Assembly: GCA_945829115.1 (NCBI GenBank)
Contig: CALZTP010000001.1
Location: 18,316 to 82,315 of the forward strand
Direction: 5' to 3'
Length of the DNA: 64,000 nucleotides
DNA from: an uncultured bacterium
Lineage (GTDB): Bacteria > Bacteroidota > Bacteroidia > Bacteroidales > Bacteroidaceae
The notes beneath the pieces were generated by a model, which was not told the DNA's origin, did no database searches, and saw only the letters and a list, made by a program, of their open reading frames with translations. This document shows, one piece after another, positions 1 through 64,000 of the stretch (positions are counted from its first letter, which is position 1; each line of letters begins with the position of its first letter). The position numbers and the translations under genes are program-made.

Positions 1-123
1 CGAGAGGATGTCCAAGACACTAATGTTCTGGCACATCCTCCCGTGTGTTTATTTCTAAAATTCTTTCTAATCTTCTCCAGACTCCCTTTATTGAGAGAAG
101 GAAATCAGGAAAAGGGTCTTAAA

Positions 124-3111
124 TTAGAGTTTCTGCTCGACCTCGATTTCTGTGAAGGTCTCGATGATATCGCCTGTCTGAATGTCGTTGCAGTTAACGA
201 GCGAGATACCACACTCAAGACCAGTGGCAACCTCCTTAGCATCGTCCTTGTAGCGCTTCAGGGCATTGATGTTTCCGGTGAAGATTACAATACCATCACG
301 AATAAGGCGAGCCTTATCGCTACGGTGAACCTTTCCGTCAGTAACCAATGCACCAGCGACAGTACCAACCTTGGAAATCTTGAACACCTCACGAACCTCA
401 ACCTGACCAGTGGCAACCTCCTTCTTGATCTTATCGAGCATGCCCTCCATAGCAGCCTTGATATCGTCAATAGCATCATAGATGACACTGTAGGTATTTA
501 TTTCCACACCCTCGTTCTCTGCAAGCTTCTTTGCTGCTGTTGAAGGACGAACGTTGAAGCCTACAATCATACCGTTCTCAGCAGTAGAAGCAAGCATAAC
601 ATCGTTCTCTGAAATCTGACCAACAGCGCCCTGGATGACCTTCACCTCCACCTTCTCTGTAGAGAGTTTGATGAAAGAGTCGGTGAGTGCCTCCACAGAA
701 CCCTGGGTGTCTGCCTTGACAATGAGGTTAAGCATGTGGAACTCACCAAGAGCGATACGGTGAGCAATCTCCTCAAGAGAGAGCGTCTTTGTGGTGCGCA
801 GACTCTGCTCACGCTGCAGCTGCAGACGTTTGTTGGCAATCTCTCTTGCCTCCTGTTCTGTCTCCATGATATGGAAAGAGTCGCCTGCTGATGGAGCTCC
901 GTTCAGTCCAAGAATAATTACTGGCTCAGAAGGTCCGGCTTTCTCCACTCTCTGGTTTCGTTCGTTGAACATAGCCTTGATACGACCGTAGTAAGTTCCA
1001 GCAATCACGATATCTCCCACCTTCAACGTACCGTTAGAGACGAGAACGGTTGAGATATATCCACGACCCTTATCGAGAGAAGCCTCAATGACTGAGCCAG
1101 TAGCCTTTCTGTTTGGATTTGCCTTCAGCTCCAGCATCTCTGCTTCAAGAAGCACCTTCTCCATAAGTTCCTCAATGCCATTACCCTTCTTTGCAGAAAT
1201 CTCCTGACACTGATATTTACCTCCCCATTCCTCTACGAGGAGATTCATCTGTGCGAGTTCCTCACGCACCTTGTCGGGATTTGCTCCTGGCTTATCAATC
1301 TTATTAATTGCGAATACCATAGGAACGTTTGCAGCCTGAGCGTGTGCGATAGCCTCCTTTGTTGTAGGCATCACAGCATCGTCAGCAGCAACGATAATGA
1401 TTGCGATATCCGTAACCTGCGTACCGCGAGCACGCATCGCAGTGAACGCCTCGTGTCCAGGGGTATCAAGGAAAGTGATTCTTCTTCCGTCTTCCAACTT
1501 CACGTTGTAAGCACCGATGTGCTGAGTGATACCACCAGCCTCACCAGCGATGACGTTTGTCTTGCGGATATAGTCGAGGAGAGAAGTCTTTCCGTGGTCT
1601 ACGTGTCCCATTACAGTTACGATAGGAGCACGGAACTCGAGATCTGTCTCATCGTCGTCTTCTTCAGTGATGGCGTTCTGCACCTCAGCAGAAACATATT
1701 CTGTAGAGAATCCAAATTCCTCTGCCACCATGTTTATGGTCTCTGCGTCAAGACGCTGGTTGATAGACACCATGACACCGATAGACATCAGCGTACCAAT
1801 AAGTTTAGTGACAGGAATGTCCATCATTGTGGCAAGTTCAGAAACGGTAACAAACTCTGTAAGCTTCAGCACCTTGCTCTCTGCTGCTTCTGCTGCCATT
1901 GCAGCATCACGCTGTTCTGCAGCAGCATCACGCTTGTCCTTACGGTATTTCGCACCCTTTTTGTTCTGCGTCTGCTTATTGGTGAGACGAGCAAGAGTCT
2001 CCTTTACCTGGCGTGCTACAGCCTCATCGTCAACCTCCTGAGGCTGGTTAGAACGCTGGTTCTTTTTCTTGTTCTTCTTGTTGTTGTTGGCATTGCCCTG
2101 AGCGTTCTGCTGGTTTTGCTGAGCGTTCTGCTGACCCTGATGCTTGTTTTTCTTGTCTTTCTTAGACTGATTTACAACATCATTTATGTCGACACGCTCC
2201 TTGCCGATTCTTGTACGTTTCTTCTTAGATGCGGCTTCACGAATCTGCTGTGCCTTCTCTTCTCGCTCACGTCTCTTTTCCTCACGACTCTTCTTCTTAG
2301 GGCGAGTGCTCTGATTGAGGGCGGAAAGGTCTATTTTCCCGAGAACGTTAAGAGTCTGTTGTGGCTTCTTATTCTTTTCCAGACGGAAAGGCTCATTGCT
2401 TTCGTTTCCTTCCCCAGTAGCCTGATTGCCTGAGGTTCCTGCATTTGCTTGTGATGGTTTCATATTCTTTTCTTCTACCTTCTCTCTTTCGTTTGCTTCC
2501 ACTTCCTTCCTCTCTTCTTTCTTACCATGAACAGGCTTTATATCCTTTGAAGGAGTTGCATCGTTTGAAGAAGATCTATTTTCTTTCTTCTCAACATTCT
2601 TCTTCTCCTCATTCTTTTTATATTCAGGTCTTACCTCTAACTTCACCTCAGCCTTTGTCCCTGGCTTTACGTCTGGCTTCTTCTCCTCTTTCTTTGCCAC
2701 ATCCTTCTTCTCCTCTTCTGGGAGATGCTTTTCAGAAGGCTTTTCAGCATTGTCCTCAACGTTCTTTACATCAGCCTTCTTAGGCTTATTGAGATCGTCG
2801 AGGTTGATTTTTCCAAGGACCGTGTATTTCTGCTTTGACGCAGGCTTCTCTACGTCAGCAGCCTCCACCTTCTCCTCTTGCTTGTTTTTTTCTTCTTTTC
2901 CTTGCTTGGTTTTGTGAGACAGTTTCTCTGCCTGTGAGCGCACGGCAGCATCGCTCACAAATTCAGCCTTTAATCCTTCATACTGTTCGTCTGTGAGTTT
3001 TAGGTTGGGATTATCGGTTCCCTCGATACCATATTTCTTTTTCAGGAAATCAGCAGCTGTCTGCAGTCCTATATTCAATTCTCTGATTGCTTTGTTTAAT
3101 CTAATGCTCAT
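124..3111 (-). CDS. infB: Translation initiation factor IF-2
   Basis: GTPase motifs [20 protein letters not shown]; long Lys/Glu/Asn/Gln-rich N-terminus; follows nusA in the rimP-nusA-infB operon. Confidence 0.98.
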
Positions 3112-3271
3112 CTACTGTTCTTTTCTTCTTTTGTTTTAAGCAGTAATATACGTTTCTTTTTTCTTCCTGCCTCACCTCCGAACACTGGTGAGAGAAGAAT
3201 GTCACTTTGAGAGGGTAGTATATTGGGGCGGCCTTTCATTCACCGCCCCAATAATGTTTTTTTCGAAATTT

Positions 3272-4531
3272 TTACTTCTCGAACTCGCTTCGAAGTACAG
3301 AAAGGACATGATCGACGGTCTCTTCCTCAAGGTCTGCCTTTTCAATAAGCATATCGCGAGGAGCGTTGAGAACAGACTTTGCAGTGTCAAGTCCAATTGC
3401 CTTGATGGCATCTATTACCCATCCGTCAATCTCATCATCGAATTCCTCAAGGTAGATGTCCTCATCCTCTCCATCGTTGGAGTCACGATAAACATCAATG
3501 GTATATTCAGTAAGGAGAGAAGCCAACTTGATATTAAGACCATTTCGACCGATAGCGAGGCTAACCTCCTCAGGAGCGAGGAAAACGTCTGCCTTGTGGT
3601 TCTCCTCATCGAGAGTGATGCTGTTGATATGTGCTGGAGCGAGTGCTCTCTGTATGAAGATCTTTATGTTTGCAGAGTAGTTGATGACATCGATGTTCTC
3701 GTTCCTCAATTCTCTAACGATACCGTGAACACGTGCACCCTTTACACCTACGCAAGCACCAACTGCATCAATGCGATCGTCGTAGCTTTCCACTGCCACC
3801 TTGGCACGCTCTCCAGGAATTCGTGCTATACGACGTATTTTGATGACACCATCATGAATCTCTGGCACCTCCTGCTCTAAAAGTTTCTGAAGGAAGAGCG
3901 GACTTGTTCTTGAGAGAATGATCTTTGGGTTGTTGTTCTCGTTCTCCACACGTGCTATGACCGCCCTTATAGCATCACCCTTTCTGTATACGTCAGTAGG
4001 AATCTGCTCTGACTTTGGAAGAATTAGTTCGTTGTTCTGGTTGTCGATAACGAGAATCTCTCGCTTCCAAGTCTGGTAAATCTCACCAGTGATAATTTCT
4101 CCGACACGGTCTTTGTAGCTATTGTAGAGCGAGTCGTGCTCAAGTTCAAGAATTTTTGATGCGAGAGTCTGTCTGAGGTTAAGGATTGCTCGTCTTCCGA
4201 AGCTTGCGAAGTTAACAGGTTCTGAGACCTCCTCGCCAACCTCATAGTCATCGGCGATCTTCTGTGCCTCACGGAGTTCGATTTCCTTGTTCTCGTCTTT
4301 CACCTCTCCATTCTCCACCACGACTCGGTTTCGGTATATCTCAAGGTCTCCCTTGTCAGGATTCACGATGACGTCAAAATTCTCGTCGCTGCCGAAAATC
4401 TTTGCGATTACGTTGCGGAAGCTTTCTTCGAGTACGCTAACGAGTGTTGTGCGGTCAATGTTCTTGGTATTCTTGAAGTCGTTCAAGGTTTCGATCATTG
4501 ACGGCTGTTCTATTGTTGATTTTGTTGCCAT
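3272..4531 (-). CDS. nusA: Transcription termination/antitermination factor NusA
   Basis: S1 and KH domains (RIPGERAKVAV, DAVGACVG, LAIGRNGLN); operon position. Confidence 0.97.
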   Translation of the reverse strand: MATKSTIEQPSMIETLNDFKNTKNIDRTTLVSVLEESFRNVIAKIFGSDENFDVIVNPDKGDLEIYRNRVVVENGEVKDENKEIELREAQKIADDYEVGEEVSEPVNFASFGRRAILNLRQTLASKILELEHDSLYNSYKDRVGEIITGEIYQTWKREILVIDNQNNELILPKSEQIPTDVYRKGDAIRAVIARVENENNNPKIILSRTSPLFLQKLLEQEVPEIHDGVIKIRRIARIPGERAKVAVESYDDRIDAVGACVGVKGARVHGIVRELRNENIDVINYSANIKIFIQRALAPAHINSITLDEENHKADVFLAPEEVSLAIGRNGLNIKLASLLTEYTIDVYRDSNDGEDEDIYLEEFDDEIDGWVIDAIKAIGLDTAKSVLNAPRDMLIEKADLEEETVDHVLSVLRSEFEK

Positions 4532-4534
4532 TGT

Positions 4535-5002
4535 TTATTTGAAGTTTATTATGTATTTCGTATATTTCACGTCGTTCATGTCAAACGTCCTGTCGGTTTC
4601 AACGAGCTGTGGGCGCTTCTGACCCTCCAACTTCTTCTTTTCCTTGACAGTGACAACAAAAGTAGGAGCATCAACACTCTTCAGGATTCCGGAGACTTTC
4701 TTCCCGTCTTTCTGAAGAACTTCCACTTCCTCGCCGATACAGTTCACATACTGCTGAACGACCTTGAACGGCTGTCCTATTCCTGCAGAGCCCACCTCAA
4801 GTTCGTAGTCTTCTTCATCGCGATTGAGATGATCTTCAATGAATCTACTCAGTTCTGCACAATCTTCAATCCATACACCGTCTTTATGGTCGATTTCTAC
4901 CACGATACGGTCGTCTGGAGTAACATCTACGTCAACAAGGAAATATTCCTTGTCTTGTAGCCATTCGTTTACAAGTGTCTTTACTGTTTCTTTTTTTATC
5001 AT
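4535..5002 (-). CDS. rimP: Ribosome maturation factor RimP
   Basis: IEDCAELSR and YELEVGSAG motifs; directly upstream of nusA. Confidence 0.95.
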   Translation of the reverse strand: MIKKETVKTLVNEWLQDKEYFLVDVDVTPDDRIVVEIDHKDGVWIEDCAELSRFIEDHLNRDEEDYELEVGSAGIGQPFKVVQQYVNCIGEEVEVLQKDGKKVSGILKSVDAPTFVVTVKEKKKLEGQKRPQLVETDRTFDMNDVKYTKYIINFK

Positions 5003-5122
5003 AAATAAATGACTGTTGTTTTACCCTCTGAAGCCTGCAATGCTTCTTTGGGTTGATAGGAGTGTAATGAAAGGCGGCATGGCAAAATGTTCTGAATACA
5101 TGTTGCCAGCATACCTATATAA

Positions 5123-5154
5123 GAATGAGAGACCTCGCTGGAGGCCTCTCATTC
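5123..5154 (-). promoter_or_regulatory. 5-prime leader hairpin of the rimP operon (possible rimP leader RNA)
   Basis: 12-bp stem GAATGAGAGGCC/GGTCTCTCATTC just downstream of the -7 element. Confidence 0.5.
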
Positions 5155-5167
5155 CACTGAACAAATG

Positions 5168-5175
5168 CAAAGTTA
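5168..5175 (-). promoter_or_regulatory. Bacteroidota sigma70 -7 element for the rimP operon
   Basis: TAACTTTG matches the TAnnTTTG consensus. Confidence 0.65.
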
Positions 5176-5285
5176 CTGCTTTTTTCATTAATTATGGTAA
5201 GTCTATATAATTAGTGTTAATTCTTTAAATATAATTAACTATATCACTTATCAGAAAGCATGTTTTCCGAGAAAAAGCGTTAACT

Positions 5286-8200
5286 TTGTACGAAAATTCG
5301 AAAAACAATTCTGCACACTTGCTTATGCCTTCAAAGAACCCTTCCTTCCACGAACTCTTCAACAGAATTCTTTGGGTGATGGAACATCCAGAACAGAATC
5401 TATCCATACGGTTGTCGCACATGCATACAACTCTCGTGCTTATATGCCATGAGGCGTTAAAAGACAGCCGCGGAAGTTTCGGAAGCCTTTTTGCACAAAC
5501 CGACTTTCTATGCCGTAGGCTGTCTCTTTCTGTGCCCGACACCATTGAAATTCAAAAGATGCGAAGAGACTCCAACGGTCTTGGAGTAGAGGAAGAGGTT
5601 ACAGAGGAAGACATCAAATACGACTGTCGCGCTCTTGCCATCCTGCTCTCTGCAGTTATGAAGAGTGGCATTCCAGAACCTTTGTTCGGAATGCTTCCCC
5701 CTACTGGTCGCCCTCGTCCGAAGGGTAGGCACATAGACTGGCGAAATGTCCGTGGAATAACCATCAGCGATGGTTCTCTTTCTGGAGAACAAATCTCTAT
5801 GCCTTCCAGTGAGAAGACTGATTCAGAAGCCTCCCCCTCTCCTATTTTCCGTCTCAGAATGCGCCTTGAGGATGGCGGAGATACTGTTCTTGTCAATGTA
5901 AATGAAGAAGACAGTTACCTGCAGAAGATTGTGAACGATGGCACAATGCTCTCTCTCGTTGATGTACATGAGGAGGAAGACGGTTCTTTGTCGCCAAGGT
6001 TCATTATTGTTGAACCAGACTATCTTCTGGATATCTCCTCTGTGGCAAGGTGCTTTACCGACTATGGACATCACCCTTTGGCATACTTCGTGAATATGCT
6101 TACCTCAGCAGCAAACAGTCAGGCTATACTCCTTGGAAATTTTGCTGGAAAGATGCTTGATGCTGCTTTGCGAGCAGAGGTTCCCGACCGTTCTCTTTGG
6201 CGAAATGTTCTCTCCTCTCATTTCGCCAAGGAAGCCTTGAGTTATGCCACTTGTTCGGAGTTTCACCCAACGACTTTCAAGGCTCAATGTCAGAAGCAGG
6301 CAGAGAATATTCTTGAGATTGTTAGTGAGTTGAGGGCTGTGACTGAAGGGAATGGTATTAGGAATGCTTCTGAGTATGCTTTCCTCCTTGAGCCTTCTTT
6401 CCTCTGTCCGGCTTTAGGTTTCCAAGGGCGTGTAGACCTTATGACCAGCGATATGCGTCTCCTCGTAGAACAGAAGTCTGGGAAGAACTTCAATCTCGAG
6501 AATCATCTGAAGAGTAAGCATGGAGCATTTCAGAAAGAAGACCACTATGTGCAAATCCTGCTCTATTTTGCTATTCTACATCAGAATTTCAATGTTCCCA
6601 TACCAAAGCTCGACCTACGTCTTATGTACTCCCGATACCCCTTGCCCGATGGTTTACTCGTGGTGAACTATTACCAAGCTTTGCTGAAGGAGGCTATCAT
6701 GGTGAGAAACAGAATTGTGGCAAGTGGAATGTTCTTTGCTAAGGAGGGCTTCTCGCGAAAGATGCTCCATCTCCTTGTTCCTCAAACTCTTAACGAAAAC
6801 GGTCTCAGCAACAGATTCTACAAGACATACATTCTTCCACAGTTAGAAGAGACTCTCGCGCCACTGCAGAAGTTATCGCCTTTAGAAGAGGCTTATTTCT
6901 GTCGCATGGTGACGTTCCTTTACAGAGAGCAGGTGGTGGGCTGTCTCGGAGTTCAAGAAGGCACTGTTCATGGCATGTCAGACATTTGGAATATGCCTTT
7001 CAATGAGAAAGTTCTTCACGGAGAGATTATCGTTTGTGAGGAAGGAAGCATAGAAGATGGTTTTGTGAACGATATCGTTTTGCTTCGTACAGACGATAGG
7101 GAGGTGAATTTCCGTTGTGGAGACAGCATTATTCTTTACCGTTTCCCTGCCACCGTGGAGCCTGACGCCACAAAGGCTATTCTCTACAAAGGAAGTATCA
7201 CAGGACTTACGTCTTCAGAAATCTCCATTCATCTTCTTGACGCACAAAATCTTAACCAGCAGAAAGGAATATCGGGAAGTCTAAAAATTCAAGGCTTCGG
7301 AGCAGGGAACTGTAAAAAAGAAGGATTGAAGGGAGAAAGCTCTTTTGCAGAAGAGAGCGAGAGTTTCCGTCCTATGAGATGGGCAATAGAGCACAACTAT
7401 TCTTCTTCCGGTATAAACAAGGGGTTGAATGCTTTGTATCTTCTCGCTTCCTCTCCAAAGGAGCGGAGGAATTTGCTTCTCGGACAGCGAATGCCAGAAT
7501 CTGACACTTCTGTTTCACTTACGAAATCTTACCATCCTTCATACGATGAGGTTGTTCTGAAGGCTATGCAGGCAAAGGATTATTTCATTCTTGTGGGACC
7601 TCCGGGAACAGGGAAGACATCTATGGCAATGAGATTTATTGTTGAAGAGCAGTTGGCGAGAATAAACAGCTCTTTTAGACTTTCGGGAAATGGAAACGAG
7701 GAAGCAGCAGGCTTGCTTCACGAAATGGGTAGAAGGCGCTCAGATATTCTCCTTACTTCATATACCAATCGTGCCGTAGACGAGATTTGCTCTATGCTTT
7801 CTTCCGCAGGAATAGACTTCCTGCGTATCGGAAGTAGGTATACCTGCGACCCTCTCTATCATGACCGCTTGGCAGAGACGGTATTTGCAGAAGACGGTTC
7901 GTTGGAGAGAGTTAGAAGACGGATAAGGGAAGTGCCTGTTGTTGTTGCCACCACTTCCACTCTCATGTCGCATCAAGAGATTCTGCAGTTGAAAAACTTC
8001 TCACTGACCATTGTTGACGAGGCTTCTCAGATTCTTGAGCCAGATATCATAGGCTTGTTAGCACGGTTAGGGAAGTTCATCATGATTGGTGACTACAAGC
8101 AGTTGCCTGCGGTTGTACAGCAATCGCCAATAGATTCTGTGGTAGAAGAACCCGTTTTGAAGGAGATAGGACTTACCGACTGTAGGCATTCACTTTTTGA

Positions 8201-8960
8201 GAGACTGCTCTCTTATGTTTCTGAGATTCCCAACTGTCTTGGGACATTGCACTGCTATGGCAGAATGCATCCCATAGCAGCAGAATGGCCAAACACAATG
8301 TTCTATCGTGATGAAGACTTGCGCCCTGTGCCTCTTCAGCATCAGAAGGAGAAATATCCGTATGGCAATCCGAAAGAGCTAATAGAGAGACTTTCAACAA
8401 GGCTGCTGCATCTCGTTTCAAAGACTTCCTTTTCTCTTCTCCTTAGAGAGCGTATGCTGTTCGTGGATATAATTCCAGACGATGATCTGAGTGATTCGAA
8501 ATCAAACAAGGCAGAGGCAATTGCTTGCGGAAGGTTGACAAACGCCATTGCTGCTTTGTTTGGAAAAGATTTTGATGCTTTGAAGAGTATTGGTATCATA
8601 GTGCCTTACAGGAATCAGATTTCCTTGATACGCAGTGAGATTGTGCGCCATGGAGGTGAGGCATTTGCAGACAACATAACCATTGATACTGTAGAGCGTT
8701 TCCAAGGTTCTCAGCGTGATATTATTCTTTTCTCCTGCACTGTAAGTCAGCATTACCAGATAGAGTTTCTCACTTCAAACACGTTCACAGCCGTTCAGCG
8801 CACCACACATGAGGGTTATGATGTAGATAGGAAGCTGAATGTTGCTCTCACGAGGGCAAGGAAGCAGATGATAGTTATAGGCAACGCTTCACTTCTTGCT
8901 TCGGTACCGCTTTACAAATCGCTGGTTGACCATTCGGTAAGAATGCCTATGAACGACTAA
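5286..8960 (+). CDS. Dna2/NAM7-like protein: RecB-type PD-(D/E)xK nuclease fused to an SF1 helicase
   Basis: Nuclease motifs GRVDL, VEQKSG, QILLY; helicase motifs GPPGTGKT, VDEASQ, GDYKQL, TVERFQG, NVALTRAR. True start may be the ATG at 5325. Confidence 0.85.
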   Translation: MYENSKNNSAHLLMPSKNPSFHELFNRILWVMEHPEQNLSIRLSHMHTTLVLICHEALKDSRGSFGSLFAQTDFLCRRLSLSVPDTIEIQKMRRDSNGLGVEEEVTEEDIKYDCRALAILLSAVMKSGIPEPLFGMLPPTGRPRPKGRHIDWRNVRGITISDGSLSGEQISMPSSEKTDSEASPSPIFRLRMRLEDGGDTVLVNVNEEDSYLQKIVNDGTMLSLVDVHEEEDGSLSPRFIIVEPDYLLDISSVARCFTDYGHHPLAYFVNMLTSAANSQAILLGNFAGKMLDAALRAEVPDRSLWRNVLSSHFAKEALSYATCSEFHPTTFKAQCQKQAENILEIVSELRAVTEGNGIRNASEYAFLLEPSFLCPALGFQGRVDLMTSDMRLLVEQKSGKNFNLENHLKSKHGAFQKEDHYVQILLYFAILHQNFNVPIPKLDLRLMYSRYPLPDGLLVVNYYQALLKEAIMVRNRIVASGMFFAKEGFSRKMLHLLVPQTLNENGLSNRFYKTYILPQLEETLAPLQKLSPLEEAYFCRMVTFLYREQVVGCLGVQEGTVHGMSDIWNMPFNEKVLHGEIIVCEEGSIEDGFVNDIVLLRTDDREVNFRCGDSIILYRFPATVEPDATKAILYKGSITGLTSSEISIHLLDAQNLNQQKGISGSLKIQGFGAGNCKKEGLKGESSFAEESESFRPMRWAIEHNYSSSGINKGLNALYLLASSPKERRNLLLGQRMPESDTSVSLTKSYHPSYDEVVLKAMQAKDYFILVGPPGTGKTSMAMRFIVEEQLARINSSFRLSGNGNEEAAGLLHEMGRRRSDILLTSYTNRAVDEICSMLSSAGIDFLRIGSRYTCDPLYHDRLAETVFAEDGSLERVRRRIREVPVVVATTSTLMSHQEILQLKNFSLTIVDEASQILEPDIIGLLARLGKFIMIGDYKQLPAVVQQSPIDSVVEEPVLKEIGLTDCRHSLFERLLSYVSEIPNCLGTLHCYGRMHPIAAEWPNTMFYRDEDLRPVPLQHQKEKYPYGNPKELIERLSTRLLHLVSKTSFSLLLRERMLFVDIIPDDDLSDSKSNKAEAIACGRLTNAIAALFGKDFDALKSIGIIVPYRNQISLIRSEIVRHGGEAFADNITIDTVERFQGSQRDIILFSCTVSQHYQIEFLTSNTFTAVQRTTHEGYDVDRKLNVALTRARKQMIVIGNASLLASVPLYKSLVDHSVRMPMND

Positions 8961-8962
8961 AA

Positions 8963-9008
8963 AAGGTGGCGAATGCCCTAAGAATTTCTTAATGCATATC
9001 GCCACCTT
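8963..9008. terminator. Hairpin between convergent genes, likely bidirectional terminator
   Basis: AAGGTGGCGA...TCGCCACCTT inverted repeat. Confidence 0.65.
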
Positions 9009-9050
9009 CGTTATATTACACCTTCTATTAAGGTGTGCAGAGAGAGTATT

Positions 9051-10487
9051 TTACTGCTTTGTAAGAACGACACGGTTCTTTCCTTCACAAGCAAGGAAGA
9101 GCTGAACCTTGTAAGTGCCTTCACCTTCAGGAGCGTTGAGATCCTTACCATTGTTCTGAGAGAGGTTTGCGTAAGCTGTTGGGTCGCCATTTGCTCCACC
9201 CCATGAAATAGCCCAATCGTCGTTCATGGCAAACTTGAAACCGTCCTTCAGAGATGTTGTAATCTCCCAGCAGCCAGCCTCAGGGTTGTAGGTCATGTGC
9301 TGAGCAGCATCATTTACTGTCCAGCTGTTATGGTTGCCCACACAAGTGATTGATTTCACCTCTGTCATCTGAGCAGTATTAGTAACAAGGTCGACCTTCA
9401 TCTCATAGAAGCCGTTAAGTGAAGGGAAGTTAGAAGCTCCGTTAGTATCGAATGAGTACTTGTTGTTTCCGAGGTCTTCAACCATCTCCCAGTCGCCATT
9501 CCAATTGTCGGCATTTGGCTTGAACTTATATTCACCGTCCATCCAGCAATAGCCAGTATAGAGTCCGTCACCGTTGTTAGAAAGAGGATTCACACCACTC
9601 CATCCAGTATTGTTACCAATCTCATAGATATAGTCTGAGAAGTTGATTTTCTCAATAAGGTATGTGCCCTCCATAACGTCGAGAGTAATCTTCATATACT
9701 TAGCATCTCCATTTACGGAAATCATGAATGAGCCATCGTCAGAAAGATCAGAACGACGTGCGAAGCTACCCTTCTCACCAATGAGGTTCTTTCCGTTACC
9801 CTCACGAGCACCAAAAACGTTTGACCAATCGTTAGTTTCCACAGTCTTGTCGTCAGCGAAAGCGAACCATGTTTCGCCCTCTGCAACAGGGACGGTGATT
9901 GTAAAGATAGGATTGTCGTAAACACTCTTTGAATCATCGTGATTGAATGGAAGAGTAGTACATGTTGGGTCCCAAGCGGAAGGAGCACCGATAAGATACA
10001 TGTGAGGATAAATCTCAGGAGCATCAAGAATGGCAGAAAGCTTGAAAGGATTGCAAGTCTTTGATACCTTCACGATGCCGTCTGCAGTATTTACAGCAAC
10101 AACGGCACTTACCTCGACATCGAGAGTGCGCTCAACAGGAGCCTTCCCGAAGAAAGTTTCAATAACAGACTGAATTTCCTTCAGTGCCATAACGGCATCA
10201 GTTCCGACCGTAAACTCAACAGGTTCTTTTCCCTCTGTAGAGAAAGAGACATTGAATTCTTCGGCTGATGCGACACCCTCTGCGAGGTTTGTTGAGAAGA
10301 GAGCGATAGTCTCTGGATTTTCTGCTGCGAAATCGATCCTTTGAACAGAAGGCTGTACGGTGAGTTCGAACTTCTCGGCAGCCTCGTTAGCGGCATTCTG
10401 CTGTGGAGATGCCCAATCGTCGTAGTCGCCGTTGCAGGAAGCGAGTCCTGCAACCATGGCGATTCCGTATATTAATTTTTTTACCAT
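9051..10487 (-). CDS. SusF/SusE-like surface glycan-binding lipoprotein (DUF5115-like)
   Basis: Lipobox LASC followed by acidic NGDYDD; CBM-like modules (YKFKPN, FKFAMNDDWAISWG); last gene of the susCD cluster. Confidence 0.8.
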   Translation of the reverse strand: MVKKLIYGIAMVAGLASCNGDYDDWASPQQNAANEAAEKFELTVQPSVQRIDFAAENPETIALFSTNLAEGVASAEEFNVSFSTEGKEPVEFTVGTDAVMALKEIQSVIETFFGKAPVERTLDVEVSAVVAVNTADGIVKVSKTCNPFKLSAILDAPEIYPHMYLIGAPSAWDPTCTTLPFNHDDSKSVYDNPIFTITVPVAEGETWFAFADDKTVETNDWSNVFGAREGNGKNLIGEKGSFARRSDLSDDGSFMISVNGDAKYMKITLDVMEGTYLIEKINFSDYIYEIGNNTGWSGVNPLSNNGDGLYTGYCWMDGEYKFKPNADNWNGDWEMVEDLGNNKYSFDTNGASNFPSLNGFYEMKVDLVTNTAQMTEVKSITCVGNHNSWTVNDAAQHMTYNPEAGCWEITTSLKDGFKFAMNDDWAISWGGANGDPTAYANLSQNNGKDLNAPEGEGTYKVQLFLACEGKNRVVLTKQ

Positions 10488-10542
10488 AGTAATTTCGTAT
10501 TATATATTAATTATGTGTGTTTATAACAAACGCCACATCTAC

Positions 10543-11775
10543 TTATTGTTGTTTCTTGATAATACTGAAGTTACCGTCAATATCATTGAACATGATAATC
10601 CACGTGCCCTCAGCAACACCGATGTTCTTGCCGCCGCCCTTGCCAGCGCCACAAACATTCACTTCACCGTCAGCAGAACCGAAGCCCCAGTTAACATCCC
10701 AAGAGCCAGGGATCTTGAACTTAATCTGTTCTACAGTGCCTTCTGGAACTGTGAGTTCGTAAGCCCAAACGTGGTTCTCGCCAGCCTTATTTGCAGGAGT
10801 CATGTTAACATCAGTCCAATTGCAGAATGAGCCAGTGATGCAAATCTGGTCGTAAACAGTAGGAGTGATATCGAGAGGAGTGATATCACAAGTATTGTTA
10901 GCTGTATTGATAACAATCTTGTAGTATCCGGCAGGATCTACCCAGATATTTCCCTTATCACCGCCTCCGTCACGGTATTCAGCGGTATTTGCGCTTCCTC
11001 CACTCATGAAGCCATGATCCCAGTCACCGAGATTAGAAGGATTAATTTTGAATCCGTCAGTGCTTAACCAGTTTATGAACTGAATGTCGCCCTCACCAGT
11101 GCTCTTGTCATAGTTATATCCTGGAATGAGGAACATCGGCATTGTGCTGACACCAATAAAATCGTTAGAAGTTTTCCAAGCGCCATCACCGATATTATTA
11201 CCCAGGAGATACCACATGATAGGCTCTGCGTCCTTGAGTTCACGGAAGTAAGGAGCCACCTTTAACTCGATGGAATTTGAAGCCACCTCATTAAGTCTTG
11301 TTGTACCCTCTTTGATGAAAGCGAGCACTCTTACGAAGAGTGTCTGAGAAGCTGGAACTTCCCCTTCTGCCCATTTGAAGATCTTAATGAGTGAGAGGTT
11401 TACGTCACTCGCAATCATTTCTCCAGAGCAAGTCTGGAAAGTATTTGGAATGACGTCATAGTCAGCAATTGTAGCTCCACTCTCGTCAGCATTTGCCTGT
11501 GCCACAGAGGTTGTGAAACTATTTGTTGGAGAAATTTGAATCTCGTATGTTGCGTTTATAGGAGCGTTATCAGTTGTATACTTTGGCTGTGACCATGTTA
11601 AGTTCAGAGTGGAAGAGTTCTGAAGGTCAACAGTCTGATTAACGTATGCAGGAACGTTGAGAGTCATTTCCTTAGGCTGTATGAGCGTAGGATTAGAGTC
11701 TCTATCGTCTTCACACGATGTGAAAAAGCCGGCAGCACTAACAAGGAGAGTGCCAAGCAATAATGCTTTCTTCAT
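10543..11775 (-). CDS. susE: SusE-like surface glycan-binding lipoprotein
   Basis: Lipobox FTSC-EDDRD; SusE-type N-terminal Ig domain (LNLTWSQP); C-terminal IKFKIPGSWDVNWG. Confidence 0.8.
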   Translation of the reverse strand: MKKALLLGTLLVSAAGFFTSCEDDRDSNPTLIQPKEMTLNVPAYVNQTVDLQNSSTLNLTWSQPKYTTDNAPINATYEIQISPTNSFTTSVAQANADESGATIADYDVIPNTFQTCSGEMIASDVNLSLIKIFKWAEGEVPASQTLFVRVLAFIKEGTTRLNEVASNSIELKVAPYFRELKDAEPIMWYLLGNNIGDGAWKTSNDFIGVSTMPMFLIPGYNYDKSTGEGDIQFINWLSTDGFKINPSNLGDWDHGFMSGGSANTAEYRDGGGDKGNIWVDPAGYYKIVINTANNTCDITPLDITPTVYDQICITGSFCNWTDVNMTPANKAGENHVWAYELTVPEGTVEQIKFKIPGSWDVNWGFGSADGEVNVCGAGKGGGKNIGVAEGTWIIMFNDIDGNFSIIKKQQ

Positions 11776-11808
11776 ATTGCGTATCTTGTTTTTCGATTAG
11801 TTAAAAAA

Positions 11809-13545
11809 TTATTCATTGTAACCATCAATCTGGGTAAGGTTTCTGTTAGCCTGTACCTCACTTGCTGGCAATGGATAAACATTTCTGAATGCCTCGAAGC
11901 GTCCTCCGGCAACATATTCGCCACCAGACATTGTGCCGCCCTTTCCTGCCCAAGAGTAAGTAGCCTGATTGCCACCGAACTGGTTGAAGCGAATAAGGTC
12001 TGTACGACGGAAGCCCTCAGTATAGAACTCACGTGCACGCTCATCGAGAATATCGTTAAGAGTATATGCCGACTTTTCAGCTGCATTTGCTCTCTTGCGC
12101 AGAGCATCGATATAGTTCTTTGCAGTAGCAGAGCCCTCGCCATTAAGGTGCATATCAGCCTCAGCAGCATTGAGATAAGCCTCAGCGACACGCATGAGGA
12201 AGAAGTCTGTATCAACGTTGTAGCCATCGTGAGGAGTACCACCGTTAGAGTAATTGTTGTTCCACTTTACAGTAGCGAGACCCTGTACGAAACCAGTATT
12301 GTCCTTAAGGCTTACAGTACGCTTGTCAGAGCCACTTACAGCACCCCAGATAAGGCAGCGGTCGTCGATACCCATGTCGCGAATTTCCTTTGCTGTTTTG
12401 CCTTCGAAAGACTTTGGATTGTTTGTGAACTTCTCGATGAACTCTGGACGGAGACGCATACCCGACCAGTTGTTTCCTGTTGTACCAGGAGAGAGGTCAG
12501 TAACGGTCTTCATTGTAGGGTCATAAAGAGCCGCAATCATAAAGAGTGAGCCGCCCCATCCCTGTGTTTTTATACCATCCTGCAAGAGAGGTAGGATAGC
12601 CTCACAGCTTGCTCCGTTAGATCCATTGTCTCCCATGAAGAGGAGGTCGTAAGGGCGATATCCGTTCATCTTCGCTTCCTGAGACATCTTGTCGGCAGTG
12701 AAGAGAGAATAGTTTGAGTTGATAACTCTTTCAGCATATTCCTTTGCCTTGTCCCAATGAGGGTTATTCTGTCCGTCGCCATTGAGGTAAGTACCTGCAT
12801 TGAGGTAGAGACGGCTGAGGAGCATCCAAACGGCAGCCTTGTCGGCACGACCATAGTTAGGGTCAGAGTCATTCTTTGCCTGAGGGTCGAGCATGTCAGC
12901 CTCAGCAGTAGTGAGTTCGTTTACAAGCCAGTTGAACATAAACTCCCTACCAAGTTTCAGAAGCTCAGCACGTGTGTACTGCTTTCCCTCTTCGAAATTC
13001 GCATTGTAGGCATGAGCCTGCTTAGGACTTTCAGAAGAGATTGCCTCGGTGAAAGTAGGATCTCCGAAGAAATCAAGCATGAGGAAATAGTTGTATGCAC
13101 GAATGAAGCGCACCTCTGCAAGCATTGTCTTGTCTTCTGCAACTTTCAGGAAGTTATTACAGAAAGCGATGTTTGAAGTCAGACGATAATAGAGGAAACG
13201 AAGAGTTGCATTGCTTGGAGAAACAAGGTTAAGACTTATTTCCTCAGCGATACCACCATCAGACCACCAACAGATACCCTCATCGGTAGAGAGCTCATTA
13301 AAGTTATATACGTTGCGAATGAGAGTTGACTTACCTGCATCGTCAATAGTGAAGTCTGCATTACCATCGTTACCCTCCATGATGAAGCTCGCATAGCACT
13401 TGCTGTACAAGCCGATGACGTCTGGCTTGCTTTCTGCCTTAGGGTTGATGTTTCCGTCATCAAGGTCGCCCATACAAGAGCTAACACCTGAAGCAAGCAG
13501 TAACGCCATGGCAGGAACCATTATTTTTATCTTGTTTATTTTCAT
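11809..13545 (-). CDS. susD: SusD/RagB family lipoprotein, starch-type
   Basis: Lipobox VSSC; EVRFIRAYNY, RVAEAYLN, ERAREFYTEGFRRTDLIRF motifs. Confidence 0.95.
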   Translation of the reverse strand: MKINKIKIMVPAMALLLASGVSSCMGDLDDGNINPKAESKPDVIGLYSKCYASFIMEGNDGNADFTIDDAGKSTLIRNVYNFNELSTDEGICWWSDGGIAEEISLNLVSPSNATLRFLYYRLTSNIAFCNNFLKVAEDKTMLAEVRFIRAYNYFLMLDFFGDPTFTEAISSESPKQAHAYNANFEEGKQYTRAELLKLGREFMFNWLVNELTTAEADMLDPQAKNDSDPNYGRADKAAVWMLLSRLYLNAGTYLNGDGQNNPHWDKAKEYAERVINSNYSLFTADKMSQEAKMNGYRPYDLLFMGDNGSNGASCEAILPLLQDGIKTQGWGGSLFMIAALYDPTMKTVTDLSPGTTGNNWSGMRLRPEFIEKFTNNPKSFEGKTAKEIRDMGIDDRCLIWGAVSGSDKRTVSLKDNTGFVQGLATVKWNNNYSNGGTPHDGYNVDTDFFLMRVAEAYLNAAEADMHLNGEGSATAKNYIDALRKRANAAEKSAYTLNDILDERAREFYTEGFRRTDLIRFNQFGGNQATYSWAGKGGTMSGGEYVAGGRFEAFRNVYPLPASEVQANRNLTQIDGYNE

Positions 13546-13572
13546 GACTGTATTCTTTTATTTAAAATATGG

Positions 13573-16500
13573 TTAGAAATTGAGGTTCAGACCGAAGAGG
13601 AAGGTACGGCAACGAGGATATACGCTACTCTCGCGTCCAGAAGGCTGCTCAGGGTCAAGACCATTGTATTTTGTGAGAGTGAAGACGTTTGTGCAAGAAG
13701 CGTAAAGACGTCCGCTGATACCCTCATACTTTCCTGCCTTGAAAAGATTCTCGAAAGAATAACCGAGTGTGATATTGTCGCACTTGAGGAAGGAAGCGTT
13801 CTGCACGAAGTAGTCGGTAAGTGGATAGTTGTAAGAAGTCCATCCGTTCTTAACGATATCCTTAGTACTGTTCTCGTAGTAGCCCTTAGGGTTATAGAGC
13901 ACAGAAGTGTTCATCTTTCCCTGCTCAATATCGTTGTATACATAGTTTCCGAAGCTTGCGCGGAAGTTTGTACCGAGGTCGAAGTTCTTGTATCCGAGTT
14001 TAAGGCTGAAGCCACCTGTCCAAGGAGCCGCGATGTTCTTGTAGAAGTAACGGTCGTTGTCGTCGATTATGCCGTCAGCATTGCGGTCAACATAGCATCC
14101 CATTATAGGTCTTCCTGCCTCATCGTAAACCTGCTGGTAAACGAAGAAAGAGTTAGCAGGTTCTCCCACCTTGTGGTAGGTAAGGTTCATGTTCTGACCA
14201 ACCTGCATACCAGCCTCGATTTTGTCGCGACCGCCGTAGAGTTCAGTAACCTTATTCTTATTGTAAGCAACGTTTACGCCCATTTCAAAGAACCAGTCGT
14301 TTGTCTGGATAATCTTTCCATTGATAGCGAATTCAACACCTGTATTCTCCAACTCACCAGCATTGAGCATCATTACGTTATCGAAGTTCATACCAGCTGG
14401 AATTGTAGGAGTGCAGAGAAGGTCGGTTGTCTTACGCTTGTAAACATCAAGAGCCATAGTGAGGCGCTGGTTCCACATACCGAAGTCAAGACCGAGGTTG
14501 TAGGTTGTTGTTGTCTCCCAAGTAAGGTCTTCATTGTAAACGAGAGGGCGCCAGAGAGTACCATCGTTGTTAGGACCTACAGGATAAGTGAAGTGGGTGT
14601 TTGTGCTGTATACGTAAGTAGGAGTATAGTACTCTCTACCAGTATCCTGCTGACCAGTCTGACCCCAACCGAGACGGAGCTTAAAGTCACTGATTGCCTT
14701 TACGTTCTTGAGGAAAGCCTCTTCGTTAATCTTCCAAGCGAGAGCAGCAGAAGGGAAGAATCCCCAGCGATGGCCGTCAGCGAAACGAGAAGAGCCGTCG
14801 TAACGAGCTGTTACAGTAAGGAGATAACGGTTGAGCAGAGTATAGTTAGCACGACCGAGCCAGCTGACGAGGACTGTCTGACCTTTCCAGAAGTCTGTAT
14901 CGTGGCTCTTCATGGTTCCTGCGAGAGGATTTCCTGCATCGTCTTTTCCTTCATAAGTAGAAGGATAGAGAGTCTTTGACCAGCTATCACCCCAGTATCT
15001 CATGCGGCTATACTCATAACCAGCCATTATGTCGAAGTGGTTATCTTTATTAAAGTCCTTGATATACTGAGCGTAAGCAGTAGCCTGCACGTTGTATCTC
15101 TTCTCAGTGTTCTCGCTTTCACCACCATAGTAGAATCCGTATGTTGACTGAGGATTGTTTGTGTTATACTCACCACCGAAAGAATAGTCGCCAGCGAGAT
15201 TCAAGTGGAGGTGAAGGTCCTCAAAACCGTGAATCTTATAGTCAGCCTCAAAGTTACCAAGGAGAATGTGAGCGCTTCTGTCAAATCCGTAGTGTTCAAC
15301 GAGTTCCACAGGGTTCTTTGGAGAGTCGTCGTTACGTCCGTAAGGGAATGTAGGGTCGTACTCGCTAACAGGCTTTGTCCACTGCCAGTATCCACCCCAA
15401 TTCTTGTACATCTCATCGTTGCTTGTGATAGGGCGAGTAGGGTCCATTCTTGTAGCCATACTGATAGCCTCCTGACCACCAGGCACTGTCTTAGAGTAAG
15501 AATACTTACCGTTGATGTTCATGGTGAGATGGTCTTTGAAGAGAGAAGGGTTCACAGTGAAGCCCGCTGTGAGACGGTTGTAGTCAGAGCCCTTGAGGAT
15601 ACCTTGCTGACTTGTGTAGCCAACACTGAGACGGTAAGGCATAGACCATGAAGTGTTTCCGAGTCCTCCAGCAACACTTACGTTATGGTCGTGACTGATG
15701 CCACCACGGAAAATCTCGTCCTGCCAGTCAGTGTCATAAGTGCCAGCAGCAACATTTGGAGTGCCGTCCTCATTGAACTCCTTCCATCCGAGTCCGTTCC
15801 ATGCACTTGAGCCCTCTCCATAATAGTCTTTTATGAAAGAGACATATTCGCTTGCATTCATCACGTCAAGCTTCTTAGCCACTGTGCTGACAGAAAGGTT
15901 TCCGTTGTATGAAATCTTTGGAGCCTGATTCCTGCGACCACGCTTTGTTGTGATGATGATGACACCATTAGAACCACGGCTACCATAAATAGCTGTGGCA
16001 GAAGCGTCCTTGAGTACTGTGAAACTCTCTATATCGTTAGGGTTTACAAGAGCGAGAGGGTTGCTAACACCTTTCTTTCCGCCAGACATCTGCATACCGT
16101 CAATAACGATGAGAGGGTCGTTGCTGGCATTGAGAGAAGCACCACCACGAATACGAATCTGTGCTCCACCGCCAGGTTCACCAGTAGAAGAGTTGATATT
16201 TACACCAGCCACCTTACCCTGAAGCATATCCTGAGCAGAGGTAACCATACCACGGTTCTTCTCGTCTGGCTTGATAGCGGTTACAGAACCAGTAAGGTCG
16301 TTCTTCTTTGCTACACCGTAACCGATTACAACTACGTTTTCGAGCATCTGAGCATCGTCTTTCAGCACAACAACGAGTTCTGGCTTTGCCTGAACCGTTA
16401 CTGTCTGATAGCCGACAGAGGAAATTTGGAGGGAAGCACCCTCAGCACATGTAATCACAAACTTACCGTCAAAGTCTGTAACCGTACCACCGTCTTGTCC

Positions 16501-16653
16501 AACAACGCGGACCGTAGCACCAATAACTCCTTCGCCGGTAGCATCTTTCACGAGGCCATTGACAGTGATCTGTGCAAAAGCTCCGAGAGAAAGCATGAGT
16601 CCAAACAGGAGCATTATAGCTCGCTGCGGGATTGTAAGAAATACCTGCTTCAT
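13573..16653 (-). CDS. susC: SusC/RagA TonB-dependent transporter
   Basis: VVVIGYG, DLTGSV, DIESFTVLKDASATAIYGSRGSNGVIIITTK plug motifs; C-terminal LNLNF. Confidence 0.97.
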   Translation of the reverse strand: MKQVFLTIPQRAIMLLFGLMLSLGAFAQITVNGLVKDATGEGVIGATVRVVGQDGGTVTDFDGKFVITCAEGASLQISSVGYQTVTVQAKPELVVVLKDDAQMLENVVVIGYGVAKKNDLTGSVTAIKPDEKNRGMVTSAQDMLQGKVAGVNINSSTGEPGGGAQIRIRGGASLNASNDPLIVIDGMQMSGGKKGVSNPLALVNPNDIESFTVLKDASATAIYGSRGSNGVIIITTKRGRRNQAPKISYNGNLSVSTVAKKLDVMNASEYVSFIKDYYGEGSSAWNGLGWKEFNEDGTPNVAAGTYDTDWQDEIFRGGISHDHNVSVAGGLGNTSWSMPYRLSVGYTSQQGILKGSDYNRLTAGFTVNPSLFKDHLTMNINGKYSYSKTVPGGQEAISMATRMDPTRPITSNDEMYKNWGGYWQWTKPVSEYDPTFPYGRNDDSPKNPVELVEHYGFDRSAHILLGNFEADYKIHGFEDLHLHLNLAGDYSFGGEYNTNNPQSTYGFYYGGESENTEKRYNVQATAYAQYIKDFNKDNHFDIMAGYEYSRMRYWGDSWSKTLYPSTYEGKDDAGNPLAGTMKSHDTDFWKGQTVLVSWLGRANYTLLNRYLLTVTARYDGSSRFADGHRWGFFPSAALAWKINEEAFLKNVKAISDFKLRLGWGQTGQQDTGREYYTPTYVYSTNTHFTYPVGPNNDGTLWRPLVYNEDLTWETTTTYNLGLDFGMWNQRLTMALDVYKRKTTDLLCTPTIPAGMNFDNVMMLNAGELENTGVEFAINGKIIQTNDWFFEMGVNVAYNKNKVTELYGGRDKIEAGMQVGQNMNLTYHKVGEPANSFFVYQQVYDEAGRPIMGCYVDRNADGIIDDNDRYFYKNIAAPWTGGFSLKLGYKNFDLGTNFRASFGNYVYNDIEQGKMNTSVLYNPKGYYENSTKDIVKNGWTSYNYPLTDYFVQNASFLKCDNITLGYSFENLFKAGKYEGISGRLYASCTNVFTLTKYNGLDPEQPSGRESSVYPRCRTFLFGLNLNF

Positions 16654-16775
16654 TAGAATTTTGTTAAGTTTAGTTATATAATTAATTAAAAAATTTTATC
16701 CGAATAGCATACATTTCCTTTCACTTTGTTAGTCAGCAGAACTCAAGGTATCTGTATGAATTCTGAATTCTTCTG

Positions 16776-16783
16776 CAAAGGTA
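16776..16783 (-). promoter_or_regulatory. -7 element of the susC promoter
   Basis: TACCTTTG on the minus strand upstream of susC. Confidence 0.65.
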
Positions 16784-16838
16784 CTTCGTTTATTAATAAC
16801 ACGGTAACAAAATGCAAGAAAAAGTTATATTTCGCAAA

Positions 16839-16852
16839 TGCAAACGTTTTCA
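16839..16852. promoter_or_regulatory. LacI-family operator
   Basis: Near-palindrome TGCAAACGTTTTCA with central CG, between the divergent susC and LacI promoters. Confidence 0.65.
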
Positions 16853-16905
16853 TAAGACATACATTATTAATAAACAAATTAGTTGGATATTTCATAAAAC
16901 TTATG

Positions 16906-16913
16906 TAACTTTG
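16906..16913 (+). promoter_or_regulatory. -7 element of the LacI-regulator promoter
   Basis: TAACTTTG. Confidence 0.6.
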
Positions 16914-16955
16914 CACCCGAAAAGAAGAAGACAGAGAAAAACAAGTTTCAGACAA

Positions 16956-17043
16956 CGCTTCTTAACCGTTTGTTAGACGCTTGTTAACCGTTTGTTAGAC
17001 GCTTCTTAGACGCTTCTTAGACGCTTCTTAACTGTTTATTAGT
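16956..17043. repeat. 8 x 11-bp tandem array (CGCTTCTTAGA and variants)
   Basis: Units start every 11 bp from 16956 to 17033. Confidence 0.9.
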
Positions 17044-17113
17044 CTTCCGTTCGCCTACCGCTTACCTACTAAAGCTATTTTTCACAATAATATATACTGT
17101 CACTTTAGCATTT

Positions 17114-18139
17114 ATGAATGATCACAAAGTCCTCACAATGAAGGATATCGCCAAGGAATTAGGCATCTCTATTGCTACAGTCTCCAGAGCCTTAAGCAAT
17201 TCGAGTATCATCTCACGAGAAAAACGAGAGATGATACAGCGCTATGCCCAGGAGCATAATTTCACTCCGAATATCATCGCCAAGGACCTTCGTAACACGA
17301 AAATTAAGCCAAAGAAGATTATTGCAATAATACTTCCCGAGGTGGTGCATTATTATTTCGCCACTGTTCTTGATGGAGTGGAAGAAGAGGCGAGAAGGCG
17401 CGGTTATAAAGTCTTCGTTGGACAGAGTCATGAGTGCTATGAGGAGGAGGTGGAACTATGTCGTTCGTTTGACGAGATTCGTGTCTCAGGAATCATCGTG
17501 TCATTAGCAAAAGACACAAAGAACTACGACCATTTCCTTGAACTTCAGAAGAAAGGAATCCCTTTGGTTTTCTACGACCGCATCTGTCATGGAATAAACG
17601 CCTCCAGAGTTGTAGTAGATGACTACAATGGCGCATTCAATGCTGTGGAGTATCTAGTAAAGACTGGCTGCAAGCGCATCGCCTTCTATGGCTCACCAAT
17701 GCACATGGAGATTTCAAAAAACCGATTTAATGGTTACAAGGATGCTCTTCTGAAATATGGCCTGAAGTATGATAGCAACCTCACACGCATTTGCGACAAC
17801 CGCGAAGATGCAGAGAAAATCACTCCAGAACTTCTTGCTTTAGAAGAGCGCCCAGATGCTTTCTTTGCCATCAACGACGACACTGCCATTGGCATTCTTC
17901 GGGCAGTTAAGAAAAAGGGGCTGAAAGTGCCGAAAGACATTTCAATATTCGGATTCTCAGACGGTTTCCGCTCACGTGCCTCAGACCCTCAGCTAACATC
18001 TGTGAACCAACGTGGTCAGGAGGTAGGGCGTGAGGCGGCAGACATTCTTATAAAAGAAATAGAGGGAATTCTTCCTGCCGAAAAGGTGAATAAGAGAATT
18101 GTGATGACAAAGCTTGTTATCAGAGAAACAACGAAGTAA
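17114..18139 (+). CDS. LacI-family transcriptional regulator of the PUL
   Basis: HTH TMKDIAKELGISIATVSRAL; periplasmic-binding-protein-like effector domain; divergent from susC. Confidence 0.95.
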   Translation: MNDHKVLTMKDIAKELGISIATVSRALSNSSIISREKREMIQRYAQEHNFTPNIIAKDLRNTKIKPKKIIAIILPEVVHYYFATVLDGVEEEARRRGYKVFVGQSHECYEEEVELCRSFDEIRVSGIIVSLAKDTKNYDHFLELQKKGIPLVFYDRICHGINASRVVVDDYNGAFNAVEYLVKTGCKRIAFYGSPMHMEISKNRFNGYKDALLKYGLKYDSNLTRICDNREDAEKITPELLALEERPDAFFAINDDTAIGILRAVKKKGLKVPKDISIFGFSDGFRSRASDPQLTSVNQRGQEVGREAADILIKEIEGILPAEKVNKRIVMTKLVIRETTK

Positions 18140-18153
18140 GACATTAGTTACTT

Positions 18154-18219
18154 AAGGCAAAGACCTTTATGATTTTTGGCAAAGATCTTTATGATTTAAG
18201 GCAAAGGCTTTTATAATAA
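18154..18219. repeat. 3 x 22-bp imperfect tandem repeat (AAGGCAAAGACCTTTATGATTT)
   Basis: GGCAAAG at 18156, 18178 and 18200. Confidence 0.8.
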
Positions 18220-18260
18220 CAAAGAGAATAAAAAAATATTTTTTTACCATTTAAAGAAAA

Positions 18261-19628
18261 ATGAAACAAAAACCTAACATGAGTTTCTGGGGACTCTGGA
18301 ACCTCAGCTTCGGATTCTTCGGCGTGCAGATTGCATATGCCCTTCAGTCAGCGAATATCTCAAGAATATTCTCTACATTAGGTGCTGACCCCCACTCGCT
18401 TTCCTTCTTCTGGGTGCTCCCTCCACTGATGGGAATTATTGTACAACCACTTGTAGGAAAATATTCCGACCGCACATGGTGTCGCTGGGGTCGCAGAATT
18501 CCATACCTTTTCCTTGGTGCGGCAGTAGCAGTTGCCGTGATGTGTCTTTTGCCAAATGCAGGTTCTTTGCATCTCGACAACACCACCCTTATCTGGGGCA
18601 CGATGACAGCCGTGATGCTCTTCGGACTTATCATGCTCATGCTTCTCGATACTTCCATCAATATGGCTATGCAGCCGTTTAAGATGCTTGTTGGCGACAT
18701 GGTTAACGAGGAGCAGAAGAAAAAGGCGTATTCCATTCAGTCTTTCCTGTGCAATGCAGGTAGTGTGGTGGGCTATGTCTTTCCTTTCCTCTTCACATGG
18801 ATAGGCATAAAGAACACAGCTCCAGAGGGTGTTGTTCCAGACTCTGTGATATACTCATTCTATATTGGTGCGGCAATTCTCATTCTCTGTGTGATTTACA
18901 CCACAATAAAGGTAAAAGAGTGGAATCCAAAGGATTACAATGAATACAACCATGTAGAAGAACCAACAGGAGAGAAGGCAGATGAACCAGGAATGCTCAC
19001 TCTCCTTGTGAAAGCGCCATCAGCATTCTGGACAATCGGAATAGTGCAGTTCTTCTGCTGGGCAGCCTTCCTCTTCATGTGGACATATACAAACGGCACT
19101 GTGGCAGCAAATGCTTTCGACACACCTATTCTCAACGGTGAGCTGGACGTGAAGTCGCAGGCATATCAGGCAGCAAGCAACTGGGTGGGAATTCTCTTCG
19201 CTGTTCAGGCAATCGGCTCTGTTCTGTGGGCAACTGTAATCCCAAACATCAAGAGCACAAAGTTAGGATACACCATCAGTCTCATTCTTGGAGGAATAGG
19301 ATTTATCTCCATGGCATTTGTAACCGATCAGCACTTACTTTTCGTATCTTTTCTCCTTATCGGCTGCGGTTGGGCTGCTATGCTTGCATATCCGTTCACT
19401 CTCCTCACAAACGCACTTGAGGGTCGTGGGCACATGGGCACTTATCTCGGACTCTTTAACGGCACCATCTGCCTTCCTCAGATCATTGCTGCTTTGTTAG
19501 GTGGCGTGATTCTCTCTGCTCTACCTCTTGCCGAGAACGGCACTTCTAACCAGCCGTTTATGATGGTTGTGGCAGGTATCTTCCTTCTCATAGGCTCTGT
19601 TTGTGTGGTGTTTATAAAGGAGAAATAA
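18261..19628 (+). CDS. MFS sugar transporter (maltose/sucrose, SLC45-like)
   Basis: SFGFFGVQIAYALQ, QPLVGKYSDRT...WGRRIPY, about 12 hydrophobic segments. Confidence 0.9.
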   Translation: MKQKPNMSFWGLWNLSFGFFGVQIAYALQSANISRIFSTLGADPHSLSFFWVLPPLMGIIVQPLVGKYSDRTWCRWGRRIPYLFLGAAVAVAVMCLLPNAGSLHLDNTTLIWGTMTAVMLFGLIMLMLLDTSINMAMQPFKMLVGDMVNEEQKKKAYSIQSFLCNAGSVVGYVFPFLFTWIGIKNTAPEGVVPDSVIYSFYIGAAILILCVIYTTIKVKEWNPKDYNEYNHVEEPTGEKADEPGMLTLLVKAPSAFWTIGIVQFFCWAAFLFMWTYTNGTVAANAFDTPILNGELDVKSQAYQAASNWVGILFAVQAIGSVLWATVIPNIKSTKLGYTISLILGGIGFISMAFVTDQHLLFVSFLLIGCGWAAMLAYPFTLLTNALEGRGHMGTYLGLFNGTICLPQIIAALLGGVILSALPLAENGTSNQPFMMVVAGIFLLIGSVCVVFIKEK

Positions 19629-19763
19629 AGAGAGGTTCAGGAAAAAGTTGTAAGCAAATTTGTTGTTAGTTGAACTCGTTTTCTCACACAATGCTCACGT
19701 ACTTTTATGCTATTTGTTCCTTATATGCTGGTTATATATTTCTCATATCATTTTCTGATAAAA

Positions 19764-19818
19764 TATATGACTCACATATACTCAGCATATACTCAGCTTA
19801 TGACCAGCATACTATGAA
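19764..19818. repeat. Degenerate 11-bp tandem array (CATATACTCAG)
   Basis: Two exact units at 19775 and 19786 plus degenerate flanking units; partial inverted copy at 19722-19736. Confidence 0.65.
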
Positions 19819-19988
19819 CACATGCGGAAGGAAATGCAAGAGGAATTTGACTTCTCAGCATTGCACAACACAGAAGTCTCTACGATGGCATTTAGCCATA
19901 ACAAGTGTCTCTGATGTACGAGTATCTTAAAGTGAATTAAAACAATAAGGTGGGCTTCTATTAATTCCCACCATAAAGGAGAAAGAAT

Positions 19989-20225
19989 ATGTCAAAGGTA
20001 ATAGAAATCATAAAATGCGACAACAGATTTGTGGCGCAGAAAATTAGCGAGATGTTCAATGCAGTGGACATCCCGCATATTGTGATTGATGAAGAGAATC
20101 TCGGAATTGCTATGGGCGCATGCCCTATTCCGGGATGGAGAATCCGCATCAACGAGGAAGACAAGGAAAGGGCAGAGGAAATTGTCAAGAAGGTTCTTGA
20201 GGAAGAGGGTGGAGAAGAACTCTGA
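19989..20225 (+). CDS. Small DUF2007-like (putative signal-transducing) protein
   Basis: 78 aa; A..I..M......IPH.VIDE...G....RIRINEEDKERA pattern. Confidence 0.7.
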   Translation: MSKVIEIIKCDNRFVAQKISEMFNAVDIPHIVIDEENLGIAMGACPIPGWRIRINEEDKERAEEIVKKVLEEEGGEEL

Positions 20226-20425
20226 CACCCTCTCTTGATAGAAAGAAGACAAGGAAAACCTCTGACACCTCCCCTTGAAGAGAGCATACTTGTCAGAATG
20301 GGCCATGAGCTAAAAATCTCATTTTTTCTTCTTCAAAATGCCTTTTCTATACTACAAATCCTTAAAAAACAATAATAAACGGCTTATTCTACACATATTA
20401 CATAGATAAGTTGAGAAATTTTTAT

Positions 20426-20433
20426 TATATTTG
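20426..20433 (+). promoter_or_regulatory. -7 element upstream of pnp
   Basis: TATATTTG. Confidence 0.55.
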
Positions 20434-20525
20434 CATGATTTTAATTCAAGATGTAATATTCAAGGGTTAAAAGAAAGGTAATGTAAGCCTATTCATAACC
20501 CTTTTTAGATGCTTAAAAAAAAGAA

Positions 20526-22865
20526 ATGAACGTAATTACAAAGACAGTCTCATTGCCTGACGGACGTCAGATAACAATCGAGACAGGAAAGCTCGCAAAA
20601 CAGGCAGACGGCTCTTGTACACTGCGTATGGGAAACACCGTGCTCTTAGCAACTGTTTGCGCAGCGAAAGATGCTGTTCCAGGAACAGACTTTATGCCTC
20701 TTCAGGTAGAATACCGTGAGCAGTATGCTGCTGCTGGACGATTCCCTGGCGGTTTTACAAAACGTGAAGGAAAGGCGAGCGATGATGAGATTCTCGTATG
20801 CCGTCTCGTAGACCGTGCTCTACGACCATTGTTCCCAAGTGATTTCCACGCTGAGGTATATGTTAACGTTATCCTCTTCTCTGCCGACGGCGTAGATCAG
20901 CCAGACGCACTTGCAGGATTTGCAGCCAGCTGTGCCTTAGCATGCTCAGACATACCTTTCGAGTTCCCAATCTCAGAGGTTCGTGTAGCACGTATCAATG
21001 GCGAATACGTTATCAATCCTACTTTCGAGCAGATGAAATCTGCAGATATGGACCTCATGGTAGGTGCTACAAAGGACAACATCATGATGGTGGAGGGCGA
21101 GATGAAGGAAGTGCAGGAGGCTGACCTCCTCAACGCTCTCAAAGCTGCTCATGCAGCCATCAAGCCAATGTGCGAGATGCAGGAAGAACTCATGAAGGAA
21201 TTAGGAACTGATGTGAAGCGCGAGTACTGCCACGAGGTTAACGACGACGACCTCAAGGCTCAAGTGAACACCGACTGCTATCAGAAGTGCTACGATGTTG
21301 TTAAGCAGGCTCTTGAGAAGCAGGAGCGTGCAGAGGCTTTCGAGAAAATCAAGGAAGACTTCAAGGAGGCATACACAGCCGCTCACTCTGAGCTTACAGA
21401 GGAGGAGCTTGAAGAGAAGTACGCTCTCGTAGACAAATATTACCACGATGTAGAGAAAGACGCAATGCGCCGTTGCATCCTCGATGAAGGCATTCGTCTC
21501 GATGGTCGTAAGACAACAGACATTCGCCCTATCTGGTGTGAAGTAAGCCCTCTCCCAATGCCTCACGGCTCTTCTATCTTCACACGTGGTGAGACACAGT
21601 CGCTCACAACCGTTACCCTCGGTAACAAGATGGATGAGAAGATGGTTGACAACGTTTTGGAGAAGAGCTACATGAGATTCCTCCTCCACTATAACTTCCC
21701 TCCTTTCTGTACTGGTGAGGCAAAAGCACAGCGTGGTGTAGGACGTCGTGAGATTGGTCACGGACACCTTGCTTGGCGTGGTCTAAAGGGTCAGATTCCT
21801 GCTGACTTCCCTTACACAGTGCGTGTGGTGAGCCAGATTCTCGAGTCTAACGGCTCTTCTTCTATGGCTACTGTATGTGCCGGAACACTTGCGCTTATGG
21901 ATGCCGGAGTTCCTATGAAGAAGCCTGTATCTGGTATCGCTATGGGACTTATCAAGAATCCTGGAGAAGACAAGTATGCTGTGCTCTCTGATATTCTCGG
22001 TGATGAGGATCACCTCGGAGATATGGACTTCAAGACAACAGGTACAAAGGATGGTCTCACTGCTACCCAAATGGATATCAAGTGCGACGGACTATCATAC
22101 GAGATTCTCGAAAAGGCTCTCGCACAGGCAAAGGCAGGTCGTGAGCATATTCTCAACTGCATAACAGACACTATCGCAGAACCACGTCCTGAGCTCAAGC
22201 CACACGTACCACGTATCGTGGCTCTCGATATTCCTAAGGAGTTCATTGGCGCTGTGATTGGTCCTGGTGGAAAGATTATCCAGCAGATGCAGGAGGACAC
22301 TGGTGCTACAATCACCATTGACGAGGCTGACGGCGTTGGACACGTACAGGTGTCTGCACCAAACAAGGAGTCTATCGATGCTGCCATCTCAAAGATCAAG
22401 GGCATTGTGGCTATTCCAGAGATTGGTGAGGTTTACAATGGTATTGTACGCTCCATCATGCCTTACGGATGCTTCGTAGAGATTCTACCTGGTAAGGATG
22501 GCTTACTCCATATTTCAGAAATCGACTGGAAGCGCCTTGAGACTGTTGAAGAGGCAGGCATCAAGGAGGGTGACGAGATAAAGGTGAAGCTTATCGATAT
22601 CGACCAGAAGACTGGCAAGTACAAGCTCTCTCACAGAGTGCTCATCGAGAAGCCAGAGGGATATCAGGAACGTGAGCGTCGTCCTCGCCCAGAGCGTGGT
22701 GAGCGCCGCCCTCGTCCAGAGCGTGGTGAGCATCAGGAACGCCGCCCTCGCCCAGAGCGTCAGGAGCGTCATCCTCGTCATGAGAACAACCAGCCTCAGC
22801 AGACTCCTCAGCAGCCAGAAGCTGTAAAGGACTTCTCTGATGTTCTCGACGATTTCGACTTCTAA
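20526..22865 (+). CDS. pnp: Polyribonucleotide nucleotidyltransferase
   Basis: Two RNase PH domains ([21 protein letters not shown]), KH (IGPGGKII) and S1 domains; Arg/Pro/Glu-rich tail. Confidence 0.98.
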
Positions 22866-23193
22866 AAAAAAGCTGTAGGAACTTGAGTCTTCCAAGTAAC
22901 TGAAGGGAATAAAGTCCTCAAGTAACAAAGAAACTTGAGCTTCTCAAGAATTGAAAATATATAATGCGGAAAATCCCGTAATGCGCAAGCAAGGGGACTC
23001 TTGATTGAGCCGTACAAGCATTTATTGCATAGGAGAAAAGAAAAAATCTCTTTCTTCATCTTGCTCCTAAAATTGGAGAAATGTCACGGCAAGAAAAAGG
23101 CTGGATGAGAATCCTTCGCAAATATCTATAGTTCCCATCATCTTGTTTTGAAGCAGGGTGATGGGAATATGCATTTATATAAAGACTATAATA

Positions 23194-25875
23194 ATGACAA
23201 AAGAAACTTACATAACAGGATTAACAGACAATGAAGTGACCGCCTTGAGGCTGCAGTATGGATGGAACATCCTTACTCCGCCAAAAAAGCAGTCGCTATG
23301 GAAACTATACCTTGAAAAATACCAAGACCCCATTATACAGATTCTACTCATTGCAGCTTCTGTATCGCTTATTCTCGCAATAATAGAAAAAGAATATATT
23401 GAAACAATCGGCATTTTCATTGCCATCTTCCTCGCCACAACAGTGGGGTTTCTCTTTGAAAGAGATGCGGCAAAGAAATTCGATGTTCTCACGCAACTAA
23501 ACGAAGAACAGAAGGTAAAGGTAATAAGAAATGGACAGGTGCAACTCATTCCAAGAAAGGAATTAGTGGTGGGCGACCAGGTGATTATTGAAACAGGCGA
23601 CGAGATTCCAGCAGACGGAATTCTTGAGGAATGCACATCTCTGCAGGTAGATGAGTCAATGCTTACAGGTGAGCCGATTACAAGCAAGGAGTGTATAGAA
23701 GGAGAGAAAAACTCAGAGGAAGCGTATGCGAAAAACTACGTGATGCGATCTACTATGGTGATGAACGGAAGAGGACGCTTCGTGGTGACTGCCATTGGAG
23801 ACAACACAGAAATTGGAAAGGTGGCAAAGAAATCATCGGAGAATACAGACGTTAAAACGCCACTGAGCCTTCAGCTCGACCGACTTGGGAAACTAATAAG
23901 CAAATACGGACTCTCACTATCTATTATCTCTGCCTGCCTATTCCTTGGTCACGACATTCTTGTGAACGATATCTGGAAGACTATAGGAGAACCAGATGCA
24001 AACTATCTGATGATGCTGACAATTATTCTCAGATATCTCATGATGGCTGTCTCGCTGATTGCTATGGCTGTTCCAGAGGGATTGCCAATGGCTGTCACAC
24101 TCTCACTCGCATTAAACATGAGAAGAATGCTGAAAAGCCAGAACCTCGTAAGAAAACTGCATGCATGCGAAACAATGGGCGCTGTGACGGTTATCTGTAC
24201 AGACAAAACTGGTACGCTAACACAAAACAAAATGCAAGTAGGAGCGGAATATATACCTTATTATAATAATATATGCGCATCAGAGAATTATAATACTGCA
24301 AGCTCTAAGGAAGAAAAGAGAATTTTCGGAATTGAAGAATGTCTTGCAGAGGCAATCGCAGTAAATACAACGGCACATCTTGATGGCGAAAAGGGTATAG
24401 GAAATCCTACCGAGGTGTCGTTGTTGCTTTGGCTGAAAAGCCAACAACAAGATTACCTGAAAATACGTCAGAAAGCTGAGATTGTAGAACAAATCCCATT
24501 CTCTACAGAGACGAAGCAGATGCTTACAACTGTAAGAAGAAAAGACGGAAATACAGTAACATTTTTGAAAGGAGCTCCTGAGATTGTGCTTGCACAATGC
24601 ACAATGACAGAGGAAGAGCGCCTTGAGGCGGAGAAGACACTGAAGAAATATCAGTCGAAGGCTATGCGCACATTAGCTCTTGCAGCTAAAGAAGGCGAAA
24701 AAAAATTCACTCTTCAAGCAATCTTTGGCATCAGCGACCCTATTCGTCCAGATGTTGCAGGAGCAGTACGACAATGTGATGATGCTGGAATAAAGATAAA
24801 GATCGTTACAGGTGACGTAGATATTACAGCTCGGGAGATTGCGAAACAGATAGGCATCCTGCCACAAAAGGAAGAAAACGGAAAGAGATGTTCGATCTCT
24901 GGAACAGAGTTCAGCAAACTGAGCAATGAAGAGGCTTATAAGGTGGCACAAGATATTCATGTAATGTCAAGAGCACGACCTACTGACAAGCAACGACTTG
25001 TGCAAATGTTGCAGAAACATGGAGAAACCGTTGCCGTAACTGGAGATGGCACAAATGATGCTCCGGCATTGAACTATGCACATGTAGGACTTTCTCTTGG
25101 CTCTGGAACAAATGTTGCAAAAGAAGCATCAGACATGACACTCCTTGACGACTCGTTCGCGTCGATTGTAAACGCTGTGCTTTGGGGACGATCTCTGTAT
25201 CGGAATATTCAGAGATTCCTTTACTTCCAATTAGTGGTGAACGTAGTGGCTTTGTTGCTCGTCATTGCTGGCTCACTCGTTGGAACAGAGATGCCGCTTA
25301 CAATCACTCAGATTCTATGGGTGAACCTTATTATGGACACATTTGCAGCACTTGCTCTCGCATCACTATCACCTTCACGAGAGGTTATGAAAGAAAAGCC
25401 AAGAAAGCAAACAGACTTTATTCTTTCTAAGAATATAATCAGAGGAATAGCAGCCACCGGATTAGGAATGTTTGTGGTGATGTTCCTATTCCTACTGCAT
25501 TGCGAAGGAGTGCTGACACTTGGATGGGAGGAATACACCGAAAAGGGGATAGACACAAGAGAGCTGACCTGGTTCTTCACAACATTCGTGATGATGCAGT
25601 TCTGGAATCTCTTTAATGCCAAGGCTGTAAACTCTCATCACAGTGCTTTCAGACGATTGTATGCAGAGAAAGGAATGTTATTCATTGTGGCATGCATACT
25701 GCTCGGGCAATGGATGATAGTAACCTTTGGAGGGGAGATGTTCCGCTGCGTACCAATGTCTTGGAAAGAATGGGCGGTTATTATACTTGCAACTTCTCCA
25801 GTATTATGGATAGGGGAAATATACCGTTTCGTAAAATATAAGAATACACCTGTTTTTGAAAACTTTAAATCTTGA
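23194..25875 (+). CDS. P-type IIB (PMCA-type) Ca2+-translocating ATPase
   Basis: LTGE, AVPEGLP, phosphorylation site DKTGTLT, TGD, GDGTNDAPAL; ATG at 23194 preferred over 23158. Confidence 0.93.
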   Translation: MTKETYITGLTDNEVTALRLQYGWNILTPPKKQSLWKLYLEKYQDPIIQILLIAASVSLILAIIEKEYIETIGIFIAIFLATTVGFLFERDAAKKFDVLTQLNEEQKVKVIRNGQVQLIPRKELVVGDQVIIETGDEIPADGILEECTSLQVDESMLTGEPITSKECIEGEKNSEEAYAKNYVMRSTMVMNGRGRFVVTAIGDNTEIGKVAKKSSENTDVKTPLSLQLDRLGKLISKYGLSLSIISACLFLGHDILVNDIWKTIGEPDANYLMMLTIILRYLMMAVSLIAMAVPEGLPMAVTLSLALNMRRMLKSQNLVRKLHACETMGAVTVICTDKTGTLTQNKMQVGAEYIPYYNNICASENYNTASSKEEKRIFGIEECLAEAIAVNTTAHLDGEKGIGNPTEVSLLLWLKSQQQDYLKIRQKAEIVEQIPFSTETKQMLTTVRRKDGNTVTFLKGAPEIVLAQCTMTEEERLEAEKTLKKYQSKAMRTLALAAKEGEKKFTLQAIFGISDPIRPDVAGAVRQCDDAGIKIKIVTGDVDITAREIAKQIGILPQKEENGKRCSISGTEFSKLSNEEAYKVAQDIHVMSRARPTDKQRLVQMLQKHGETVAVTGDGTNDAPALNYAHVGLSLGSGTNVAKEASDMTLLDDSFASIVNAVLWGRSLYRNIQRFLYFQLVVNVVALLLVIAGSLVGTEMPLTITQILWVNLIMDTFAALALASLSPSREVMKEKPRKQTDFILSKNIIRGIAATGLGMFVVMFLFLLHCEGVLTLGWEEYTEKGIDTRELTWFFTTFVMMQFWNLFNAKAVNSHHSAFRRLYAEKGMLFIVACILLGQWMIVTFGGEMFRCVPMSWKEWAVIILATSPVLWIGEIYRFVKYKNTPVFENFKS

Positions 25876-25879
25876 GGTT

Positions 25880-26413
25880 ATGGAAGACTTTTTCTGTGCT
25901 ACAATAGGAAACTATGATGGCGTTCACAGAGGACATCAAAAGGTGTTAGAGAAGGTAAGACTGCTGGCAAAAGATAGAGGGCAGAAGACAATGGTAGTGA
26001 CCTTCGATAAACATCCTATGGAGGTTATATGCCCTGAGCGAGCACCACATCCTATTCTCTCTCTTGATGAAAGGGTAAGGAAATTGAAGGAGAATAAAAT
26101 AGACAATGTAACTATTCTCTCCTTCAACAGAGAATTCATGCAACAGACGGCTTATGACTTCATGAAGAATGTTCTCTACAAAAAACTCGGGGTTAGAACA
26201 TTAGTAATTGGCTACGACAACCGTTTTGGGAAACGTAATCCGGAGGAAAACGCAGAGTCGTACATCAACTACGGAAAGCAGATTGGTATAGAGGTCGTTA
26301 TTGGTCCGAAACCAGAAGAATGCGGTCTTTACAATGGAAAGCCCATCTGTTCTTCTCTCATCAGGCAGATGATTCGCGAGGGGAATAATGAGGAAGCTAA
26401 ACTCCTGCTTTAA
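25880..26413 (+). CDS. ribF: RibF N-terminal FMN adenylyltransferase domain only (riboflavin kinase domain absent)
   Basis: IGNYDGVHRGH, TFDKHP, IGYDNRFGK, ICSSLIR; ORF stops where the kinase domain would begin. Confidence 0.8.
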   Translation: MEDFFCATIGNYDGVHRGHQKVLEKVRLLAKDRGQKTMVVTFDKHPMEVICPERAPHPILSLDERVRKLKENKIDNVTILSFNREFMQQTAYDFMKNVLYKKLGVRTLVIGYDNRFGKRNPEENAESYINYGKQIGIEVVIGPKPEECGLYNGKPICSSLIRQMIREGNNEEAKLLL

Positions 26414-26482
26414 GGTAATAACTGGTGTAACAATAATAACTCATACGAAATCTTTTTATAACAGAAATTAATTCATAAAGAA

Positions 26483-27292
26483 ATGAGAAAAGTAGCATTA
26501 TATTTCCTTGTTTCAGCCATCATACAAGTGTGTTGCTCATTATTCATTGGAACAATTTGGAGTCTTATGACTGACAGTTTCGATATGTCTGGAGAAAAAC
26601 TCATAACAATCTCTGCCATTTCAAGCATCATAACAATCATTGTCTTCGTGGCTGCAAAATGGACACCAGTGAAAAGAATACTTCAAGGAAAGAAACTAAG
26701 GGAAAGTGCTTGTTGGTCGGCTATACTCGCGGTAAGCATAATAATTCCGTCTATGCTATTAGAAGCTCTTATTCCTGAGGCATGGAAAAAAGATATTCTC
26801 GAAGATGTGTTCAAAATGATTTTGCAAAGTCCATGGGGCTATTTGCAGATAGGAATCCTCGCTCCTATAGCAGAAGAAATAGTCTTCAGAGGGGCAATAC
26901 AGAGAACTGCTGCAAACTATTTCGAGGAGAAAGGGGTGAAGAACTTCAAATGGAAGGCAATTCTACTTTCTGCAGTTCTATTTGCCATTATTCACGGTAA
27001 TCCTGCGCAAATTCCTCATGCCCTTCTCATGGGAGTACTATTAGGATGGATGTATAGCCGTTCAGGAAGTATTATTCCATGTGTCATCGTTCATTGGGTA
27101 AACAACAGTATTGGCTTTGCACAATACTTCCTTTTCCCTGAAAGTTACGACATGACAGCAATAGAGCTATTTGCTTCAGAAACAGTATGGAGAATTATGG
27201 CATGGACTCTACTCTCACTCTATTTCTTCTATCGGGCTATTGCTTCCTTAAACAAGGTATGGAAGAAAGAGGAGACTAACAACCTGCCATAA
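26483..27292 (+). CDS. CPBP/CAAX-family intramembrane metalloprotease
   Basis: APIAEEIVFRG, FAIIH, HWVNN motifs; multiple TM segments. Confidence 0.92.
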   Translation: MRKVALYFLVSAIIQVCCSLFIGTIWSLMTDSFDMSGEKLITISAISSIITIIVFVAAKWTPVKRILQGKKLRESACWSAILAVSIIIPSMLLEALIPEAWKKDILEDVFKMILQSPWGYLQIGILAPIAEEIVFRGAIQRTAANYFEEKGVKNFKWKAILLSAVLFAIIHGNPAQIPHALLMGVLLGWMYSRSGSIIPCVIVHWVNNSIGFAQYFLFPESYDMTAIELFASETVWRIMAWTLLSLYFFYRAIASLNKVWKKEETNNLP

Positions 27293-27345
27293 CCCCATTT
27301 AGGGAAAATCTTTCAGAAAAATATTCACCACAAAAGAATAACTGT

Positions 27346-29178
27346 ATGTTTCGTTTCAAGAGATTAATTTCCTCACTGTCGTTCAGAATAAACATCACAC
27401 TGTTTATTGTGTTAGGACTTCTCACCTGGAGCCTTGTAAAAGGTGTCACATTCGTGATAAAAAGGGTGAACAACGGATATAACTGTGTGATGACAAGCAA
27501 ACGAGTGTCACAGAGCATAGAAAGCCAAGTAGAAAAAATGGAGAATGCCATAAAAGCAGGTGCTTTCGCAACACAAAGCAAGAAACTTACGGTGGCGAAC
27601 AGTCATGCATTCTGCGATAGCATACGCTCATTGGTGAATGCTGATACTGTGTATATTATGAACGAGAAGGTGGGGAATGTTATGCTCGGAAAAAAAGCAC
27701 AGGAGTTGTGGACAACTAACAACACCGTCTGGACAGACTCTTATTTCGATGAGAGAAACAACCCTTTGATAACACTCATGACTCCTCTTGCCAATAAACG
27801 AGGCGAGACATATGCCATTCTGTGTGCAGACATCTCACTGAAATGGCTGGAGAATATTGTCAACAACGAGAAGATCACAGATCGTACGTCTATCTCCATA
27901 GCATCAAAAAACGGTTCTTATATTTATGCCTCCGACAGCACAAAGACAACACATAAGGTTGATTCTACAAACTATAGGGAAATGGGGCAGCTGAACCTCA
28001 TAAACGCTAACCTCGGCTTTGACATCACAGACACCGGCTCTATCTCAAAGACAAAATTAGCAAAGGTGGGGTGGACAATAGAGGTGGAAATGCCAGTAGA
28101 CGCATACGATTTGGTAACTATTTCTGTCATGGTGATGATATATTGCATGATGACTGTACTCTTCATTCTTATGGCATTGTGTATCATCATTACACTAAAA
28201 TGGTATCTGAACCCTCTACGCACCATTGCTGACGCTACAGAGGAAATCTCAAGAGGAAACTTCGACTTCAGTCTGCCAAAGATAAAACAGCGCACAGATA
28301 TAAAACAGCTTCGAGATAGCTTTGTGCAGATGCAATCTGCTTTGAAACAATATATTCAAGACTTGAAATACACCACTGAGCAAAAGGTGAGCATGGAGAG
28401 AGATATCTCCATCGCTGCTCAAATACAGCAGGGTATGCTTGCTGCTGATATTGAAGCAAGGGAAGATATTGATATTCACGGCATACTGCGCCCAGCAAAG
28501 ACGGTGGGAGGAGACATCTACGACTATTTTATCAGAAAAGTGAAGAACGAAGACGGAGTATGGGAAGAGAATCTCTTCTTCTGCATTGGAGACGTGTCGG
28601 GAAAGGGTGTTCCAGCTGCTCTACTCATGACCGTCACGGGGCATCTCTTCAGGAATATCAGTCGCCGCATCACAAACGTTTCAAAGATATGTAGCTCCAT
28701 AAACATTGACCTTGCTGAGGGCAACAACGAGAATATGTTCTGTACCGCATTCGTGGGTGTTCTCAACCTCTCTACCGGTATTCTCAACTACTGCAATGCT
28801 GGGCACAATGCTCCTATATTAGTGAGAAATGGGAAGGCGTCAATGTTAGAGTCGTCAATAAATCTTCCTTTCGGCATTGAACCTTCAATGGAATATAGCA
28901 TTCAATCGCTACAACTTCAGAAGAACGACATCCTCTTCCTATATACCGACGGTGTGACAGAAGCCGAGAACACAGAGAAGAAACTGTTTGGAAATGAGGC
29001 TACACTAAAGGCTGTGGAAAGCGCAGGAAATAGCAGCAACATGAAGACGCTCATTGCAAACGTTACTGCTTCTGTATACGACTTTGCCAACGGTGCTGAA
29101 CAGAGTGACGATATGACAATTCTTTCCATCAGAATAAAGAGGGATTACGAAAACAGCGAAGGACTGGTGAAAGCATAA
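27346..29178 (+). CDS. Membrane sensor phosphatase: periplasmic sensor, HAMP and SpoIIE/PP2C domains
   Basis: Two TM segments; HAMP (PLRTIADATEEISRGNFD); PP2C motifs VGGDIYD, GDVSGKG, NAGH, YTDGVTE, DDMT. Confidence 0.9.
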   Translation: MFRFKRLISSLSFRINITLFIVLGLLTWSLVKGVTFVIKRVNNGYNCVMTSKRVSQSIESQVEKMENAIKAGAFATQSKKLTVANSHAFCDSIRSLVNADTVYIMNEKVGNVMLGKKAQELWTTNNTVWTDSYFDERNNPLITLMTPLANKRGETYAILCADISLKWLENIVNNEKITDRTSISIASKNGSYIYASDSTKTTHKVDSTNYREMGQLNLINANLGFDITDTGSISKTKLAKVGWTIEVEMPVDAYDLVTISVMVMIYCMMTVLFILMALCIIITLKWYLNPLRTIADATEEISRGNFDFSLPKIKQRTDIKQLRDSFVQMQSALKQYIQDLKYTTEQKVSMERDISIAAQIQQGMLAADIEAREDIDIHGILRPAKTVGGDIYDYFIRKVKNEDGVWEENLFFCIGDVSGKGVPAALLMTVTGHLFRNISRRITNVSKICSSINIDLAEGNNENMFCTAFVGVLNLSTGILNYCNAGHNAPILVRNGKASMLESSINLPFGIEPSMEYSIQSLQLQKNDILFLYTDGVTEAENTEKKLFGNEATLKAVESAGNSSNMKTLIANVTASVYDFANGAEQSDDMTILSIRIKRDYENSEGLVKA

Positions 29179-29219
29179 AACGTTCAAACCTTCCGGCTAA
29201 AAATAAACAACAAAAGAAA

Positions 29220-29873
29220 ATGATTATAGAAATACAGAACACTCTTGTTTCAATGGATATCATCACAGAGGAATTCTGCTGCGACCTAAATGCCTGCAAA
29301 GGGAAATGCTGCATAATAGGCGATGCTGGAGCTCCACTAAAACTTGATGAGGTATTGGAACTTGAAAACGTGCTTGACGAAACATGGGAGTCGCTCTCGG
29401 CTTCTGCACAAGCAACAATAGACAAGCAAGGAGTGGCATATACAGACGAAGAGGGTGACCTCGTAACAAGCATTGTGAACGGGAAAGACTGCGTTTTTAC
29501 TTACTACGACGACATAACACTCACAGAAACAGACAATAATGGCGAGAAAAAGACCACCACAGTCTGCAACTGCTGCCTCTGCGCCACTGAGAAGGCATTC
29601 CGAGAAGGCCGCACAACGTGGTGCAAACCTGTCTCTTGTGCCCTCTACCCTATCCGCGTGAAGACCCTAAAAAACGGCATGGAGGCTCTCAGCTATCATC
29701 AGTGGGATATATGTGCCGATGCAAGAAAGAAAGGCAGAGAGCTCCATCTTCCGGTTTATAAGTTCCTTCGTGAACCACTTATCAGGCGCTTTGGAGAGGA
29801 TTGGTATGACGAACTTTGTCTTGTGGCAGAGGAAATTCAGAAGAACGGGCTGATTTCTGAAGAGCAAGCATAA
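29220..29873 (+). CDS. DUF3109-family Cys-rich protein
   Basis: FCCDLNACKGKCC, KPVSCALYPIR, WDIC motifs. Confidence 0.85.
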   Translation: MIIEIQNTLVSMDIITEEFCCDLNACKGKCCIIGDAGAPLKLDEVLELENVLDETWESLSASAQATIDKQGVAYTDEEGDLVTSIVNGKDCVFTYYDDITLTETDNNGEKKTTTVCNCCLCATEKAFREGRTTWCKPVSCALYPIRVKTLKNGMEALSYHQWDICADARKKGRELHLPVYKFLREPLIRRFGEDWYDELCLVAEEIQKNGLISEEQA

Positions 29874-29967
29874 CTAATAGCATGTTCGCAGTCAATATCT
29901 CTTTTCATTAGTATCCAGGCAAATTAGTAGAAAAAAGACATTAACAATTAATAAAATGTACCTAAGA

Positions 29968-32694
29968 ATGAAAAAAGTAATTGTATTATTTCAGTTGCTG
30001 TCACTATTCTGTTTTCTACCATTAAGTGCGCAGACAATAGAACCATTCCTTCAGAACTTGGTGCAGGAGAACAGAAAAACTGTGGCTTTTGCAAAGGGCA
30101 AGAAACTGCCTGTTACACAACCAGGAATAGTGAACGGTGTTGACACCGCACTTATCATGAAGAGAACAAACGTAAGCTTCTACAGCGATGGTAGCATAAG
30201 GCGTTTAGGAGTAATAGGAACTTTAGCAGAAGGTAATAACTGTCCAGAAGAGGAACTAAAGGCTCTTGGAATAGAAATATTCTGCAAAATTGGCAATCTC
30301 GTTTTCATAAATGTTCCTATCGAGGCTTTTGACACACTCTGCACAATGAAGGAGTTCGCATCATTTGGTGCTGACAAAGTTCTACGCTTAGACAACAATG
30401 TGGCACGAACCACAAATGGAGTTTCTTTCGTAACAGGTGAAACTCTCCTTCCTGCACTTGAAGGGAGCAAGTACGATGGCACAGGAGTTATTGTTGGTGT
30501 CATAGACGACGGTATTGATTTCAACCATATTGCTTTTAAAGATTCAAACGGCAAAACTAGAATAAAGGCTGCTATGACTGTTTCAAAAAACAGTGAGGGA
30601 ACATTTGAAGTAACCACATACAACACAGAAGAAGATATAAACACCCTCACAACAGGAACCACTTACGACTCACACGGCACTCACACAGCAGCAACAGCAG
30701 CAGGAAGCTGTATTGCAGAGAGTAAGTTGCAGGGAATGACTCCTGGTGCTGACCTTGTTTTGTTCGATATCTCGGGCTATTTCAATAAAAGTGTTCTTGC
30801 ATATGCCGCAAATAAAATCTTCGAATATGCTAAAACTATAAACAAACCCGTTGTTATTAACTTCAGCATTGGCTCAACAGCAGGATTCTACGATGGCACA
30901 GACATCGTTGCTCAGGCTTTCAATACTCTCACATCAGAACAGCCAGGAAGAATAGTGTGTGTATCAGCAGGAAATTCTGCTGATAAAAAATCAAGTATAG
31001 ATGCTACTGTCAATAACGGTGAGATACTGAAAACTGTATTCGATACTAAATCTTCTAACGAGCAATACACGTCATACGATCATGGATTGTTCATACAAGC
31101 AAATTCCAACGCAAATTTCTCTGCACGCCTTATGGCAGTAGACATCACTACAGGACAGGAATATTCTCTTGCAGAGAAACCGCTATACAACTCTTCTAAC
31201 GCTATTACAAACGTTGAATGTAATGTTCAACCTCATGGGGACGGTTCTATATATTTCTTCCAAGCAACTTCTGGCTTTTTGAAGTTCAATGATAAAAACA
31301 TTCGTCTTGGCATAGAATTAAAAGCAACTACTAACAACCAACGTTTTACTATCAACGATGGATATTCTAACAGTAATTATGCTTTTATTGGAGAAAAGGG
31401 AAACAGTGTGTTGACAGGCTACAAAGACGGAGATGGGGAAATGTCAATAAATCCTATTGCATGTACTGATGGCGTTATCTCTGTAGGAGCATATAGAGAC
31501 AGGGACACCTGGCAGAGCATTGATAATTATAACTATTATTCACCAACTATCAACCAATATCCGCAGAATAGCGTTGTTCCTTTCTCAAGCTATGGTGTTG
31601 ATTACTTAGGGAAAATGCGCCCAGATGTGGTTGCACCGGGAGCATATATCATTTCTGCCTTTAATGCCTATGATCAGAATTATTTCTCTGGAGAAGGTAT
31701 AAACAATAAAGAGCCTATAGAAGGGAAAAAATCTAATATCTCACACGTACTAAAGGGTAAAGGCATTGGAGACGGCACGAGACCGTATTTCTACGGTGCT
31801 ATGTCAGGAACATCAATGTCAGCACCAATGGTGACAGGAATTGTGGCACTTTGGCTACAAGCAAATCCTAACCTCACGGTTGCAAATGTAAGAGAAATTA
31901 TACAGAAAACCTCTGCAAGAGATATCTACACTCGCTTTGCAAGCAACATTCCTTCTGGAAATATTGTTCAGGCGGGAACAGGAAAAATAGACGCACTCAG
32001 AGGTATTGAATATATCCTGAACACATACGGAGGAAAAAGTATTCCTACGGATGTTGATATCTCCATGACCAACAATCTTGCTACATTCTCAAGCACAGAG
32101 ATGCTCGACTTCCGCGACCCGGAGATGCAGCCAAAGGCATATATTGCAGAGCAGTTGAATAGTAGTACACTGACCTTCAAAAGAGTGTTTGACAGAGTAC
32201 CAGCAAACACCGGACTTCTCATAAACGCCCCAGCAGGAAACTATAAGATTCCTATTGCAACTAATGCGTCAGAAATCACCAACAACTATCTCTATGGCAC
32301 TGCAGAGAGTCCTGTAACAATCATAAATAAGGGTGAGTGCTATGTCCTTTCAAGCAAAGAAGGTAAAGTGGGATTCTACCAGAATGCAGCAGGACTCACC
32401 ATTCCTGCTGGAAAGGCATATCTGAAGCTACCAGAAGATGCAATGGCAGCATCTCATGTAGTAGGAATCAGTTTATCAGATGAAATCAGCATCCCAGACA
32501 ATTCATCAGATGCAGGCATTGCTATTGACGATATTATTATTGGTAATCTTGTGATTGACTATGGCAATACTACTGGCATTGAGGAAATAAACTCTGAAAA
32601 CCAGCCTGCCGCTGTCTATGACTTGAGCGGTCGTCGCGCAAAGAGAATTGGTAAGGGACTTTACATTATGAATGGGAAAAAAGTGGTAATGTAA
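29968..32694 (+). CDS. Secreted S8 subtilisin-like peptidase with a T9SS-type C-terminal domain
   Basis: Signal peptide; triad GVIDDG (D), HGTHTA (H), GTSMSAP (S); C-terminal TTGIEEI...YDLSGRR...KGLYIMNGKKVV. ATG at 29968 (ORF opens at 29956). Confidence 0.92.
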   Translation: MKKVIVLFQLLSLFCFLPLSAQTIEPFLQNLVQENRKTVAFAKGKKLPVTQPGIVNGVDTALIMKRTNVSFYSDGSIRRLGVIGTLAEGNNCPEEELKALGIEIFCKIGNLVFINVPIEAFDTLCTMKEFASFGADKVLRLDNNVARTTNGVSFVTGETLLPALEGSKYDGTGVIVGVIDDGIDFNHIAFKDSNGKTRIKAAMTVSKNSEGTFEVTTYNTEEDINTLTTGTTYDSHGTHTAATAAGSCIAESKLQGMTPGADLVLFDISGYFNKSVLAYAANKIFEYAKTINKPVVINFSIGSTAGFYDGTDIVAQAFNTLTSEQPGRIVCVSAGNSADKKSSIDATVNNGEILKTVFDTKSSNEQYTSYDHGLFIQANSNANFSARLMAVDITTGQEYSLAEKPLYNSSNAITNVECNVQPHGDGSIYFFQATSGFLKFNDKNIRLGIELKATTNNQRFTINDGYSNSNYAFIGEKGNSVLTGYKDGDGEMSINPIACTDGVISVGAYRDRDTWQSIDNYNYYSPTINQYPQNSVVPFSSYGVDYLGKMRPDVVAPGAYIISAFNAYDQNYFSGEGINNKEPIEGKKSNISHVLKGKGIGDGTRPYFYGAMSGTSMSAPMVTGIVALWLQANPNLTVANVREIIQKTSARDIYTRFASNIPSGNIVQAGTGKIDALRGIEYILNTYGGKSIPTDVDISMTNNLATFSSTEMLDFRDPEMQPKAYIAEQLNSSTLTFKRVFDRVPANTGLLINAPAGNYKIPIATNASEITNNYLYGTAESPVTIINKGECYVLSSKEGKVGFYQNAAGLTIPAGKAYLKLPEDAMAASHVVGISLSDEISIPDNSSDAGIAIDDIIIGNLVIDYGNTTGIEEINSENQPAAVYDLSGRRAKRIGKGLYIMNGKKVVM

Positions 32695-32725
32695 CCATCT
32701 GAAGTATTAACCTAAAAAATCAAGA

Positions 32726-32905
32726 ATGATGAGAAAGAAAACATATCTCGCTCCAGAAATGAATATATGGAACATAAAACAGTGTGTTATTCTGTCTGGA
32801 AGCAATATCAACATTGTCTCTGACGATGGCAATTCTATCATTGACGATATAGGAATTGATGATGGAGGTGCAATAGTGATTGATGACCCAGAGAAAATCT
32901 GGTAA
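32726..32905 (+). CDS. Unannotated 59-aa peptide with KKTYxxP leader-like N-terminus and Asp/Ile/Gly-rich C-terminus
   Basis: MMRKKTYLAPEMNIWNIKQCVILSGSNINIVSDDGNSIIDDIGIDDGGAIVIDDPEKIW; 31 bp after the S8 stop, same strand, ahead of the terminator palindrome; just below the ORF-track cutoff. Confidence 0.75.
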   Translation: MMRKKTYLAPEMNIWNIKQCVILSGSNINIVSDDGNSIIDDIGIDDGGAIVIDDPEKIW

Positions 32906-32933
32906 GCAATTGAGTAGGAGATAAACTCTAATC

Positions 32934-32977
32934 ATAACGTGAGTTCGATGAGTTATATTTCATTGAACTCACGTTAT
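32934..32977. terminator. 18-bp-arm palindrome (ATAACGTGAGTTCG...GAACTCACGTTAT), likely bidirectional terminator or REP-like element
   Basis: 17/18 arm match with one G-U pair, 8-nt loop, between convergent units. Confidence 0.7.
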
Positions 32978-32981
32978 TTTA

Positions 32982-33104
32982 TAAAAAGACAGAGGTTAGT
33001 TTTTTGTTACGATTCCATTAACTAAAAAGACAGAGGTTAGTTTTTTGTTACGATTCCATTAACTAAAAAGACAGAGGTTAGTTTTTTGTTACGATTCTAT
33101 TAAC
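32982..33104. repeat. 3 x 41-bp near-perfect tandem repeat
   Basis: TAAAAAGACAGAGGTTAGTTTTTTGTTACGATTCCATTAAC; one substitution in copy 3; abuts the ung stop codon. Confidence 0.95.
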
Positions 33105-33106
33105 TA

Positions 33107-33802
33107 TCACCAGGCAATAGGTGTTAATCCTTGCTCCTGAAGCCAGAAATTACAACGAGAGAATTGGTGATTACCAAACCAACCACCTCTATTGGCAGAT
33201 AAAGGAGATGGGTGTACAGATTCAAGGACAAGATGTCGAGTGCGGTCAATTAACTTCGCCTTACTGCGTGCATAGCCTCCCCAGAGTAAGAAAACGACAT
33301 GCGGGCAATGTTGTGAAATGGCTGAGATAACAGCATCTGTGAATGTCTCCCACCCTTGCTTCTGATGAGAACCAGCAAGATGCTCTCGCACGGTTAGTGT
33401 GGCATTAAGCAGGAACACTCCTTGTTCTGCCCATCGCCTTAAGGAGCCATCGTACATGCTCTTTCCATTCTCTCCCTTCAGAATCGGCGGAATAGTGCCT
33501 ATATCGTCTTTTATCTCCTTAAAGATATTCACAAGTGATGGTGGCAATGGAATTCCTGTCTTTACAGAAAAGCAAAGCCCTTCTGCCTGTCCCGGACCGT
33601 GGTAAGGGTCTTGTCCGAGAATCACCACCTTCACATTCTCTGGCGAACAAAGGTCAAAGGCATTGAAAATCTCTGGTCCTGGTGGATAGCAGACACCTTT
33701 CGAGTATTCCGCCTTAACAAATTGAGTGAGTCTGACAAAGTACTCCTTGTCAAACTCACTCTTTAATATTTTTTCCCAAGAAGGGTTAATTTTCACGTTC
33801 AT
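33107..33802 (-). CDS. ung: Uracil-DNA glycosylase
   Basis: GQDPYH, FLLNATLTV, HPSPLSA motifs. Confidence 0.97.
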   Translation of the reverse strand: MNVKINPSWEKILKSEFDKEYFVRLTQFVKAEYSKGVCYPPGPEIFNAFDLCSPENVKVVILGQDPYHGPGQAEGLCFSVKTGIPLPPSLVNIFKEIKDDIGTIPPILKGENGKSMYDGSLRRWAEQGVFLLNATLTVREHLAGSHQKQGWETFTDAVISAISQHCPHVVFLLWGGYARSKAKLIDRTRHLVLESVHPSPLSANRGGWFGNHQFSRCNFWLQEQGLTPIAW

Positions 33803-33804
33803 GC

Positions 33805-35325
33805 TTAGTCAACAATAAGGTTCTCACCGGTCATGTCAGCAGGTTGCTCAAGTCCGAGGATATGTAGGATAGAAGGTGCCACATCAGCGAGACGACCGTC
33901 CTTGACAGTAGCCGAATTATTGTCTGTTACATATATGAAAGGAACAGGGTTGAGGGAATGCGCTGTGTTTGGTGTTCCATCTGCATTGATAGCATTGTCA
34001 GCATTTCCGTGGTCGGCAATAATTATAGCCTCATAGCCTGCAGCTTTTGCAGTTTCAATGACATCTTTCACACAGTTGTCGACAGCATGTACAGCCTTAG
34101 CAATGGCGTTGTAGACGCCTGTATGTCCCACCATATCTCCGTTAGCAAAGTTAACAACAATAAAGTCATACATCTCTGTCTTGATGGCAGCACAGAGCTT
34201 GTCTTTTACCTCGTAGGCAGACATTTCTGGCTTGAGGTCGTAGGTAGCAACCTTTGGAGAAGCAACGAGAATGCGGTCTTCACCTTCGTAAGGAGTCTCC
34301 CGACCACCATTGAAGAAGAATGTCACGTGTGCATACTTTTCTGTCTCTGCAGTGTGTAGCTGCTTTTTGCCCTGCTGTGAGAGATATTCTCCAAGTGTAT
34401 TTGTTACGTTTTCTTTTGGGAAGAGTATGTTTACTCCAGTGAAGGAAGCGTCATAAGGAGTCATACAGTAATACTTCAAGCCAGCAACCGTGTTCATTCC
34501 GTTCTCTGGCATATCCTGCTGTGTGAGTACCTGTGTAAGTTCTTTAGCACGGTCGTTGCGGAAGTTGATGAAGATAACGACATCTCCTTCTTCTATCTTT
34601 CCGTTTACAGTTGCGTTAGTGATTGGCTTTATGAACTCGTCAGTAACTCCCTCATCGTAGCTTTCTTGCATAGCCTGAACCATATTGGTTGCTTTCTTTC
34701 CTTCTGCCTTTACAATAAGGTCGTAAGCTTCCTTTACTCGCTCCCAGCGTTTGTCGCGGTCCATAGCATAGAAACGTCCTACGATAGATGCGATATTAGC
34801 ATTGTTTTCTTTGCAAACAGCAGAGAGTTGCTCAATAAAGCCTTTTCCTGACTTAGGGTCGGTGTCTCTTCCGTCCATGAAACAGTGAATGAAAGTCTGA
34901 TCTTTCAGTCCGAACTCTTTTCCAACCTCAATAAGTTTGAAGAGATGGTCTAGTGAAGAGTGCACGCCACCATCTGACGTAAGTCCCATGAGATGGAGCT
35001 TCTTATTGTTCTCCTTAGCATATGTGTATGCCTCTACCACCTGTGGGTTCTTAGAGATAGAGCCGTCTTTACATGCACGGTTAATCTTCACAAGGTCCTG
35101 ATATACAATACGTCCAGCACCGATATTAAGATGTCCTACCTCTGAGTTGCCCATCTGTCCGTCAGGGAGTCCAACGTCCTCTCCACTTGCCTGAAGTTGT
35201 GAGTGTGCAGAAACTGCAGTGAGATAGTCAAGGTATGGTGTTGGAGTGTTGAAGATTACGTCACCATTTCCATGCTTTCCGATTCCCCATCCATCGAGAA
35301 TCATCAATAATGCTTTCTTTGCCAT
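33805..35325 (-). CDS. gpmI: 2,3-bisphosphoglycerate-independent phosphoglycerate mutase
   Basis: [31 protein letters not shown]. Confidence 0.97.
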
Positions 35326-35440
35326 AAATCTAATTCGTTTTTTGGAGGAAAGCTCCCCCTTGTAAATACCTATAATAATATTGTTTTTCTTCGAAAAAAA
35401 TCTTTTTGTGTAGAAGTTTTCGTAAACCGTTTCATGTAAT

Positions 35441-35468
35441 ACGAGGTAGGCAAAGATGCCTACCTCGT
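35441..35468 (-). terminator. Hairpin directly after gyrB
   Basis: Perfect 12-bp stem ACGAGGTAGGCA/TGCCTACCTCGT. Confidence 0.6.
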
Positions 35469-35478
35469 GGTATATATG

Positions 35479-37572
<2,094 letters not shown>

Positions 37573-37718
37573 TCAAAAATAACTAATCTTAATTTATCCA
37601 TATCCCTCAAATGCCGTTCCTCGACTCTTCATCATTGTGTCTTTACGCTGATTGTGAGACAATCTGCGAGTTCGTAATCAATGAAAGGAGGCGAAAAAGC
37701 AAGGTTATTTGGTTTACG

Positions 37719-37848
37719 CATATCTGACATATATCTAACGCATATCAATGTCATATCTAACGCATATCTAACGCATATCTAACATATGACTTAGATATGA
37801 CTTACATATGACCTACATATGACTTACATATGACTTACATATGACTTA
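37719..37848. repeat. Two abutting 11-bp arrays (6 x CATATCTAACG, 6 x CATATGACTTA) in inverted relationship
   Basis: Units every 11 bp at 37719-37774 and 37783-37838; block A reverse complement matches block B at 8-9 of 11 positions. Confidence 0.9.
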
Positions 37849-37863
37849 CTGCCTTGCAAATTC

Positions 37864-39096
37864 TTACCCGAAAAACATATAGCAAATAACTATTGCTGAA
37901 ATGATTCCAGCCAAGTCAGCAGCCAATCCGCAAGTAACGGCGTGACGGGTATGACGGATGCCCACAGAGCCAAAATAGACAGCAAGCACATAGAATGTGG
38001 TATCTGTAGAACCCTGAAACACACTTGCTAATCTGCCCACGAAAGAGTCAGCACCATATTGCGTCATAGCATCAACCATCATTCCGCGAGCGCCACTGCC
38101 AGAGAGCGGTTTCATAAGAGCAGTAGGAAGTGCACCTACGAAGTCGGCATCAAGCCCACATTGCTCCACGCCCCATGCCACGCCATGTATCAGCCAGTCC
38201 ATAGCTCCAGAAGCTCTAAAGACTCCTATTGCCACGAGAATTGCTATCAGGTAGGGAATAATTGTAATAGCCGTCTGAAAACCCTCCTTCGCTCCTTCTA
38301 TGAAAGCGTCATAGACATTCACTTTCTTCCTTACTCCAGCAAAGAAAAACATCACGATAATAGTAAGCAAAAGAACATTTGCAACAGTCTTAGAAACTAT
38401 GTCCATAGTCTCCTGACTCATCACAGAGAACGACCATATCACTCCTGCCACCGCCAACACCATGGTGCCGAGCATAAGAAGGAGGGTGCGGTTCAGAAGG
38501 TTTATCTTCTGATAGACAGAGGTCACAATAATTCCTGCCAAGGTAGAGAAAAAGGTGGCAAGGAGTATAGGTACAAAGATATCTGTTGGGTTGGCGGCTC
38601 CAAGCTGTGCCCTATAAACCATAATAGAGACTGGGATAAGGGTTAGTCCTGAGGTATTCAACACAAGGAACATTATCATTGCATCTGTTGCGCGCTCCTT
38701 CTCTGGGTTCAGGGTCTGCAGTTCCTTCATGGCTTTTAGTCCCATAGGTGTTGCTGCATTGTCAAGTCCGAGCATATTTGCAGCAATGTTCATGAAGATA
38801 GTGCCCGTGACTGGATGACCGTTAGGAATAGAAGGGAACAATCGTGAGAACACCGGACTCAAGACTTTTGCGAGAACATTCACCACTCCACCCTTCTCTC
38901 CTACCTTCATTATACCGAGCCAAAGAGACAACACACCTGTGAGTCCGAGAGAAATCTCAAAGCCAGTTTTTGCTGAAGAGAAGGTAGAATCAATGATTTC
39001 AGGAAACACGTCAACATCTCCTAACACCACCAGTTTCACTACGGCAATAACAAATGCTATAAAGAAAAACGCAATAAAAATGTAATTTAAAACCAT
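37864..39096 (-). CDS. SpmA/SpmB fusion (nucleoside-recognition Gate domain) membrane protein
   Basis: NMLGLDNAATPMGLKAM, LMKPLSGSGA, STDTTFYVLAVYFGSVGI. Confidence 0.9.
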   Translation of the reverse strand: MVLNYIFIAFFFIAFVIAVVKLVVLGDVDVFPEIIDSTFSSAKTGFEISLGLTGVLSLWLGIMKVGEKGGVVNVLAKVLSPVFSRLFPSIPNGHPVTGTIFMNIAANMLGLDNAATPMGLKAMKELQTLNPEKERATDAMIMFLVLNTSGLTLIPVSIMVYRAQLGAANPTDIFVPILLATFFSTLAGIIVTSVYQKINLLNRTLLLMLGTMVLAVAGVIWSFSVMSQETMDIVSKTVANVLLLTIIVMFFFAGVRKKVNVYDAFIEGAKEGFQTAITIIPYLIAILVAIGVFRASGAMDWLIHGVAWGVEQCGLDADFVGALPTALMKPLSGSGARGMMVDAMTQYGADSFVGRLASVFQGSTDTTFYVLAVYFGSVGIRHTRHAVTCGLAADLAGIISAIVICYMFFG

Positions 39097-39154
39097 GATT
39101 CTAAGTAATTATGAAATTCTATTTGAATGATGAATGTGTGTGATGGTGATGAAT

Positions 39155-39766
39155 TTATTTGTCAAACCTTATCTCCACCTCTGTGTAACCAATCTGCTTA
39201 AGTCGCTCAGAAACCTCCTTTTCTGCACGATGTCGGCACTCGCTGATGGTAACAGGAGAAAGCCCCTCTGCTAACATTCGCTTCCTCGCTCTCTCTGCCA
39301 TTGCCTTTCTAACATCTGGTCGTGCTTCAAAATCGTCATTGTCTGAGCGAAGAATCTCTGTCTTTGTCTCATCAATAAAATTACTGTCAAGAACACAGAC
39401 ATCTGGCAGAACAAGCGAGATAGTGTCTCCAGAAACCCTATACCTCAATGCTGGCATCGACTGAAGGTTTATTCCCACAGACAAGCAGCCTTCATATTTC
39501 TTTGAGACTGTTCGCTTCACAAGTCCCATCCATCGCATTTCAACAGTATCCACAACCGTCTTTACTGGCACAGAAGCCAATTCCCACTGCTTTATGGAGT
39601 GTATAGAGTCAAGAACGGCAGGTGTCATGACAATCCTTTTCTCCACCTTCGTGTCTACTCCGGAGCTTTCAACAACGGTTTTCAAGGCAGAGATTACGAG
39701 CAATATTGCAACAGCCAGCAATATTCCACCAGCAATATACCATCTTATCTTTTTCCACATAATCAT
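39155..39766 (-). CDS. DUF4230-like protein with an N-terminal TM anchor
   Basis: N-terminal TM segment; YEG.LSVGINL, ISLVLPDV.VLD, FIDE pattern. Confidence 0.65.
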   Translation of the reverse strand: MIMWKKIRWYIAGGILLAVAILLVISALKTVVESSGVDTKVEKRIVMTPAVLDSIHSIKQWELASVPVKTVVDTVEMRWMGLVKRTVSKKYEGCLSVGINLQSMPALRYRVSGDTISLVLPDVCVLDSNFIDETKTEILRSDNDDFEARPDVRKAMAERARKRMLAEGLSPVTISECRHRAEKEVSERLKQIGYTEVEIRFDK

Positions 39767-41208
39767 GCACGTCTGAATAAGGCAAAAAGTTTTTTCTTTA
39801 CACTGGGGAGGTCATGATATAACACATGCCCAACAAACATCAGCACAACGCCTGTATTCACCACCAAGGCAAGTATGTCTGACAGATTCTCATTGCTCCA
39901 AGAGATGACTACATAGAACAGTGCGGTCATAGCAACATACATGGCGATGTTCAGCAACGGGTAGTTTATAGGGTTCTTCCTCTGACCAACAACATACGAT
40001 AACACCATGGCTGTTCCATAGCCAGCCACACCACCCCAAGCACAAGCCATATATCCGAGCTTCGGAATAAACAACACGTTCACGGCTATTAGCGCAACGC
40101 ATCCTGCTATCGAGAACCAAGCGCCCCAGATGGTCTTGTCTATGAGCTTATACCAGAACGAGAGGTTGAAATAAACGCCCATCATAATCTCTGCCGCCAT
40201 GACAATAGGGACGGCAGCAAGACCCTCACGGTATTCTGGTCCGATGACGTGCTTCAGGATATTCATATACGCCATTATGCAGATAAATGCTAATAGCGTG
40301 AAGATTATGAAGTACTTCATTCCTGCTGCATAATACTCCTTTGAATCTTTATCCTTACTGCTTGCAAAGACTATCGGCTCATAAGCAAATCGGAAGGCTT
40401 GCGTAATCATAGCCATTATCATTGCTATCTTCACACAAGCTCCATAGATGCCTAATTGCGCTTTAGCGTCACTGCCTTCATAGACTAAAGGGAAAAGAAT
40501 TTTATCTGCCGTCTGGTTCAGGATTCCGGCTACTCCAAGAATTAGCAGAGGCCAAGAATAGGAGAGCATCCTTTTCAGAAGAGAAAAATCCAACTGCCAC
40601 CTAATCTTCAGCATATCAGGAATGAAGAAGAACGTTATCATGCCTGTACACAAGAGGTTTATGGCAAAGACATAGAACACTTCTGTTTTCTGCAAGAACA
40701 CAAAGAACACAACGTTCAGCAAGATATTCAACGCAATGAACAGCATCTTTAATGATGCAAAACGCACTGGACGCTTCTTGAATCTTAGGTAACAGAACGG
40801 CAATGCCTGAAGGGCATCAAGAACTGTCACAATAGCCATTATCATCAGAAACTCCGGATGTGCCTCATATCCTAAGAATGCGCTTATTGGCGAGAGGAAC
40901 ACAGTGATCAGAGCGAGAAACACCGCCGACAAGCTTCCTACAACAGCAAAGCCAGTGGAAAAGACCGTATCTGGCTTCTCACCATCTCTATTAGCAAATC
41001 GAAAGAGGGTTGTTTCCATTCCAAAGGTGAGTATCACCAACGCTAATGCTGTATAGGCATACATGTTCACGCTGACTCCGTAATCGCCAGAGTCTTTTGG
41101 CATGCAGTAGGTATACAACGGTACAAGGAGATAATTCAGAAACCTTCCTACTATACTGCTTAAGCCATAGATGGCTGTGTCTTTTGCTAAGATACCGAGT
41201 TTTGACAT
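39763..41208 (-). CDS. MOP-superfamily flippase (Wzx/MurJ-like)
   Basis: KDTAIYGLSSIVGRFLNYLLVPLYT start; 12-14 TM segments; ATG at 41208. Confidence 0.85.
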   Translation of the reverse strand: MSKLGILAKDTAIYGLSSIVGRFLNYLLVPLYTYCMPKDSGDYGVSVNMYAYTALALVILTFGMETTLFRFANRDGEKPDTVFSTGFAVVGSLSAVFLALITVFLSPISAFLGYEAHPEFLMIMAIVTVLDALQALPFCYLRFKKRPVRFASLKMLFIALNILLNVVFFVFLQKTEVFYVFAINLLCTGMITFFFIPDMLKIRWQLDFSLLKRMLSYSWPLLILGVAGILNQTADKILFPLVYEGSDAKAQLGIYGACVKIAMIMAMITQAFRFAYEPIVFASSKDKDSKEYYAAGMKYFIIFTLLAFICIMAYMNILKHVIGPEYREGLAAVPIVMAAEIMMGVYFNLSFWYKLIDKTIWGAWFSIAGCVALIAVNVLFIPKLGYMACAWGGVAGYGTAMVLSYVVGQRKNPINYPLLNIAMYVAMTALFYVVISWSNENLSDILALVVNTGVVLMFVGHVLYHDLPSVKKKLFALFRRA

Positions 41209-41287
41209 TCTTTCCTTCTTTTTCTTCAAAATTGATTAGTAGGTATGAAAATCTATTCCTTATGTTTCTTTAAGTGAGACCGTCTTT

Positions 41288-42739
41288 TTAACCTACAGTT
41301 CCTTCAAGTGAGACGCTGAGAAGCTTCTGAGCCTCTACGGCAAACTCCATTGGGAGCTTGTTGAGCACGTCCTTGGCATATCCGTTGACAATAAGTCCTA
41401 CCGCCTGCTCCATAGGAATGCCTCGTTGCTGGCAATAAAAAAGCTGATCTTCGCTGATTTTTGAGGTGGTTGCCTCATGCTCAAAGATGGCAGTTTCATT
41501 TCGGGCATCCATATAAGGAAAGGTATGCGCTCCACAGGAAGAGCCCAGGAGAAGGGAATCGCAAGAGGAATAGTTGCGGGCATTATCCGCATTTGAGGTG
41601 GCACGAACAAGTCCGCGGTATGAATTCTGCGAGTGACCAGCAGAGATTCCTTTTGAGATGATTGTTGACTTGGTGTTCTTGCCCATGTGTATCATCTTTG
41701 TTCCGGTATCAGCCTCTTGATAGTTGTTTGTAACGGCAACGGAATAGAATTCTGCAACAGAATTGTCGCCACGGAGTATGCAGGATGGATATTTCCACGT
41801 AATGGCGGAGCCTGTCTCTACCTGCGTCCATGAAAGCTTTGCACCTTCTCCACGAAGGTCTCCTCGCTTTGTTACAAGGTTCAAGACACCACCCTTGCCA
41901 TTCTCATCGCCAGGATACCAGTTCTGCACCGTTGAGTACTTCACCTCTGCTCTGTCGTTCACAATAATCTCAACAATGGCGGCATGCAACTGGTTCTCGT
42001 CGCGCATAGGTGCTGTACAGCCTTCAAGGTAAGAGACATACGCATCATCGTCGGCTACAATGAGAGTGCGCTCAAACTGACCCGTATTGGCGGCATTAAT
42101 GCGGAAATAGCTGGACAACTCCATTGGGCAACGCACTCCTTTGGGTATATACACAAATGAACCGTCACTGAACACTGCTGAGTTCAAAGCGGCATAGAAA
42201 TTGTCTCGATAAGGAACAACAGTGCCAAGGTATTTCCTCACAAGGTCTGGATGCTCCTGAACGGCTTCTCCCATAGACATAAAGATTATTCCTTTCTCCT
42301 TCAGCTTCTCCTTGAAGGTGGTCTTTACAGAGACTGAGTCCATAATGGCATCTACTGCAACACCACTCAAGGCAAGGCGTTCCTCAAGTGGAATGCCAAG
42401 CTTATCGAAAGTCTTCAGAAGTTCGGGGTCGACATCATCCAAAGACTTTGGGGAGTCCTTCTTCTTAGCCAATGGATCGGCATAATACGAAATAGACTGA
42501 TAGTCCACCTCGGGAACATGAAGATGACCCCAAGTGGGCTGCTTCATCGTCTGCCAATGGCGGAATGCCTTCAGACGGAACTCGAGCAACCATTCTGGCT
42601 CTCCTTTCTTCTCTGAAATAAGGCGCACGATATCTTCGTTCAGACCTTTCTGAATTATCTCTGTCTGTATGTCGGTTGTAAAGCCGTGCTCGTATTTCTG
42701 CTCTGCAACCTGACGCACGTATTGGTTCTTTTCTGACAT
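41288..42739 (-). CDS. sufB: Fe-S cluster assembly protein SufB
   Basis: [44 protein letters not shown]. Confidence 0.97.
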
Positions 42740-42979
42740 AGTTCTCTTACCTGCGGCATTCCCATTTCGTTCCTTTTGCAGGGAAATGCCTTGTGATTAT
42801 TTTTAATGCTTATATGCTGAGTGTGCAAAATTACTGTTTTTTCTTGAATTGACAAAGAAAACGGCAATTTTTCCACACCTTTTAATAAATAGTGACGAAA
42901 AAAACCGATTTCTCTTTGTTGAATGAAGAATTATTATTACTTTTGCAACAAATTCACTAAACTATCTAATTGTAAACAA

Positions 42980-44353
42980 ATGAACACAAAACAAAAACGT
43001 TTCTTTCTCCAAGAAGAAGAAATTCCGACACAATGGTACAATATCCAGGCTGATATGCCCACAAAGCCTCTACCGCCACTGAACCCTCAGACAAAAGAGC
43101 CAATGACTGCAGAAGACCTTTTCCCGGTATTCGCAAAAGAATGCAGCCGTCAGGAGTTCAACACCACTGACGCATGGATAGAAATCCCAGAAGAGGTAAG
43201 AGAGAAATACAAGAACTATCGCTCCACGCCACTCGTGCGTGCATACGACCTCGAAAAGGCTATCGGCACAAAATGCCATATCTATTTCAAGAACGAATCT
43301 GTTTCGCCTATCGGCTCTCACAAGATAAACTCTGCTCTTGCTCAAGCCTACTACTGCCGAGAGGAGGGCGTTACAAACGTTACAACAGAAACGGGTGCTG
43401 GTCAATGGGGTGCAGCTCTTTCCTATGCAGCAAAGGTGTTTGGTTTGGAGGCAGCTGTTTATCAAGTAAAAATATCCTACGAGCAGAAGCCGTACAGACG
43501 GTCTATCATGCGAACATACGGTGCTCAGGTGACTCCCTCGCCTTCTATGTCTACACGTGCAGGAAAAGATGTGCTAACCGCCGATCCTTTCAATAACGGC
43601 TCCCTTGGAACGGCTATCTCTGAGGCAGTGGAACTGGCGGTATCTACTCCAAACTGTAAGTATGTCCTTGGCTCTGTACTAAACCATGTCGCTCTACATC
43701 AGACGGTTATTGGTCTTGAAGCGGAGAAGCAGATGGAGATGGCTGGTGAATATCCTGATGTGGTGATAGGATGCTTCGGAGGTGGCTCTAACTTCGGTGG
43801 CCTTGCATTCCCTTTCATGCGGCATACTCTCTGCGAGGGCAAGAAGACTCGCTACATTGCTGCTGAGCCAGCATCATGCCCAAAGCTGACAAGAGGAAAG
43901 TTCCAGTACGACTTCGGTGATCTCGCTGGTCTCACTCCTATGCTTCCAATGTACACCTTAGGTCATAACTTCATGCCGTCAAACATTCATGCTGGCGGAC
44001 TACGTTATCACGGTGCGGGAATGATTATCTCGCAACTGATGAGAGACGGATACATGGAGGCGGTAGATATCCAGGAAACGGAGACTTTCCGCGCTGGTAT
44101 GCTCTTTGCAAAGGCAGAGGGCATCATTCCAGCCCCTGAGTCTTGCCATGCCATAGCTGCCGCTATCAACGAGGCGAAAGCAGCAGATGAGCGGGGTGAG
44201 GAGAAGGTTATACTCTTCTGTCTTTCTGGTCACGGACTTATTGACATGACTGCCTACGACCAGTACCTCTCTGGCTCTCTACACGACTATGAGGTTCCTC
44301 AGGAGGAAATAGACCGAAACATTGCAGAACTCGAGGAAATTATAAAAGAATAA
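42980..44353 (+). CDS. trpB2: TrpB2-type PLP enzyme (TrpB-like tryptophan synthase beta)
   Basis: GSHKINSA (PLP lysine), TETGAGQWG, GGGSNF, GGLRYHG, APES; ATG at 42980. Confidence 0.92.
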   Translation: MNTKQKRFFLQEEEIPTQWYNIQADMPTKPLPPLNPQTKEPMTAEDLFPVFAKECSRQEFNTTDAWIEIPEEVREKYKNYRSTPLVRAYDLEKAIGTKCHIYFKNESVSPIGSHKINSALAQAYYCREEGVTNVTTETGAGQWGAALSYAAKVFGLEAAVYQVKISYEQKPYRRSIMRTYGAQVTPSPSMSTRAGKDVLTADPFNNGSLGTAISEAVELAVSTPNCKYVLGSVLNHVALHQTVIGLEAEKQMEMAGEYPDVVIGCFGGGSNFGGLAFPFMRHTLCEGKKTRYIAAEPASCPKLTRGKFQYDFGDLAGLTPMLPMYTLGHNFMPSNIHAGGLRYHGAGMIISQLMRDGYMEAVDIQETETFRAGMLFAKAEGIIPAPESCHAIAAAINEAKAADERGEEKVILFCLSGHGLIDMTAYDQYLSGSLHDYEVPQEEIDRNIAELEEIIKE

Positions 44354-44388
44354 ACATTCCTATCTGAATTTAGAATTGAATTTTGCGT

Positions 44389-46113
44389 ATGTTTAGAAAA
44401 ACAGTTCTTTTACTGCTTCTTTCTCTTTCATTGTCGGCTTCTGCTGACGAGTTCACACTTGGGGCTGACATCGGATGGTGTACGGAATATGAAAGCAAAG
44501 GCTATAAACTCTTCAATTACAACGGGGAAGAGCGAGAAGCTACAGCCCTAATGAAGGAGATGGGAATGAATGCAGTTCGTCTCCGCGTATGGGTTGACCC
44601 AAAGGCACATGGGAACTGGTGTAATGCTGCCGATGTGCTCACAAAAGCATTGCGTGCAAAGGCTCTTGGTATGGACGTGATGATTGACTTCCACTATAGC
44701 GACTGGTGGGCGGACCCTGCAAAGCAGAACATTCCAGCTGCATGGGAGAAAATGTCGTTTAAGAAGATGTGTAAGGCATTGGCGGCTCACACCATTGAGG
44801 TTCTCTCGCTTTTGAAAGAGAATGGCATTAATGTCAAATGGGTGCAGGTGGGCAATGAAACAAGAAATGGCATGCTTTGGTCGGTGGAAATGGATCCTAT
44901 CACTGGTTGGGAGAAAAAAGACGAGAAAGGAAACACCATCCTCACTCACTCCATGGGACATATAGACCATCACCCGAAACAGTATGCGGGATTTATTACT
45001 GCTGGCTATGACGCCGTGAAGAGTGTCTACCCAAATGCTATTGTTATTGTGCATCTTGACAACGGGTTTGACAATGCTATGTTCAACTACAACCTCGACA
45101 TCGTAAAAGAGAACGGTGGAAAATGGGACATGATAGGAATGTCTCTATACCCTTATTGGGCAATAGAGGCAGGAAGGGAACCGAACGCCAAAACCACCAT
45201 CGTTGACTGCATGAAGAACATCCGCCTTGTTTCAAAGAAATACAATTGTGATGTGATGATTACAGAGACTGGCTTTGAGGTTGACGAGAAAAGACCGTAT
45301 GTTATGCAGGAAGGGCGTGAATAGCTTGCAGAAATTATCACAAGGGCAAAGAACGAGACTGGGGGGCGCTGCAAGGGTGTTTTCTACTGGGAACCTACTT
45401 GTCACCCATCACAATATAAACTCGGAGCATTCACCGAAGATGGGCATCCAACAGAAATTCTTCGTGCTCTGAAGGATGTCAATCCAAACAATGCCAATAT
45501 CCCTTACGACCGTAAAAGGCTTATCATCCACACTAACCTTGGAGATATCACTGTGGAACTCTATAACGAAACTCCAGGACATCGAGACAACTTCATACGT
45601 CTGGCAGAGACAAAAGTCTTGAACGGTTCTCTATTCCATAGGGTAATTGCTAATTTCATGATTCAGGGTGGAGACCCTACAACAGCATCTGCTCCTCCTA
45701 CTTCGAAAGAGAAACCATCAGAACTCATTGGTGATGTTGACGCACTTACTCCAGAAGGTAAGAACACCATTCCTGCTGAAATACACTATCCACAGTTCTT
45801 CCATAAAAGGGGAGCACTAGCAGCAGCAAGAGCGCTTGACGAGGAAAACCCAAAATTCGACAGCTCTTCCTCACAGTTCTATATTGTCTGGGGACAATGG
45901 CCTTCTAAGGAGGGGCGTGCTCCTTACGTTCCTATGCTCGACTATTACAAGGATTTCCAGCAGCCAGGAACACCTTGGCTCGATGGTGGCTACACTGTCT
46001 TCGGGCAAGTTACTAATGGTCTTGACGTTGTGGAAAAGATTCAAGGAACAGAGACAGACTCTAACAACCGCCCCATCTCTGACATTAAAATACTCTCTAT
46101 TGAAAAAGAATAA
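44389..46113 (+). pseudogene. GH53 endo-beta-1,4-galactanase fused to a cyclophilin PPIase, interrupted by one in-frame TAG (45322-45324)
   Basis: Signal peptide; GH53 motifs VRLRVWV, DFHYSDWWADP, QVGNE, ITETG before the stop; GVFYWEP after it; the same frame continues into the cyclophilin (FHRVIANFMIQGGD, GALAAAR, SQFYIV, LDGGYTVFGQV). May be a readthrough CDS rather than a pseudogene. Confidence 0.8.
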
Positions 46114-46138
46114 AGCCGGGAAACACCCCGGCTTTTTT
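46112..46138. terminator. Intrinsic terminator, probably bidirectional
   Basis: AAAGCCGGG-AAACAC-CCCGGCTTTTTT. Confidence 0.8.
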
Positions 46139-46263
46139 CAACTTACTTTTCCTCTATAGTTTCCTCCTCACAGTTATCCATTTTCTTGCAAACTCACACT
46201 AATGGGCAGCAATACCGTTATTAACTCAGGCATCTAATACCAAGAGCTACTTATCTTCACCCC

Positions 46264-47775
46264 TTAGAATGGGAAGATTATCGGTGTAATAAACAAGTTT
46301 GCTGCAAGAATAATGAGGTTCATTATCAGTCCCACCCTTGCAAAGTCTGTAAATCGGTATCCGCCTGGTATATATACAAGCATATGTGTTGGAGAGCCGA
46401 TAGGTGTTGCAAAGCTTGAACTCACGCTAATCATCAGCGCCACAGCGAAAGTAAGAGGATTTACTCCAAGGCTCTCTGCGGCACTTATAGCAATCGGGTA
46501 GAACATTGCTCCACATGCAGTGTTAGAAATAAACTCCGTCATAAACGTTCCCACGAAACATATAACCGCCAGCACAATATATGGATTTGTGCCACAGACA
46601 TCCAGCATGCCAGCTGCTATCATCTCAGAAAGGCCAGTCTTTTGAATTGCCGTTCCAAGTGCCACACTGCACGCAAAGATAATCACGATATCCAGTTCTA
46701 TAGACTTGTATGCCTGCTCTGTGGTGCAACAACGAAATGCTATCATCAGTCCAGCAGAAACAAGGGCTGCCTGAAAGAGTGGCATTATCTCAAAGGCAGA
46801 AAGCATCACCATCGTAATCATAAAAAGACTGGCAAGAACAGTCTTCTTACCTTGCTCCGGAGAAATCTCCATATCTGATATGGAGGGCTGAAGACCTCTT
46901 TTCTTCGCCAACTGAAGAACCTCTGAACGCTCACCACCGAAAACAATTGTATCATTTCCTAACAAGAAATCATCATTGGTGATATTTGTGCGCAACTCCC
47001 CATCAAAACTGATAATGCCAAGAATAGGAAGCTTCGTATCAAGGTCTCCAACCGTCTGACCAACAAGGTAACTCTTTGAAGGAACCTTCAACTCAACAGA
47101 AACGCCTTGAACATTCATCTTCTCTTCTGGTGATACACGCACGGGAAGAAGTTTCTGCATAGCAATCATTGAAAGCACTCCAACCATAAGGCAGAAGAGT
47201 CCAACGCCCAAGGTTGTGAAAATGCCAAGATGCTCATCAGGAAAACTCTCCATATACATTCCTGAAATAAGAAGGTTAGGAGGAGTGCCAATAAGTGTAC
47301 ATATTCCTCCCAAGCCAGAGGCATAACTCAAAGGAATAAGGAGTTTTGAAGGTGCTATTCCGAGCTTCTTACTCCAATCTTTCACAATTCCAATGAACAA
47401 CGCAACAACGGTCGTATTACTGAGAAACGCACTCAGTCCTGCAACAGGAACCATCACCCTGAGAATTGCTCCTGTGAGGCTCTTCGGCATTCCCATAAGG
47501 TTCTTCACAATCCATTGCGTAACACCTGTGTATGTCATGCCGGCTATAATAATAAATAGCACAGCAACCACAAGAACACTCGTACTCGAAAAACCGGCAT
47601 AAGCCTCCTGAGGCGTCAGCACACCAGTAAGTATCAATAATGCCGTCGTACCCGAAAAGGCTGCCCACGACTGTACCTTAGTGAAAATAAGTGTAAGAAA
47701 CATACCCAAAATGAGTAGCAATGACACCCATGCTTCACCACTCATTCCAAGCATCATAAAACTGTCTAAATTCAT
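46264..47775 (-). CDS. SLC13/DASS-family permease with a TrkA-C (RCK_C) domain
   Basis: SAFLSNT, TLIGTPPNL, TEFISNTA, FATPIGSPTHMLVY. Confidence 0.88.
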   Translation of the reverse strand: MNLDSFMMLGMSGEAWVSLLLILGMFLTLIFTKVQSWAAFSGTTALLILTGVLTPQEAYAGFSSTSVLVVAVLFIIIAGMTYTGVTQWIVKNLMGMPKSLTGAILRVMVPVAGLSAFLSNTTVVALFIGIVKDWSKKLGIAPSKLLIPLSYASGLGGICTLIGTPPNLLISGMYMESFPDEHLGIFTTLGVGLFCLMVGVLSMIAMQKLLPVRVSPEEKMNVQGVSVELKVPSKSYLVGQTVGDLDTKLPILGIISFDGELRTNITNDDFLLGNDTIVFGGERSEVLQLAKKRGLQPSISDMEISPEQGKKTVLASLFMITMVMLSAFEIMPLFQAALVSAGLMIAFRCCTTEQAYKSIELDIVIIFACSVALGTAIQKTGLSEMIAAGMLDVCGTNPYIVLAVICFVGTFMTEFISNTACGAMFYPIAISAAESLGVNPLTFAVALMISVSSSFATPIGSPTHMLVYIPGGYRFTDFARVGLIMNLIILAANLFITPIIFPF

Positions 47776-48113
47776 TTTTTCTTTTTTATTTCTTGTTGAA
47801 TATCAATACATGTTACAAAAGTAATACTTTTTCGCTTTTCCTACAAATTATTTCCTTATTTATTGCAAAATAGTATTGTCAAAAAGGCAAAAAACAAGAA
47901 ATTTGCACCTTTAGTGATACTTTTTTAGCAAAACATGATTGTTTTTCTGTGATTTTTATTAATTTTGCAGACATAAGGAATTACTAATAAGCAATAAGAA
48001 ATATATAACTAAAATCTCAAAAGCTGTTGATTGCTCTTGCATAAACAACTTATATATAAATAGGTGTGATAATTGCATGTAGTAAAACGGCAGAAAATCT
48101 ATTACGACAAACT

Positions 48114-48989
48114 ATGAACGATGTGATTTCCGAAATAACCCGACTTACTGAGAAGGACTGCTACCATCTCGTGGAACGGCATAAGAAACAACATACATAT
48201 CCTCTCCATAAACATAAGGAGATGGAGATAAACTTCGTGGAGAACTGTCAAGGCAACAAGAGAATCATTGGAGACAATATTGAGATTCTTGGAAACTACG
48301 ACCTCGTGCTTATGGGAGGAAATCTGGAGCATACCTGGGAACAATATCAATGTAACTCAGGAGACATTAGAGAAATAACAATTCATTTCTCTAAAAGCCT
48401 ATTCGCCCCAGAACTACTTGAGAAAACACATATGCAGCCGCTCGCCGACCTTATGAAAAGGGCGGAGTTGGGAATTGCCTTTGGAATGAAAGCAATCATG
48501 CATGTCTACGACCGTATCAACGAACTGGTTGATATGGAGCCGGGATTCTATAGCGTAATGAAGTTCATGGAACTTATGTATGAGCTCTCACAGACAGACG
48601 ACTATCATCTCCTCGCTACAAGCGCATTCTCACACACCGTAGTAACAACAGATAGTAGAAGGGTGCAAAAGGTTAAGGAATTCATAGACAAAAACTACCG
48701 AGATGAGATTCGCCTTCAAGAACTGGCAGACCTCGCCTCAATGACGCCTACTGCCTTTAGCCGATTCTTTAAGCTTAGAACGGGGAAAAGCATCTCTGAA
48801 TATATCATTGACGTTCGACTGGGTCATGCCGCTCGTATGCTTGCCGATAGCACTATGGCTGTGGTGGAGATTTGCTACCGCTGTGGCTTCAACAATATCT
48901 CTAACTTCAACCGTATCTTCAAAAAACGACGAGGATGCACTCCTACTGAGTTCCGCGAGAACTATCACAAAAAGCACGTGATCGTATGA
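48114..48989 (+). CDS. AraC-family regulator with a cupin effector domain
   Basis: PLHKHKEMEINF cupin; C-terminal double HTH (AFSRFFK, CGFNNISNFNRIFKK); ATG at 48114. Confidence 0.93.
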   Translation: MNDVISEITRLTEKDCYHLVERHKKQHTYPLHKHKEMEINFVENCQGNKRIIGDNIEILGNYDLVLMGGNLEHTWEQYQCNSGDIREITIHFSKSLFAPELLEKTHMQPLADLMKRAELGIAFGMKAIMHVYDRINELVDMEPGFYSVMKFMELMYELSQTDDYHLLATSAFSHTVVTTDSRRVQKVKEFIDKNYRDEIRLQELADLASMTPTAFSRFFKLRTGKSISEYIIDVRLGHAARMLADSTMAVVEICYRCGFNNISNFNRIFKKRRGCTPTEFRENYHKKHVIV

Positions 48990-49050
48990 TAATAAACACA
49001 TAACCAGACAACAAAAGAGCACATAATCGGCAAAAACATAATCTCGACAA

Positions 49051-49100
49051 AGACTCCTTGGAATTCCTGACTTACAGAACTCTAAGGAGTCTTCTTTTTC
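49051..49100 (+). terminator. Intrinsic terminator after the AraC gene
   Basis: AGACTCCTTGGAATTC/GAACTCTAAGGAGTCT followed by a T-rich tract. Confidence 0.7.
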
Positions 49101-49238
49101 TTTCTCTTCTTAATAGATATTCCTATTTCATCTCTACAGTTTTTTTAAAATTAGTTTTTTTGAGATATACTTTTTTACCCCATTCCTATACTTTGTTATC
49201 CAAGCATCATGGTAATTTTATGTCTACGACAAAAGGCT

Positions 49239-49303
49239 GGTAACAAAATATTACAATATGGTAAGAAAATACAATCCACATATGTAGAAATAATATAACT
49301 TTG
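49239..49303 (+). promoter_or_regulatory. GH94 promoter with 21-bp-spaced direct repeats (putative AraC operator)
   Basis: GGTAACAAAATA at 49239 and GGTAAGAAAATA at 49260; -7 TAACTTTG at 49296-49303. Confidence 0.55.
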
Positions 49304-49396
49304 CATCAAACTAAAATCAAAGTATGTGCAAATAGTCATTCTTCACCTAATAAAAAATAAAAAACAAAAAATCATAAAATATTCATATCACTAACA

Positions 49397-51892
49397 ATGG
49401 AAAAAAACTCTTTTGGATACTTCGACGACTACGCTCGGGAGTATGTCATTACAAACCCTGCAACTCCATTCCCTTGGATTAACTACCTCGGAAATGAAGA
49501 TTTCTTCGGACTAATAAGTAATACTGGTGGAGGATATAACTTCTACAAGGACGCAAAGTTCCGCCGTATCACACGATATAGGTACAATGGCGTGCCTATG
49601 GACAATGGAGGTCGCTATTTCTACATAAACGACAACGGAACTGTCTGGAATCCAGGCTGGAAACCTTGCAAGACCCCTCTCGACTACTATGAGTGTCGAC
49701 ATGGCATGAACTACACTCGCATTCTCGGATGCAAGAACGGTATTGAGGCTACTGCTCTCTTCTTTGTACCTCTGAAGACCTGGGCAGAGGTGCAGAAGCT
49801 TACTCTCCACAACACAACCGCAGAAGAGAAGAAAATAAAACTGTTCTCATTCGCTGAATGGTGTCTTTGGAATGCCGCTACTGACATGGAGAACTTCCAG
49901 CGCAACTGGTCTACAGGTGAGGTGGAGATTGACGGTGCCACCATCTATCACAAAACAGAATACAAGGAGCGCAGAAACCACTATGCCTACTACACCGTAA
50001 CAAATGCAGAGATTGACGGCTTTGACACCGACCGTGAATCGTTCATCGGACTCTACAACGAATTTGCTGACCCTCAGTGTGTACTGGCAGGAAAGGCAAG
50101 TAATTCTGTCGCTCATGGCTGGAGTCCTATTGCTTCTCATTATTTCGACATCACTCTGAAACCTGGAGAAAGTCGAGACTTTATCTTCCTTCTCGGATAT
50201 GTGGAAAACGAACAGGAGGAGAAATTCTCTAAAGAAGATATAGAAAGAAAAAAGAATGGAAGCCTACTCTCTTCACAAGACTCTGACGTCACACTCGTGA
50301 ACAAGGCGAGGGCACAGGAGACAATAGCTCGATTCTCTACCGTAGAGGCGGTAGACGAGGCTTTTGAAGAACTACACGAAATGTGGGATAATCTCCTCGA
50401 TAAATATGTCCTCAAGTCAGAAGACGAGCGTCTGGACCGTATGGTAAACATCTGGAATCAGTATCAGTGTATGATCACCTTCAACTTCTCACGATCTGCA
50501 TCATTCTTCGAAAGCGGTGTAGGAAGAGGAATGGGATTCCGCGACTCCAATCAAGACCTTGTGGGATTTGTTCATCAGGTGCCAAGTAGAGCAAGGCAAC
50601 GCATTATTGATATTGCCTCCACACAGTTCCCTGATGGTGGGTGCTACCATCAGTACCAGCCGCTGACAAAACGTGGCAACAACGATATCGGTGGCGGGTT
50701 CAACGACGACCCTATGTGGCTCATCTTCGGAACTGTTGCTTACATAAAAGAAACGGGAGACTTCTCTATTCTTGACGAAATGGTTCCTTGGGACAACGAA
50801 CCAGGAACAGAGGTCACACTCATGGAGCACCTTCGCATTTCTTTCAACCATGTCGTAGAAAACCTTGGTCCTCACGCTCTCCCTCTCATTGGGCGTGCCG
50901 ACTGGAACGACTGTCTGAATCTCAACTGCTTCTCTTGGGATCCAAATGAGTCTTTCCAGACAACAGAAAACAATTCAGAGGGTTCTAAGGCTGAATCGTT
51001 GATGATTGCAGGTCTTTTCGTGTTCAGCGGAAAGCAGTACGTGGAGCTTTGCCAACAGTTAGAAGGCTTCAAAGACGAAGCTCTCCGTGCTCAGAAATGC
51101 ATCGACAATATGATTGAGGCTGTTAAGAAGCACGGCTGGGACGGTGAGTGGTATCTCCGCGCCTATGACTTCTATGGCAACAAGATTGGCTCAAATGAAA
51201 ACGAGGAGGGAAAAATCTTTATCGAGTCACAGGGTTTCTGCACAATGGCTGGTATAGGCATAGAGGAAGGAATGGTTGACAAGGCTCTCGACTCCTGTAA
51301 GAAATATCTCGACTGTGAACATGGTATGGTGCTGAACAACCCTGCCTACACAACATACCATGTTGAGATGGGAGAAATCTCTTCCTACCCTGCTGGATAT
51401 AAGGAGAACGCAGGTATCTTCTGTCACAACAACCCTTGGGTTATCATTGGAGAAACAGTTGCAGGAAGAGGAAACGATGCTTGGGAGCACTATACAAAAA
51501 TCTGCCCTGCATGGATAAAAGACCAGCGACTCCACAAGGTAGAGCCATACGTATATTGCCAGATGGTGGCTGGAAAAGATGCTGCAAAACCTGGAGAGGG
51601 CAAGAACTCTTGGCTCACGGGAACAGCTGCTTGGAACTGGTATACCATCACACAATTTATTCTCGGCATCAAACCAACATACGATGGTATTGAAATAGAC
51701 CCTTGTCTGCCATCTTCAATGAAGAGATATAGTGTAAAGCGAGTAATCCGTGATGCTGTCTTCAATATCTCAGTAACAAACCCAGAAGGAAAGCAAAAGG
51801 GCGTTACATCTATAACCGTTGACGGAAAGCCTATTCAAGGAAACGTCATAAAGGCTACTCCAGGAGAGCACAACGTAGAGGTTATAATGTAA
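49397..51892 (+). CDS. GH94 phosphorylase, most likely cellobiose phosphorylase
   Basis: [44 protein letters not shown] (catalytic Asp), [18 protein letters not shown]; no signal peptide. Confidence 0.92.
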
Positions 51893-51906
51893 AAAAAAGA
51901 CAGAGT

Positions 51907-51937
51907 GCCGGCACTCCTTCTAAGTGCCGGTGTTTTG
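51907..51937 (+). terminator. Hairpin after GH94
   Basis: CCGGCACT/AGTGCCGG stem followed by TGTTTTG. Confidence 0.6.
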
Positions 51938-52046
51938 CTAATTCTCCAGCTTTACAACTTCCCTCCGTTTTACAGCCTCCATGGGTTGCTATGCCGTCAA
52001 TAATCTGGGCATCTAATGGAGTCCCCTTTCAAAAAAACTAAATTCA

Positions 52047-53771
52047 ATGAAAACAATTATCCTTTCAACCCTTCTCTCTGGCCTTGCTCTTGGCGCATCT
52101 GCCCAGAGTCCTATAAAAGTAAACCAAATCGGCTATCAAACTAACGAGCAGAAGATTGCCGTCATAGAACCTTCCGTAAAAGCGAAGTCCTTCTCCCTAA
52201 AAGACGCAAAGGGAAGAACCGTCTGGAGCGGAAAGGCAATCAGCACGATAAAATCGCCTTTCAATGAAAAAGTGCGCGAGATTGTTGACTTCTCAAAGGT
52301 CTCACAACCAGGACGCTACACGCTCGTTGCGGGAAAGAACCGTCAAAAGGTTACAATCTCCGAAAGCCCATACTTTGAAGTTTCCAAAGCAGCCCTAAAG
52401 GCATTCTATCTGCAGAGGACAGGTGTAGAGATAGAAAAGGAATATGCAGGAGAGTATTCTCGTCCTGCTGCACATCTCGACAATAAGGTGATGGTTCACC
52501 CTTCTGCCGCTTCTCCAGAACGTCCTGCAGGAACCATTATCTCTTCTCCTTACGGCTGGTATGATGCTGGCGACTACAATAAATACATCGTCAACTCAGC
52601 ATTCACCATCGGCATTATGCTGCAGTCTTACCAAGTAAACAAAGACTATTTCGACCGTCTGAACGTGAACATTCCAGAATCGGGAAATAAAGTTCCTGAC
52701 CTCCTCGACGAGATTATGTTTAATCTCAAATGGATGCTGACTATGCAGGATCCTTACGATGGTGGTGTTTACCATAAGCTCACAACACCAAACTTCGAGG
52801 GATTCATAATGCCAAAGGAGTGCAAGCAGCAAAGGTATGTTGTACAGAAGAGCACACAAGCAGCTCTCGACTTCGCTGCCACCATGGCTCTCGCTGCAAG
52901 AATATACAATGCCTACCCAGAGTTCCAGAACTTCTGCCAGGAGGCTCTCAAAGCCGCTGAACGTGCCTATGCTTGGGCTGTGAAAAATCCTACTGCCTAC
53001 TACGACCAACCTGGCAACAACACAAAGTTCGACCCAGACATAGCCACAGGCATGTACGGAGACCGCATGTCGTCTGATGAATTCTTCTGGGCAGCAACAG
53101 AGCTGTTCCTCTCTACTCACCAAACGGCATACCTCGAGCAGGCAAAGCAGTTCCTCCCTAATGAGTTCACAATGCCTACGTGGGGTGATGTGTCTGCATT
53201 GGGCATTATGCAATGGCTCAACCAGCAGATTCTCGCTACTCCAGAGGCAAAGGCAATAGACATAGAGAACGTTAAGAGTGCAATGAAGGCATTCTGCAAC
53301 AAGAATGTTGAAGGCCTGGAAACATCTGCGTTCTATTCTGTATTCGGAAACATGGAGGAAGATTTCATATGGGGTAGCAATTCAGAGATGTGTGCTGGTC
53401 GTAGCATCACACTGATGTATGAATACGCTCTTTCCAAAGACGAGAAATATCGTAAAGCGGCATTAACCGCCCTCGACCATATTGCTGGACGTAATGCAAC
53501 TGGCTACTGCTACATAACTGGCTTCGGCACTCAACAGGTGATGAACCCCCATCAAAGACTCTCTGCTGCTGACGGTATAAAGAACCCATTGCCTGGATTC
53601 CTTGCAGGTGGTGCCAACAAAGGTCAGCAAGACAAAGACAACGTGCCTCCATACCCTTCCTCTTCCCCAGACGAGTCGTATATGGACCATGTAGCAAGCT
53701 ATGCATCTAATGAGATTGCCATTAACTGGAATGCATACCTCGTAGCTCTCTTCGGCTGGATTGCAAAATAA
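52047..53771 (+). CDS. GH9 endoglucanase with an N-terminal Ig-like (CelD_N) domain
   Basis: Signal peptide; IKVNQIGY, GWYDAGDYNKY, PHQRLS, YASNEIAINWNA. Confidence 0.95.
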   Translation: MKTIILSTLLSGLALGASAQSPIKVNQIGYQTNEQKIAVIEPSVKAKSFSLKDAKGRTVWSGKAISTIKSPFNEKVREIVDFSKVSQPGRYTLVAGKNRQKVTISESPYFEVSKAALKAFYLQRTGVEIEKEYAGEYSRPAAHLDNKVMVHPSAASPERPAGTIISSPYGWYDAGDYNKYIVNSAFTIGIMLQSYQVNKDYFDRLNVNIPESGNKVPDLLDEIMFNLKWMLTMQDPYDGGVYHKLTTPNFEGFIMPKECKQQRYVVQKSTQAALDFAATMALAARIYNAYPEFQNFCQEALKAAERAYAWAVKNPTAYYDQPGNNTKFDPDIATGMYGDRMSSDEFFWAATELFLSTHQTAYLEQAKQFLPNEFTMPTWGDVSALGIMQWLNQQILATPEAKAIDIENVKSAMKAFCNKNVEGLETSAFYSVFGNMEEDFIWGSNSEMCAGRSITLMYEYALSKDEKYRKAALTALDHIAGRNATGYCYITGFGTQQVMNPHQRLSAADGIKNPLPGFLAGGANKGQQDKDNVPPYPSSSPDESYMDHVASYASNEIAINWNAYLVALFGWIAK

Positions 53772-53774
53772 CTC

Positions 53775-54198
53775 CATAGCCCTATAAGGATATAGTGGTT
53801 GAAGTAAGGGCGGCATAATTTCATATCATAGCCCTGTAAGAGCGGCATAGCTTAGGATAGGGCGTGAGCCCTATCTAACAAGTTCTCCCCCAATGCCGTT
53901 CTGGCTGGAGGCCAGTATTTGAGTAACCATGGGGAAATGCGTCAGCATTTGCCTATGGATTTTGCCCATCAGCCCTACATCTGGCTGGAGGCCAGTACCC
54001 CTATCATATATGTTGCTTGGTACTGGCTTCCAGCCAGCTGCGATAGAGTGGTCCGAGGGCTTTGCCCACGGTTACTCAAAGTATAGGCTTCCAGCCTAAT
54101 TGTGCCAACCTTTACTATGTAATCCGAGGGCTTTGCCCACGGTTACTCAAAGTATAGGCTTCCAGCCTAATCCCCTATTCTCCCCCAATCATAGCCCT
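53775..54198. repeat. REP/BIME-like or MITE-like palindromic cluster
   Basis: Five GGCTGGARGCC cores (2 forward, 3 reverse); exact 49-bp duplicate at 54052-54100 and 54123-54171; CATAGCCCT three times; hairpin GATAGGGC-GTGA-GCCCTATC; 12-bp direct repeats at 53883 and 54178. Confidence 0.8.
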
Positions 54199-54344
54199 CT
54201 CTAAATCTATGTCGCCCCTACATGACTTTCTTGAGTGCTTTACCCATCTCTGTAAGTGCTTTCGAAAAAAAAATGACCGCAGCACCATAAAAAGTGTTGC
54301 GGTCTATATTTTGTTTGTGGCTGTCGCCACGACTGTTATCTCCT

Positions 54345-54596
54345 TTAGAGAGAGTTAACATGCAGAGCAATGCTTGACTTGATGTTAGCAGCCTTGTTCT
54401 TATGAATAATGTTGTTCTTTGCGAGCTTGTCGAGCATCTTCTGAACCTTTGGAAGAAGTTCTGTAGCCTCTGCCTTATCGGTTGTAGCACGGAGCTTGCG
54501 AACTGCGTTACGCATTGTCTTTGCGTAGTACTTGTTGTGAAGAGTCTTGGTCTTAGTCTGACGGATTCTCTTCTCTGATGACTTGTGGTTTGCCAT
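54345..54596 (-). CDS. rpsT: 30S ribosomal protein S20
   Basis: [25 protein letters not shown]. Confidence 0.98.
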
Positions 54597-54683
54597 TTTG
54601 TTTCTTAGAGATTTAATTTGATGAATTGAAATAGCTCATGGGTCTTGCGCAATTGCTGCTGCCCTAAGCGGATTATTAAACAC

Positions 54684-54737
54684 AAAAATCCTCCTGCACC
54701 AAGTTTTCGCATCATCTGCGAAGATGCAGGATATTTT
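54684..54737 (-). terminator. Long hairpin between tRNA-Glu and rpsT
   Basis: Outer ATCC/TCCTGCA...TGCAGGAT and inner TTCGCA/TGCGAA pairings, T tract on the minus strand. Confidence 0.5.
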
Positions 54738-54738
54738 G

Positions 54739-54810
54739 TAGTCCGTAGGAGAGTCGAACTCCTCTTTAGAGAATGAAAATCTCTCGTCCTAACCGATAGA
54801 CGAACGGACC
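54739..54810 (-). tRNA. tRNA-Glu (TTC)
   Basis: GGTCCGT/ACGGACT acceptor stem, AGAGA-TTTTCAT-TCTCT anticodon arm, GTTCGA T-loop; no encoded CCA. Confidence 0.95.
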
Positions 54811-54951
54811 AACGTTACGTTTCTTCTTTTGACCCGGAGAAAACCGTTGTCCTAAAAAGCGGTGCAAAGGTACTGCTTTTTTTATTAATATGCAAATATT
54901 TTCTCGTTTTTTTTCGTTATTTCAGAAAAAAAGTGTAATTTCGCAGCTGTT

Positions 54952-55704
54952 ATGTTGATTAAGAGCAAGGCAATAGTGATAAAAACAATAAAATACGGTG
55001 AGCAGAAACTCATCGTAGATTTCGTTACCGCTGCACATGGCAGAATGTCTTCCATGGTGAAGATACCTGCCAAAGGGAGCAGTGGCAAAGGTGGCGTTGG
55101 CAGAGGTGGTTCCTTCCCCAAGCAGTTCTTCCAGCCATTGACAATCCTCACTATCGAGACCGACTACCGCGAGCGGGAATCGCTACAGAAGATTGTGAGC
55201 GTGTCTATCGCAGAGCCATGCCCTTCTCTCCATAGCAGTCCAGAAAAGATCACAATCTGTTTATTCCTCGCTGAGGTCATCTCATATGTTTTTCGTGAGG
55301 AGAATAGCGACGAAGACGTGTTCTCCTTCCTCGAGAAGAGCATCCTCTGGCTCGATATCGAAGAGAGCGGATATGTGAACTTCCACATTGCCTTTCTCAT
55401 CCAACTCCTTCGCCTGCAGGGTTTCCTCCCCTCTTCAAAAGAAAGCGGAAAAGATGATATCTTTGACCTGCACTCCGGAGAATTTCTGTCAACCGTTCCT
55501 CTGCACAATCAATATTTGCAAGCGGCAGATGCTCGCATGATGAAGAGTCTGCTCAGAATAACATATTCAAACATGCACGTCTTCAGTTTGTCACGACAAG
55601 AACGGCAGCGATGTCTCGACATCATTCTCCTATATTGCAGAATACACATCCCATCATTTCCAGAACTAAAGTCACTCTCCGTTCTTCGCGAAGTGTTTGA
55701 ATGA
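54952..55704 (+). CDS. recO: DNA repair protein RecO
   Basis: AIVIKTIKYGEQKLIVDF, FQPLTIL, LFLAEVI, NFHIAFLIQL, FDLHSGEF, ELKSLSVLREVF. Confidence 0.92.
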   Translation: MLIKSKAIVIKTIKYGEQKLIVDFVTAAHGRMSSMVKIPAKGSSGKGGVGRGGSFPKQFFQPLTILTIETDYRERESLQKIVSVSIAEPCPSLHSSPEKITICLFLAEVISYVFREENSDEDVFSFLEKSILWLDIEESGYVNFHIAFLIQLLRLQGFLPSSKESGKDDIFDLHSGEFLSTVPLHNQYLQAADARMMKSLLRITYSNMHVFSLSRQERQRCLDIILLYCRIHIPSFPELKSLSVLREVFE

Positions 55705-55715
55705 GAAAAGATAAA

Positions 55716-55750
55716 GGGCCATTTCCCTTTATGTTCTGAGGAAATGACCC
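55716..55750. terminator. Hairpin between convergent recO and lipoprotein genes
   Basis: GGGCCATTTCC...GGAAATGACCC. Confidence 0.55.
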
Positions 55751-55836
55751 ATACACCTTGTTTCGGACTTAATTCCTTTTCACCTAACCGATTCCATGAC
55801 GGAAGGTTTATAAGAATTATGTTATCTATCTCAAAA

Positions 55837-56391
55837 TTAATTCATACTTAACATAGCAGATGCATCAAACACAAAAGAATGCAGTTTGTGCTGGCCGTAC
55901 TTTGAGAACCATTGTTCCATCTTGTCAACAGGATAATTTAACGGATTTAAGCTTGTGTTACCCGTAGAACCTATTACCTGAGACTTTCCGTTAGAATAAT
56001 ATTTCACAAAAGAAATGTTATACTTATGCTGGTAGCTGAACATAGTTTTTTCTGCAGGGAAGGAAACACCCTCTTTTGGTTCGCAGAACAACTCCACCTT
56101 TCCTGTAACCGGGAACTTTGTAAGTGTAGCCATTAGAACTTTATTAGACAGTTTGTCAACGTTATATGATAGAGGGCTCTGTCCAGAATCGTCTGTATAC
56201 ACAAGAGTCATTTTGCAATAGTCGAGCATATCTTGTGTTGGCTCAATATTAACAATAATCTCCACCTTCTTGACAGTTGCGGTTGGCTCCGTAACGTCGT
56301 CGTCATCTCCGCAAGAAGCGAGTGAAACTGCTCCAATTACCATCAGAAGCAGTGTAAGTGCTTTTTCAAAAAAAATCTTTACTGTTTTCAT
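55837..56391 (-). CDS. Hypothetical lipoprotein, probably surface-exposed
   Basis: Signal peptide II with LASC followed by GDDDD (acidic export-signal-like stretch). Confidence 0.8.
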   Translation of the reverse strand: MKTVKIFFEKALTLLLMVIGAVSLASCGDDDDVTEPTATVKKVEIIVNIEPTQDMLDYCKMTLVYTDDSGQSPLSYNVDKLSNKVLMATLTKFPVTGKVELFCEPKEGVSFPAEKTMFSYQHKYNISFVKYYSNGKSQVIGSTGNTSLNPLNYPVDKMEQWFSKYGQHKLHSFVFDASAMLSMN

Positions 56392-56727
56392 TGTTTTTGT
56401 TGTTATTTATAATTATGTAAATTAGATTGTTTTTTCTGCGTTGCAAAATTACTAAGTTTTTTTTGAAAACACAAAGAAAAATTATAAAAAGTGTAAAAAT
56501 AATATCATATATATGTAAAAATTTTTCCTTGCAACCTTGTAAAAAGTGTAACAAAAAACATCCTATACATGTAACAGTTTTTCCCTATAACATGTAACAT
56601 TATCTACAACAAGCTAACAATAAGCTTATTGCAAATAATGTTACCCACCTTAACTATTTCTATTTTTCTCTCTCATCAACTTATTGATGCAGAAAAAACG
56701 TGCAAAACAAGGAGTGTAGCGATGCCC

Positions 56728-58548
56728 CTACTCTTCTTCATTCCCTTTCTCGTCTGCCTTGAATCTCTTGTATTCGGCAGGGGTGATGCTGAATCGTTCG
56801 GAGAAGAGACGGTAGTAGTTCTGCCTGTTGGCAAAACCAGACTCTAAGGCTATTCCTTCTATGCTGAGGTTCTCCTTGTATTTTAAAAGATAGAGAGAAT
56901 AGTCGAGACGGAGGTTGTTGAGATACCTCGGGAACGTAACACCAGAGACCTTACCAAAGGCAGAGGAGAGGGTGCGGAGGGTGAGTCCCGGAATGAGCGC
57001 AACAGCTTTGTTGCGGTCGAAAGAGGCATCACGGAACAGCATATCCTTCTCGATAAGATCCATTAGTTTCAGAATCTTGTCTTCTGATTCTGTGTCTATT
57101 TGGGCAGAGGCAGGGGTATCTTCAGCAGAGGCTGGGGCATAGACATTTTCAGCAGAAGTTGGAGCGTTTTTTTCATTCTCTGAAACATTCCTTTCTTCTT
57201 TTCTTCCAGCTATTCCACTTCCTGCTATTCTTCTATCCACAAACTTCTCATGTTTCAAAGCCATGAGTTCATCAATGGTTGCTATGTTTGCCTTGTTCTT
57301 CTGATAGATAACCCTATTGTAATAAACAACAATAGTTATAACGGCAATAGCAATTAGCAATGCCACAACAACAATCCATACAAAGATTCTGCCTCGCTCT
57401 AACATTTCCTGCTGCTCTTGAATGAGAAGAACTTTGTTTTGGGTGTCGTACATGATGGAGAGTTCTGTGGTCTCTAAGTCTCGCTCACGGTTTGCAATAC
57501 TGTCTTTGACTGCCATAATGACCTCCATAGTAGACATAGCGGCATCGTGTTGTCCCATCTCCTTTTCCAGTTCCTTCTCGAAGAAGAGAATCTCATTGGC
57601 ATAATAGCTGTTCACAGTGTCCATGCTCTGCACAAAGAAGTGCTTCGCATCACGGAGGGTTTCCTTGGCAAGTGCAAACTGTCGAGATTTTATAAGGTAT
57701 GGAAGGAGTCGTTTCTTTCCTTGAGGGGTGTAGGAGAGTTCCATGGTTCTGAGCTTGTCGTAATAATCCTTAGCCTTTGCAATCTCACCTTTTTCACTAT
57801 GGCACATCTCTAAGATGTAGTAGAAGTCGGCATAGCGCGTCTCCACAACAGTCTTGTCTTCACCGCTCTCCTCCATATTCTTCAAAGCGTTCTCACAGTC
57901 ATCGGCAAGTGCTATGACAGAATCGTAGTCCTTATCACCGAGAAAGGTGTTCATCTTCTCAAAAATTGTGTAAACAATATCGCTGTAACTGCCCTTACCC
58001 TCTTTTATTAGGTCATACTGAATTAAGAGGCTCTCATCGTAATATGCCAGCGCCTGCTGCTGCATATGCATACCAGAGAAGCAGCTTCCCACCACCTCCA
58101 AGAAGTGGGCCTCCGCCTCTTTGTCGCCTATGCTATGTGCAAGCAGGTTTCCTTCGTTTGCGTATGTCACTCCTTTGCTATATTGACTACTCTTATAGGC
58201 AAGCATGGAGAGCATCTTCAGTGTCTTGATAAGAGTGACAGTATCTTCCCTTGTCTCTGGATTGTAATAGATGCGCTCCGCATAGTATTGTGCAACACGT
58301 GTTTGATTGTATGCGTTCTGATAGGTAATAGCCCTCAAGCCGTTTATGTCGTTCACACTCAGTAGTCCGCGTTCCTCTGCAGAGTCAAGGAGATGGAGGG
58401 CACGCTCTGGTTGGGTGAAATGAATTGCGCGCACTGTGTCCATAAGTGCTTCGGCAGTCACGATCCCTGCATTCTCTCGTCTGTTTTCAGAGCAAGCTGT
58501 CAGAAGAAGGAATATAGAAATTGCTGTTAGTAGAAAGTTTCTTGTCAT
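56728..58548 (-). CDS. Transmembrane AraC regulator: lipobox, TPR-like periplasmic region, TM helix, AraC HTH
   Basis: LLTAC; helical TPR-like region; TM IFVWIVVVALLIAIAVITIVVYY; HTH (YLNNLRLDY, ESGFANRQNYYRLF); ends in TAG. Confidence 0.88.
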   Translation of the reverse strand: MTRNFLLTAISIFLLLTACSENRRENAGIVTAEALMDTVRAIHFTQPERALHLLDSAEERGLLSVNDINGLRAITYQNAYNQTRVAQYYAERIYYNPETREDTVTLIKTLKMLSMLAYKSSQYSKGVTYANEGNLLAHSIGDKEAEAHFLEVVGSCFSGMHMQQQALAYYDESLLIQYDLIKEGKGSYSDIVYTIFEKMNTFLGDKDYDSVIALADDCENALKNMEESGEDKTVVETRYADFYYILEMCHSEKGEIAKAKDYYDKLRTMELSYTPQGKKRLLPYLIKSRQFALAKETLRDAKHFFVQSMDTVNSYYANEILFFEKELEKEMGQHDAAMSTMEVIMAVKDSIANRERDLETTELSIMYDTQNKVLLIQEQQEMLERGRIFVWIVVVALLIAIAVITIVVYYNRVIYQKNKANIATIDELMALKHEKFVDRRIAGSGIAGRKEERNVSENEKNAPTSAENVYAPASAEDTPASAQIDTESEDKILKLMDLIEKDMLFRDASFDRNKAVALIPGLTLRTLSSAFGKVSGVTFPRYLNNLRLDYSLYLLKYKENLSIEGIALESGFANRQNYYRLFSERFSITPAEYKRFKADEKGNEEE

Positions 58549-58768
58549 GAGTTTCTTTTGTTAAGTAGGCGTCCAAATTCCTTTTTAAAAGGGTGCATAT
58601 TGAAAATTCTTCGGCAAAGGTACAACAAAAAAGTCAATCCCACAAGAAATACTCAAAAAAAGACACCAACACACGAGACAAGAAGCCGTCTCATATTGTT
58701 ATTGTTGTCGTTAATCATACACGCAAGACATTTCAAGAAACATTTTTTCTATCTGCAGAATAGCTACT

Positions 58769-58837
58769 TTACCGTTAGCTTACTGTTAGCCTACTGTTAG
58801 CTTACTGTTAGCTTACTGTTAGCTTACTGTTAGCTTA
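58769..58837. repeat. 6 x 11-bp tandem array (TTACTGTTAGC)
   Basis: Units at 58769, 58780, 58791, 58802, 58813 and 58824; partial inverted copy CAGTAAGC at 58863. Confidence 0.92.
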
Positions 58838-58944
58838 GGTCGTTAAATTTTTAATGAATTATCAGTAAGCGATGAGTAAGGGGTTATCGTATTTTTATGC
58901 ATCATTTTTCTCTTAGATTTACACTATCATCACATAACATAGAT

Positions 58945-59009
58945 GGCATTTAACTTCGGTGAATATCGGTTGCAGTTAACTTCGTTGAATATCGGCAGCA
59001 TTTAACTTC
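58945..59009. repeat. About 2.5 x 26-bp tandem repeat
   Basis: TTAACTTC at 58950, 58976 and 59002; TGAATATCGG repeated. Confidence 0.75.
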
Positions 59010-59176
59010 TGAGGCATGTGAGAGACCATACGTAAAAATATGTTAAATACCTTCCATTTAACACAGATAACTATATGCTAATATCGATTGATTGAGAGAA
59101 AATAATTAATTTTGCAGCGTCAAATTTTTGGCAATACAAAATATCACGCCTAACTAAAAGAAAATTTAAAGAAAAA

Positions 59177-60070
59177 ATGTCGGAAGTATCAAGAGACAAA
59201 AGAATCTACAAGGTTACACTCCTTGGTAGTTTGGTGAACATCCTTCTGCTCGTGCTGAAGTTCGTAGCAGGAATATTGGGTAATTCAGCAGCAATGATTG
59301 CCGATGCCGTTCATTCACTCAGCGACTTTGCCACAGACATTGTGGTGTTGGCATTCGTGAAACTGAGTAGTAGGCCTGCAGACGAGCAACATAACTACGG
59401 ACACGGAAAATACGAGACCGTGGCAACAACAATCATCGGACTCTCCCTACTCGTTGTGGCAATAGGAATAGCATGGAACGGATGCGAGAAGGTGATTGCA
59501 TGGCATAAAGGTATTCCTCAGGAGTCTCCAGGGATTATTGCACTGATAATCGCAGTGGTGAGCATTCTCGCAAAAGAATGGATATATCATGTAACGATGT
59601 ATGTGGCAAAAGATGTGGAGTCGCCAGCCTTGGAAGCAAACGCTTGGCATCACCGGAGTGATGCTTTCTCTTCCGTGGGTACAGCATTAGGAATAGGAGG
59701 AGCTGTGTTGTTAGGAAATGGTTGGGAGGTTCTTGACGCCATTGCCGCTATTGTGGTGAGCATCATGCTCTTTGTCTCTTCTTTGAGACTACTTTCCGTA
59801 ACGTCTGGAGAACTTCTTGAGCATAGTCTGCCAGAAGAAACGGTTGAGAAGATAAAAGCGATTGTCTACGAAGACGAGAAGGTTCGCGACATCCACAACC
59901 TAAAGACTCGCCGCATAGGACATATCATAGCCATTGAGATGCACCTCCGCCTACCAGGAGAAACAAGTCTGGAAGAGACACATCAGCACACACGACAGAT
60001 AAAAAGACGTCTATGGAACGAGTTTGGCAACGAGGCTCACATCATCATTCAAGTGGAGCCTATAAGATAA
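59177..60070 (+). CDS. Cation diffusion facilitator (CDF/FieF-like) transporter
   Basis: ADAVHSLSD, HNYGHGKYE, AWHHRSD; C-terminal dimerisation domain. Confidence 0.93.
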   Translation: MSEVSRDKRIYKVTLLGSLVNILLLVLKFVAGILGNSAAMIADAVHSLSDFATDIVVLAFVKLSSRPADEQHNYGHGKYETVATTIIGLSLLVVAIGIAWNGCEKVIAWHKGIPQESPGIIALIIAVVSILAKEWIYHVTMYVAKDVESPALEANAWHHRSDAFSSVGTALGIGGAVLLGNGWEVLDAIAAIVVSIMLFVSSLRLLSVTSGELLEHSLPEETVEKIKAIVYEDEKVRDIHNLKTRRIGHIIAIEMHLRLPGETSLEETHQHTRQIKRRLWNEFGNEAHIIIQVEPIR

Positions 60071-60134
60071 AAATTCCCTGCATTCTTGCTATTCCGCAAC
60101 GAGAAAATGCGGCAGCAGGAATGCAGGGACTTTT
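60071..60134. terminator. Long hairpin between convergent genes, likely bidirectional
   Basis: TCCCTGCATTCTTGCT...AGCAGGAATGCAGGGA flanked by A and T tracts. Confidence 0.75.
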
Positions 60135-60245
60135 CTGCAAGGCGAGAGCAGAAGTCAAGCCTTGATTGTGTATGGCGAGCCGAAGCTATAGATGCATTTT
60201 ATTTGAACGATTTCTATTCAGCGAGATGAATTTCGAAATGCGAGG

Positions 60246-61397
60246 TTACAGGAGTGCCTTTATCTCAGCATCGATATCCTTTATCATGATGTCACGCTTT
60301 ACAGGCGTACAGTTGCGGTCGAGAAGGAAGAAAGTAGGGATGGAAGAGACGTTGTAGGTGCTCATAGCAGCTCCTGTGCGGTCGAATACAGAAACCCAAG
60401 GGAGAGCAGCCACAGAGGTCTTCCAGAAATGCTCGTTAGTGCCTACTGCCACTTGATAGATTTCGAATCCCTGTGCACGGTATTTATTGTAGAGACTACG
60501 GAGTTGCATGATTCTCTCAGGAGACTCATTAGCCTCGAAGGAATGGAAATCGAGAAGCACCACGTTTCCTTTCAACGAAGAGAGTTTTCTCTCTATGCCC
60601 TTATTGTCGAGAAGAGAGAGTTCAATGACGCTTGTCTCTTTCACTTTTGATGCTTCAATCTCCAAGGGCTTGTTCTCGCTATCAAGGATTCTCATGGTCT
60701 TCATGCCCTCAAGGGCGATATTGTGGAGATTCTGTCCACGCTCAGCATTAGGATAGAACGTATCCCAAGAGGTGGCAACGGCTGCAAACATCTTTATATC
60801 TTCACGGTTCTCACGAGGATTGAAGATAAGGCGAGGACCGATTGCTTGGAAGAGTGCGAAATAAGCATATGGTTTCATAGGCTCGCGGATGATGTAGTTC
60901 GTCTTGACATTCTCCTTGTAGGCTTCTATGACCTTCGCAATAGAATCGTTGGCAGCAGCAACGCTAAGCTCTGGACTGTCAGCAATGGCAACACAACGGT
61001 TCTGAAGGTCAATCTGGAGATAGGAAAGCTCCTGAATCTTCTTACAGTTTTCAGAGCCTGACACTTCGTATTTCCACGACATCTCTGGATAACGCGCCTT
61101 TACAGTGACGGTCTCTGTGGAGTCAGAGGAGAGATTGATTATCTGTCCAGAGATACGCAAACGGTAGAACTCAGGAGACTCGTGAGCAGCATCAGAGAAA
61201 GAGAAATCGCCGGTTTCATCGAGTTTTACAGAGTCTACGACAACAGGACCGGAAAGAGAGATATTCTCGAAATAAAGGACAGAATCCTTTGCATTTTCTA
61301 TCTCTCCAGTAACGGTGAACTTTTTCTCGCTACAGCTGGCAGCAAAGAGTGCAACAGCAGCAAGGGTGAGGGTTTGAAAGAGATTTTTTCTTGACAT
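60246..61397 (-). CDS. DUF4369 plus TlpA/AhpC-like thioredoxin-fold lipoprotein
   Basis: Likely start MSRKNLFQ with lipobox AASC; C-terminal LSSLKGNVVLLDF, GFEIYQV, LPWVSV, YNVSSIPTFFLLDR. Confidence 0.85.
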   Translation of the reverse strand: MSRKNLFQTLTLAAVALFAASCSEKKFTVTGEIENAKDSVLYFENISLSGPVVVDSVKLDETGDFSFSDAAHESPEFYRLRISGQIINLSSDSTETVTVKARYPEMSWKYEVSGSENCKKIQELSYLQIDLQNRCVAIADSPELSVAAANDSIAKVIEAYKENVKTNYIIREPMKPYAYFALFQAIGPRLIFNPRENREDIKMFAAVATSWDTFYPNAERGQNLHNIALEGMKTMRILDSENKPLEIEASKVKETSVIELSLLDNKGIERKLSSLKGNVVLLDFHSFEANESPERIMQLRSLYNKYRAQGFEIYQVAVGTNEHFWKTSVAALPWVSVFDRTGAAMSTYNVSSIPTFFLLDRNCTPVKRDIMIKDIDAEIKALL

Positions 61398-61435
61398 AAT
61401 ATGAAAGAGTTTTTTGTTTTCTGTAAAGTCAGAGG

Positions 61436-61500
61436 CAGGGGTGTTTTTGTCGGACAGGGGTGTTTTTGTTGGACAGGGGTTATTGTAAGGATAGGGGTGT
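61436..61500. repeat. About 4 x 18-19-bp degenerate tandem repeat (CAGGGGTGTTTTTGTCGGA)
   Basis: YAGGGG at 61436, 61455, 61474 and 61492. Confidence 0.7.
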
Positions 61501-61531
61501 TTCATTAGCTTAAAGAGTGCAGATAGTGTAG

Positions 61532-62527
61532 TTACCGGTTTTTCAGCATAATTCGAACATTCTCAATAATGTCTGTGAGTTCCTCGACGGTTTCTGCACG
61601 TAACATTGCAATTCTTGTTTGACGGAAGTCTGGGATACCCTTAAAAACAGGAGATGAAGCAAGATGACGGCGAGTGTGAAGAATCCCCCTTCGCTCGTCA
61701 ATCCGCTCAACGTTTATGCGTAACTGCTCAAGAAGAACGTCTATCTTCTCATCGAGAGAGAGGGGAGGAAGAACATCAGAAGTGGTCTCGGCATCGAGGA
61801 ACGACCTGATCTCCCTGAAAATCCATGGTCTACCGAATGTGGCACGACCAATCATCACGGCATCGACACCGTATCGTTCGAATGCCTCTTTTGCCTGCTC
61901 TGGAGTAGAGATGTCTCCATTGCCTATAATAGGAATGTGTATTCTTGGATTTCGCTTCACCTCTGCAATAGGGTTCCAGTCTGCCTCACCAGTATACATC
62001 TGTGAGCGTGTCCTACCGTGAATTGTTAGTGCGGAGATTCCGCAATCTTGCAGTTGTTCAGCAAGAGTAGGGATGATGATATTATTGCAATCCCATCCAA
62101 GGCGTGTCTTCACAGTGACAGGAATATTCACAGCATCCACCACCTTCCTTGTGATGTCAAGCAAGAGCGGGATATTCTGTAGCATGCCAGCGCCAGCACC
62201 CTTTCCAGCCACTTTCTTCACAGGACAGCCGAAGTTTAGATCAATGAGGTCAGGCTTTGCCTGCTCAACAATTCTTGCTGCCTCGACCATGGCATCTGCA
62301 TCACGCCCATAAATCTGAATACCCACAGGACGTTCTTCGTCACAGATGGTTAGTTTCCGAAGAGTTGTCTTCACATCCCTTATCAGCGCCTCTGCACTCA
62401 CGAACTCCGTATACACCATGGCAGCCCCAAAGCGTTTACAGAGAGTTCGAAACCCTATGTCCGTAACGTCTTCCATAGGAGCGAGGAAGAGAGGTCTGTT
62501 TCCGAAAGAAATGTTAGCAATATTCAT
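61532..62527 (-). CDS. dusB: tRNA-dihydrouridine synthase DusB
   Basis: LAPMEDVTD, IDLNFGCP, VTVKTRLG, HGRTR, IIGNGDI, MIGR; ATG at 62527. Confidence 0.93.
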   Translation of the reverse strand: MNIANISFGNRPLFLAPMEDVTDIGFRTLCKRFGAAMVYTEFVSAEALIRDVKTTLRKLTICDEERPVGIQIYGRDADAMVEAARIVEQAKPDLIDLNFGCPVKKVAGKGAGAGMLQNIPLLLDITRKVVDAVNIPVTVKTRLGWDCNNIIIPTLAEQLQDCGISALTIHGRTRSQMYTGEADWNPIAEVKRNPRIHIPIIGNGDISTPEQAKEAFERYGVDAVMIGRATFGRPWIFREIRSFLDAETTSDVLPPLSLDEKIDVLLEQLRINVERIDERRGILHTRRHLASSPVFKGIPDFRQTRIAMLRAETVEELTDIIENVRIMLKNR

Positions 62528-62534
62528 TTTCCCA

Positions 62535-63545
62535 CTATTCAACATCCTTGAAATCCTCTTCGCCTCCGTAGATAATCTTGTTTGCACCAGAGGTTATCTT
62601 TCTGCACTCTGGATTTTCGTTTATGAAAGTATCTATATGCCTCATTCGCTTCTCCTCAAAGATCTCATCAACAGCAATGAGTATTCCCGTTTCCTCCACA
62701 TCCCCAAAGCCGTAGTTGATGGCAGTTCCAAAGAGACGCATGGTTGGCGAAAGGTTCATATACGCATTCACTAAAGGAGGAATATTATAGCCGAAGGAAC
62801 GGATTTCGCGATTCAGGATTCTGTAGTTCTCCTTAAAGGAAGAGCCGTTAAAAAGATTCTCAAATTCAATGTCAGGAGTGTCAATTTTCAACGGTTTAAT
62901 CGGGATTATCAGCTTGTCCTTATCGTCAAAATACTTCTTTAGGAAGAAGAGAATCATATCCCTTCCCTTACGGATGTAAGAAGGGTACATGGTCATCTTT
63001 CCGAAGTAATATTTTATATTCGGATTCACCACGGTGAGCGCACCAAGCCCATCCCAGAGATTATCGAGTGCAAAGATGCTCTTCGCACCCTTCTCGGAGC
63101 TCTGATATCCAAGTGTCACGAATGAGCGTCCGAGTTCCACTGTCTGCATTCTGTATTCGTCAAGGAACTTCTGTGAGAAATGGAACATATGACTTGTGGC
63201 AAGAACAGGCTGCCCATCACTACCGATTGTCCAGTCCTCACCTTCGAGATACCTATAGCCACCGATTATCTCCTCGTCTTCTGGATTCCAGACAATCAGC
63301 TGCTTGTAGCAGTTCTTGCAAGTGTCGAACTCATCAATATCCACTTCTTTTCCCGTTCCGCCTCCAGCAGCTCTAAATGCCTCTTCCCTCAATCGTCCAA
63401 TCTCACGCATCACGTTAGGTGAGTCGTGGGCGGTGATGATGAAGATCATGTTGTTGCTCTTGTTTGTTGTGCGGAGTTGCTTATCGGGTGTGAGCTCGTT
63501 CTTTATGAGTTCTTTGTCAACAGGAGGAATGATAGGTACTTCCAT
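62535..63545 (-). CDS. glsB: GNAT-fold N-acyltransferase of the GlsB/ChoA (glycine lipid, commendamide) type
   Basis: SPNVMREIGRLRE.AFRAAGGGTG, QLIVWNPE, IIGGYRY, ELGRSFV, DNLWDGLGAL, IPPLVNAYM; downstream of an acyltransferase; ends in TAG. Confidence 0.8.
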   Translation of the reverse strand: MEVPIIPPVDKELIKNELTPDKQLRTTNKSNNMIFIITAHDSPNVMREIGRLREEAFRAAGGGTGKEVDIDEFDTCKNCYKQLIVWNPEDEEIIGGYRYLEGEDWTIGSDGQPVLATSHMFHFSQKFLDEYRMQTVELGRSFVTLGYQSSEKGAKSIFALDNLWDGLGALTVVNPNIKYYFGKMTMYPSYIRKGRDMILFFLKKYFDDKDKLIIPIKPLKIDTPDIEFENLFNGSSFKENYRILNREIRSFGYNIPPLVNAYMNLSPTMRLFGTAINYGFGDVEETGILIAVDEIFEEKRMRHIDTFINENPECRKITSGANKIIYGGEEDFKDVE

Positions 63546-63595
63546 TAGAAAAATATGTATATGCTGTTTTGTTTTATTGTTCTGGTTTTCTTCAG

Positions 63596-64000
63596 TTACA
63601 AGCTGTAGACCTGGTCTTGAACGTATTGTGCCCAGTCGGTGGCAGACTTAGACTTATCAAAGGTCTGCCAAGGAATTGGTTTCCCGATGCTTACGCGGAA
63701 CGACTGATTGCGGTTCTTATACATCTCGTCAACGAGGAATAGCATTGCGATGTTCACCTTCAGATGCAGTCGCTTGCAGATATTTGCTATTCGGTAGAAC
63801 TTCTCTGAATTCTGTCCACTGAAATGAATAGGAACTATATCTCGGTGTTTCTGCACAGACTTTGTGATGAAAGTCTTTGTCCATTTCAGATCACGGATGA
63901 CACCGTTCTGCTTTCTCGAGCAGAGTCCGGCAGGAAACATCAGCATGTGATTGTCTGACGAGAAGCCATCTTCCACCATCTGCGGGAACGCCCTACCCTG
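63596..64000 (-). CDS. PlsC/OlsA-like acyltransferase (GlsA-like), 5-prime part outside the window
   Basis: LMFPAGLCSR, DLKWTKTFI, IVPIHFSGQNS, AMLFLVDEM; truncated by the window edge. Confidence 0.8.
   Translation of the reverse strand, partial: QGRAFPQMVEDGFSSDNHMLMFPAGLCSRKQNGVIRDLKWTKTFITKSVQKHRDIVPIHFSGQNSEKFYRIANICKRLHLKVNIAMLFLVDEMYKNRNQSFRVSIGKPIPWQTFDKSKSATDWAQYVQDQVYSL

Follow-up and report, generated by a model that had tools for sequence, protein, structure and literature searches.

A conserved small protein gene very probably coupled to the secretion tail of predicted T9SS cargo in Prevotella-type genomes

Here we describe a small ORF located directly behind the gene for a predicted T9SS-secreted subtilase, in a stretch of 64,000 nucleotides that was analysed as a whole and that we refer to as the window. 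We hold with high confidence that this ORF is a real gene and a member of a family of small proteins, and the contexts of its relatives indicate that the gene is very probably coupled to the C-terminal tail of the upstream cargo, and not to its protease domain. The explanation that accounts best for the observations as a whole, and that we place just on the probable side, is that of a real family gene that is tied to the cargo tail and whose product would serve as an accessory partner of the cargo; that accessory function, taken by itself, is a tentative proposal.

The ORF that an earlier note on this DNA had reported was confirmed at 32726..32905 on the + strand, with the 59-aa product MMRKKTYLAPEMNIWNIKQCVILSGSNINIVSDDGNSIIDDIGIDDGGAIVIDDPEKIW. 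The note had placed it between the stop codon of the S8 gene (29956..32694) and a terminator palindrome, and this arrangement holds: 31 nt separate the S8 stop from the start of the ORF, and the terminator hairpin follows 28 nt after its end. The features of the region are as follows (the arrow marks the predicted cleavage site).

29956..32694, + strand: cargo gene, 912 aa, with a Sec signal peptide, Peptidase_S8, the pre-CTD module and a short T9SS CTD
32077..32481, + strand: conserved pre-CTD module, ~120-135 aa, delimited by alignment with other cargo tails
32482..32565, + strand: Ile/Asp-rich insertion of 28 aa, EISIPDNSSDAGIAIDDIIIGNLVIDYG, immediately ahead of the predicted site of PorU cleavage
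32566..32694, + strand: cleavage motif NTT↓GI and 39-aa short T9SS CTD, GIEEINSENQPAAVYDLSGRRAKRIGKGLYIMNGKKVVM, plus stop; motifs according to PMC11969387
32695..32725, + strand: A-rich, hairpin-free spacer of 31 nt, in which a 4-nt indel (TCAT) differs between strains
32726..32905, + strand: small protein gene, 59 aa, or 58 aa from the ATG at 32729
Residues 1-26 of the small protein: conserved family N-terminus (KKTYxxP...LSGS)
Residues 27-59 of the small protein: divergent acidic Ile/Asp/Gly tail, with W at the end
32934..32983, + strand: intrinsic terminator, 19-bp-stem hairpin plus UUUUAU
32982..33106, no strand: 41-bp tandem repeat in three perfect copies, between the terminator and the convergent UDG gene

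The second of the two ATG codons (32729, 58 aa) is the more likely start of the ORF as judged by comparison, because the copies on the related contigs L030 and L034 have a single ATG and begin there with MRKKTY. The terminator hairpin (32934-32977) has a predicted energy of -29.8 kcal/mol (z = -5.3), and an Rfam search of the ORF region found no RNA family. An antisense ORF of 71 codons overlaps the small ORF.

When the window peptide and that of L005 were used as queries in word-indexed homology searches, only near-identical sequences came back; L005 is a deer Prevotella MAG, fetched via the S8 protein, in which a small ORF starting with MKKTYIQP lies just behind a large gene. A first profile, made from these two peptide types, was used in an exhaustive HMMER search of 1.84 billion representative proteins, which retrieved 102 clusters at 50% identity (E <= 0.001), and the relatives in these clusters are nearly all 50-65 aa long and match from end to end. 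A second profile, made from 50 of the first clusters, retrieved 476 clusters at 90% identity. The sole name attached to them is "hypothetical protein [Prevotella sp.]", Pfam domains are found in none, and the range of the family so far appears to be that of Prevotella-type genomes. Searches of Pfam, NCBIfam, PHROGs, PADLOC and the PDB with the peptide or the family gave no meaningful match, and the family is not described in the literature that was searched for its motifs and for small ORFs located beside genes of T9SS cargo. Both the family and its association with cargo genes are absent from Pfam, NCBIfam and the searchable literature.

The members of the family share the signature MKKTY-x-x-P-x3-VVxV-x3-QMI(A/C)xS, followed by a variable linker and SRRGGSxWDDDEE. 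Expressed in residue frequencies, the N-terminal part reads M-K-K-(T/I)-Y-(I/M/Q)-x-P-(E/T/A)-(T/M/I/V)-x-(V/I/L)-(V/T/I)-(K/N)-(V/I)-x3-Q-M-(I/L/V)-(A/C)-x-S, in which the Tyr and Pro of the YxxP motif are invariant across the family. Its hydrophobic pattern is beta-strand-like and ends with (M/I)(I/L/V)(A/C)xS at about residue 24. The linker is of low complexity and rich in Gly, Ser, Asn, Asp and Thr, and the usual form of the C-terminus is S-R-R-G-G-S-(L/F/I)-W-D-D-D-E-E, so that both termini carry conserved positions (K, K, Y, P, S, R, W, D and D) that recur over hundreds of clusters.

The window copy agrees with the family in its length of 58/59 aa and in its position, with a 31-nt spacer, behind an S8 cargo gene. 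Its N-terminus, KKTYLAPEMNIWNIKQCVILSGS, fits the family pattern, and an HMM built without the window copy matches its residues 4-34 with 24.1 bits (E = 1.4e-5 among 6,488 ORFs). Its C-terminus, GGAIVIDDPEKIW, does not fit the SRRGGSxWDDDEE tail and is left unaligned by the HMM; this tail is Ile/Asp-rich and strongly acidic, with a net charge of -8. The sub-variants L030 and L034-36 (the latter with the tail ...FLQTDKFNDIENLLNL) also match at the N-terminus and lack the family tail. Because the window, L030 and L034-36 peptides match the family there only, the N-terminal ~25 residues constitute the family core. Judged from these alignments, the window peptide is a divergent member of the family, whose tail appears to be usually acidic without the WDDDEE type being universal.

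Across the family, the N-terminal 25 residues carry a net charge of +1 to +5 and the rest of the peptide one of -4 to -8. A reading of the sequence and of the residue frequencies in the family gives no Sec, Tat or lipoprotein signal for the peptide; the segment after MKK holds Pro, Glu, Lys/Asn and Gln-Gln, which interrupt the hydrophobic core, and a Cys at position +17 is found in just 36% of the members. An AF2 prediction with 111 sequences gave a peptide without secondary structure (pTM 0.21) and pLDDT values of 81-84 over the first 20 residues. Such a confident N-terminus without secondary structure is a predicted pattern typical of a segment that would fold on binding.

The view that the ORF is a real gene, as the earlier note had assumed, is supported by its conservation both within and beyond the species. 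The exact window peptide is called on 134 public contigs, and thirteen same-species variants carry single substitutions that leave the frame intact in every case. A related species is represented by contig L030, which is syntenic (UDG, phosphoglycerate mutase and gyrB genes) and carries an ortholog of equal length and 69% identity to the window peptide, while the DNA flanking the ORF on both sides is unalignable between the two. A comparison of both ORFs gives a pS of 0.38 and a pN of 0.155 (dN/dS ~0.33), and that of the neighbouring uracil-DNA glycosylase (UDG) genes a pS of 0.42 and a pN of 0.02. Furthermore, the other reading frames are closed in relatives of the small ORF, and the invariant Pro is encoded by CCA, CCC, CCG and CCT codons across the family. 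Since the residues are conserved, their codons vary and dN/dS is below 1, selection has acted on the protein sequence, and the ORF is a translated-type, selectively maintained small protein gene. Conservation in relatives, which had been named as a check, was thus found in the kept frame, the L030 ortholog and the 102 clusters. A 48-aa "variant" among the public records is another start-codon call on identical DNA.

The upstream gene encodes a protein with a predicted signal peptide, MYLRMKKVIVLFQLLSLFCFLPLSA, cleaved before Q (...LPLSA↓Q), and its sole Pfam match is Peptidase_S8 (PF00082, E = 5.6e-38); the profiles PF18962 and TIGR04183 do not fire on it. The short CTD of Prevotella intermedia has been described as comprising 40-55 aa and three strands, with PT/GI cleavage and a conserved Ile, and with motifs B, D and E that contain extra basic residues (PMC11969387). 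The S8 protein has the corresponding elements behind its signal peptide, namely the cleavage motif NTT↓GI, of the form (P/T)T↓GI, motif B VYDLSGRR (Y..G.R), motif D GLYI (GxYI) and the basic motif E NGKKV. The upstream gene is thus a predicted T9SS cargo gene with a Prevotella-type short CTD, and the label "T9SS subtilase" given in the earlier note is appropriate, in view of the Pfam assignment and the short-CTD motifs at the C-terminus. The pre-CTD module of this protein follows the pattern ATF..LDF..AY..ltF..vPAnTGlLi...ip...N.LyG...YVL...GFY...iPAGKAYL, for which searches of Pfam and the PDB gave no match. A profile of 12 cargo tails matched the PDB entries 4kca and 7jvi, both of them CTD-bearing chains, in the short-CTD part only, and a single-sequence AF2 model of the C-terminal 213 aa of the S8 protein was unusable (pLDDT 35). 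The 28-aa insertion behind the module is lineage-specific and is missing from 11 other modules. A search of reference genomes with the S8 protein found distant relatives only, with at most 34% identity, and no ortholog.

The genomic context was examined for every family member with fetchable DNA, i.e., the window, L005, L021, L025, L026, L028, L031, L032, L033, L034, L037 and two copies in L023. In all 13 resolved contexts the peptide gene is located 15-144 nt downstream of a large gene on the same strand, and all 13 upstream products finish with the conserved module (~120 aa) and a short T9SS CTD; the family HMM found no member elsewhere in all the DNA fetched. The last ~170 residues of the upstream proteins align well. 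The consensus of the module is GYATF..ALDF..AY..TVTFT..VPAGTGLLLKG..IPV...N.L.G...YVL...GFY...IPAGKAYL, and it is followed by ...DETT↓GI and then by VYDLxGRRVxxPxKGLYIxNGKKVxxK. The N-terminal domains differ: the partner is an S8 protease in the window only, and elsewhere it is a rhamnogalacturonan lyase (RGL11), a Big_2/Ig-like protein or a protein without a Pfam domain, with no Peptidase_S8 found in the other 12 partners (11 of them Pfam-annotated, L034 lying outside the Pfam scan). The protease-peptide module that had been proposed is not upheld by these 12 other independent pairs. Likewise, the co-occurrence with S8 genes that had been suggested as a check is found in one of 13 contexts, the shared part being the T9SS tail. 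The part to which the small gene is coupled is the C-terminal ~170 residues of the upstream protein, comprising the pre-CTD module, the PorU cleavage site and the short CTD. It should be noted that the peptides in the 13 contexts are less than 50% identical to each other, and that the cargo genes and genomes are very different.

Spacers are short (15-40 nt) in seven of the 13 pairs. Among the 11 pairs scanned, none has a terminator-like hairpin in the spacer that separates the two genes, and seven show a strong hairpin within 150 nt behind the peptide gene. In addition, a contig from a pig-gut metatranscriptome (31716-32948 in window coordinates) spans the S8 3' end and the ORF and ends in the hairpin, and two further metatranscriptome contigs (31566-33005) span the same region and end at the repeats; these are assembled contigs that may include DNA. 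They lend support to the co-transcription that had been inferred earlier, and the ORF closes a unit of two genes, in which the cargo gene comes first and the terminator follows the small gene.

Pairwise identities of the peptides and of the upstream modules are correlated (Mantel r = 0.53, p = 2e-4), a correlation that may stem from the shared descent of a duplicated cassette and by which contact between the two is not proven. The cargo gene of L006 encodes the same module and short CTD and is directly followed by a terminator, with no peptide gene; therefore, the peptide is not a universal requirement of such cargo. Behind the L009 cargo gene, whose product has a short CTD but not the module, a peptide gene is likewise missing. 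Contig L030 stops 217 nt upstream of the ORF, and this stretch is non-coding, so that the peptide gene may persist there without the S8 3' end.

Based on these observations, we infer that the most likely role of the peptide is that of an accessory partner dedicated to this class of cargo. The peptide would be made from the cargo's own mRNA, right after the C-terminus of the cargo, and would be disordered when alone. Its conserved N-terminal segment may then bind a conserved partner as an added beta-strand, the partner most simply being the conserved C-terminal module of the cargo or else a component of the T9SS or of the export pathway. The acidic tail (net charge -4 to -8) might offset or mask the short CTDs, which are basic (net +2 to +5). 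In this manner the peptide could act as a private holdase or adaptor that affects the export, sorting or attachment of the cargo. In the window copy, the usual acidic tail would be replaced by the Ile/Asp-rich tail. T9SS cargo crosses the inner membrane unfolded via Sec. Since the peptide is without an export signal and the cargo passes Sec, a cytoplasmic partner would meet only a C-terminus that has not yet been exported. Contact would have to take place before or during Sec export, unless the peptide exits the cell by another route, and this is the weak point of the accessory-partner model. The wider proposition that the small proteins form a class of private partners of Prevotella cargo with the minimal three-strand short CTD, in which strand addition to the pre-CTD module or to the CTD itself, with the acidic tail lying over the basic signal, controls whether and when export, PorU cleavage and attachment take place, is one that we regard as rather unlikely; if true, the peptides would be the first dedicated chaperone/adaptor for type A-like T9SS cargo. 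A related idea, that the N-terminus of the peptide (Y-x-N-P-T...) supplies in trans the "motif A" (YPNP strand) that long type A CTDs have and short CTDs lack, was rejected as unsupported; hhalign against three long CTDs gave a probability of 1.5%, and PF18962 matched no family member.

A precedent for a helper gene beside a cargo gene exists within the T9SS, where type B CTD cargo genes are clustered with cognate PorP/SprF genes (PMC10202324). As in the case of sprB-sprF of Flavobacterium johnsoniae, the helper gene clusters with the cargo gene and is linked to the class of C-terminal signal, not to the functional domain of the cargo (PMC10202324). Unlike PorP/SprF, the members of the family are ~55 aa long, disordered and without a signal peptide, they are encoded behind short-CTD cargo genes, and they have no sequence similarity to these helpers. 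By analogy, PorP/SprF clustering would be the closest T9SS precedent, and the family would have a form that has not been described for the T9SS. The class I chaperones of the T3SS and the Eag/DUF1795 and DUF4123 adaptors of the T6SS are small, acidic and encoded beside effectors. The likeness to these proteins, whose genes likewise adjoin that of the cargo and which engage a particular part of it ahead of export, would be a looser analogy, because they are folded, have 100-150 aa, are often dimers and serve one-step secretion. Unlike T3SS and T6SS effectors, T9SS cargo passes Sec first, so that a cytoplasmic partner would act before or during Sec export.

Prevotella/Segatella dominate many gut communities of humans and pigs as well as of the rumen, and their T9SS displays proteases, glycan-degrading enzymes and adhesins. 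The mode of action of the short secretion signals of Prevotella is an open question (PMC11969387), and the position of the small gene directly behind the cargo gene provides a concrete gene with which the need for a private helper can be tested. In addition, the family, with hundreds of sequence clusters that are invisible to Pfam and NCBIfam and lie under common ORF length cut-offs, is an example of conserved small genes that are lost to length thresholds.

Several alternatives to the accessory-partner reading have to be weighed. The one that survives best, although we consider it unlikely, is that the peptide is a cytoplasmic protein unrelated to the cargo (a regulator, stress protein or anti-adaptor) that rides on the promoters of surface genes and has been duplicated together with their 3' ends. 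This would agree with the absence of an export signal, with the L030 relative that may stand alone and with the L006 cargo that has the same tail and lacks the peptide gene, and co-duplication of the cassette would by itself explain the Mantel correlation. However, adjacency in 13 of 13 contexts, with diverse cargo and genomes and with peptides of less than 50% identity, is hard to understand without a functional link, and the known range of the family coincides with Prevotella, the genus for which short CTDs were reported (PMC11969387).

Somewhat less likely still is the possibility that the peptide is an exported or modified precursor of the RiPP or signalling type. In that case the N-terminal 25 residues would serve as the leader, recognised by a protein of the RiPP recognition element (RRE) type whose gene lies at another locus; the core would correspond to the variable middle, a follower to the acidic end, and the co-expression with surface proteins would be only regulatory. 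If the peptides are exported or modified, they would form a new dispersed peptide class that is co-expressed with surface proteins. The resemblance to RiPP leaders noted earlier stands as far as the invariant YxxP and the leader-like layout are concerned, i.e., conservation at the N-terminus and at the end with a hypervariable middle in between, and the N-terminus is predicted, with good confidence, to be extended like bound leaders. It does not stand with regard to lasso-specific features, which are absent, and a RiPP gene cluster is not supported by the annotated contexts. A lasso gene cluster comprises B1, B2 and C, which encode an RRE, a leader protease and a lasso cyclase, respectively, and in lasso precursors Thr is the penultimate residue of the leader, the core starts with G, A, S or C, and Asp or Glu occupies core position 7-9. 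No gene for an RRE/PqqD, radical SAM protein, lasso cyclase, YcaO, LanM or C39-ABC exporter is annotated among 20 genes that cover ~24 kb on the upstream and 19 kb on the downstream side of the ORF, which agrees with the earlier remark that no RRE, cyclase or exporter gene is visible in the window, and the 10 other Pfam-annotated contexts are likewise free of annotated genes of these types within 5-8 kb. The neighbours of the ORF in the window are housekeeping or carbohydrate-use genes. A RiPP locus may lie elsewhere in the same genome.

The comparison with the leaders of lasso peptides and linear polyphosphorylated peptides (LPP) can be extended to single residues. The RREs of these systems bind the leader motif [Y/W]xxPx[L/V/I/F/A], which the invariant YxxP of the family recalls (PMC13381572). 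In the family, as in these leaders, YxxP stands close to the start of a conserved stretch of ~25 aa, after which the sequence becomes variable. The window motif, YLAPEM, has Met where the lasso motif has L/V/I/F/A, and across the family the residue two after Pro is T in 44%, M in 23%, I in 16%, V in 9% and L in 4% of the members, so that Thr or Met is present in 67%. A conserved Thr is mentioned for lasso leaders (PMC10368454); the window peptide has a single Thr, T6, which belongs to KKTY, and in the residue frequencies of the family there is no conserved leader Thr at -2, no conserved ring-forming residue and no conserved ring-acceptor spacing. The NCBIfam profile lasso_cyano (NF033528) gave a weak match (E = 0.045) to three of 111 family members. 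Unlike lasso and LPP precursors, the family is without nearby genes for an RRE, leader protease, cyclase or kinase in any context, and its copies are dispersed behind T9SS cargo genes, a strict position that has no parallel among RiPP precursors. The bacteroidetocins and the TIGR04149 GG-Bacteroidales peptides are also small Bacteroidales peptides with a conserved N-terminal ~25 aa. In contrast to these, the family residue frequencies show no Gly-Gly site, the residues before the conserved break being (A/T/G/V)-S, there is no match to TIGR04149 or any other NCBIfam model of double-glycine leaders, and a gene for a C39-peptidase ABC transporter or other exporter is found nearby in no context. 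The LSGS of the window peptide has Gly at position -2, a residue found there in 13% of the family.

It is improbable that the act of translation is what matters, in that it would protect the 3' end of the cargo mRNA or tune termination, with the peptide having little function. The short spacers (15-40 nt in 7/13) and the location of the ORF between the cargo stop and the terminator would suit such a role; on the other hand, the residues conserved at both ends, the varied codons and the dN/dS below 1 argue against it. The model of the earlier note, in which the peptide is an S8-specific substrate, signal or inhibitor and the S8 protein acts as leader peptidase, is very unlikely, because the other 12 upstream partners (11 of them with Pfam annotation) showed no S8 domain. 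The adjacency in the window would favour it, as would a noise-level match of one of 111 members to a protease propeptide/inhibitor Pfam family (E = 0.19). Nevertheless, the S8 protein has a signal peptide and a T9SS CTD, so that it would act extracellularly, whereas the peptide has no export signal, and the L030 relative has no S8 3' end within 217 nt upstream. Finally, a chance ORF without function, which the shortness of the ORF, the AT-rich DNA around it and the overlapping 71-codon antisense ORF might suggest, is already refuted, as far as sequence comparison goes, by the conserved family, the dN/dS of 0.33, the conserved position and the closure of the other frames in relatives.

Two further observations concern the surroundings of the small gene. 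A possible origin of the Ile/Asp core of the peptide as a copy of the 28-aa insertion in the S8 protein was rejected; the protein similarity is not above that of composition-matched shuffles (p = 0.15), and at the DNA level the match between core and insertion (E = 0.11) does not exceed what an unrelated part of the window yields by chance. The 41-bp tandem repeat, after which the stop of the convergent UDG gene follows, probably lies outside the cargo-peptide module, and contigs of the same species contain 1 to 3 copies of it.

The N-terminus is the part of these small proteins that holds across the family of ~55-aa Prevotella peptides encoded behind T9SS cargo genes, as the first of the following members on other contigs shows:

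L034-L036, 4001-4183: gene for a sub-variant of the peptide
L023 (Prevotella-type contig), 8001-8165 and 12546-12728: two copies of the peptide gene
L030 (from a related species), 1-394: gene for the ortholog of the window peptide

The sub-variant gene lies 15 nt behind that for a cargo of 791 aa, whose module is divergent and whose C-terminal domain (CTD) is short. Its product keeps the N-terminus of the window type (MRKKTYISP...LLSGS) despite an unrelated tail (...ALSPFLQTDKFNDIENLLNL), and shows that what is conserved as the core of the family is its N-terminal 25 residues. The two cargo-peptide pairs on L023 are 4.5 kb apart, the second peptide gene standing behind that of a 1286-aa RGL11 rhamnogalacturonan lyase within a pectin-degradation cluster; with two pairs on a single contig, a genome can evidently carry several family copies. 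The L030 peptide is 69% identical to that of the window and its downstream genes are syntenic. The 217 nt 5' of its ORF are non-coding and reach the contig end, so that the 3' end of the S8 gene does not adjoin it there. This contig also has a weak inverted match (E = 0.003) to window 29919-29949, the stretch just upstream of the S8 start.

The window holds the following further features:

9051-16653, minus strand: SusC/SusD/SusE/SusF-type polysaccharide utilisation locus
17114-19628: LacI-family regulator and MFS transporter, adjoining that locus
26483-29873, same strand as the S8 gene and directly upstream of it: CPBP/Rce1-like intramembrane protease, dCache-HAMP-SpoIIE (PP2C) sensor phosphatase and Rv0495c-like protein
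32482-32565: Ile/Asp-rich insertion of 28 aa (EISIPDNSSDAGIAIDDIIIGNLVIDYG) in the S8 cargo, directly ahead of NTT|GI, where PorU is predicted to cleave
32695-32725: 31-nt spacer from S8 stop to peptide start
32720-32935, minus strand: antisense ORF of 71 codons, spanning the entire peptide gene
32982-33106: tandem array of three perfect copies of a 41-bp repeat (TAAAAAGACAGAGGTTAGTTTTTTGTTACGATTCCATTAAC), in the stretch that separates the terminator hairpin from the stop codon of the convergent uracil-DNA glycosylase gene

The synteny of the three genes at 26483-29873 with the S8 gene is conserved within the species; they are missing from the contexts of other family members, and are therefore probably unrelated to the peptide. 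The antisense ORF is probably a chance ORF, since stop codons interrupt the equivalent frames in other family members.

The insertion in the S8 cargo is missing from 11 homologous cargo tails; in composition it is like the odd core of the window peptide, a similarity without statistical support. The standard T9SS CTD models (Pfam PF18962 and TIGR04183) do not match the short CTD of this cargo (29956-32694) and also miss those of other cargo tails, so that routine annotation would overlook such proteins as T9SS substrates.

Same-species contigs differ in having one, two or three copies of the 41-bp repeat, at which metatranscriptome contigs end. The spacer carries a 4-nt indel (TCAT) that varies between same-species contigs (L010, L018).

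What the first reader, a model, noticed from the sequence alone, without database searches (positions are those of the whole stretch)
45301..45560. Single in-frame amber codon inside an otherwise continuous GH53-cyclophilin reading frame
Seen: the frame from ATG 44389 runs to TAA 46113 (574 codons plus the final stop), broken only by TAG at 45322-45324 (...QEGRE-TAG-LAEIITRAKNETGGRCKGVFYWEP...). The GH53 last-strand motif GVFYWEP lies after the stop. The cyclophilin has no ATG of its own, and the track GTG start at 45553 would remove its first strand (RLIIHTNLGDITV). Only 2 of about 40 genes here end in TAG. Inference: most simply a recent CAG>TAG nonsense mutation or a sequencing error, but the UAG-C context is leaky, so readthrough is possible. 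Known: some Prevotella-infecting Lak phages and some crAss-like phages reassign TAG to Gln, so suppression during infection would restore the full protein. That link is speculative.
Basis: partly seen in the sequence, partly recalled or inferred. Interest (0 to 1): 0.7.

Follow-up and report, generated by a model that had tools for sequence, protein, structure and literature searches.

The report
Private nonsense mutation in Prevotella galactanase gene
One pig-gut Prevotella strain carries a recent single-base change (CAG to TAG) that cuts short a secreted galactanase-cyclophilin fusion enzyme; every relative examined has a sense codon there, so this is an ordinary broken gene, not programmed readthrough.

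Summary
The frame ATG 44389 to TAA 46113 (574 codons) is broken only by TAG at 45322-45324, inside the GH53 domain and upstream of a fused cyclophilin domain.

The T is real. An independent Logan assembly of one 2018 pig-gut metagenome run (X1, word depth about 16) and an ENA contig (coverage 15.9) both reproduce it.

The T is also private:
- 31-mers spanning it occur only in X1 across the public run index.
- Seven other runs carrying the same gene read C, giving CAG (Gln).
- All 13 intact 574-aa alleles read from the same 90% cluster have GREQLAE.
- Among 83 fetched loci the codon is CAG 56, CAA 20, another sense codon 6, and TAG once. That locus is identical to the window, so probably its own sample.

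There are no other differences within about 250 nt either side of the TAG. The clustered differences further downstream have dN/dS 0.10 and are shared with intact alleles, so there is no decay after the stop.

Elsewhere in the window TAG is a normal terminator, no suppressor tRNA is present, and no other gene is interrupted.

The stop falls in helix alpha-7 of the TIM barrel. It removes beta-8 (GVFYWE), alpha-8 and the whole cyclophilin, so this is most likely a null allele. The case is ordinary and of low interest. The widespread, undescribed GH53-cyclophilin fusion is a minor side note.

The parts
44389..46115 (+). Whole GH53-cyclophilin fusion gene (574 codons plus TAA), interrupted at codon 312
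   Evidence: More than 120 full-length fused orthologue clusters. Intact 574-aa alleles of the same species.
44389..44448 (+). Probable N-terminal signal peptide (MFRKTVLLLLLSLSLSASA|DE). Export signal for the whole fusion.
   Evidence: Hydrophobic helix at aa 2-16 followed by a low-confidence linker in the model. Sequence read directly. The cleavage site is inferred.
44458..45414 (+). GH53 endo-beta-1,4-galactanase domain (aa 24-342), a (beta/alpha)8 barrel
   Evidence: Pfam PF07745, E 6.9e-75. PDB 6GP5/6GPA, E 7e-70. Foldseek TM 0.91 to 6GP5.
44857..44859 (+). Codon for Glu157 in VQVGNE, the presumed acid/base catalyst on beta-4, upstream of the stop
   Evidence: Invariant in 23 and in 34 aligned homologues. 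The catalytic role comes from general knowledge of clan GH-A/GH53.
45265..45267 (+). Codon for Glu293 in ITETG, the presumed nucleophile on beta-7, upstream of the stop
   Evidence: Invariant. Strand E288-294 in the model. The role comes from family knowledge; the 2GFT entry title names E263A as the nucleophile mutant of the B. licheniformis enzyme.
45322..45324 (+). The amber codon TAG (codon 312). The ancestral codon is CAG (Gln). T at 45322 is the private mutation.
45370..45387 (+). Strand beta-8 of the barrel (aa 328-333, CKGVFY of the GVFYWEP motif), lost in the truncated product
   Evidence: DSSP strand E328-333 in the AF2 model. G330, Y333, W334 and P336 are invariant.
45523..46104 (+). 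Cyclophilin-type peptidyl-prolyl isomerase domain (aa 379-572), not translated in this allele unless the stop is read through
   Evidence: Pfam PF00160, E 1.1e-39. Foldseek hits to cyclophilins.
45553..46113 (+). Orphan 186-aa ORF from GTG that gene callers annotate as a separate cyclophilin. It lacks the first strand and any signal peptide.
   Evidence: Called as a separate gene on the ENA contig. Present in the protein collection as P0122.
46112..46140 (.). GC-rich hairpin with flanking T/A runs straight after TAA. A likely bidirectional intrinsic terminator shared with the convergent CitMHS transporter gene.
   Evidence: Sequence AAAGCCGGGAAACACCCCGGCTTTTTT. Terminator-like hit at 46135-46112.

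Best explanation
A recent, strain-private C-to-T transition changed codon 312 from CAG (Gln) to TAG. The gene encodes a secreted GH53 endo-beta-1,4-galactanase fused to a cyclophilin-type prolyl isomerase, in a pig-gut Prevotella/Prevotellaceae bacterium.

The genome uses the standard code, so translation ends at the TAG. The product is a 311-aa fragment that keeps both catalytic glutamates but lacks half of helix alpha-7, strand beta-8 (GVFYWE), helix alpha-8 and the whole cyclophilin domain. An incomplete (beta/alpha)8 barrel is expected not to fold or bind substrate, so this allele is most likely null, a nascent pseudogene.

Shown here: the mutation is real, it is private, the ancestral state is CAG, there is no downstream decay, and the structural elements named above are removed. 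Inferred: loss of enzyme activity, and that any cyclophilin made from the GTG at 45553 would be N-terminally truncated, would lack a signal peptide and would be non-functional.
For: 1. The T is real.
- The Logan contig of run X1 (6,048 bp, word depth 16.4) is identical to the window over 44681-46115. No alternative C contig exists in that run.
- The ENA contig NODE_30 (56.6 kb, cov 15.9) is identical to the window over 6,936 bp.

2. The T is private.
- A 61-nt query in which every 31-mer spans the SNP is held only by X1 in the public run index.
- X2, X3, X4, X5, X6, X9 and X12 all read C at 45322. In X5 and X9 it is the sole difference in 351 nt.

3. Intact alleles are the norm in this species.
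- The 90% cluster has 85 members. P0001 and the 12 further members fetched (11 of 574 aa, one of 643 aa) all read GREQLAE. The 12 listed with contig counts were seen on 52 contigs.

4. There is no conservation of the stop.
- Across 83 loci the codon is CAG 56, CAA 20, other sense 6. The one TAG is L003, which is identical to the window.

5. The mutation is recent.
- Against L001/L002 there is 1 synonymous difference in codons 1-311 and none in codons 313-396.
- Codons 397-574 then carry 22 synonymous and 8 non-synonymous differences, dN/dS 0.10.
- Seven of the eight window residues occur in intact alleles. The eighth pair (A482/L483) is in contigs from X2 and X3, samples where only C was seen at 45322.

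6. The genome uses the standard code.
- An AraC-family gene ends at TAG 11 aa after its terminal HTH domain.
- The only tRNA in the window is tRNA-Glu.
- No other gene is interrupted, and rimP/nusA, gyrB-like, iPGM, sufB and recO are intact.

7. Structure.
- AF2 model of the intact allele: pLDDT 92.1.
- Elements: alpha-7 303-323, beta-8 328-333, alpha-8 356-364, cyclophilin from 377.
Against: Raw reads were not available, only assembler contigs, which drop rare variants. The T:C ratio within sample X1 is therefore unknown, and both assemblies derive from the same data.

Loss of activity of the 311-aa fragment is inferred, not measured. Both catalytic Glu residues are retained.

The run-index test rested on only 3 sampled words.
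Confidence: 0.9

Rival explanations
1. Sequencing or assembly error, or a minority variant promoted to consensus. On this view the organism really has CAG.
For: Only one sample shows the T. All records with the truncated product are consistent with a single data set.
Against: Two different assemblers give T at about 16x depth, and no C-allele contig appears in X1. A random Illumina substitution error does not reach consensus at that depth.
Confidence: 0.05
2. Programmed or conditional readthrough. The UAG would be decoded as Gln by leaky termination in the UAG-C context, or by a suppressor tRNA supplied by a TAG-recoded (code 15) Lak or crAss-like phage, restoring the full-length enzyme.
For: - The ancestral residue is Gln, so Gln insertion would recreate the wild-type protein.
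- The base after the stop is C.
- TAG-recoded phages and prophages of Prevotella exist.
- The downstream frame is still intact.
Against: - The TAG is not conserved in any relative or any other sample.
- The intact downstream frame is explained by recency: there are no private substitutions around the stop.
- There is no suppressor tRNA or phage gene in the window.
- TAG terminates other genes here.
- CAG to TAG is one of only eight single-base routes to TAG and is a C-to-T transition, so the match to Gln is not informative.
Confidence: 0.02
3. A functional split. The truncated GH53 and a separately initiated cyclophilin (GTG 45553) would both be made and work as two proteins, as the public annotation implies.
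For: Gene callers predict two ORFs of 311 aa and 186 aa. Both catalytic glutamates lie upstream of the stop.
Against: - The 311-aa product lacks beta-8 and alpha-8 of the barrel, including invariant G330, Y333, W334 and P336.
- The GTG ORF lacks the first cyclophilin strand (Pfam positions 3-12) and the signal peptide.
- No relative has this split arrangement. Related loci either encode the fusion in one frame or have GH53 alone.
Confidence: 0.03

Closest known systems
Bacteroides thetaiotaomicron GH53 endo-beta-1,4-galactanase (PDB 6GP5/6GPA)
   Same: Same family and fold. Sequence E 7e-70. Foldseek TM 0.91, rmsd 2.0 A, 39% identity. Same GNE and ExG catalytic motifs and the same FYWEP beta-8 motif (alignment).
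   Different: - The window's gene carries a roughly 25-aa insertion (aa 166-190).
- It has a C-terminal cyclophilin domain that the B. thetaiotaomicron enzyme lacks.
- In this strain it is truncated at codon 312.
Ordinary nonsense-mutation pseudogene or strain-level loss-of-function allele in gut Bacteroidota
   Same: A single C-to-T change creates a premature stop. It is private to one sample, intact alleles dominate in the species, and there is no compensating feature.
   Different: Nothing unusual, except that it is very young: no secondary mutations have accumulated yet.
TAG-to-Gln recoding (genetic code 15) in Lak, crAss-like and other gut phages
   Same: The codon and the amino acid that would be inserted are the same. 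The host clade (Prevotella/Bacteroidetes) is the same.
   Different: Recoded phages carry many in-frame TAGs concentrated in late genes, plus suppressor tRNAs. Here a single TAG sits in one chromosomal housekeeping-type neighbourhood with standard-code genes and no suppressor tRNA.
Streptococcal PpiB-type cyclophilins (PDB 7L6Y/7L6Z)
   Same: The closest solved relatives of the C-terminal domain by sequence. E 5e-23, Foldseek probability 1.0. They include a long insertion between the core strands.
   Different: Those are stand-alone proteins. Here the domain is fused behind a glycoside hydrolase and is exported using that enzyme's signal peptide.

Membership tests
Glycoside hydrolase family 53 (endo-beta-1,4-galactanase) | Significant match to the family profile | tested here: met
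   PF07745: E 6.9e-75, 252.6 bits against a cut-off of 24, aa 24-342.
Glycoside hydrolase family 53 (endo-beta-1,4-galactanase) | Two catalytic glutamates, on beta-4 (GNE) and beta-7 (ExG) | tested here: met
   E157 and E293 are invariant across 34 homologues. The assignment of roles comes from family knowledge.
Glycoside hydrolase family 53 (endo-beta-1,4-galactanase) | Complete (beta/alpha)8 barrel encoded in one translated product | tested here: not met
   In this allele the stop at codon 312 lies within alpha-7. Beta-8 (328-333) and alpha-8 (356-364) are lost. Intact alleles meet this feature.
Cyclophilin-type peptidyl-prolyl isomerase | Significant match to the family profile and fold | tested here: met
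   PF00160: E 1.1e-39, profile positions 3-158 of 159. Foldseek hits to many cyclophilins.
Cyclophilin-type peptidyl-prolyl isomerase | Translated as a complete domain in this strain | tested here: not met
   The domain lies downstream of the TAG. The only in-frame start is GTG at codon 389, inside the domain.
Programmed stop-codon readthrough or recoding site | The stop codon is conserved at the same position across lineages | tested here: not met
   Of 83 loci, 82 have a sense codon and the only TAG is in the window's own sample. Thirteen intact alleles of the same species have Gln. Seven other runs read C.
Programmed stop-codon readthrough or recoding site | Purifying selection downstream that post-dates the stop | tested here: inconclusive
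   Downstream dN/dS is 0.10. However, those differences are shared with intact alleles and so pre-date the stop. No substitution is private to the TAG haplotype.
Programmed stop-codon readthrough or recoding site | A cognate suppressor tRNA or a stimulatory element | tested here: not met
   The only tRNA in the 64-kb window is tRNA-Glu(UUC). The rest of the genome and co-resident phages cannot be tested here. Downstream RNA structure was not examined.
Genome-wide TAG reassignment (genetic code 15) | Multiple in-frame TAGs in conserved genes, and TAG not used as a terminator | tested here: not met
   This is the only interrupted sense frame. Two other genes end at TAG, one of them directly after its C-terminal domain.
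Nonsense-mutation pseudogene | A single premature stop relative to intact orthologues, derived by one base change and limited to one lineage | tested here: met
   CAG to TAG, with the T at 45322 found only in run X1.

The most novel reading that the evidence does not exclude
The TAG allele might persist in this strain because the UAG is decoded as Gln, either at a low constitutive level in the UAG-C context or conditionally. The conditional route would be infection by a TAG-to-Gln recoded Prevotella phage that supplies a suppressor tRNA. Either way a host carbohydrate-active enzyme would be restored to its exact wild-type sequence.
Probability: 0.02. Interest if true: 0.6.

Novelty: already known. 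Interest (0 to 1): 0.1.

Why it matters
It matters little biologically. It is one strain's loss-of-function allele of a pectic-galactan-degrading enzyme, the kind of private polymorphism expected in any gut metagenome.

In practice it shows that the public annotation of this contig as two genes (a 311-aa GH53 and a 186-aa cyclophilin) is an artefact of a nonsense mutation. It also shows that a lone in-frame TAG in a Prevotella genome should not be read as evidence of phage-linked recoding without checking conservation.

The intact GH53-cyclophilin fusion is common in Prevotellaceae and apparently uncharacterised. That is the only aspect that might merit follow-up.

Tried and rejected
1. C-allele run search. 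The C allele was instead confirmed by laying contigs of seven runs.

2. Species identification. The organism is therefore named only as Prevotella/Prevotellaceae from pig gut.

3. Decay downstream of the stop. This was considered because all 8 amino-acid differences from P0001 lie after the TAG. It was rejected for three reasons:
- The differences start 255 nt after the stop.
- dN/dS is 0.10.
- The variant residues recur in intact alleles.
The pattern fits a recombinant or mosaic allele.

4. A second split gene. The same-frame neighbours at 4535-5002/3272-4531 and 35479-37473/33805-35325 turned out to be normal rimP/nusA and gyrB-like/iPGM pairs.

5. Literature. A search for a GH53-cyclophilin fusion found only unrelated fungal and oomycete papers.

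6. Promoters. A sigma-70 style promoter scan gave no more hits than shuffled sequence, and it is not appropriate for Bacteroidota anyway.

Full report
OBSERVATION

The sequence is as described. Translating 44389-46115 on the + strand gives 574 sense positions ending at TAA 46113-46115. The only internal stop is TAG at 45322-45324, codon 312, in the context ...QEGRE*LAEIITRAKNETGGRCKGVFYWEP..., and the next base is C.

Pfam places a GH53 domain at aa 24-342 (E 6.9e-75), so it runs across the stop. A cyclophilin-type isomerase domain sits at aa 379-572 (E 1.1e-39). The first in-frame start after the stop is GTG 45553 (codon 389), ten residues into the cyclophilin profile. The first in-frame ATG is 45658.

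Among 39 long non-overlapping ORFs the stops are TAA 31, TGA 5 and TAG 3 including this one.

WHAT THE GENE IS

The N-terminal part is closest to the solved Bacteroides thetaiotaomicron endo-beta-1,4-galactanase 6GP5/6GPA, with sequence E 7e-70. An AlphaFold2 model of the intact allele (pLDDT 92.1, pTM 0.89) superposes on 6GP5 with TM 0.91. The C-terminal part matches cyclophilins, and no PDB entry covers both domains.

A hydrophobic N-terminus (MFRKTVLLLLLSLSLSASA|DE) looks like a signal peptide. That is an inference.

The fused architecture is not peculiar to this window. A protein search returned 7,665 hits. The best 120 clusters are all proteins of 514-646 aa carrying both Pfam domains, and the few that are named are Prevotella or Prevotellaceae.

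Neighbouring genes are chromosomal: sufB, a PALP/TrpB-like enzyme, a CitMHS transporter, AraC regulators, GH94, GH9, recO, dus, rimP, nusA, a gyrB-like gene and iPGM. A hairpin with flanking T/A runs follows the TAA.

IS THE TAG REAL?

Run X1, a 2018 pig-gut metagenome, holds 99% of the gene's sampled words. Its Logan contig (6,048 bp, word depth 16.4) is identical to the window from 44681 to 46115, including T at 45322. No alternative contig carries C in that run.

An ENA metagenome contig (NODE_30, 56.6 kb, coverage 15.9) carries the same 311-aa and 186-aa ORFs and is identical to the window over 6,936 bp. The T is therefore the consensus of about 16x data under two assemblers. Raw reads were not available, so the exact allele fraction within the sample is unknown.

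IS THE TAG SHARED?

It is not.

- Run index: a 61-nt query in which every 31-mer spans position 45322 is held only by X1. Eighteen other runs hold 73-82% of the gene's words.
- Other runs: laying contigs of X2, X3, X4, X5, X6, X9 and X12 shows C at 45322 in every one. In X5 and X9 it is the only difference in 351 bases.
- Same species: the 90%-identity cluster containing the window's two fragments has 85 members. P0001 and the 12 further members I fetched (11 of 574 aa, one of 643 aa) all read GREQLAE.
- Wider family: across 83 fetched loci the aligned codon is CAG in 56, CAA in 20 and another sense codon in 6. It is TAG only in L003, which is identical to the window and so probably the same sample.

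HOW OLD IS IT?

I compared the window with the intact alleles L001 and L002:

| Region | Synonymous differences | Non-synonymous differences |
|---|---|---|
| Codons 1-311 | 1 | 0 |
| Codon 312 | the C/T itself | |
| Codons 313-396 | 0 | 0 |
| Codons 397-574 | 22 | 8 |

For codons 397-574, dS is 0.21, dN is 0.020 and dN/dS is 0.10.

The eight downstream amino-acid differences are not decay. Seven of the window's residues occur in other intact alleles. The A482/L483 pair is shared with contigs from X2 and X3, samples in which only C was seen at 45322. The 3' block is therefore a different, selected allele joined by recombination. The TAG sits alone on its haplotype, which means it arose very recently.

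DOES THIS GENOME READ TAG AS A STOP?

It does. An AraC-family gene (56728-58548, minus strand) ends at TAG 11 residues after its C-terminal HTH domain. The only tRNA in the window is tRNA-Glu. A scan for same-frame open stretches separated by one stop found no other interrupted gene. The other pairs are antisense shadows or ordinary neighbours such as rimP/nusA.

CONSEQUENCE

In the model, strand beta-7 (288-294) carries the invariant E293. Helix alpha-7 spans 303-323, beta-8 is 328-333 (within GVFYWEP), alpha-8 is 356-364, and the cyclophilin begins at 377.

The stop at 312 keeps both catalytic glutamates (E157 and E293, invariant). It removes half of alpha-7, beta-8 with the invariant G330/Y333/W334/P336, alpha-8 and the whole cyclophilin.

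From general knowledge of clan GH-A barrels, a seven-strand fragment should not fold or form the -1 subsite. I therefore infer a null allele. A cyclophilin started at GTG 45553 would lack its first strand and any export signal.

READTHROUGH AND PHAGE SUPPRESSION

The literature does support that Lak and crAss-like phages of Prevotella/Bacteroidetes recode TAG, with TAG to Gln confirmed by proteomics (bioRxiv 10.1101/2021.08.26.457843; PMC9523058). Nothing ties that to this locus, however.

The ancestral residue being Gln is uninformative. CAG to TAG is one of the few single-base routes to TAG and is a C-to-T transition. Background near-cognate decoding of UAG could make traces of wild-type protein (my own knowledge, untested here), but that is not a programmed feature.

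VERDICT

This is a real, private and very recent nonsense mutation creating a probable null allele (confidence 0.9). The rivals are an assembly artefact or minority variant (0.05), a functional split into two proteins (0.03) and programmed or phage-dependent readthrough (0.02).

The kind of event is already known and its interest is low. The widespread but apparently undescribed GH53-cyclophilin fusion (one search found no relevant paper) is recorded as a side observation.

Noticed in passing
window 44389-46115; proteins P0001-P0120: The GH53 galactanase fused to a C-terminal cyclophilin is a widespread single-gene architecture in Prevotella/Prevotellaceae. At least 120 clusters at 90% identity carry both domains. 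Bacteroidaceae and other Bacteroidales loci matched only the GH53 part. The AF2 pTM of 0.89 suggests a fixed inter-domain arrangement. No PDB entry has both domains, and a full-text search found no paper on it.
   Followed up: partly
window 45577-46100: There is an abrupt change in divergence from the closest intact alleles. dS is 0.005 over codons 1-311 and 0 over codons 313-396, against 0.21 over codons 397-574. Different runs share different sub-blocks. This looks like a mosaic, recombinant allele structure within the species, with a breakpoint near 45577.
   Followed up: partly
window 44884-44958 (aa 166-190): A roughly 25-residue insertion (VEMDPITGWEKKDEKGNTILTHSMG) sits in the GH53 barrel relative to the B. 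thetaiotaomicron enzyme. It is absent from some fused relatives (P0064, P0093, P0105). The model shows it as extra beta-strands at lower confidence.
   Followed up: no
window 45697-45810 (aa 437-474): A long insertion in the cyclophilin domain has almost no regular secondary structure in the model. It is missing in the shortest relatives (P0115, P0120). The closest solved cyclophilins are the streptococcal PpiB proteins 7L6Y/7L6Z.
   Followed up: no
window 44679-44736: In every metagenome laid, word depth jumps 5- to 20-fold and contigs break over the DFHYSDWWADPAKQ-coding stretch, with loose ends leading into other sequences. This conserved GH53 motif is shared nearly identically at the DNA level with other community members' GH53 genes, so it is an assembly-graph tangle and not a feature of this genome.
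   Followed up: no
L003 3001-3936 and 4165-4725 (= window 44389-45324 and 45553-46113): Public gene calls split the locus into a 311-aa 'GH53' and a 186-aa 'cyclophilin' starting at GTG. Both fragments are stored as separate proteins in the sequence collection (P0121, P0122). This is an annotation artefact of the nonsense mutation.
   Followed up: yes
window 49397-53771: A GH94 (cellobiose/cellodextrin phosphorylase-like) gene and a GH9 endoglucanase with a CelD_N domain lie side by side about 3 kb downstream, after an AraC regulator. The GH9 product is also 574 aa long, by coincidence.
   Followed up: no
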